Source: a virus
Lineage: Duplodnaviria; Caudoviricetes
Strand: one strand, 5' to 3'
Length of the DNA stretch: 30,700 nt
IMG/VR virus record: IMGVR_UViG_3300025276_003640
Span: 1-30,700 of that record
The translations under genes and the position numbers were made by a program. The notes beneath the pieces were generated by a model, which had not been told where the DNA came from, did not search any database, and saw only the letters and a program-made list of their open reading frames with translations. This document shows positions 1-30,700 of this stretch, one piece after another (within the stretch, counting starts at the first letter, position 1; each line of letters opens with the position of its first letter).

Positions 1-1
1 T

Positions 2-334
2 GAGCTACTAGCTGAGGCAAAGACACTTGGTGGGAAACTAATTGTAGGCATAAATTCAGATGAAAGTGTTAGACGGTTTAAAGGTCCTAAGCGTCCTATC
101 AATAATGTAAACAACCGTAAAAGGCAATTAGAATTATTACCGTGGGTAGACGAAGTAATTGTATTCGACGAGGACACTCCGTACAGATTAATTAAAGAAA
201 TAACTCCGCACGTTATTGTAAAGGGCGGCGATTACACAGTAGAACAAGTTGTAGGTCATGATTTGGCTGATGTGCATCTTGTGCCTACAGTTGAAGGTTA
301 TTCAACAACACAGATTATAGAGGACATTAAATGA
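2..334 (+). CDS. rfaE: D-glycero-beta-D-manno-heptose 1-phosphate adenylyltransferase (RfaE domain II/HldC; may be the C-terminus of bifunctional HldE), 5' truncated
   Basis: Not in the ORF track. Manual translation of frame 2: ELLAEAKTLGGKLIVGINSDESVRRFKGPKRPINN...WVDEVIVFDEDTPYRLIKEITPHVIVKGGDY...VEGYSTTQII; TGA at 332-334 overlaps the hldD ATG (ATGA). Confidence 0.92.
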   Translation, partial: ELLAEAKTLGGKLIVGINSDESVRRFKGPKRPINNVNNRKRQLELLPWVDEVIVFDEDTPYRLIKEITPHVIVKGGDYTVEQVVGHDLADVHLVPTVEGYSTTQIIEDIK

Positions 335-1149
335 AAATATTAGTTACAGGATACAAAGGATTTATTGGACAAAATATGTGTGCTTATTTGCAAAGCCAAG
401 GGCACGAAGTTGAAGGTTGGGAGTTTATGGAAAATGCTGTTCCTGATCCTAGTGCATACGATTGGGTAATACATCTTGGTGCTATTAGTAGTACAACTTA
501 TACTGATGTAGATAATATTATGAATCAAAACTTTGAGTATAGTATGCGACTGTTACAAGTATGTGATAATTATGGAGTAAACTTTCAATATGCTTCTAGT
601 GCCAGCGTATACGGACCTACTACACATTTTACAGAAGACGGTCCGTTACAACCGCAAAGCCCATATGCGTGGAGTAAATATTTGTTTGATAGATTTGTAA
701 AACAGCATAAAGATGAGTTTAATATTCTTGTACAAGGATTTAGGTACTTTAATGTATACGGTCCTCATGAAGGAGACAAAGGCGATCAAGCATCTCCGTA
801 TACAAAGTTTAGACTACAGGCACAACAAGACAATGTTATTAATGTATTTGAAGATAGCGAACATTACAAACGTGACTTTGTATGTGTTGGAGATATTTGT
901 AAAGTACACGAAAAAATGCTAAGTGTTGATGCTAGCGACATTTATAATGTTGGCACCGGCGTACCAGAAAGCTTTGATACTGTAGCACAAACTATTGCTA
1001 AAAAATATAATGCAGCAATTAATTATATTCCTATTCCGGATAATGTTAAAAATCAATACCAAGAATACACTTGTGCTAACTTAGACAAATTAAATAGTGT
1101 TATAGATATGGAATGGATTAGTATAAAGGATTATATAAATGATAATTGA
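331..1149 (+). CDS. hldD: ADP-L-glycero-D-manno-heptose 6-epimerase (extended SDR)
   Basis: TGYKGFIG Rossmann motif, HLGAISSTT, YASSASVYG, YAWSK (YxxxK), RYFNVYGPHEGDKGDQAS, RDFV; lies between rfaE-II and gmhB. Confidence 0.9.
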   Translation: MKILVTGYKGFIGQNMCAYLQSQGHEVEGWEFMENAVPDPSAYDWVIHLGAISSTTYTDVDNIMNQNFEYSMRLLQVCDNYGVNFQYASSASVYGPTTHFTEDGPLQPQSPYAWSKYLFDRFVKQHKDEFNILVQGFRYFNVYGPHEGDKGDQASPYTKFRLQAQQDNVINVFEDSEHYKRDFVCVGDICKVHEKMLSVDASDIYNVGTGVPESFDTVAQTIAKKYNAAINYIPIPDNVKNQYQEYTCANLDKLNSVIDMEWISIKDYINDN

Positions 1150-1807
1150 GGACGATAATCATAGTTTTATTCATCCGTGGGGTGAGTTTATCTATAAAAG
1201 TTTATTGTCTAATAACGAATTAGTCTTCTTCCAAGAACAAGCAGAGTACGCAAGAGATGGGAAATCAGAAGTAGGCAAGGCATTAGCGGGAAATATCAAA
1301 GAACAATATCTTGCAAGTATACAAACATATGAAAATCAAAAAGAAGTATTTAATATACTTGATCCGCATATTAAAAAATATATAAGCTATCTTAGTGACC
1401 GTGCTTTATCTTTACAAGAATCTTTTCTTCGGCCAGACTATAAGGATAATGCAATTGATGCAGAAAATTTAAGGTATAATCTTGGACAAGGACCTTGGTT
1501 TAACTTTATGAAGAAAAACGAATTTAATCCGTTACATTGTCATACTGGTAATATTAGTGGGATACTTATGATAAAAGTTCCTAAAGAAATTGAAGGAGAA
1601 CCTGAAACATTTATATTAGAATCTAATCTAAGATGTCCAGGTCAATTAGAATGGATAGGAAGCGGGACGAGGACATATAAAGTAAATCCTAAAGAAGGAG
1701 AAATTTATTTATTTGATTCTAGCCTGCGCCATCAGGTTTATCCGTTTCAGAGTGATGTTGAGAGAATAACGTCAAGTTTTAATGTACACCAAGAGGAAAT
1801 AAAATGA
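1139..1807 (+). CDS. putative 2OG-Fe(II) oxygenase (phage type)
   Basis: WFNFMKKNEFNPLHCH...ISGILMIKVP and EGEIYLFDSSLRHQVYPF...ERITSSFN: HxH...H metal ligands and distal Arg. Confidence 0.8.
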   Translation: MIIEDDNHSFIHPWGEFIYKSLLSNNELVFFQEQAEYARDGKSEVGKALAGNIKEQYLASIQTYENQKEVFNILDPHIKKYISYLSDRALSLQESFLRPDYKDNAIDAENLRYNLGQGPWFNFMKKNEFNPLHCHTGNISGILMIKVPKEIEGEPETFILESNLRCPGQLEWIGSGTRTYKVNPKEGEIYLFDSSLRHQVYPFQSDVERITSSFNVHQEEIK

Positions 1808-2193
1808 GCAGATTGAATGGACACGTTAAAAAGGGTTGGGGCTACGAACTTATTTGGGCCACTAACGACAAGTACTGTGGTAAAATTATGGTATTCGAAA
1901 AAGTGGGTGCAAAATTTAGCATGCACTTCCATAACGAAAAAGACGAAACTTGGTTTGTAAATAGCGGACGATTTAAAGTACGCTGGATCGATACAAAGGA
2001 TGCAACTATCTTTGAAAAAGAATTAAAAGAAGGCGACACTTGGCATAATCCTCCATTACAGCCGCATCAACTAGAAGCACTTGATCCTATGAGTTCTGTT
2101 ACAGAAGTTAGTACTCCTGATTCTGTAGAAGATAATTTTAGGCTTATACCAGGTGATAGTCAGTCATTAGAACCGGAACAGTTAGATGATTGA
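1804..2193 (+). CDS. cupin-fold protein (mannose-6-phosphate isomerase/sugar isomerase-like)
   Basis: KKGWGYELIW, FSMHFHNEKDETW (cupin motif 1), PPLQPHQL (motif 2), EVSTPD; ATGA overlap with the upstream gene. Confidence 0.8.
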   Translation: MSRLNGHVKKGWGYELIWATNDKYCGKIMVFEKVGAKFSMHFHNEKDETWFVNSGRFKVRWIDTKDATIFEKELKEGDTWHNPPLQPHQLEALDPMSSVTEVSTPDSVEDNFRLIPGDSQSLEPEQLDD

Positions 2194-2800
2194 AATTGAA
2201 TGGAGTGATGAATTTGATAGAGGACCAGATTGGATTGCTCCAAAGTGCGTTGTTGGGTTAGATCGAGATGGTGTAATCAACGAGGATATTGGAACATACT
2301 GCTATAGATCAAAAGATTTCAAACCAATTGACGGTAGTATAAAAGCTATTGCAAAGTTACGCAAATTAGGTCACAAAGTTGTAATTATTACAAATCAAGG
2401 CGGAATTGAAAAGGGAATATTTACTCAAGATGATGTTGAAAACTTACATAAACATATGTTTGAATTATTTGGTGAAGAAGGATGTCAAAGTATAGATGGA
2501 TTATACTATAGCGAAAGTAGTAGAAAACAAGACATGTATGCAAAGCCTAATGTTGGTATGTTTAAGCGTTGCGAAAAAGAAGTGCCACATGTAAAATTTT
2601 CTCAAGGATATTATGTTGGGGACAAAATATCTGATCTTAAAGCTGCAATGAAGATTGGTGCAAAGCCAATACTAGTACGTACAGGATACGGAAAAGAAAC
2701 TGAAGAATTAATTAACAAAAGATTTACATATCGATCAATAAAAAAGCGTACCAAAGTATTTGATACGCTTTTAGATTTTGTTAATTACCTCGAACGTTAA
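2186..2800 (+). CDS. gmhB: D-glycero-D-manno-heptose 1,7-bisphosphate phosphatase (HAD-IIIA)
   Basis: LDRDGVIN, IITNQGGI, KPNVGM, VGDKISDLKAA, LVRTGYG; heptose-operon context. Confidence 0.85.
   Translation: MIEIEWSDEFDRGPDWIAPKCVVGLDRDGVINEDIGTYCYRSKDFKPIDGSIKAIAKLRKLGHKVVIITNQGGIEKGIFTQDDVENLHKHMFELFGEEGCQSIDGLYYSESSRKQDMYAKPNVGMFKRCEKEVPHVKFSQGYYVGDKISDLKAAMKIGAKPILVRTGYGKETEELINKRFTYRSIKKRTKVFDTLLDFVNYLER
2737..2772 (-). terminator. intrinsic terminator for the minus-strand structural operon, inside the gmhB coding sequence
   Basis: Minus-strand RNA GCGUAUCAAA-UAC-UUUGGUACGC-UUUUUUAUU: 10-bp stem (one U.G) plus U6, about 25 nt after the stop of the 2120-aa gene. Confidence 0.75.
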
Positions 2801-5800
2801 GCTTGCGCTTCACCCCACTTAATAATAATATTTGAATTAATATCCGAACCTGTTACCTTATACACGTTAATAGCTAATACGTCTGGACCATTTGGGAATG
2901 TTCCTCTACCACCTAGTGGCGTATTAGTAAGTTCTTTCAACGACGATAAGTCTAGTGTAGATCTTTCTCCAGGCACAGCAATGAATGAGAACACAGTTTC
3001 TCCTGGTTGGGCATGCGGTGGTTGTACAAATGAAGCTGTAACTGTACCTGACCCAAGTGCTAGTGTACCCGTGTATGAATTATTAAAGTCTACTTGATAA
3101 AATGTACTACCGCCCCAAGTCTCTGCTCCAACAAAGCTAACATATGTGTTAGCTGGGAAAGATCCGCCGCTCATAGCAGTAATTTCAGTACCAACAATTA
3201 CTCCGGCAGTATCAACACTGCTTGTTGTAAAGTAACCATAGTTTTTGTTTACAAGTGCAGCATTATATGCAATAGTAAAGTGATTTGATGAACCCGCAGA
3301 AATGTTTCCCGTAGTTCTCTTATTAAGTCTAAAGTATCCGTAGCTGTCATACTGACTAATGTAACCATTCGAAATAGTTGTGTTAGATCGAATGTTAGTT
3401 CCTGTAATAGGTTTACCTAAAACAAAATCCATATTACTTGATCCAAATGTAGCTCTATAATCAGCAGCATCTATGTATATGTAACTATTGTTATTATAAC
3501 TTTGATATTCACCACTATTAAGTACTGCTGTAATAGCACTAACTGATGTTAAGTTAGCTGTAGTAGCTGATTCACCGTCTGTCCATGTAACACCACCACC
3601 TGATGCAATTTGAGCAAAGCTAGGCTGTCCGCCTTGTGCAACTCCGCTTAGTCCTGCCCAGTTAACATCACTTGGGTTAAGTGGATAGTTTTGCGGGTTA
3701 AGAACACCTTCAATAACAATTCCACCTGCGCCCGAATCTGATGTAACCTCAAGACCCATAAGCAACAACTGTGCTCTGTTTAGTAGTTCCCTTTCACCTA
3801 AGTCTCCAACAATAGCGTTAGATACACTCGGTGCTAGTCGCATCATAAATGCTGTTTGTTTTGTAGTACTAACAGCAACGCTTGTTTCAGCGTAACTAAA
3901 GATATATCCTCGATCTTCATCAAAGCCACCGTCTGTTAGGAAAGCTGAACCCCAGTGACTAATTAACGGAGTAATTGTTTGTGAAATTATAATAACACCT
4001 GTTCTTGCTTGGTGTGTCACAGCCGCACCACCTGTATAACTACGTGATGCTCCTGCTTGGAATGTAATTAAACTGGCAGCTCTAGTAACACCAGTTAATG
4101 TATTAGTTTCCATATTATTGCCAGTATATGTCATAACTTCGTTATCAATGTACACTGTAGCATTATATGGAAAGAAACTACTATCAGTTAACTCAATAGT
4201 TGTTTGTGAAGTAGTCATTGCAGTTTTAAGCTTGCCTGGAGGGCCTTCGTTAGTTACTTCATAACGTACAGGTAAGTTACCCGAACGCATAAATGCTTCC
4301 GTGTTTACGTTTGAGTTACGCATTCTGTGTGCAAATACAAAGTTACCGCTCGAACCACGTACCATCCAATCAATAAATCCAGCACCATACCATGTATACT
4401 GAATACCAATCATCTGCATCTTAGCAATGTCCATATTGTAACCACTTGGACCCGTGCCGTCTAATTTGTCTAAGTTAAACTCACTTTGTTTAGCTTTTTT
4501 ATCGCTTACTAATGCAACTTTTGCACCTGTAATATTTATAACGCCACGCCAATCAGGTGTTACAGTCATTGCCGTATTACTAGACACATGGCTAACAACA
4601 TGCGTCATTCCTTTAATAATAACTCTGTCACCAGCTTTTAACTGATCTCTAAATCGTGTATTTGTTCCTACAATATTATTTTGATCAACGTTTAATGCAA
4701 TAGTACCTGCAATTTGTTTTGTACCTGTTCGCTGTACTGCACTCATTTGTGTGCCATCAAATTCCCAAAAGATACCGTTTTGATCATCAAAAATACCTGA
4801 ACGCACAGTAGCACCGTGCCAGCTTACAACACTCATCTGTGCTGAAAATCCTAGTACAGCGGATGTCGCTCCTAGTCTACGTTTTGATCTAACTTTAAAT
4901 TTTCTTTCGTCTACTACTGATACTACAGTATAGTCAAACTCTGTTCCTACAGATGTTTCTGTACCACTATTATAACCTTCAGTTTCAATACCAAGTAATC
5001 GAATTACTCCGCCAATTTGCACACCGTGGTCGTTATCATCAGTAGTAATTGTAATTAAACTATTAACTTCTAAACCGTCTGATACTACACTTTGTAAATC
5101 GTAACTTGGAGCAAATAGCGCACCAGTTGTGTACATAATACCTTTACCTGACTGATATCTAATATACTTTTTACTTTGACGTATTGCCTGTGCTCCATGC
5201 TGTGGTCCACCTGTTCCTAACATAACGCCGCCGTCATATGGCCTATGAACAAAGAAGCTATCTGGTCTTGGATACACAGTACCACTTAGAGGAGCGCCGG
5301 ACACATCAATTGCTCCCGTAGCCCTAGCTTGATATCTCAAACTAGTAATACTAGGTACTTCAGTTGCAAAGAAACTGCCACCAGCTAAGTCATGATTATT
5401 ACTACCGTCGTCACTAGTTGCAGATACAATAAATGTATCTCCTGGAACTAGTCCATGTGCTGCTGACCAATTAATATTAACAGTTGCTAGTGCAGCATAG
5501 CTTACAGTTTGGTTTATGTTAATTTGTGATGTTGTTGCCTCTGATATACTTACTGTTGAAATTATATCAATGTTTGTACCAGGGCTTGCAATAGTATAAG
5601 TTGCTTGTACTCCGCTAACTGCTCCGCTTGCTCCGTTAATTGCATTAACATATAGTTCTATATCGTTTAACGGACTCGCACTATTTAAAATAGTACCTGG
5701 TAATATAATTCTATCACCTATTTTATAATTTGCACCGCCTGCAAAAACTACAATATTATCGTATGATGTATAATTTCTTCTAACGCTAAATGTAGCACTT

Positions 5801-8800
5801 GTACCAATATTTGGTTGGGTTGTTCCTGTTACACTAAATGGGCCTGCTGGTTGAGCAGCCGTACCTGCAATAGTTACACCTGAAACATACCCTTGTACTA
5901 CTGATGATACACTAGTAATTGTTACTGTTGCATCGTTAGCTGGACTTGTACCATATAATGATGTACCCGGAATTACTAACTGTTGCCCTAAGGCATAATC
6001 TGCGCCGATAGTTTGTATACTAATATCAGTGTATTCGGTATCAGATAATTCAATAGTAAACACTGCACCACTACCTTGTCTAATGGTAGTGCCCATAGAG
6101 CCGGCTGTTCTTCCATTAAATGCTGTTCCTGCTGTGGTGTATGTTAAAATCGCGCCAGCTGCATCAACAGTAGCAATAGTATTTACTACATCATTTGCTG
6201 GTGTAGCTCCACCAAAATTGGAGGCGTTACCAGCTACTGTAACTGTTTCTCCTACTAGATAGTTAGTACCACCACCTCCACTTACAATATAACTTGCTCC
6301 AGTAATATTGACTGCAAAAGTTGCTCCTGTTCCACTTGTTGTATTTGATGTATAGACTACGTTTGTGTATGTATCATTTCTCTGAGGAGCGTTTGCAGAT
6401 GTAAACGTTATACTACTTATTGCGCCTGCTGCTCCAACTGTAAGAGCATCAAATGTTACTGCTGCTCCGCCACCGCCTCCTAGTACTGCATCAGCAATAG
6501 TAATAGTTGCTCCTGCTGCAACTCCTGTACCTGCAGCAACTATTGTAATATCACTTGCTAGAATCTGTCCCGATGTTGTTATACTATTAATGTCCATAGT
6601 AAATGGACTTGCGCCACCGCCGCCTAGTACTGCATCAGCAATAGTAATTGTGTCGCCTGATGTATGACCTGATCCAAACGTTTTTATAACTACAGAAGTA
6701 ATGGAGCCGCCGCCACCAACAGTAATATCAAATGTTCCAACAGTGCCTGAGCCTGCACTAGTACCTGTTACATTAGTGTATGTCCCTAAGGTTCTTGATG
6801 CATTAGCTGCACCATAGTTAGTCATACTGTCTGCGCCACCGGCCGGCCTCACTATAATAGTATATGTTGATCCGCCACCGCCAGTACTAGCTACGCCTGT
6901 ATATGTTCCCGGAGTTCGACTAGCAGGTACTTGTGTAATATTGTTTATACTTAATATATTTCCGCCGGCGCTAACACCTGACGCCGTTAAATATACATCA
7001 TTTTGTGGAGAAGCAGATCCTGTGGCTTGTAAAGCATTGCCTGCAATTTTAAGACTTTCGCCAATTACATATCCTGAACCAGCATTATTAATTGCTACTG
7101 CTGTAAATGTTCCGTTTAAGTATGTTACATTAAAATTAGCATCGACGCCTGCATTTCCATAAGCAGTATGACCTACAGCACCTAATGTTAAGTAACCATT
7201 AAAACAGTTACCTGTGATTGAAGCAGTATTAATGTCGCCGTCACTGTTTACTGAATTAACAAATATAGTAGCATCATGTATTGTTGCTTGGCCGCCTAAA
7301 TCTGTTCCTGCTATTTTAATCTGGTCGCCTTGTTCGTAATTAATACCAGCTGCTGATATACTGTTTAAAATATATCCGTTAGTTGAATCGCCTGAAGGAG
7401 AAATACTAAATGTTGCACCTGTGCCTGCAAAACTAACATTAGTACCTGCAAGGTTAGTGTATGTTACAATGTTACCAATCCTGTCAGCTGTAAACCCTTG
7501 ACTAAACTGTATACCTTTTCCGCTAGCTCCGGTGCCTACTGTTTGTACATAAGAAGCAACACCGTCTCCTCGATCAACTGCTTGATTTACAACTACACCT
7601 GCAATATCATCTACTTCAAGAGTATCACTGCCAGATAGCGTATTGGCTGTAGTTGCTAAGGTTAAAAATGTTCCTCCGCCTGCACTAGTATCAATAATAC
7701 TAGTTACCTGTGTACCTGATGTAATACTTCCGTGTACTAATGGAGATCCAATTTCTGGTGCAGATCCATCAAATGGTAAAATTGTACTCCCAGAAGCTAC
7801 TGATAATTGAGTTACAAAAGTGCCAGACGATCCTTGACTGTGGATAGTAAATGTCGGTACACCAATACTTGCTCCTGTATAAAATGCTGCTTTTCTTAAC
7901 TGGCAGTATGTAGTAACAAGTACTTGACCGCTTGAAGTACCAACTTTTGACTTTGCATAATATGTAAAGGTTTTATCACTTGGTGTAGTATTAATAACAA
8001 ACGAACCTTCAGCTCTTGATGCGCCTATAATACTGTTTTCTAATGCCTTAATTGTAATAGGTTGACCTGGTTCAAATCCATGTGCTACTACTGTTGTTAC
8101 TGTAATTAAACTAGCACCAATACCGCTTGTACCAGCACTAGCATCTGTTATAACATTTGACACGGCAGTGTTTGTTGCAGGTATTTCGTATACACTAGGA
8201 TATCCTCGTAATGTACCAATAGCCGACCACTTAGTAGGTTGCAATCCGTATTCAAAGTCAGCATCAAGCATACTTAACGGATTAGCAATACGCATACGCT
8301 CAATGGCATCTGTACCAAAGTCATACGGTCTAGTTGTTACAATACTTTTGCCATTTTCTGTTTGTTCTGCAAATATTTGTAAGTTATCTGTAGATTTATG
8401 ACTAGAAGTATCATAATTGAACCAGATTCTTGTTACTGCATCTGTAGTTTGCAAATACGTTTTAAAATCAGCATCATACCCTTTGGTAATAAATTTTGTC
8501 GTTGCACCTGTTTCAATGTTTGGAAAATTATATATAATTTCATTCTTAGTTGTATTAGTAACTAGTAGTAACTCTTCTAAACCATAACGTCCTTGAACTT
8601 TAAGATTGCCAACGCCACTTTCTACTTTGGTTGGAAGTTGGTCAATTCCTAGAGTAATAACATTAATAATAATAGCACTAAGTTCATTAATTCTTAGAAT
8701 TGCTCCTGCTTCTGCATTATCACCGCTAGTGTCTGTAGTTTGAATTACACCCGTTTGGTTTCCCGAATATGATGTATTAGTGAATAAATAATCTCTAATA

Positions 8801-9159
8801 ATATCTCGTATAATTGCATGCGTTTGTATTTCAGGCTGTCTATCGCCATCAACTTGTGCTACTGAACCTTCCCAATAATACCCTGCAATTTTAGAAGTTT
8901 CTTCATTGCCTCCGTATCTAATGTCCCATAAGTATGCATCAAGAACATATCCTACATCTCGTTCACACTTAGATTCATTATATGTATATCCTACAAACCC
9001 CGTTGCGTTAGCAGCTACTTGTGCTGCTATCCATGCCGTAGCTTCTTTTTGAATATAATATTTGTTGCCGTAAAGTAATGAGTATGCGTTAGGATATACA
9101 TATCCTGTGGCACCCATACCAGGCTTAAAGACGTAATTTTTTATTTGCTGTTTTGCCAT
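2797..9159 (-). CDS. giant virion structural / tail fibre-like protein (2120 aa)
   Basis: G/S/T-rich; N-terminal helical module (KCERDVGYVLDAYLWDIRYGGN), DADFEYGLQPTKW, several TxxxHG(F/L/V)xxG small beta domains, seven GxxYxxG(D/E)xIxIxGxxLGG-type repeats. Confidence 0.75.
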   Translation of the reverse strand: MAKQQIKNYVFKPGMGATGYVYPNAYSLLYGNKYYIQKEATAWIAAQVAANATGFVGYTYNESKCERDVGYVLDAYLWDIRYGGNEETSKIAGYYWEGSVAQVDGDRQPEIQTHAIIRDIIRDYLFTNTSYSGNQTGVIQTTDTSGDNAEAGAILRINELSAIIINVITLGIDQLPTKVESGVGNLKVQGRYGLEELLLVTNTTKNEIIYNFPNIETGATTKFITKGYDADFKTYLQTTDAVTRIWFNYDTSSHKSTDNLQIFAEQTENGKSIVTTRPYDFGTDAIERMRIANPLSMLDADFEYGLQPTKWSAIGTLRGYPSVYEIPATNTAVSNVITDASAGTSGIGASLITVTTVVAHGFEPGQPITIKALENSIIGASRAEGSFVINTTPSDKTFTYYAKSKVGTSSGQVLVTTYCQLRKAAFYTGASIGVPTFTIHSQGSSGTFVTQLSVASGSTILPFDGSAPEIGSPLVHGSITSGTQVTSIIDTSAGGGTFLTLATTANTLSGSDTLEVDDIAGVVVNQAVDRGDGVASYVQTVGTGASGKGIQFSQGFTADRIGNIVTYTNLAGTNVSFAGTGATFSISPSGDSTNGYILNSISAAGINYEQGDQIKIAGTDLGGQATIHDATIFVNSVNSDGDINTASITGNCFNGYLTLGAVGHTAYGNAGVDANFNVTYLNGTFTAVAINNAGSGYVIGESLKIAGNALQATGSASPQNDVYLTASGVSAGGNILSINNITQVPASRTPGTYTGVASTGGGGSTYTIIVRPAGGADSMTNYGAANASRTLGTYTNVTGTSAGSGTVGTFDITVGGGGSITSVVIKTFGSGHTSGDTITIADAVLGGGGASPFTMDINSITTSGQILASDITIVAAGTGVAAGATITIADAVLGGGGGAAVTFDALTVGAAGAISSITFTSANAPQRNDTYTNVVYTSNTTSGTGATFAVNITGASYIVSGGGGTNYLVGETVTVAGNASNFGGATPANDVVNTIATVDAAGAILTYTTAGTAFNGRTAGSMGTTIRQGSGAVFTIELSDTEYTDISIQTIGADYALGQQLVIPGTSLYGTSPANDATVTITSVSSVVQGYVSGVTIAGTAAQPAGPFSVTGTTQPNIGTSATFSVRRNYTSYDNIVVFAGGANYKIGDRIILPGTILNSASPLNDIELYVNAINGASGAVSGVQATYTIASPGTNIDIISTVSISEATTSQININQTVSYAALATVNINWSAAHGLVPGDTFIVSATSDDGSNNHDLAGGSFFATEVPSITSLRYQARATGAIDVSGAPLSGTVYPRPDSFFVHRPYDGGVMLGTGGPQHGAQAIRQSKKYIRYQSGKGIMYTTGALFAPSYDLQSVVSDGLEVNSLITITTDDNDHGVQIGGVIRLLGIETEGYNSGTETSVGTEFDYTVVSVVDERKFKVRSKRRLGATSAVLGFSAQMSVVSWHGATVRSGIFDDQNGIFWEFDGTQMSAVQRTGTKQIAGTIALNVDQNNIVGTNTRFRDQLKAGDRVIIKGMTHVVSHVSSNTAMTVTPDWRGVINITGAKVALVSDKKAKQSEFNLDKLDGTGPSGYNMDIAKMQMIGIQYTWYGAGFIDWMVRGSSGNFVFAHRMRNSNVNTEAFMRSGNLPVRYEVTNEGPPGKLKTAMTTSQTTIELTDSSFFPYNATVYIDNEVMTYTGNNMETNTLTGVTRAASLITFQAGASRSYTGGAAVTHQARTGVIIISQTITPLISHWGSAFLTDGGFDEDRGYIFSYAETSVAVSTTKQTAFMMRLAPSVSNAIVGDLGERELLNRAQLLLMGLEVTSDSGAGGIVIEGVLNPQNYPLNPSDVNWAGLSGVAQGGQPSFAQIASGGGVTWTDGESATTANLTSVSAITAVLNSGEYQSYNNNSYIYIDAADYRATFGSSNMDFVLGKPITGTNIRSNTTISNGYISQYDSYGYFRLNKRTTGNISAGSSNHFTIAYNAALVNKNYGYFTTSSVDTAGVIVGTEITAMSGGSFPANTYVSFVGAETWGGSTFYQVDFNNSYTGTLALGSGTVTASFVQPPHAQPGETVFSFIAVPGERSTLDLSSLKELTNTPLGGRGTFPNGPDVLAINVYKVTGSDINSNIIIKWGEAQA
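6479..6648. repeat. 26-bp exact direct repeat (6479-6504 and 6623-6648) within the 2120-aa gene
   Basis: cctagtactgcatcagcaatagtaat occurs twice, 144 bp apart; both encode ITIADAVLG. Confidence 0.9.
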
Positions 9160-9165
9160 ATTCTT

Positions 9166-10029
9166 TTAAATCCCAAATGCTATTGCAAACGCTGTTGCTG
9201 TTTCATCTACATATTTTTTGTTAGGAACAGCCGTTAATCCTGCTACTGCACCACTTATTGAAGCTGTTGTAAATGCAGCGGTTGCTGGCACTGTTGCTCC
9301 AATGGAAGTATTATCAATTGTACTGTTATTTATAGGTCCTACTAGTCGACCATTGACACTATCGACTAGTAATGTACTATTATCTGAATAAACTGATCCG
9401 TTTAAGTCACCGGTAACTCCACCTGTTGCTGTGATCATACTTGCTACACTCATTGTTCCGCCAAAGTTTGCATTAAGTCCTACACCTAATCCGCCTGTAA
9501 CTTTTAAAGCACCTGTTGTCGGGGTTGAGCTTTGTGTTCCGCTAGTTATACTTACTTCACTAAAACTTCTTGTTTGATCTAAAACTTGAATAGTTCCGAA
9601 TACATCACCAGCTGCATTACCATAATATAAAGTATTAGGAGCACTTAACGGAACTGTCCAAGTTAGTCTACCCGTACTTTTATTTTGGGCTGATGCTGCA
9701 ACAGTACTATCACTATGCCGTATGCCGGTATTATACAATACTGTAGGCGATAGTCCACTAAAAATATTAAAGGTTAAAGTAGTAAATCCTAAGTCAAATG
9801 TAGTAGTTGAATTTCTGTAAACAGTAATGCCAGGTTGATTACTTGCTTGTCCTGAAAATCTAAAATTGCCTGCGCTTTCAATAAAATCATAATCAGCAGC
9901 AATTCCTGCTTCGCCGCCTATTGATAATGTTAATGATGAAGCTGAAATGTTACCGTCGGCATCAACCGTAAAGTTCGGGCTTTTAAAGCCGTAGTCTGTT
10001 CTTAAAGGTGTGTTAACTGTCGTTGGCAT
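9166..10029 (-). CDS. phage structural / fibre-like protein (287 aa)
   Basis: WTVPLSAPNTLYY domain, TGALKVTGGLGV and GDLNGSVYSDNSTLLVD fibre-shaft motifs, NKKYVD; GGAG SD at 10036-10039. Confidence 0.65.
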   Translation of the reverse strand: MPTTVNTPLRTDYGFKSPNFTVDADGNISASSLTLSIGGEAGIAADYDFIESAGNFRFSGQASNQPGITVYRNSTTTFDLGFTTLTFNIFSGLSPTVLYNTGIRHSDSTVAASAQNKSTGRLTWTVPLSAPNTLYYGNAAGDVFGTIQVLDQTRSFSEVSITSGTQSSTPTTGALKVTGGLGVGLNANFGGTMSVASMITATGGVTGDLNGSVYSDNSTLLVDSVNGRLVGPINNSTIDNTSIGATVPATAAFTTASISGAVAGLTAVPNKKYVDETATAFAIAFGI

Positions 10030-10047
10030 TACTTACTCCATATAGTA

Positions 10048-10054
10048 TATTTAG
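10048..10054 (-). promoter_or_regulatory. T4-like late promoter box (CTAAATA variant)
   Basis: CTAAATA about 19 nt upstream of the ATG at 10029, followed by an SD. Confidence 0.55.
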
Positions 10055-10068
10055 CCTACTTAGGAATG

Positions 10069-10470
10069 TCAACTAGTTAACGGATTTTGATTTTGAAAGT
10101 AATTTGCAGTGTAAATAAATTTTGCACCTGTATATCCTGTTTTAGCTGTTATTAACAAATCTACATAAGATTGATTAACAGTGACTGACAAGTCTACAAG
10201 ATCATTACTTAAATTGCTTCTACCAACTACACTTAAATTAGCATAATCAACACCAACTGCAACAATACATTTTATAATTTCTTTGTTAGCATTATCATAA
10301 TCAATTGATATAGTAAACTCAGCTGTACTAAACTCTCCAGCATGCCATCTTTCTACTTGCGTGTTCGTGTATACTTGCTTCCAAGGGCCGTTGTGAGAAG
10401 ATGCGCCATTATTTCTTACTAGTAGCGTCTTTTTAATGCCTTCTCTAAAGTAATTTGTAATATTAAACAT
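10069..10470 (-). CDS. small hypothetical, probably structural, protein (133 aa)
   Basis: Clean ORF, AGGA SD, beta-rich sequence, late box upstream. Confidence 0.6.
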   Translation of the reverse strand: MFNITNYFREGIKKTLLVRNNGASSHNGPWKQVYTNTQVERWHAGEFSTAEFTISIDYDNANKEIIKCIVAVGVDYANLSVVGRSNLSNDLVDLSVTVNQSYVDLLITAKTGYTGAKFIYTANYFQNQNPLTS

Positions 10471-10488
10471 AATGATCCTTTGTCATTA

Positions 10489-10496
10489 TATTTATC
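10489..10496 (-). promoter_or_regulatory. T4-like late promoter box (GATAAATA)
   Basis: Overlaps the carbamoyltransferase stop; about 19 nt upstream of the ATG at 10470. Confidence 0.6.
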
Positions 10497-12315
10497 AGTT
10501 GTTCCATACTGTAATAAGTTTATTATGTTCAGGCAAATACAAATATTCTATTTCGCTAGTTGTTAAAGTACGTACAGCATCGTCGAGTGTTTCAACTAAT
10601 GGTTCACCGCCTAGATTAAAACTAGTATTAAAAATAATAGGAATACCTTTCTTTTCTTTAAAAGTTTTAATAATATCATAATAGTGCGGGTTTTGTTCTC
10701 TACTTACTGTTTGTATTCTACAAGTACCGTCAACATGAATAATTGCAGGGATTCTATCTTCAACACCTGGCAAGCAGTCAACAGCATACATCATTGTAGG
10801 TGAACTATCCATTCCTCGTAAGTCAAACCATTCATGAGCATCTTCTTCTAATATACTACCTGCAAATGGGCGAAAATATTCTCTATGTTTGATTTCATTT
10901 ACATAATCTTTACCATCTTTAAATGTTGGATCAAACATTAAGCTTCTATTACCTAATGCTCTAGGTCCATTTTCAGAACGCCCTTGAAAATTAGCAACAA
11001 TATTTTTACTAGTCATTAATTCAACTATGTCTTCATGTGTTGCATCTTTAATTTCAGCATCATATTTTTCTACAGTACTATAAATGTCTTGTTCTGAATA
11101 TTCATGCTTGGGTCCTAAAAATACATCATTAGCACGTTGATTAACTTTTGTATCTTTAGTAAGTTTATAATGTTGTATCATAGCTGCGCCCATCGCAGTT
11201 CCGGCATCATTTGAAATAGGCTCTACGTAAATTTCAATACCTTCATCTTTAAGTGCTTCGAGGTAATGATAGTTAGCAACACAGTTTAATCCGTAACCGC
11301 CGCTAATTACAACTTTTTTACATTTTGATTTAGCAACAGCGTGTCTAATAAGCTTTACTACTGCTTCTTGGGTTTCTTGCTGTACAGCATATGCTAAGTC
11401 TCTTCTATTTTTAAGGTACGTAACATTTTCTTGGTCAAATTCTAAGTCAGCATCTTTAAGTTCTTGATACAATGCATCATTAATTACAGCACCATTTGGA
11501 TATCTAGGAACAATTAGATTTCTATTTGTAGTTGGATACGGTAAGTCTACCTCATGGTCCATAATTGAAGGAATATTATTATTAGGGTTTCCATAAGGCG
11601 ATAACCCCATAGTTTTGCCTGCTTCGATAGCACTAAACCCACAATACTCTGTTACAGCTTCATACGCCTTTACAATTCCTGCGCGATCATGAACATATAC
11701 ATTATAAACAGTTCCTTTTGTTTCTTTCCATCCATTGCCGGCATCCCAATCCTCTATAACTCCTGCAGGAATAGCATTTCTAGCACCTAATGTTTTATGC
11801 AAAGTTTTAAAATTTGCCGGGTAGTTACATTTGTAAATACTTTCAGTTTCCCATATTGTCATATCTTCGTTACCGTGGCTCATCGGAAAAAATGTGCCGG
11901 CGCCATCAACGATAACAGCTACGGCTTCATCGAAGCCTGATCTATAAAAAGCCATTGCTGCATGCATTTTGTGATGAAACCATGCTACATCAATTACCTG
12001 ATCTTGCTTGCCGGGTGAAGGTAAATCTAATAAACCTATTTTCCTTGCTAATCCAGAATATACATCTTCTCCGGAATAATCTAACTTGCCAGCAGTCTCT
12101 AAATCAGTAGTATGAGCAATAACTAAGTAATCTAATTTGTCTGTATATTCTTTAATTTTAAGCATACTAGCTAGTGGTCCGCCATCATACTTTACCCGAG
12201 TTAATCGTTCTTCTTCAATACTAAATACGATTTCTCCGTCTTTAAGTAAACACACTCCTGCGTTGTGTCCTCTAGCAATTCCCGCAATCCAAACTGGTTT
12301 TTTCATATTAGTCAT
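10495..12315 (-). CDS. carbamoyltransferase, NodU/CmcH/TobZ family (true start may be the ATG at 12306)
   Basis: GHNAGVCL..EEERLTRVKY, HHKMHA, VDGAG, EAGKTMGLSPYG, SGGYGLNCVAN, NDAGTAMGAA, GRSENGPRALGNRS, KHREYFRPFA, HVDGTCRIQTV, NTSFNLGGEP. Confidence 0.95.
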   Translation of the reverse strand: MTNMKKPVWIAGIARGHNAGVCLLKDGEIVFSIEEERLTRVKYDGGPLASMLKIKEYTDKLDYLVIAHTTDLETAGKLDYSGEDVYSGLARKIGLLDLPSPGKQDQVIDVAWFHHKMHAAMAFYRSGFDEAVAVIVDGAGTFFPMSHGNEDMTIWETESIYKCNYPANFKTLHKTLGARNAIPAGVIEDWDAGNGWKETKGTVYNVYVHDRAGIVKAYEAVTEYCGFSAIEAGKTMGLSPYGNPNNNIPSIMDHEVDLPYPTTNRNLIVPRYPNGAVINDALYQELKDADLEFDQENVTYLKNRRDLAYAVQQETQEAVVKLIRHAVAKSKCKKVVISGGYGLNCVANYHYLEALKDEGIEIYVEPISNDAGTAMGAAMIQHYKLTKDTKVNQRANDVFLGPKHEYSEQDIYSTVEKYDAEIKDATHEDIVELMTSKNIVANFQGRSENGPRALGNRSLMFDPTFKDGKDYVNEIKHREYFRPFAGSILEEDAHEWFDLRGMDSSPTMMYAVDCLPGVEDRIPAIIHVDGTCRIQTVSREQNPHYYDIIKTFKEKKGIPIIFNTSFNLGGEPLVETLDDAVRTLTTSEIEYLYLPEHNKLITVWNN

Positions 12316-12318
12316 TTC

Positions 12319-13254
12319 CTAAGCTACGTTTTTTTTGATTTCTTCAATAATGTGTGTTTCAACTTGATCAGTCATTTGCATAACACCTTCATTAACCCTA
12401 TCAGAATATTCATCTACTGTAATTCTAATTGGACTATATACTCTAGAAATTTCTCCCATATCTAAAATATTAAAGAAGTCGCAATTAGGATAGCTTGTAT
12501 TAATTGGAAAAGTACTTCCTATAACCACTGTACTTGGTATGTCAAACGAATATGCCATATGTTGACCTACACTATCACACCCTAAAAAATGATCTGCTTT
12601 AGCAATAATAGAACACCATGTCCTTAAATCAATTCCTTTAGGAACTGCTACTGGCCTATCAACTCCGTGTTCTTTAAAATCAATTGCTAGTTCTCCCATA
12701 AAAAGAAGAGCGTAATCTTTGCTAAGACTGTTTACTATGTTAACTAAGTTTAATGGTTCTATACTTCTTCCACTATAATCAGTTAACATGCCAGATTCTT
12801 CTACTATGCCTCTACCAAATGGTTGAATAATTAATGCTTTATCAAGACCAGTTTTCTCTTTTACTTCTTTAATAACTTGGGAGCCTCGAACTAGCTCTCC
12901 TTTACTAAGTCTAATATTAGGCTTAGGTAATTCTCTAACGCCTTTATTATTAATAGCAATATCATATGCTTGAGCCAAGCTACACTGTTGGTTATAATAT
13001 TCCCAAACTCTGTAAGGCTCCGGGCTTAATATATCCATATCTTTTAATTTATCTTCAAATAAGTTCTTATGCCAATGATCATATGCCTTAGCATGTAATA
13101 CCGGATGTCCTTTAAAAAAGTCAGTGCCGCCTTCGCATATTACTAGAAAATCATTATCTGGATTTTCTTCATGAAATTTTTCTAGTGCAGGGATTGAACA
13201 TACAACACGCCCTGCGCCACCGTTAATAAAAATTGCTGAATTTCTTTTTGACAT
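12319..13254 (-). CDS. GT-B glycosyltransferase, GT9 (heptosyltransferase)-like
   Basis: N-terminal GGAGRVVCSIPAL resembles WaaC/WaaF GDxxxxxPAL; C-terminal IIAKADHFLGCDSVGQHMAYSFDIPSTVVIG resembles the GT9 D(S/T)GxxHxAxA...P motif. Confidence 0.7.
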   Translation of the reverse strand: MSKRNSAIFINGGAGRVVCSIPALEKFHEENPDNDFLVICEGGTDFFKGHPVLHAKAYDHWHKNLFEDKLKDMDILSPEPYRVWEYYNQQCSLAQAYDIAINNKGVRELPKPNIRLSKGELVRGSQVIKEVKEKTGLDKALIIQPFGRGIVEESGMLTDYSGRSIEPLNLVNIVNSLSKDYALLFMGELAIDFKEHGVDRPVAVPKGIDLRTWCSIIAKADHFLGCDSVGQHMAYSFDIPSTVVIGSTFPINTSYPNCDFFNILDMGEISRVYSPIRITVDEYSDRVNEGVMQMTDQVETHIIEEIKKNVA

Positions 13255-13309
13255 ATTTTTCTTAAATCCTATCGTTAATAAACAGAGCAGTTAATTGCTT
13301 CTATATGAA

Positions 13310-13317
13310 TATTTATA
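13310..13317 (-). promoter_or_regulatory. perfect T4 late promoter consensus TATAAATA upstream of the glycosyltransferase-carbamoyltransferase pair
   Basis: + strand tatttata at 13310-13317; intergenic, just downstream of a terminator hairpin. Confidence 0.7.
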
Positions 13318-13340
13318 ATTTAAAGGATTTCTAAATGGTC

Positions 13341-13371
13341 AAAGTGAAAGGCGCATAAAGCGCCTTTCACT
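13341..13371 (-). terminator. intrinsic terminator ending the Cys-rich/chaperone cassette
   Basis: Perfect 12-bp inverted repeat agtgaaaggcgc-ataaa-gcgcctttcact (13343-13371), 17 nt after the stop at 13389; U-rich tail UUUCACUUU on the minus strand. Confidence 0.8.
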
Positions 13372-13388
13372 GTTAGTGTAAATGTTAA

Positions 13389-14447
13389 TTAATCGTCTAG
13401 GTCGGATACATCAATATAATTAGGAAGTGATGTATCATAACTATTTTTCATAATATCATCTTCAGTAATGTTCTGATCTACTAAATGATCTGGGTTAGAA
13501 TCTGATGCAAGTGCTTGCGGTGTATCTCGTACATTCTTAGGCCTCATTGGATTGTTAGGCCAGTTAGTTTTCCAAGGCTTAACTTGTACTACTTTAGTTA
13601 GTGTAACCGTTGCTCCTGAGCCAGCACCATTAGTTACAAAGAAACATCCAGTATATACTGCTGCTGTTGGATGATATAATGCTCTTTTATTTTCAACACT
13701 AAATCCTGTAATAGCACCGCTACCGTTAACTGTTGTTACAGTTAATTTAACTTCATTGGCAACTACTGTGCCATTTTTGTACTTAGGATCTTGTACTAAT
13801 AATATATCGTCTTGTGCATAACCTGAGCCACCTGCTGGAATTGTTGCAGTCCATGCAACTCCAACTGTTTCAGTAATGTTTCTCAAAGCTTGTCTATAGT
13901 TTACTATTAGTGCTCTTCGACTATCTGGCATATCAGCAGTGTTATTTACATCTGACATTGATAATAGTAAATCTCGTTTACCAAGTCTGTCTTCCCACGT
14001 AATAAATGGTTGCTTCCATGGATATGGTTTTACTAGTTTTTTGTCAATCGGATCATATTGTATTTCTTTCCATTCATACGCATGATCAGGTGTTGGAAAT
14101 TTATTTCTATAATAAGGAAGCATATTGCCTGGAACTTCTTCAGCTATTGTAGGAATTGCAAAGTGATCAATACCTTGAAACACAGCAGCAATTTCTGGAT
14201 ATGTAGCTACGTCTAATTCAATTAAAAATTGCCCAGTTCCTGTTGGCATTGGAATATCTCCATTCCAAAGTTCTTCTCCAGTGCCGCCACTTTCCCATTG
14301 GCTAAGTTTATTAGTTATATTGTCTACCCAAATATAAACTTTATCAGGTCCAATATATCGTAGTTTGCCTTTTTTATTTTTAGAGTCAGTCTGTGCATAC
14401 TGTTCGTCTGGAACAGGGTATTCAAAATCTATTGTTATATCAGTCAT
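13389..14447 (-). CDS. tail fibre assembly chaperone-like protein with an inserted fibre-type beta domain (352 aa)
   Basis: WEDRLGKRDLLLSMSD...YRQALRNI...WPNNP (Tfa/tail assembly chaperone signature); paralog of 16070-16747 (YxVPxxxYxQ, YxGPD). Confidence 0.7.
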   Translation of the reverse strand: MTDITIDFEYPVPDEQYAQTDSKNKKGKLRYIGPDKVYIWVDNITNKLSQWESGGTGEELWNGDIPMPTGTGQFLIELDVATYPEIAAVFQGIDHFAIPTIAEEVPGNMLPYYRNKFPTPDHAYEWKEIQYDPIDKKLVKPYPWKQPFITWEDRLGKRDLLLSMSDVNNTADMPDSRRALIVNYRQALRNITETVGVAWTATIPAGGSGYAQDDILLVQDPKYKNGTVVANEVKLTVTTVNGSGAITGFSVENKRALYHPTAAVYTGCFFVTNGAGSGATVTLTKVVQVKPWKTNWPNNPMRPKNVRDTPQALASDSNPDHLVDQNITEDDIMKNSYDTSLPNYIDVSDLDD

Positions 14448-14456
14448 TTTTATTCC

Positions 14457-15263
14457 TTACCAGTAAACTACATAAATTAGGCCGCCAGCACCTGGAGAGC
14501 CGCATCTGCAACCTCCATCTGCGCCCCAGGCTGATATTCCGCCGCCGCCTGGATGATGTGCTGCGCTTTGGCAAGCTTGACCGGCGCAAGAACTATAGTT
14601 AGAACATATTCCGCCCCAACAATCTTGGCAACAAGTACTTGTTCCTTGTGGCCGTTGTCCTGGAACTCCGTAGCTACCTCCACTGTACTGCCAACCCATG
14701 TCTACACACCATTGTGTTGAATGGTAAACTGTTGATGTACCTTGTTGCTGTGCAAGTCTTTGAAAATTGTTGCCTGCGGTAGCATAAGTATATCCGCCGC
14801 AGCAATAACATGTAGAACAGCATGTGTAGCAGCTCTGTGCTAAGTTACATCTCGCTGTTCTGGCGCTTGCCTGTCCACCATTTTGACACGCACACCAAGT
14901 ACCGTTCAAGCAAATTGAACTAAAACATCCATGGCATCCATTATGGGCCCCATTATTGCCGCTTCCAGTTGTTCCTGCTGTACACATGCAGATCTGTTCG
15001 CCTGCTGCTACGTCAACTATAAACTTTTGGTATCCGCCTCCGTTGCCGCCTGCGCCCATCATACAACAACATGAGTGTGAGCCGCCTGCGCCGCCACTCC
15101 ACATTTCCATAACAGCCTTTGTTTTGCCTGCTGGTACTGTCCATACGTAAGCGCATCCTCCGTTTTGAGCCACCCAGTATTGGTTGTTTTCTATTGTGAA
15201 CTCCGACGGCGTAATAGTGCTGCCTGACGCATATCCGTAAATTAAATTCTTTAGCTGTGTCAT
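14457..15263 (-). CDS. Cys/Gly-rich adhesin-like protein C (268 aa, 27 Cys by manual count)
   Basis: WTVPAG..EMWSGGAGG..CCC..GGNGGGY...PGGGG...GAGGLIYVVY phage glycine-rich domain. Confidence 0.7.
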   Translation of the reverse strand: MTQLKNLIYGYASGSTITPSEFTIENNQYWVAQNGGCAYVWTVPAGKTKAVMEMWSGGAGGSHSCCCMMGAGGNGGGYQKFIVDVAAGEQICMCTAGTTGSGNNGAHNGCHGCFSSICLNGTWCACQNGGQASARTARCNLAQSCYTCCSTCYCCGGYTYATAGNNFQRLAQQQGTSTVYHSTQWCVDMGWQYSGGSYGVPGQRPQGTSTCCQDCWGGICSNYSSCAGQACQSAAHHPGGGGISAWGADGGCRCGSPGAGGLIYVVYW

Positions 15264-15264
15264 A

Positions 15265-16065
15265 TTATGATCCTACCCAATATTCAATTAGTATTAGTCC
15301 GCCGGCTCCTGGAGCGCCACAGCCGCCGCTGCTTGTATGACTATCTCCTGTACCGCCACCGCCACCTGGAAAGTGTGCGTGACCCATAGAACAGCAACCT
15401 GCGCAAATTCCGGAGCAGCCATCCTTGCTCTTCCTGTACTGACCTCCTGTGTAAGGAGAATGTGGAGCATAGTTATGAGCACTATTCCAGCAGTTAGGCG
15501 ATCCATGTCCGGCGCCGCCTACGCCTGTGATTCCAAAGCTTCCACACCAGCCACCGTTGAAGGCTTCTGCGCTTTGATCGTTACAAAACTGTTGAGCACT
15601 ACAACCTTGATAACTACAGTTTGAACCCCAATAGCATTTTGAACAACCTCTTGAACCTCGCTGAGCGCACACTACGTTTGCAGATTCTGATTCGCCGTAT
15701 ATATAACTTGGGCATCCTGTACAACCTGTTACACTCGCAGCACAACCTGTTGAGCCAGCTGCACACATTCTATATACACGACCGGCTAATGTCGTACCTG
15801 GTGTAGGATGACTAACAACTTTTCTCGTATAACTGCCAGCACCGCCAGGCCAACCACCGTGGCAGCAACATGTGCCAGCACCGCCGCCACCGCCGCCCCA
15901 CATTTCAACTGCAAACCACGTGACTCCTGCTGGAACTGTCCATGCACAACAGCATCCGCCGTTGTTGGGTGAATCCTTGGATGTGTGATATATAGTGAGT
16001 CTGTTGACAGCAATTGTGCCGCCGCTTCCGCCGCCGTATTGTAACATTGTTTTTAGTGCTGACAT
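15265..16065 (-). CDS. Cys/Gly-rich adhesin-like protein B (266 aa, 23 Cys)
   Basis: NGGCCCAWTVPAGVTWFAVEMWGGGGGGAGTCCC...FPGGGG...GAGGLILIEY. Confidence 0.7.
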   Translation of the reverse strand: MSALKTMLQYGGGSGGTIAVNRLTIYHTSKDSPNNGGCCCAWTVPAGVTWFAVEMWGGGGGGAGTCCCHGGWPGGAGSYTRKVVSHPTPGTTLAGRVYRMCAAGSTGCAASVTGCTGCPSYIYGESESANVVCAQRGSRGCSKCYWGSNCSYQGCSAQQFCNDQSAEAFNGGWCGSFGITGVGGAGHGSPNCWNSAHNYAPHSPYTGGQYRKSKDGCSGICAGCCSMGHAHFPGGGGGTGDSHTSSGGCGAPGAGGLILIEYWVGS

Positions 16066-16069
16066 TTTT

Positions 16070-16747
16070 TTACTCCGCTACTGTATCTGGTGCTAAGGGC
16101 CACGACACTTTATGTGGCGCAAATTCGTCGGAATCGCCTCTGTTATAAGTAGCAGGAATATTTCTTAGTGCTGTTCTATAAGCTATCCAAGGATTTTTAA
16201 TTGCTGCTGGCATATCGTCTGCAATTTTTCCATCACTTGCAAGTAGCATATTATTCCTAGTGGCTACTACTTCATCCCAAGTTGTAGGAACTGCATGATA
16301 TGCCGGTGTTTTCCATGATTCTGCATCAAGATCATATTCTAATTTTTCAGAACCAGCATATGCTTCGCCAAGTTCTAATTTTGCATTTTCGGACCAAGTT
16401 GTGCTATCTGGTAAACTTTCTGTTGTTTGTGATTGCCCAGCAATTGTTATTGTACTTCCTTCCGGTTTTAGGATAGCCATTATTAATGGATCGTCTGCTA
16501 CTGTAACTAATACTCTAGTGCATCCGTTTGGTACTGGTATACTATCACCGTCGTCTGCTGCTAGTTTAGCTCCTGAGTTTTTAGAAAACTTTCCTTTTGC
16601 TGCTCCGTCTGTGTCAGGAAATACCCAGCACCTGTCCGGACCAGTATACGAAGCTGTAACAGTTTTGTTGCTGCTTGCGCTCTGACTATAAAGGCTGTTT
16701 GGGACGTTATAAGTAATGTCCGCTGTAACTATTGTATTCTCTGCCAT
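16070..16747 (-). CDS. tail fibre assembly chaperone-like protein (225 aa)
   Basis: WDEVVATRNNMLLASD...WIAYRTALRNIP...WPLAP. Confidence 0.75.
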   Translation of the reverse strand: MAENTIVTADITYNVPNSLYSQSASSNKTVTASYTGPDRCWVFPDTDGAAKGKFSKNSGAKLAADDGDSIPVPNGCTRVLVTVADDPLIMAILKPEGSTITIAGQSQTTESLPDSTTWSENAKLELGEAYAGSEKLEYDLDAESWKTPAYHAVPTTWDEVVATRNNMLLASDGKIADDMPAAIKNPWIAYRTALRNIPATYNRGDSDEFAPHKVSWPLAPDTVAE

Positions 16748-16765
16748 TTTATCTTTCCTCTAAAA

Positions 16766-17554
16766 TTAATTATATCTTACAATTATTGTGCCGCCGGCAC
16801 CAAAGGTACCCCAGCAATGTCCGCCGCCGCAAGCAATTCCGCTAGTACCAGGTCCGCCAGGCCACATGCCCCAGCCTTGGCCTCCTGAGTGTACATCTCC
16901 ACCTTGTCTTTGCCAAGTAGTATCACAAAAGCTAAAACTTCTCCAGCTGTCCATATTCCAGCCGCCGCTACCTGTGGAAAAATGTTCTGTAAAGCAATGC
17001 TGTATTTTATGACTATTACCGCCGGTTCCCATTATATCAATATCGTTAACACTCGAATTCCGACTAGTATTATTATCGCCGTTTATTCTCCCCCAACAAC
17101 ATGTATATGAAGTAAATGGGCTTGAAAATCCTGGTTGACTTGAACCACAAAAGCCACCGCATGCACAACCAACAACTGTTGATCCAGTAACTGCTTCTAC
17201 ATAACTTGAACATCCATGGCAGCCTCCATTACTGATATTGTGAGCACATGCTGTTGAACCACCTGCACATATTTTAAATTGGCATCCTGCAACAACGTCT
17301 ACTTGTTTTATTGCATAGTTGCCTGATGTTGGTTCAACCGCAGTCCATGCACAACAACATGCATCATTACCCGATGCTCCGCCGCCGTATAATTCAAACG
17401 TTACTGATGTTACTCCAGCCGGAACAGTCCATAAGCAGCAACAACCTCCGTTTGAAACGGATGTTATACTAGTATGATACACTTGTAGGTATCCCGGAGG
17501 ATTACCTATGTTTGTTGGGCTTATAGACGAAAGTAATGTTGTTAATGTTGTCAT
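16766..17554 (-). CDS. Cys/Gly-rich adhesin-like protein A (262 aa, 20 Cys)
   Basis: NGGCCCLWTVPAGVTSVTFELYGGGASG..CCC...WPGGPG...GAGGTIIVRY. Confidence 0.7.
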   Translation of the reverse strand: MTTLTTLLSSISPTNIGNPPGYLQVYHTSITSVSNGGCCCLWTVPAGVTSVTFELYGGGASGNDACCCAWTAVEPTSGNYAIKQVDVVAGCQFKICAGGSTACAHNISNGGCHGCSSYVEAVTGSTVVGCACGGFCGSSQPGFSSPFTSYTCCWGRINGDNNTSRNSSVNDIDIMGTGGNSHKIQHCFTEHFSTGSGGWNMDSWRSFSFCDTTWQRQGGDVHSGGQGWGMWPGGPGTSGIACGGGHCWGTFGAGGTIIVRYN

Positions 17555-17567
17555 TTAAATACTTCCT

Positions 17568-17888
17568 TTATGATCCTGCAATGACCCAACCATACGTAGC
17601 ACCAGTAAATGTTAATATTGGCGATGCGTTGTTGATGTCAATGACTAAGTTATCTGCTACATTTTGAATTTCTTGGCCGTTACGTGCTACTGTGATGTTT
17701 GCTGATCCAGCATTTCCCGAAACGTCAATAATTTGTACAGTGTCTTCTACCACAGGATTGAGCGGTAGGGTAATAGTAATACTACCCGCTGTACAAATAA
17801 CACGTTCGTTAGCTTTAGCAGTTACACTTACACCAGTAACAACGTTAGTTGTTGAGTAATTCAATGTGCTTGTTAAATATCTTCCCAT
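17568..17888 (-). CDS. small tail-fibre connector-like protein (resembles the N-terminal repeat domain of T4 gp34-like proximal fibres)
   Basis: ITITLPLNPVVEDTVQIIDVSG...NITVARNGQEI...L...YGW motif. Confidence 0.6.
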   Translation of the reverse strand: MGRYLTSTLNYSTTNVVTGVSVTAKANERVICTAGSITITLPLNPVVEDTVQIIDVSGNAGSANITVARNGQEIQNVADNLVIDINNASPILTFTGATYGWVIAGS

Positions 17889-17906
17889 TTTATTTGTCCT
17901 TTAATA

Positions 17907-17914
17907 TATTTATG
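17907..17914 (-). promoter_or_regulatory. T4-like late promoter box (CATAAATA) heading the Cys-rich cassette
   Basis: Overlaps the TAA of the 105-aa gene; about 19 nt upstream of the ATG at 17888; AAGGA SD follows. Confidence 0.6.
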
Positions 17915-18227
17915 CCGCTGTCTCAATTCCAAATGCAACAACACTTACGTTTGCTCCACTTGACCTTGCTACAATTAATTTACCAGCGTCTGTAATAATA
18001 CCAGTACGTTCTAACACGTTCCTGGGTAGCAATTCAACATCATACTCTAAGTATTCGTCTAATCCCGGTGTGCTAGTATCACAAATAGCTAACCGCACAG
18101 TCACTGCCGAGTTGCCTCTATTTGTCATTGAAACACTAGCTACGGTATATGTACTAGCTGGCGTAGTGTAGATAGTAGTATCTGCACCTGCCGATAAATC
18201 AGCTGTTCCTATTCTTCCTGTGGCCAT
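17910..18227 (-). CDS. small virion beta-sandwich-type protein (105 aa)
   Basis: TTIYTTPA..VSMTNR..VTVRLAI..YLEYDVEL..LERTGI..VSVVAFGIE; GGAG SD; pattern similar to 28287-28616. Confidence 0.6.
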   Translation of the reverse strand: MATGRIGTADLSAGADTTIYTTPASTYTVASVSMTNRGNSAVTVRLAICDTSTPGLDEYLEYDVELLPRNVLERTGIITDAGKLIVARSSGANVSVVAFGIETAA

Positions 18228-18241
18228 TTGTTATTTCTCCA

Positions 18242-21200
18242 TTAACCTTGTAAAAACATATTCAGTGCGACTGGTGAACCACTTACGCCGCCTGTATAGT
18301 TTACTTGTGTTGTTATATTTATCTCTTGATTGGTTGTATGAGATATTGTCTGACCAGTAAGTCTTATCTGTCCAGCTGTTAGTGAGTTTACATTTAGTTC
18401 ACCAGCACCACCACCAATTTGACTTGCTATATAAGTTTTAATAGCTCGCTGTGTTGGAACAATGCTGTCACTGTTGGCTGTAAACGTTCCATCAGTTGAA
18501 AACTCAGTAATATTTGCACTTGTTCCGCCTAATGATAATTCACCAAGTTGTAGTTCTTGCAAACCGCTTACGTTAAATGCATCTGCATTTAATGTTGCTC
18601 TACCAGTTGCTTGCTCTACGCTAAACAACTCGCCAACTCTAAAGTTACCATCTTGGTCAGTTGAAGTGTAAAATACTCGTCCACCACCAAAGTCTTTAGT
18701 TTCGTCTGATTGGTCAGGTACTACACTAGGTGTTCCTGGATAGTTAGTAGTAGTAACTCCGCCTGTTCCAACTTCTAAGAAATCGTGTCCTGTTAATCGT
18801 ACTTGACTGTATCTAGTACGTATAGTTATAGCTTCATCATGTTCTGGAGCATCAGTAACACTTATTGCTGGACTAACTTGTATTAGTGCAGAGTAGTTGC
18901 CTGCGCTGCCTGTTACTTGTGTAACACCAACTAGTTTATACCAAGTGCTTGCTATACCAGCTATTTCTACGTTTGAACCAGCTACTGGTGTTGTCGTTAA
19001 AGCATTAACTTTAATGTACTGTCCTGGTTGATAAAAGTCAGCATACCCAGCCGCTGATGCTATTGTTGCAGTTGCAGTTGTATACCCTGTGCCTCTTGCA
19101 CTAAATGTTGGTTGCCCAAGTACGCCGTTGCCGTATCTAACAACATGCGGAACATCAACAGTATTATTTGGATCTGTTAATGTAAACGTTGGAGCTGAAC
19201 TGTATCCAGTGCCCGGATGCCATAGTCTAATTTCAACAACTTTACCGTCTTCAACTTTAACTCTAGCTTTTGCAATGTCTGCATACGCACTTACGCCGCC
19301 GCCACTAAACACTACTCTTGGTTCAATCATATATTCTGTTGTAGCATCTAGTGTCGAAACAATAGCTGCACCGTAACACGAGTCCCAACCTGCACTACCG
19401 TCACTGCTTTTAAGAACAGTAGCTATCTTAGTTCCGGAGTTATAAGCATTAATATATGCATACTGCCCAGCGCCAGTGCCGCTAACAATCCAAATTGCCA
19501 TTCCTGCATATACTGCACTACCATTTGCATCTGTATTACTAATTGTAATTTGTGTCGTATTACCTACTTGTGCAGTATTAGTTGCTGTAACATATCCTGC
19601 TCCGCCTAAATTACTTGACGGATCTAATAGTCTTACTTCATATACGCCGCCTGCAAAAACATTTTCTGCACTAATAGCAGCATCATTATTGCCACCTGAG
19701 ATAGTAGTAGTTGTGTCGCCATCGGCATACCCAACACCAGCATTTGTATATTCAAATTGTAATATTTTATTTTTATCTGTTAATACTTTCTTTATATTAG
19801 CTTCTGTTGATCTATTAGTAACTGTACCGGTTGTTGCTGTTTCAGTTGCATCAACTCCTTCAGCAACAGTACCGTAGTCACCATATGATGAGTTACCGTT
19901 TGTTGCACGGATCTTACCACCGTTTTCTGCCAAGTACCCAATATGCCCAAAGTATGAGAATACACTAACAAGTTCTGCTCTACCTAAGTTAGTAACCCAA
20001 ACACCAATGCCTTCATCAAGTATTTGTGTAAAATCGTTTGCAACAATACTATCGTTGCCGCCGTCGTGTAAATCTCCGTCAATCTTTAGACCAATACATT
20101 TTGCGCCAATAGTAGTTACATTTTGTACGTAAGGTGATCTAGTAGCAATCCATGCATCTGTATCAGCTGGACCATATCCTGGATCAAGACTTACAAATGA
20201 ACCTGCTGTCGGACGCTTAGTCCCGTATGCATTGGCACTGCCTAGTGTGCCTGCTAGTCCACTTACTGTACAATTTCTTAGTCCTGTAGCATTACGCATA
20301 TAGAACATATTTTTAGTTGTACTACCACTTACTGAATTACCATAAAGTTCTGCTCCTGAAAGTGTTTTCCAGTTGCCTGTGTATATCATATCATAAATGA
20401 TAGAGTCTAAGTATCTATTAACATCTCTTGTACAAGCTGCAATAGTATACGTATAACTTGGATAAGTTGCTGCAATATATGCATGTACTTCTGCTACTAA
20501 GAATGCTCTGTTTGCTTCGATACATTCTACAGCAAAAGTATATGCTGTTGATGTTTCAGGAGTATTAGTTCCTCTTATAGTAGGAACTGTAGAGTCGCCT
20601 GCAACACCGTTAACACGATAGTCAATATAATCTTGCAGTTCTTGAAGTAAGTTTGTTGCTGCTGTTCCAGCTGCCGAACTACCTGCTGGCCTTGTTGTTA
20701 CTTGTGTTAATGCATTGCCTGAAGTTTTTGTTATTCCACTGTTTACAACAATGCTATTCATAATAACTTGTAATCTTGCAATAGCCGCTATACTCTTTGG
20801 AACATCAGCTGCCCCTGTTTGTATACCTGCTGGTGTAATTTTAGTTGACCGTAACTCGTCTCCAATAATTGCTGTATTTGCTGGAACAAGTATTGGCAGT
20901 GTTTCTGCAAATGTTCCACTCTTAACATAAAGAGAATTAGTTGGAAGAACAGCTGCTGTCATACTGGTTACACTACCTGCTGTAACTGCTACTGTAAGAA
21001 TAGTCGCTAAACTAGTAGCTGTAGATAAATCGTCTGCTAGTTCTACTTGTGCTGCTTCTGTTTGTTGCGTAGCTATAATATTACTGTTTAGCGTTTGATA
21101 ATTAGCTGCAGGTGCCGCATTACTTAATACAGCATCAATAACAACTAACATTCTTGCTACCATTGCATTAAATTCTACTTTCTTACCTGTAATAGTAGAA

Positions 21201-23014
21201 TCGTTATGTATAGCTGTTGTTAATGCCCGTGTACGAACATTTCCACTGTGACTTAAATCGTATGCTAATGCATCAACTAATCTTCCAGCCAATACTAACC
21301 AAGTTGCTTTTGTATATGTAAAGCTTGCTGTGTAAGGACTTGTTACGTTTGCAATACCGTGGTCTACAAATTCTACAGCATCTTGTGCAACAAAACTTCT
21401 ATTAATAGTTAATAATCTTTTAGCTGCTGGGCGTTCTGCACCATTTAAGATTTGTTGTGTAGCATATTGAATTGTTTTCCAAGGACGGTCTAGTGTAAGC
21501 CCGTAGTCAGATGCTGGTGTATCAACACCTGTAGTATTTTGTACATAGTACACATTATTAAGTGCGCCAAAGTATCCCCATTCAGGAGCAGTACCGGCTG
21601 CATTTACTTTAAGTACTTGTCCAGCGGATCCGATCGGAAGTCGCGTTGGGCCTGCGCCGCTGTAGTAAACTAAGTCACCTTGTGTTGTTAAGTTTCCTGA
21701 TTCAGCGCCTGCAATTAATGCATTCCAATATGTTCCGCCGCTATCGTTATCTGGGCGTTTAGGAGTGTCTGATGTGTGTGCAAGTATACAAACATAGCTG
21801 TTTACACCATATCTAATTGAATCGCCTTTGTCATAAAGTGTTGCAGTTCCCCAAGTATTTTTCCATTTGAAACCTTCGTTTAGAAGTTCCCAATATGTGT
21901 TTTCTGGAGGTCGTTGTCCTGTATGGTCTAGTATACACAAGTATGTAAATGCGCCAAGTCTTACTACATCGCCAACTACATATTCTTCTGTGGAACTATC
22001 GTCGCCCCAATCCTGCGCATGCCTAAATCCAGTTGTAAATAAATCCCAATCTGATGTATTAGTAGACGGGTGTCCTTGTCCTATGTTGTTTGTTTTAGAA
22101 ACATAAGAGTACCCACCGTATGTAACAAAGTCACCTGGTTGGTACGTTGAAGTGCCGCTCCATGTATCTTCAAATTCTAAACCTTCAACAAATTGTGCCC
22201 ACTTACTTTCGTCAGCAGCAAATGTTGCTTGACTAGTATGATAAGTTGTACAAATCCATGTTCCGCCGCCATACTTAACAATGTCATTAATTTTATATCT
22301 AGTAGTGCTTGACCAATCTACTTTGTACTCTAAACCTTTGTTTAGATAATCCCACTTTGATTGGTCGTTTTCTAATCCAAGTGCGGCTGTTGCTGCAGAA
22401 GTATGCCCTGTGTTTGCAACATATAGTTGTCCACCATAGCGTACAATATCATTTACTGTGTATCTAGAGGAAGAAGACCAATTATTTCTCCAGTAAAATC
22501 CTTCGGAAAAAATATGCCATTTAGCTTGGTCGGTTTCTAATCCTAGCGCAGCTGTCGCTGCAGAAGTATGATGGGTTACACAAACGTAAATTGTACCGTT
22601 GTATTTTGCAATGTCATTAACTTTGTATCTAGTACTTATTGCCCAGTTTGCTTTATAATCAAATCCCTCAGCAAATAAATCCCAACTTGCTGCATCTTGT
22701 TCTAAACCTGAAGTTGCACTTCCTGCCGAAGTATGTTCTGCATTAGCAATATATAAATATCCGCCATACTTTACAATATCATTAATTTTGTAAAGTACAC
22801 TGGTTCCCCAGTCGCCTTTCCATTCAGTACCATCAGAAATCTTATTCCAATAAGTTGATTGGCTAGTTGAAAAAAGTGCTGGAGCACTATGTCCCTTAAC
22901 ACAAATATATGTATTACCGCCGTTTCTAACGATGTCATCAATATAGTAGGTTGTGGAAAGAGTCCACGTTCCTTTCCATATAAACCTAATTCTACCTAAC
23001 TTAAATTCAGCCAT
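18242..23014 (-). CDS. large tail fibre/spike-like protein (1590 aa): 8 CBM5/12-like repeats, beta-helix domain, conserved C-terminal domain
   Basis: WxxxxxYxxxDIVxYGGxxYxCxxxHTS x8; LTTQGDL..RLPIG..GQVL; IIGDELRST, RSPYVQNVTT, SIVANDFTQILD; YSQVRLTGHDFL, RVFYTSTDQDGNFRVG. Confidence 0.75.
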   Translation of the reverse strand: MAEFKLGRIRFIWKGTWTLSTTYYIDDIVRNGGNTYICVKGHSAPALFSTSQSTYWNKISDGTEWKGDWGTSVLYKINDIVKYGGYLYIANAEHTSAGSATSGLEQDAASWDLFAEGFDYKANWAISTRYKVNDIAKYNGTIYVCVTHHTSAATAALGLETDQAKWHIFSEGFYWRNNWSSSSRYTVNDIVRYGGQLYVANTGHTSAATAALGLENDQSKWDYLNKGLEYKVDWSSTTRYKINDIVKYGGGTWICTTYHTSQATFAADESKWAQFVEGLEFEDTWSGTSTYQPGDFVTYGGYSYVSKTNNIGQGHPSTNTSDWDLFTTGFRHAQDWGDDSSTEEYVVGDVVRLGAFTYLCILDHTGQRPPENTYWELLNEGFKWKNTWGTATLYDKGDSIRYGVNSYVCILAHTSDTPKRPDNDSGGTYWNALIAGAESGNLTTQGDLVYYSGAGPTRLPIGSAGQVLKVNAAGTAPEWGYFGALNNVYYVQNTTGVDTPASDYGLTLDRPWKTIQYATQQILNGAERPAAKRLLTINRSFVAQDAVEFVDHGIANVTSPYTASFTYTKATWLVLAGRLVDALAYDLSHSGNVRTRALTTAIHNDSTITGKKVEFNAMVARMLVVIDAVLSNAAPAANYQTLNSNIIATQQTEAAQVELADDLSTATSLATILTVAVTAGSVTSMTAAVLPTNSLYVKSGTFAETLPILVPANTAIIGDELRSTKITPAGIQTGAADVPKSIAAIARLQVIMNSIVVNSGITKTSGNALTQVTTRPAGSSAAGTAATNLLQELQDYIDYRVNGVAGDSTVPTIRGTNTPETSTAYTFAVECIEANRAFLVAEVHAYIAATYPSYTYTIAACTRDVNRYLDSIIYDMIYTGNWKTLSGAELYGNSVSGSTTKNMFYMRNATGLRNCTVSGLAGTLGSANAYGTKRPTAGSFVSLDPGYGPADTDAWIATRSPYVQNVTTIGAKCIGLKIDGDLHDGGNDSIVANDFTQILDEGIGVWVTNLGRAELVSVFSYFGHIGYLAENGGKIRATNGNSSYGDYGTVAEGVDATETATTGTVTNRSTEANIKKVLTDKNKILQFEYTNAGVGYADGDTTTTISGGNNDAAISAENVFAGGVYEVRLLDPSSNLGGAGYVTATNTAQVGNTTQITISNTDANGSAVYAGMAIWIVSGTGAGQYAYINAYNSGTKIATVLKSSDGSAGWDSCYGAAIVSTLDATTEYMIEPRVVFSGGGVSAYADIAKARVKVEDGKVVEIRLWHPGTGYSSAPTFTLTDPNNTVDVPHVVRYGNGVLGQPTFSARGTGYTTATATIASAAGYADFYQPGQYIKVNALTTTPVAGSNVEIAGIASTWYKLVGVTQVTGSAGNYSALIQVSPAISVTDAPEHDEAITIRTRYSQVRLTGHDFLEVGTGGVTTTNYPGTPSVVPDQSDETKDFGGGRVFYTSTDQDGNFRVGELFSVEQATGRATLNADAFNVSGLQELQLGELSLGGTSANITEFSTDGTFTANSDSIVPTQRAIKTYIASQIGGGAGELNVNSLTAGQIRLTGQTISHTTNQEINITTQVNYTGGVSGSPVALNMFLQG

Positions 23015-23038
23015 TTAGCACTCCATAAAACTTATATA

Positions 23039-23046
23039 TATTTATC
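23039..23046 (-). promoter_or_regulatory. T4-like late promoter box (GATAAATA)
   Basis: Intergenic, about 25 nt upstream of the ATG at 23014; GGAG SD between. Confidence 0.6.
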
Positions 23047-23047
23047 A

Positions 23048-26000
23048 TCATATCATATTCCCGCAATGACTACCGTGTGCAAAATATTGCAAAGCAGCCA
23101 TATTACCCTTAATTGGTTTTGTATGGTTAATTCTTGCAGTAAAAACAACTCCTGTACTAGAATCTGTAGATGTTATAGTGTTAGTATCAATTTGTATTGT
23201 ACCAGCAACTACTCTAGTAGCGTTAGCATTACTGCTGCCACCGGATACTCTCGATTCGAGATATTTTCCTATTGCTTTTTGTGTTGGAACAATGTTATTG
23301 GCGTTAGCAATAAATGTTGGTTCTTTTGAAAACTCGTTAATTATTACTGCTGTTCCGCCAACTTGTATTCCACCTAATGTTAATTGTGACAAGCCAGTTA
23401 ACGTAAAATACGAAGCATTAATAGTAATAATACCTGTATCCTGTTCTACTTTAAATTGTTCACCAACTCTAAAGTTACCATCTTGGTCTGTACTTGTATA
23501 AAATACTCTGCCAGCGTTTGCTTCCCTAACTTCATTTTCTTGCTTAGGATCGTTAGTAGCATCATAACCTGCAACATACCTATTTGGATAATCTGAATCT
23601 GTTTTATCTCCCGAGCCTATGTCTAAGAAATCATGCCCAGTTAATCTTACTTGACTGTACTGCTGTCTAATAGTAACTGCTGTAGCGTGTTCCGGAGACT
23701 CTGCTCTTCCTAGTGTAGGAGTAATTGTTAGTGTTAACGAATAGTTTGGCGCACTTCCTGATTGTGCATCAATACTAGAGACTTTATAGTTAACATCATT
23801 AATGCCAGTAATAACTAAGTTATCTCCTGGTCCAGGAACTAAGCTTACACCTGTTAATTTAAGTGTTGAACCAATTTGGTAACTGTCTGCATATCCATCG
23901 CCTGCTATTGTTGCTGTAGCTGTGATGTAATTTGTTCCTCTGTTTTGGAACGTAGGTTGACCTAATGCTCCGTCACCAATTCTAGCAATCTGTGTTGAAT
24001 TTACAGTTGCCTGAGAATCATATACACTAACTGTTGGTGTTGATGCATACTGACTTCCTGACTCATACATAAAGAATTCGTTAATCTTTTCTGACTTAAC
24101 TACAGCCCTTGCAAATGGTTTACTGCCCCATCCAGTTACTGTATTCCAGTTAGTATTATTACTTGCAACTATACTCCATTTTTGTAGTGTAGGACTATAT
24201 GCTTGTGCAGACCAGCTAGCACTTTCTGTAGTAACAAAGTCAGTACTGTCATCACTAGTAATTCTCCACACAACTCCGTCTTGTGACTTTGCAATTTGTG
24301 TACCAGTACCAGTAGCCATAAATGTTCCGCCACCGTACTCTATTTTTAAATAATCAGTTGCGCCAGGTATAGTATGCTCATACCAAGTTAGGCCATCAAA
24401 ACTAATTGCTGTTTTTGTTAAACTACTAGCATCGCCTGGATCAATAGCAACAAATCTACCATTACCAAATACTATGTCAGTATAACCTGTTGGTAGTCTT
24501 CCTGTTGCTCCGGCATTAAACTGGTAAAATGTTGCTCCGAGATCTGCACTCATAGCAGCACCACCTGACGTTCCTTCATTAATAGCAACAAAGGTACCGC
24601 CAGTAGCAATAGACCCAACTCCTGGTCCAAATGCAACTCTTTTATAGTTATGTGTGCCGCCTGCCGCTGCTCCTGTTACAGTTCTAAATGTTCCTGCGGT
24701 TAAGTCAGTGGTTGTGTAAAGTGAATGTGAATTTATTCCAGTTACTAAAATTGTAGAACCTTCTTTAATTGCTGCGCCGCGAATGTTAGCAGAACTAAAC
24801 GCTGCACTCATTGTTGGACATACGTTAGTATTAGATAAATTTGCTGTATTGAAGCTATACACACCCAAAGTTGTACAAATAAGTATTCTACTTCCGTTAG
24901 TGTCTGATATTACTTTTGTAACATTGCGGCTAGCTATTCTAGTTACTGGTGTACTCCAAGTTATTCCGTCTGATGAATGAGATGAATACACAGTAGATCC
25001 TTGAGTAAATGCAACATAGCTATTACCTGCAGGAAACCAAACTACCTCTGTCCAGTTAGTACTACTAGGAGCAGTAACCGATGTAGCCGCAAGTGTATGA
25101 TCACTAAATGTTACTCTAGGCTCTAAACTATACCTTGTTGCTGTTGTCATGTCATTTATAATTGGCCATCCTGGATTTATATGATCCCAGCCTGGTGCGC
25201 TATCTGATTCTCTACTAATCTGTGCTACTTTTGATGCTGAGTTATAACTAGCAATATATCCGTATTGTCCTACTCCCGGACCTTCAGATATAAAAACTCT
25301 TAATCCTGCATACTTTGCGTTTGTACCATCAGTATCAGAAGCTGCTAGTGTAAGAGTAGTTAAGCTTCCGTCTTGTGCAGAGTTTAGCTTGTACTGGTAG
25401 TTGTTTCCTCCTGCTGCGCTCGAGTCACCTGGGTCAGTTAGCCTTACTTCGTAAACACCATCGTCTCTAGTTTCTTGATAACTTGCTGTTGCATTTGAAC
25501 CTTGGCCTGCGAATGTAACTGTAGTTCCTGCTGCACTATATGTTGTACCAGTATTTTTATATTCTAATCCCAATATCATATTTACATTATCAGTAAGTGC
25601 ATTAGCAGTTGCTTCGTAGCCTCGGTTAGTAACTGCTCCAGTAATAGCTGTTTCGGCTGTATCAAATCCTTCTGCTACTGAACCAAACGTACCGTAAGAA
25701 TTGTTACCATTAGTTGCCCGTAGTTTTCCGCCTGAGTCTGACAAGTAACCAATATGATTATAATAAGTAAAAACAGATACTAACTCTGCTCTACCGTTAT
25801 TTGTTGCCCAAGCTCCAATGCCGTCATCTAATATCTGTGTAAAGTCGTTTGCAACAATTGATTTATTTCCTGCATTATGTAATGCCCCATCAATTTTAAT
25901 ACCTACACATTTAGTGCCAAATGTTGTTACATTTTGTACATAAGGTGATCTAGTTGTAATATGTACACTAGTATCTGCTACTCCTGATCCTGGATTTAAA

Positions 26001-27883
26001 CTTATGTATGCACCCGATACAGGACGTTTTGTTCCGTAAGAGTTTTGGTCTCCTAGTGTGCCTACTAGCCCTTGAAGTGTTAAGTTTCTAACACCAGCAG
26101 CATTACTAACGTAAAACATATTATTAGCTTCAAGGCCTACATTTGGTTGTATAGTAACACTTCTTAGTTCGTCACCTACTAGTGTTGTTGATGCAGGAAT
26201 TGCTATAGGTATAATTTCATTATATACCCCAGCTGTGATAAAAATTGTTGCAGGAGCTCTATTAGCCCAATCTGCATTAACATAATCACATGCATATTTA
26301 ATTGTTGCAAAGGGTGCATTTACTGTTGAGCCGCTAGTATTAGAATCTACGCCATTTGGAGCAACATAAAATACTTTTGCTACTGTTCCAAAATCTTGCC
26401 ATATACTATTGCCGCCGATAGTTTTTAATGTAGATCCTGGAGTACCAATAGCTAATCTTTCAGTTTGGCTGGAATCTCTAACACGTATATCACCGTCTGT
26501 TGTTAATACGTTGCCGTCAATACCAAGTAGCATTACTTCCCAATAGTTTTCGTGCTCATTAAGTATGTCTAAATCTGGTCTATTATCTGATTCTGAACCA
26601 GTGTGTCTTTGTATACAATAATATGCACTAGCGTCATAAGTTACAATATCACCAATGTAGTATTGTACATTATCAACCCAATCACTTTTCCACCTGTGTC
26701 CTACAACAAGTATTTGCCACTTAGCTGATGTATCAGGATATTCTGAAGATGAATCTGTTATACAAATATATACATATCCGCCGTTTCTTACTACATCACC
26801 TGTGTAATATTGTGTAGCATGAACGTATTCGCCTTGATGTTTATATCCTTGCTTTAATAATTCCCAATTACCTGTGTCTTGCAATAGCCCATTTACACTA
26901 GGTACACTGTTTAAGTTGTTTTGTAAACAAGTGTAAGTATATCCACCATAAAGAACAATATCGCCAATTTGATATTCTGTTGCACTTGCCCATACTAATT
27001 CGTAACCAAATCCTGGGAGCCATACTGTCCAATAAGTAGAAGCTTCGTCTGTCCTAAATAATGCTGCAGAAGTATGACCAGTTACACATTTCCATATAGT
27101 TTCGCCGTATTTTACTAAGTCGTTTGCTACGTATCTTGTTGACGCTGCCCATGTGCTTTTATATTCAATAGCATCGATTACAGTAGACCATTTTGATTGG
27201 TCTGCTTCTAATCCTGATGATGCAGATGAATTACTAACGTGTGCTAGTACACAACGATATACAATACCGTTATATCTTATAACATCTTCAACTAGATAGT
27301 GTGTACTAACTGCCCAATCTGTTTTCCAGTTATCAGATCGTGTTACTATTTCCCACTTAGCTTGATCTGTTTCTAAGCCTAAAAGAGTTGTAGCTGCAGA
27401 TTGATGCTTTGTAATACAACGATATGTAATACCTCTATTAGTTATTACATCGCCTAAGTCGTATGCAAAGTTAGTTGTCCATGTATTAACCCAGTTATCT
27501 GTAGTTGCAACTAGAGTCCATTTTGAATAATCCGTATGTACACCTTGTGATGCAACAACATTTGAAATATGTACAGTAATACATCTGTAAACATATCCTT
27601 CCCATTTAACTATTTCACCTATACTATAATATGTTGATCCAGTCCAAACGCCGCGCCACACAAATCCATCTAATTGTAATTCCCATTTAGGACTAGCATG
27701 ATTTAAATCTGTATAAAATCCATTAGCTACTCCGTTATATACTGATGTATCTGAAGTGTGTCCTAGAAGACAAACATATGCTTTACCTTGATAGTGTACA
27801 ATATCATCTTTTCTATAAACGGTAGATGCAGCCCAGATATTTTTCCATCTAAACCTAATTCTATCAATATTAAATTCTGCCAT
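23048..27883 (-). CDS. large tail fibre/spike-like protein (1611 aa), paralog of 18242-23014 with an Asp-box beta-propeller-like insert
   Basis: Same 8 repeats, beta-helix and C-terminal motifs; additional SSDGITW, SADLGATF, SFDGLTW, SQDGVVW repeats. Confidence 0.75.
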   Translation of the reverse strand: MAEFNIDRIRFRWKNIWAASTVYRKDDIVHYQGKAYVCLLGHTSDTSVYNGVANGFYTDLNHASPKWELQLDGFVWRGVWTGSTYYSIGEIVKWEGYVYRCITVHISNVVASQGVHTDYSKWTLVATTDNWVNTWTTNFAYDLGDVITNRGITYRCITKHQSAATTLLGLETDQAKWEIVTRSDNWKTDWAVSTHYLVEDVIRYNGIVYRCVLAHVSNSSASSGLEADQSKWSTVIDAIEYKSTWAASTRYVANDLVKYGETIWKCVTGHTSAALFRTDEASTYWTVWLPGFGYELVWASATEYQIGDIVLYGGYTYTCLQNNLNSVPSVNGLLQDTGNWELLKQGYKHQGEYVHATQYYTGDVVRNGGYVYICITDSSSEYPDTSAKWQILVVGHRWKSDWVDNVQYYIGDIVTYDASAYYCIQRHTGSESDNRPDLDILNEHENYWEVMLLGIDGNVLTTDGDIRVRDSSQTERLAIGTPGSTLKTIGGNSIWQDFGTVAKVFYVAPNGVDSNTSGSTVNAPFATIKYACDYVNADWANRAPATIFITAGVYNEIIPIAIPASTTLVGDELRSVTIQPNVGLEANNMFYVSNAAGVRNLTLQGLVGTLGDQNSYGTKRPVSGAYISLNPGSGVADTSVHITTRSPYVQNVTTFGTKCVGIKIDGALHNAGNKSIVANDFTQILDDGIGAWATNNGRAELVSVFTYYNHIGYLSDSGGKLRATNGNNSYGTFGSVAEGFDTAETAITGAVTNRGYEATANALTDNVNMILGLEYKNTGTTYSAAGTTVTFAGQGSNATASYQETRDDGVYEVRLTDPGDSSAAGGNNYQYKLNSAQDGSLTTLTLAASDTDGTNAKYAGLRVFISEGPGVGQYGYIASYNSASKVAQISRESDSAPGWDHINPGWPIINDMTTATRYSLEPRVTFSDHTLAATSVTAPSSTNWTEVVWFPAGNSYVAFTQGSTVYSSHSSDGITWSTPVTRIASRNVTKVISDTNGSRILICTTLGVYSFNTANLSNTNVCPTMSAAFSSANIRGAAIKEGSTILVTGINSHSLYTTTDLTAGTFRTVTGAAAGGTHNYKRVAFGPGVGSIATGGTFVAINEGTSGGAAMSADLGATFYQFNAGATGRLPTGYTDIVFGNGRFVAIDPGDASSLTKTAISFDGLTWYEHTIPGATDYLKIEYGGGTFMATGTGTQIAKSQDGVVWRITSDDSTDFVTTESASWSAQAYSPTLQKWSIVASNNTNWNTVTGWGSKPFARAVVKSEKINEFFMYESGSQYASTPTVSVYDSQATVNSTQIARIGDGALGQPTFQNRGTNYITATATIAGDGYADSYQIGSTLKLTGVSLVPGPGDNLVITGINDVNYKVSSIDAQSGSAPNYSLTLTITPTLGRAESPEHATAVTIRQQYSQVRLTGHDFLDIGSGDKTDSDYPNRYVAGYDATNDPKQENEVREANAGRVFYTSTDQDGNFRVGEQFKVEQDTGIITINASYFTLTGLSQLTLGGIQVGGTAVIINEFSKEPTFIANANNIVPTQKAIGKYLESRVSGGSSNANATRVVAGTIQIDTNTITSTDSSTGVVFTARINHTKPIKGNMAALQYFAHGSHCGNMI

Positions 27884-27904
27884 TAGTTTTTCCTACTATT
27901 CATG

Positions 27905-28276
27905 TTATATTCCGCTCGACGACGAACCATCGTCATATGTATGATCTTCGTTAACTCTAACACACAATTCACCTTCTGAATTTATGTAATAAAACATATC
28001 TCTGTCATCATGCTTAAATTGTTCATAATTTAAATTTTCGTATACTAGATTATGTTGATAATCTCTACCTTCGTAAAATTCTTGCCCTTGTTCAAAATTA
28101 GGATAGTTGTTAATAGGATCACCAATTTTATTAATTTGAACCGCGTCATCCTGAGCTAGTTGATCTACTCTACCCATAAACAACTCACCGTTGTCAGTTC
28201 TACGCAATCCGTAAAAGAATCGTTCTCCGTTTTGCATAAAATATTGTTCTTGTGATTGTCCTACATAATTTGCCAT
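27905..28276 (-). CDS. phage hypothetical protein (123 aa)
   Basis: Clean ORF with AAGGA SD; FFYGLRRTDNGELF...YEQF..D...YYINSEGELCVRVN, an internally duplicated (T/N)xxGEL motif. Confidence 0.65.
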   Translation of the reverse strand: MANYVGQSQEQYFMQNGERFFYGLRRTDNGELFMGRVDQLAQDDAVQINKIGDPINNYPNFEQGQEFYEGRDYQHNLVYENLNYEQFKHDDRDMFYYINSEGELCVRVNEDHTYDDGSSSSGI

Positions 28277-28286
28277 TTATTTTTCC

Positions 28287-28616
28287 TTATACAATATCTA
28301 CATAACTTATAACAGCATCAACAGAATCAGTTTTGTTTGATTGTAATAATAATGTATTAGTTGGTGCTAAAATTAGTTTCTCTGCTGGACCCAATGGCTT
28401 TAAACTTCCTTTAGGAGGAAGCATTACATCTTTTATATAGTATCCTTCGCTACTAGTATCATCACCTATTAATATGCTTATACTTACTGCGCCCTTAGTA
28501 GTGTTTGCTAAACTAATACCAATAATAGTAGAACGTGTGCTGCCGTTAGTTTCTAACGCAACTATCTTTTGGGTTCCGATATCTTTTACTACTTTGTTTC
28601 TAAACGTTGTTGCCAT
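28287..28616 (-). CDS. small virion beta-sandwich-type protein (109 aa)
   Basis: MATTFRNK...STIIGISLAN...YYIKDVMLP..GSL..EKLIL...SVDAVISYVDI. Confidence 0.65.
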   Translation of the reverse strand: MATTFRNKVVKDIGTQKIVALETNGSTRSTIIGISLANTTKGAVSISILIGDDTSSEGYYIKDVMLPPKGSLKPLGPAEKLILAPTNTLLLQSNKTDSVDAVISYVDIV

Positions 28617-28620
28617 GTTA

Positions 28621-30096
28621 TTATCCTAAACTTATTACTAGTTCTAATGCAATATTTTCAGCATCACCTACTGATATACCTGCGCCAGAGCCTGCTACAG
28701 ATCCCCACGCACTATTATAATATACTTCAACTCGTTGTTCTTGAGTATTATATCTCATCATTCCTGTTTCGGTATTTGCTACTGGTGGACGCTGTGCTGA
28801 TGTCCCTACTGGAATAACTAATCCGCCAGTTCCATTAAACTTTACATATCCGTTACCAGTTTGTGCAAATGTAGTAACTCCGTCAGTAACAGTATTTGTT
28901 ATAGTTTGGTTTTTAAAACTAAGTGCATTATCAAATACTACACTACCTGTTCCATTTGCACTAAGATTTAAATTTGTATTTCCAGATACTGTACTAATAG
29001 TATTACTATCAATATCAATTTGATCTACAGTTACCTTAGGAGCATTAAATCGTGTGCTTGTTAAATCTGCTACAGTAGTACCTGCAATATTAAATCTTAT
29101 AGTATTATCATTTGCTCCTGGAGTAGCTTCTGCTGTAATTTTTGTGTCACCGTCTAGGTCTTGTACTCCATTAAGTACGATCCAGTTAGACCCGTTATAT
29201 CCCTCGACACTATTTGTATCGCTGTTATATCTAACTTTACCAGGTGCAGCAGTTGGTCGTTGTGCTGTTGTTCCAACTGGAAGTTTTAAAGATCCTGTTC
29301 CAGTTATAGTTACGTTTCCGTTTGCAGGAGCAAGTGTAAGATCACCTGTGCTTGTAATTATTCCGTTTTTAAAACTAAGATTATCAACTACAACACTTCC
29401 TGCGCCATTGCCGCGTAACTCTAAGTTAGCGTTTGATACTGATGTTTGTATAGTATTAGTAGTAATGTTTATATCGCCAATATTACCCGTAGTACCAACT
29501 ACATCATTAATATATGCGTTATTCCATTTCTTTGAAGATGAACCTAAATTATATGTATTAGTGGTATCCGGTATAATATTACTTGCAATGTCAGCATTAA
29601 ATGTTACGTTGTCAGTATCTGCATCACCAATAGTTATATTACCATTTGCTGTAATATTTCCTGTTGCAGTAATGTTTCCGTATACATTTGTATTACCTTG
29701 TACCTCAAAAATGCCTGTTCCGTTTGGAACAAATTCTATGTTAGCATTAGAATCATTTGTTGAAATAACGTTATTAGTAATATCAATTGAGTCAATTGTT
29801 AAACGCTTATTATAGACAACATTGTCTGATGTTCCTAAAATTAATGTAGGTGCAGTTGTACTGATAGTGTTTCCACTAATCAACACAGTACCAAACGTAC
29901 TTGTTCCGCTTACTTGTAATCCAGGGGTTCTTGTTGTGCCAGTAACGTCTAAATCGTATTGGGGACTTGCGTTGTTGATACCAACGCGGCTGTTATTAAC
30001 ATCTAGATATAGTAAATTCGTCTCAAAAGCTAGATCTACACCCTCACGGAGCAAATTTGCTTTTAAGAGCGGACCACTAATGCGACCAATAGCCAT
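28621..30096 (-). CDS. tail fibre-like structural protein (491 aa)
   Basis: Repeated NxIxTxxxNxN(L/I)xxxxNGxG shaft units and two (L/I)PVGTxAQRP...RYNxxxxxxExY modules; GAGGAG SD. Confidence 0.7.
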   Translation of the reverse strand: MAIGRISGPLLKANLLREGVDLAFETNLLYLDVNNSRVGINNASPQYDLDVTGTTRTPGLQVSGTSTFGTVLISGNTISTTAPTLILGTSDNVVYNKRLTIDSIDITNNVISTNDSNANIEFVPNGTGIFEVQGNTNVYGNITATGNITANGNITIGDADTDNVTFNADIASNIIPDTTNTYNLGSSSKKWNNAYINDVVGTTGNIGDINITTNTIQTSVSNANLELRGNGAGSVVVDNLSFKNGIITSTGDLTLAPANGNVTITGTGSLKLPVGTTAQRPTAAPGKVRYNSDTNSVEGYNGSNWIVLNGVQDLDGDTKITAEATPGANDNTIRFNIAGTTVADLTSTRFNAPKVTVDQIDIDSNTISTVSGNTNLNLSANGTGSVVFDNALSFKNQTITNTVTDGVTTFAQTGNGYVKFNGTGGLVIPVGTSAQRPPVANTETGMMRYNTQEQRVEVYYNSAWGSVAGSGAGISVGDAENIALELVISLG

Positions 30097-30212
30097 CTTC
30101 TCTCCTCAATACGGGGATCCTGTCCCTCTAGCCAAATTCTCAGTCTTTCGACGCTTTGCTGGTTAACCACAGTGTGTCACTGCATGTATTTGGTCATACG
30201 TTGCAGCAATAG
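30097..30212 (-). promoter_or_regulatory. long structured 5' leader (candidate cis-regulatory RNA)
   Basis: About 115 nt, GC-richer than other intergenic DNA, with hairpins CUGCA-AC-GUAU-GACCAA-AUAC-A-UGCAG, GUC-GAAA-GAC and GGGA-CAGGA-UCCC before the SD. Confidence 0.5.
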
Positions 30213-30220
30213 TATTTATC
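30213..30220 (-). promoter_or_regulatory. T4-like late promoter box (GATAAATA)
   Basis: Intergenic, immediately upstream of the structured leader. Confidence 0.6.
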
Positions 30221-30235
30221 GAAATGTTGTATTAA

Positions 30236-30700
30236 TTAACCCAGTATAATTGTATATTGGAGAGCAAGTTCATTCATTTCTTCAAGAGTAAGTGTGCCGC
30301 CTGTACCTGCAGAGCTTGCGTAACTTGATCCAGTCCAGGTTTCAAGTGTGTCAGAATCTGTATTCCACCTAGTGTCGCCTATCTGGGGACTAGCCCAGCG
30401 ACTTGCATTATTTCCCAGTGGAATAACAAACCCATTAGTACCAGCTATTTTATCATATCCAAATCCAGTCGGTGTTGATGTTAACGGACTATTACTAGTA
30501 TTATTAATAGTAGTGGCATTAAAGTTAATATTACCAATATTAATTGTTCCAGTACCATGTGGTGTAAATTGTAGGTTAGTGTTAGCAGTAGTAGTAGATA
30601 TTAAATTATTGTTCATATTAATATCGTCAACTTGCAATCCTGTTAAATTTACACTTGTACTATTAATTAACCCTGATGCTGAATTATTTGTAGTAAAGCT
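30236..30700 (-). CDS. tail fibre-like protein, C-terminal part only (paralog of the 491-aa protein)
   Basis: Frame stays open from 30637 to the window edge (SFTTNNSASGLINSTSVNLTGLQVDD...), so the TTG start in the ORF track is not the true start; collinear with the 491-aa C-terminus (GxGYxKxxGTxGxVIPxG...RxN...LG). Confidence 0.75.
   Translation of the reverse strand, partial: SFTTNNSASGLINSTSVNLTGLQVDDINMNNNLISTTTANTNLQFTPHGTGTINIGNINFNATTINNTSNSPLTSTPTGFGYDKIAGTNGFVIPLGNNASRWASPQIGDTRWNTDSDTLETWTGSSYASSAGTGGTLTLEEMNELALQYTIILG

Follow-up and report, generated by a model that had tools for sequence, protein, structure and literature searches.

A virus-only GT9/TibC-fold glycosyltransferase linked to cysteine-rich fibre-head genes: candidate heptosylation and carbamoylation of a phage virion

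The window analysed here is a 30,700-nt stretch of DNA from a large aquatic phage in which genes for ADP-heptose synthesis, a glycosyltransferase (GT) and a carbamoyltransferase lie among structural genes. Which molecule do these enzymes modify? An earlier note had proposed virion proteins in preference to LPS or DNA, and all genes that it named were found where it had placed them. We hold with moderate confidence that the GT heptosylates virion fibre heads, followed by O-carbamoylation by the carbamoyltransferase. A virion target is the most likely reading, the LPS-core and DNA alternatives having been weakened; the adduct on a virion protein is something that we infer.

Organization of the fibre block

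Directly upstream of the GT, and unmentioned in the note, are three Cys/Gly-rich fibre-head genes and two chaperone genes, all on the minus strand. The heads, each a candidate acceptor, are proteins C (16766..17554, 7.6% Cys; phrog_4205, E 3e-22), B (15265..16065, 8.6% Cys; PF21722, E 8e-10) and A (14457..15263, 10.1% Cys; PF21722). A second fibre chaperone-like protein (16070..16747; PF16778, E 3e-8) lies between C and B, and a tail-fibre assembly chaperone-like protein (13389..14447; PF16778, E 1e-5; phrog_9740) follows A. The model of head B in the Atlas resembles Gly_rich_2 tail-fibre tips (TM 0.65–0.80). A glycine-rich head with a chaperone is also found in the fibre tips Pam3 gp24/gp25 and S16 gp38 (PMC9608196); the window differs in having three paralogues with 8–10% Cys, cysteine being unmentioned in that paper. 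Beyond the GT (12319..13254, −) and the carbamoyltransferase (10495..12315, −) lie two small structural genes (287 and 133 aa; 9166..10470, −; weak match to phrog_677) and the gene for a 2120-aa virion structural protein (2797..9159, −; phrog_5838, E 3e-237). The latter contains 0.1% Cys and is a possible but less likely acceptor than the fibre heads. The hld genes form a separate, convergent operon on the opposite strand, 7.7 kb off.

A GT9/TibC-like fold with an altered catalytic site

The GT (311 aa) has no Pfam or NCBIfam match, PF01075 included, and belongs to phrog_8954 (unknown). Its structural model (pLDDT 85) predicts a GT-B fold closest to GT9 structures, as the note had supposed: Z scores were 21.9 for GT9, 19.7 for WaaF and 18.0 for WaaC, at an rmsd of 3.8 over 250–278 residues, and 17.9 for TibC, the next unrelated structure scoring 11.8; the Foldseek E was 7.5e-12. 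The homologue in vibriophage SBP1 passes PF01075 (25.4 bits), which also matches 22% of one Atlas cluster. With WaaC/WaaF the GT has in common the fold (Z 18–22) and the region of the C-lobe D-S/T-G-x-x-H motif; it differs in being viral only and in the replacement of Asp13 by an invariant Arg, and the window protein itself, unlike the SBP1 homologue, scores under the PF01075 cut-off. This residue, Arg16, aligns with the catalytic Asp of WaaC (D13), WaaF (D13) and TibC (D110), and Arg was present in 76/76 cluster representatives. The Asp is required in TibC (PMC4358343), so the GT could be inactive or simply sugar-binding, and Ser heptosylation in the manner of AAH/TibC, to which the note had pointed, should not be assumed; comparative evidence favours Cys-rich heads instead.

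The AAH/TibC enzymes (BAHT family) resemble the GT in their GT-B catalytic fold and in their setting, in which an ADP-heptose-dependent enzyme is encoded beside its adhesin; the window GT probably uses the same donor and adjoins fibre genes, a synteny that fits an adhesin acceptor. The model aligns with TibC (406 aa) over residues 91–388, starting at the catalytic domain; TibC's N-terminal beta-barrel and its thumb have no counterpart in it, nor, it appears, has the iron finger with its four Cys. Mapping the residues by which TibC binds its donor onto the GT gave no confident result. The window locus further differs in having no autotransporter, in probable carbamoylation and possibly in Cys rather than Ser as acceptor.

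The family comprises 3498 protein clusters among 3997 candidates (an estimated 990 or so stored viral stretches). It is viral only: no full-length cellular member was found in GTDB, where 8 strong matches all lie in phage-like contigs. The GT is acidic, with a net charge of −11 (median −6 over 120 homologues). It is most improbable that the product is heptosylated or carbamoylated 5-hydroxymethylcytosine in the phage genome, even though a GT-B enzyme that heptosylates phage DNA (bioRxiv 2023.12.21.572611) and a phage 5hmC carbamoyltransferase (PMC8670742) are known. The charge speaks against it, as does the fold, which resembles GT9 whereas those DNA glycosyltransferases resemble T4 beta-GT. 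The enzymes that would prepare such DNA were sought in five complete relatives, the window genome being a fragment: ThyA-fold hydroxymethylase (PF00303) was found in 0/5 (control 10/14), C5 methyltransferase (PF00145) in 0/5 (control 9/14) and Tet_JBP in 0/5, the last in a search without positive control. Carbamoyltransferases also occur beside GTs in unmodified contigs (PMC8670742).

Carbamoyltransferase

The second enzyme is of the NodU/CmcH/TobZ type, in agreement with the note, with Kae1-like and YrdC-like domains above cut-off (PF02543, E 5e-29; PF16861, E 2e-57). The motifs GH, HHxxH, IVDG, NDAG, GPRALGNRS and KHRE, which we take to be the metal and nucleotide motifs, were all located intact. 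PDB matches were 7xb6, GdmN and TobZ, with weak matches to HypF. Carbamoyl-heptose has a precedent in Pseudomonas, where wapO acts on O7 of the core heptose (PMC8005017); WaaC/WaaF with WapO provide a similar combination of heptose and carbamoyl chemistry.

Linkage of the GT to cysteine-rich tail proteins

The synteny check that the note had called for revealed a tight pairing: among dereplicated GT loci with 4 kb on each side, 66/66 contained both the carbamoyltransferase and a Cys-rich gene. With the heads as query, the GT was present in 57/57 loci having 4 kb past the last head (56 by automated locus scan, one by tblastn). An independent marker query, using neither GT nor heads, gave 20 loci: 11 held heads, GT and carbamoyltransferase, 5 ended too soon, and 4, all of one lineage, had no heads. 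Two T4-like loci of this headless lineage extend 10 kb downstream; there is no GT within those 10 kb, and a protein with 25% Gly and 0.5% Cys is found instead. In unrelated phages the GT again adjoins such genes: it directly follows a 23-Cys fibre gene in Aeromonas phage HJ05, and in Vibrio N4-like phages it stands directly before the gene for a tail protein with 41 Cys, the carbamoyltransferase not being near the GT in either case. None of 53 aligned cysteines of SBP1 is Cys in four GT-less vibriophages (0/53); in the GT-bearing D497, 0/4 of SBP1's cysteines are kept in one aligned stretch. Most loci are kin, which leaves a small number of independent events behind the linkage: three groups with the GT, and, without it, three lineages of vibriophages and one T4-like lineage covered over 10 kb.

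Of the head cysteines 29% lie in near-invariant columns (7 such Cys columns) and may be structural; the Cys number is odd in 42/66 heads. The conserved columns and the GT's lack of a general base would fit some other cysteine chemistry, namely direct S-carbamoylation of the heads, for which HypF/HypE-like chemistry is a model and to which the weak HypF matches could point, or a GT acting as a non-catalytic, ADP-heptose-binding folding helper for heads with disulfide or metal-site cysteines. That the fold can be non-enzymatic is illustrated by 7wff (Z 18.0), a plant NDH subunit. These possibilities appear quite unlikely: the odd Cys counts speak against them, the Vibrio and Aeromonas loci combine the GT and a Cys-rich tail protein with no carbamoyltransferase nearby, and the epimerase for the L,D-donor is kept in 5/5 complete T4-like genomes.

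Supply of the heptose donor

The three donor genes that the note had described beside the structural region were all recovered at 2–2800 (+). The first encodes the C-terminal nucleotidyltransferase half of a probable HldE (rfaE domain II; 2..334, +; 5' open; TIGR02199, E 3e-35); the kinase half was probably fused to it and lost at the contig end, and in the same slot the two closest relatives have a PfkB + CTP_transf_like fusion of 379–382 aa. The HldD-like ADP-heptose 6-epimerase (331..1149, +; TIGR02197, E 3e-67) has E. coli HldD as best PDB match (1eq2, E 1e-48), keeps both catalytic bases (Y112 and K150) and retains S116, Y140, K144, K178, R209 and Y272 of the E. coli enzyme. A GmhB-like heptose-1,7-bisphosphate phosphatase (2186..2800, +; NF006506, E 3e-40) completes the set. 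The GmhB- and HldD-like scores fall under the equivalog cut-offs; HldE, GmhB and a two-base HldD together predict an ADP-L,D-heptose pathway, which supports the proposed phage-encoded supply. The operon also contains two genes that the note had passed over, a 2OG-Fe(II) oxygenase (1139..1807, +; PF13759, E 4e-16), a variable passenger found in some hld loci only, and a metal-binding cupin resembling D-lyxose/mannose isomerases (1804..2193, +).

The note's reading would suffer if GT homologues occurred mostly where ADP-heptose is lacking. A strong HldD match was obtained in 28/48 GT-bearing records and in all five complete T4-like genomes with the GT, at distances of ~2 kb to ~250 kb, and in 0/2 of the GT-bearing Vibrio and Aeromonas phages. 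The hosts of the latter make heptose themselves. S-SM2, P-TIM68 and Sf-CH8 have hld genes and cupin within glycan islands and without this GT, so the donor has other uses too.

The note had found neither gmhA nor the kinase in the window. Whereas the kinase probably lies just outside, SIS-fold GmhA appears to be absent altogether, with 0/48 in GT records, five complete genomes included (control 9/14), and 0/4 in additional records (control 8/14). The cupin, whose fold is unrelated to the SIS fold, adjoins 28/29 hldD loci and, as its motifs suggest, probably replaces GmhA as sedoheptulose-7-P isomerase. Residues H41, H43, K46, E48, H88 and E101 are invariant in 38 sequences, and the YCxK, HxH..KxE, His and ExS motifs line up with 2y0o (E 6.7e-6); similar motifs are those of the D-lyxose isomerase and type II phosphomannose isomerase cupins. 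PF07385 matches 30/38 members (best E 2e-4) with curated family cut-offs not reached, and over the whole sequence oxalate decarboxylases match equally well. Stereochemically, turning sedoheptulose-7-P into manno-heptose-7-P matches the step from fructose to mannose.

Comparison with known systems

Conserved forms of the module occur in many uncultured phages and in four cultured cyanophages, P-SSM2, S-SSM7, S-CAM1 and S-CAM3. Cyanomyovirus T4-GC 302–308 (P-SSM2 gp307–313; S-SSM7 gp120–133; S-CAM1, S-CAM3) includes orthologues of the GT (45–56%), carbamoyltransferase (47–60%), HldD, cupin, kinase and nucleotidyltransferase behind the same Cys-rich heads; the window differs in its probably fused HldE, its GmhB-type phosphatase and its convergent hld operon, which is set apart. 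T4-GC 304, 305, 307 and 308 are termed LPS genes of unknown function, and the GT is unnamed, in the accessible part of PMC3037559. In the literature searched we found no tested function for these genes, catalogued as 'LPS genes' since 2005–2010.

That designation reflects a hypothesis put forward for P-SSM2 (PMC1079782), by which carbamoyl-heptose would be placed on host LPS or another envelope glycan, excluding rival phages or changing grazer recognition. In its favour are the structural matches of the GT, the best being LPS heptosyltransferases, the carbamoylated LPS heptose of Pseudomonas, an SGNH-like gene that many relatives have between the GT and carbamoyltransferase genes, and the hld genes in the glycan islands of S-SM2 and P-TIM68. 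We consider it unlikely. The Kdo/heptose acceptor of WaaC/WaaF is missing in cultured cyanophage hosts, the LPS of Synechococcus WH8102 and CC9311 having neither sugar (PMC4515613), although these may not be the host of the window phage; the catalytic Asp is replaced; the GT has no full-length cellular member in GTDB; and the hypothesis does not account for the association of the GT with Cys-rich tail proteins, seen in three groups of phages. Phage-encoded glycosylation of virion proteins is known from mycobacteriophages (Freeman 2023, as cited in PMC12619734), with glycans on capsid and tail-tube C-termini; the window phage would differ in its target, the fibre heads, in the sugar, heptose, in making the donor and in the carbamoyl group.

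Proposed pathway

In heptosylation of the fibre heads, the cupin would isomerize sedoheptulose-7-P in the place of GmhA, and HldE, GmhB and HldD, by close homology, would yield ADP-L-glycero-D-manno-heptose. The GT, with its predicted fold, would use this donor to place heptose on the glycine-rich heads before assembly, and the carbamoyltransferase would add a carbamate as on O7 of Pseudomonas core heptose. Cysteine thiols are favoured as acceptors because Arg replaces the general base and tail cysteines appear where the GT is present, Cys and Ser/Thr being about evenly weighted within this reading. The sugar coat would shield the tips or alter binding to host receptors; supposed host-modifying auxiliary genes would then be virion chemistry and could set host range.

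More tentatively, a base-less, virus-only GT9 clade may S-heptosylate dozens of cysteines of receptor-binding proteins, with T4-like members adding an O-carbamoyl cap and making the donor via a cupin-fold isomerase; equally tentative is that phages have placed Cys at polar positions as sugar handles. If so, a virion would be S-glycosylated en masse and the heptose pathway would gain a new enzyme; both the S-linkage of heptose to protein and the replacement of GmhA by a cupin would be new enzymology. Heptose-pathway searches that demand GmhA would miss these phages.

Promoter, orientation and flanking genes of the cassette

The perfect box described in the note, a late promoter box of T4 type, was confirmed (TATAAATA; 13317–13310, −), 55 nt before the GT start. 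The 12-bp hairpin preceding it (13371–13343, −) is a probable terminator of the fibre-head transcript, as the note had it, with a weak U-tail and not listed by the terminator scan. In 12/75 relatives a perfect TATAAATA lies no more than 150 nt from the GT, compared with 0.5% of random windows. 'Late' GT expression does not hold generally: upstream of the GT a late box was found in 36/75 relatives, a sigma70-like site in 19 and neither in 24, and the cassette is inverted in 8/69. The half of relatives without a late box also lends something to host-surface modification.

An own promoter and inversions would also suit enzymes that, with nearby tailoring genes, produce a small molecule containing heptose, to be used in signalling or counter-defence. 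Oxygenase, halogenase-like, methyltransferase and radical-SAM genes variably flank the cassette in relatives, and natural products are the substrates of the carbamoyltransferases with the closest solved structures. Such a small molecule is nonetheless very unlikely, as the tailoring genes vary between relatives while the Cys-rich heads are constant, and as Vibrio and Aeromonas phages have the module in its minimal form, a GT with a tail protein. For the two small structural genes, a late box was present in 41/48 and 43/54 homologues.

Organization of the region

The 30.7-kb virus record comes from the structural part of the genome of a large, T4-like phage from an aquatic source. Among relatives whose GT is 79–82% identical is a 335-kb contig; the complete genomes of two relatives measure 353 and 365 kb. 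On the plus strand, the hld operon (2–2800) encodes the C-terminal half of HldE, HldD, a 2OG-Fe(II) oxygenase, a cupin (1804–2193) and GmhB. The minus strand carries two long fibres, two small genes, three Cys/Gly-rich fibre heads (14457–15263, 15265–16065 and 16766–17554) with two chaperones, a hairpin, a TATAAATA box, the GT (12319–13254), the carbamoyltransferase (10495–12315) and three structural genes. The two fibres (18242–27883) are 1600 residues each, and their N-terminal repeats score as CBM_5_12 (E 4e-33 and 4e-42).

Fold and distribution of the GT

The GT matched no entry in Pfam or NCBIfam, and single-sequence and profile searches of the PDB gave nothing real. An AlphaFold model built from 109 sequences (pLDDT 85) matched GT9 structure 3tov (Z 21.9), WaaF (19.7), a plant NDH subunit (18.0), WaaC (18.0) and TibC (17.9); the next match had a Z of 11.8, and Foldseek was concordant. 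Arg16 of the GT lies opposite Asp110 of TibC, named as the catalytic base in passages of PMC4358343, and opposite Asp13 in both WaaC and WaaF. Profile comparison with WaaC, WaaF and TibC aligned the C-lobe alone (probabilities 37, 34 and 7), and the Arg/Asp correspondence is therefore drawn from a short alignment of the N-terminus together with the fold. All 76 cluster representatives have Arg at this position, as do the distantly related members from Vibrio and Aeromonas phages. As modelled, the GT is a heptosyltransferase-like scaffold, yet it lacks a feature that defines both GT9 and BAHT membership, because an invariant Arg occupies the place of the catalytic Asp. The earlier description as a GT9-like transferase holds for the GT9/TibC fold (Z 17.9–21.9) and not for the catalytic Asp, replaced by Arg16.

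Judged from sequence databases, the family looks exclusively viral, with its distant edge less densely sampled. Atlas clusters containing the GT were 100% viral; the 11 GTDB matches comprised 8 full-length ones in phage-like contigs and 3 short matches to ordinary GTs. Some bacterial and archaeal genome bins (L211–L218) include phage contigs that carry the module, which gives the GT a false cellular taxonomy. Cultured phages contributed 55 records: 31 from Vibrio phages, 1 from an Aeromonas phage and 23 classed as cyanophage or marine virus. Neither GT nor heads were found in four hld-bearing cyanophages (0/4, in a search with no positive control of its own), which are also absent from the 55 records.

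Linkage of the GT, carbamoyltransferase and fibre heads

The sample comprised 143 loci, including three cultured phages, which formed 76 clusters at 90% GT identity; locus L106 is missing from the gene-picked counts and was shown to be intact on separate check. The co-occurrence that the earlier note proposed to check, here of GT and carbamoyltransferase, was present in 75/75 clusters. In 70 of them the carbamoyltransferase lay at most three genes downstream of the GT; the other 5 have it immediately upstream, flanked by two GT paralogues. Both carbamoyltransferase and a Cys-rich gene were present in all 66 clusters with 4 kb on each side. When the heads were used as query, 57 of 67 loci extended 4 kb past the last head, and the GT was present in 57/57 (33 clusters). 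Many of these loci lie on contigs already counted, so the result tests the linkage from the opposite direction and adds no fresh sample. A query with a neighbouring structural gene gave 20 loci: 11 with the full set, 5 ending too early and 4 without heads (one lineage). Two of these four extended 10 kb downstream and had no GT; they encode a 641-residue protein with 25% Gly and 0.5% Cys. Counts of independence are from inspection of lineages. Overall, the module is real and conserved.

In many relatives, unlike in the window, an SGNH-like gene (family assigned by its motifs, with no Pfam match) lies between GT and carbamoyltransferase. Two GT paralogues, both with the Arg motif, flank the carbamoyltransferase in seven loci (L028, L061, L123, L130, L133, L147 and L148); the pair may assemble a disaccharide, or each may act on different heads. 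Variable tailoring genes follow the cassette (L058:13386–19523, L068, L050 and L002), encoding 2OG oxygenases and tryptophan-halogenase-like, radical SAM, methyltransferase, carbon-nitrogen hydrolase and (assigned by eye) amidinotransferase-like proteins.

Promoters and orientation

A late-type box precedes the GT in 36/75 clusters (background 2.8%) and a sigma70-like site in 19/75 (background 3.8%), with neither in 24/75; late-only expression is ruled out by this survey. The late timing proposed earlier is plausible for the window GT and, from these sequences, is not a trait of the family. Structural neighbours of the GT have the late box in 41/48 and 43/54 cases. It was found at the carbamoyltransferase in only 1/76, and this gene is therefore probably co-transcribed. 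The cassette is inverted in 8/69. In L014, L089, L093, L099, L108, L112, L114, L136 and L106, a cassette of GT, SGNH and carbamoyltransferase genes occupies the same position in an orientation opposite to that of the structural genes, and in some a ATGCTAAATT-type upstream motif replaces the late box. In five further loci (L057, L035, L040, L046 and L051), an inverted repeat surrounds a sigma70-like promoter directly before the ribosome-binding site upstream of the GT; it could act as an operator or as a hairpin that controls translation. No expression data for module genes were found in the literature search.

Candidate acceptors

Passages of PMC1079782 and PMC3037559 catalogue cyanophage module genes as LPS genes of unknown function, and modification of host LPS by the GT and carbamoyltransferase is a rival reading. 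Carbamoyl-heptose is described as an LPS feature of Pseudomonas in part of PMC8005017, and S-SM2, P-TIM68 and Sf-CH8 have hld genes in glycan islands, there without the GT; the LPS of marine Synechococcus, however, lacks heptose and Kdo according to passages of PMC4515613. Phage DNA is another conceivable target, as passages of bioRxiv 2023.12.21.572611 and PMC8670742 describe phages with heptosyl and carbamoyl cytosines. Against this, five complete genomes yielded no ThyA-fold enzyme, no C5 methyltransferase and no Tet_JBP (the last searched with no positive control), and the GT itself is an acidic protein.

In phages other than the T4-like ones, the GT has neither a carbamoyltransferase nearby nor hldD, and still adjoins a Cys-rich tail protein. 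In Aeromonas phage HJ05 it follows a 23-Cys fibre, and in Vibrio phages SBP1 and D497 it precedes a 41-Cys tail protein. Four vibriophages without an entry among the 55 GT records represent three lineages, two of the four belonging to one species. They have totals of 0, 0, 4 and 11 Cys in the homologous segments, and none has Cys opposite the 53 aligned SBP1 cysteines, where T, S, A, N, K, V, Q, I or D is found instead. As a counter-observation, one stretch of D497 lacks 4/4 of the SBP1 cysteines. There is no such control for HJ05, because its GT has no relatives in IMG/VR and its fibre no homologue in other phages. The SBP1 protein (gp67, L004:12742–15519) has its cysteines scattered over sites that are small or polar in the GT-less homologues. 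In 66 window-type head sequences, with the three paralogues taken together, near-invariant columns contain 29% of the cysteines; the other 71% vary, and the Cys count is odd in 42/66.

A thiol acceptor does not require a strong general base, and Arg could stabilize the thiolate. The cysteine patterns, the adjoining GT and the Arg in place of the base point to the heads as acceptor, with S-linkage as a serious option. Heptosylation of the virion fibre heads by the GT, with carbamoylation of the fibre-head heptose, would be the most likely reading, to which we give moderate preference; its S-linked (cysteine) version is tentative and rather doubtful. Alternatively, the head cysteines may serve disulfide or metal roles, or the GT may be catalytically dead. 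A profile search of the heads against the PDB gave nothing. The Atlas model of one head (pLDDT 0.56) matches glycine-rich fibre tips, the class described for Pam3 gp24 in part of PMC9608196.

A full-text search, mostly outside subscription journals, found no paper on cyanophage heptose with carbamoyltransferase. Titles and abstract openings, likewise mostly outside subscription journals, gave no description of the module or of a cupin substituting for GmhA, nor did passages of PMC12619734, PMC12801897 and PMC13326640.

Predicted ADP-heptose supply

The window HldD retains both catalytic bases. An HldD model matched in 31/48 GT-bearing records (mostly fragments), 28 of them at E below 1e-50, including 5/5 complete T4-like genomes; within this search none of the GT-bearing Vibrio and Aeromonas phages matched. 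The earlier note had found neither gmhA nor the kinase in the window. The kinase probably lies just beyond the window edge, as the gene cut there is a kinase-transferase fusion of 379–382 residues in the two closest relatives; GmhA (SIS_2) was found in 0/48 GT-bearing records (control 9/14).

The cupin adjoins 28 of 29 distinct hldD loci (a phosphatase 17/29), the exception being a lone second hldD. Residues that are invariant in the cupin line up with the D-lyxose isomerase 2y0o; oxalate decarboxylases score equally high, and family matches are below cut-off. In Synechococcus phage Bellamy (gp215–217, L224:9552–11525), the same cupin lies between HddA-like kinase and HddC-like transferase genes of the GDP-heptose pathway, and no GmhA was found there; reductase-like and dehydratase genes follow and, further on, a carbamoyltransferase. 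From its gene content this set is probably a GDP-heptose pathway without GmhA. The isomerase is the first step common to the ADP- and GDP-heptose pathways. Because the cupin is present without GmhA in both, it quite probably takes the place of GmhA; alternatively, the host may supply this activity. The cupin occurs in 2/301 cellular genomes of one phylum (one in phage-like contigs, one adjoining a nucleotidyltransferase-like gene) and was not found in plasmids, neither of which bears on GmhA replacement. A commentary on Tang 2024 describes viral heptose enzymes with the phosphatase absent, an enzyme set different from that of the window (PMC11461863).

Two PHROG labels were rejected as misleading, "cysteine dioxygenase" for the cupin and "phosphoheptose isomerase" in cyanophages. 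The latter is carried by a short EcbF-type HAD phosphatase of about 110 residues (L001:19027–19371 and orthologues), probably a GmhB stand-in. A cupin paralogue without several invariant residues (L231:1411–1746) follows gp15-like and NUDIX genes, in the slot where relatives have the hld operon, and is possibly a remnant. In a 365-kb phage (G008, L183 and L184) about 250 kb separate the hld operon from the GT, and there is a second, lone hldD paralogue.
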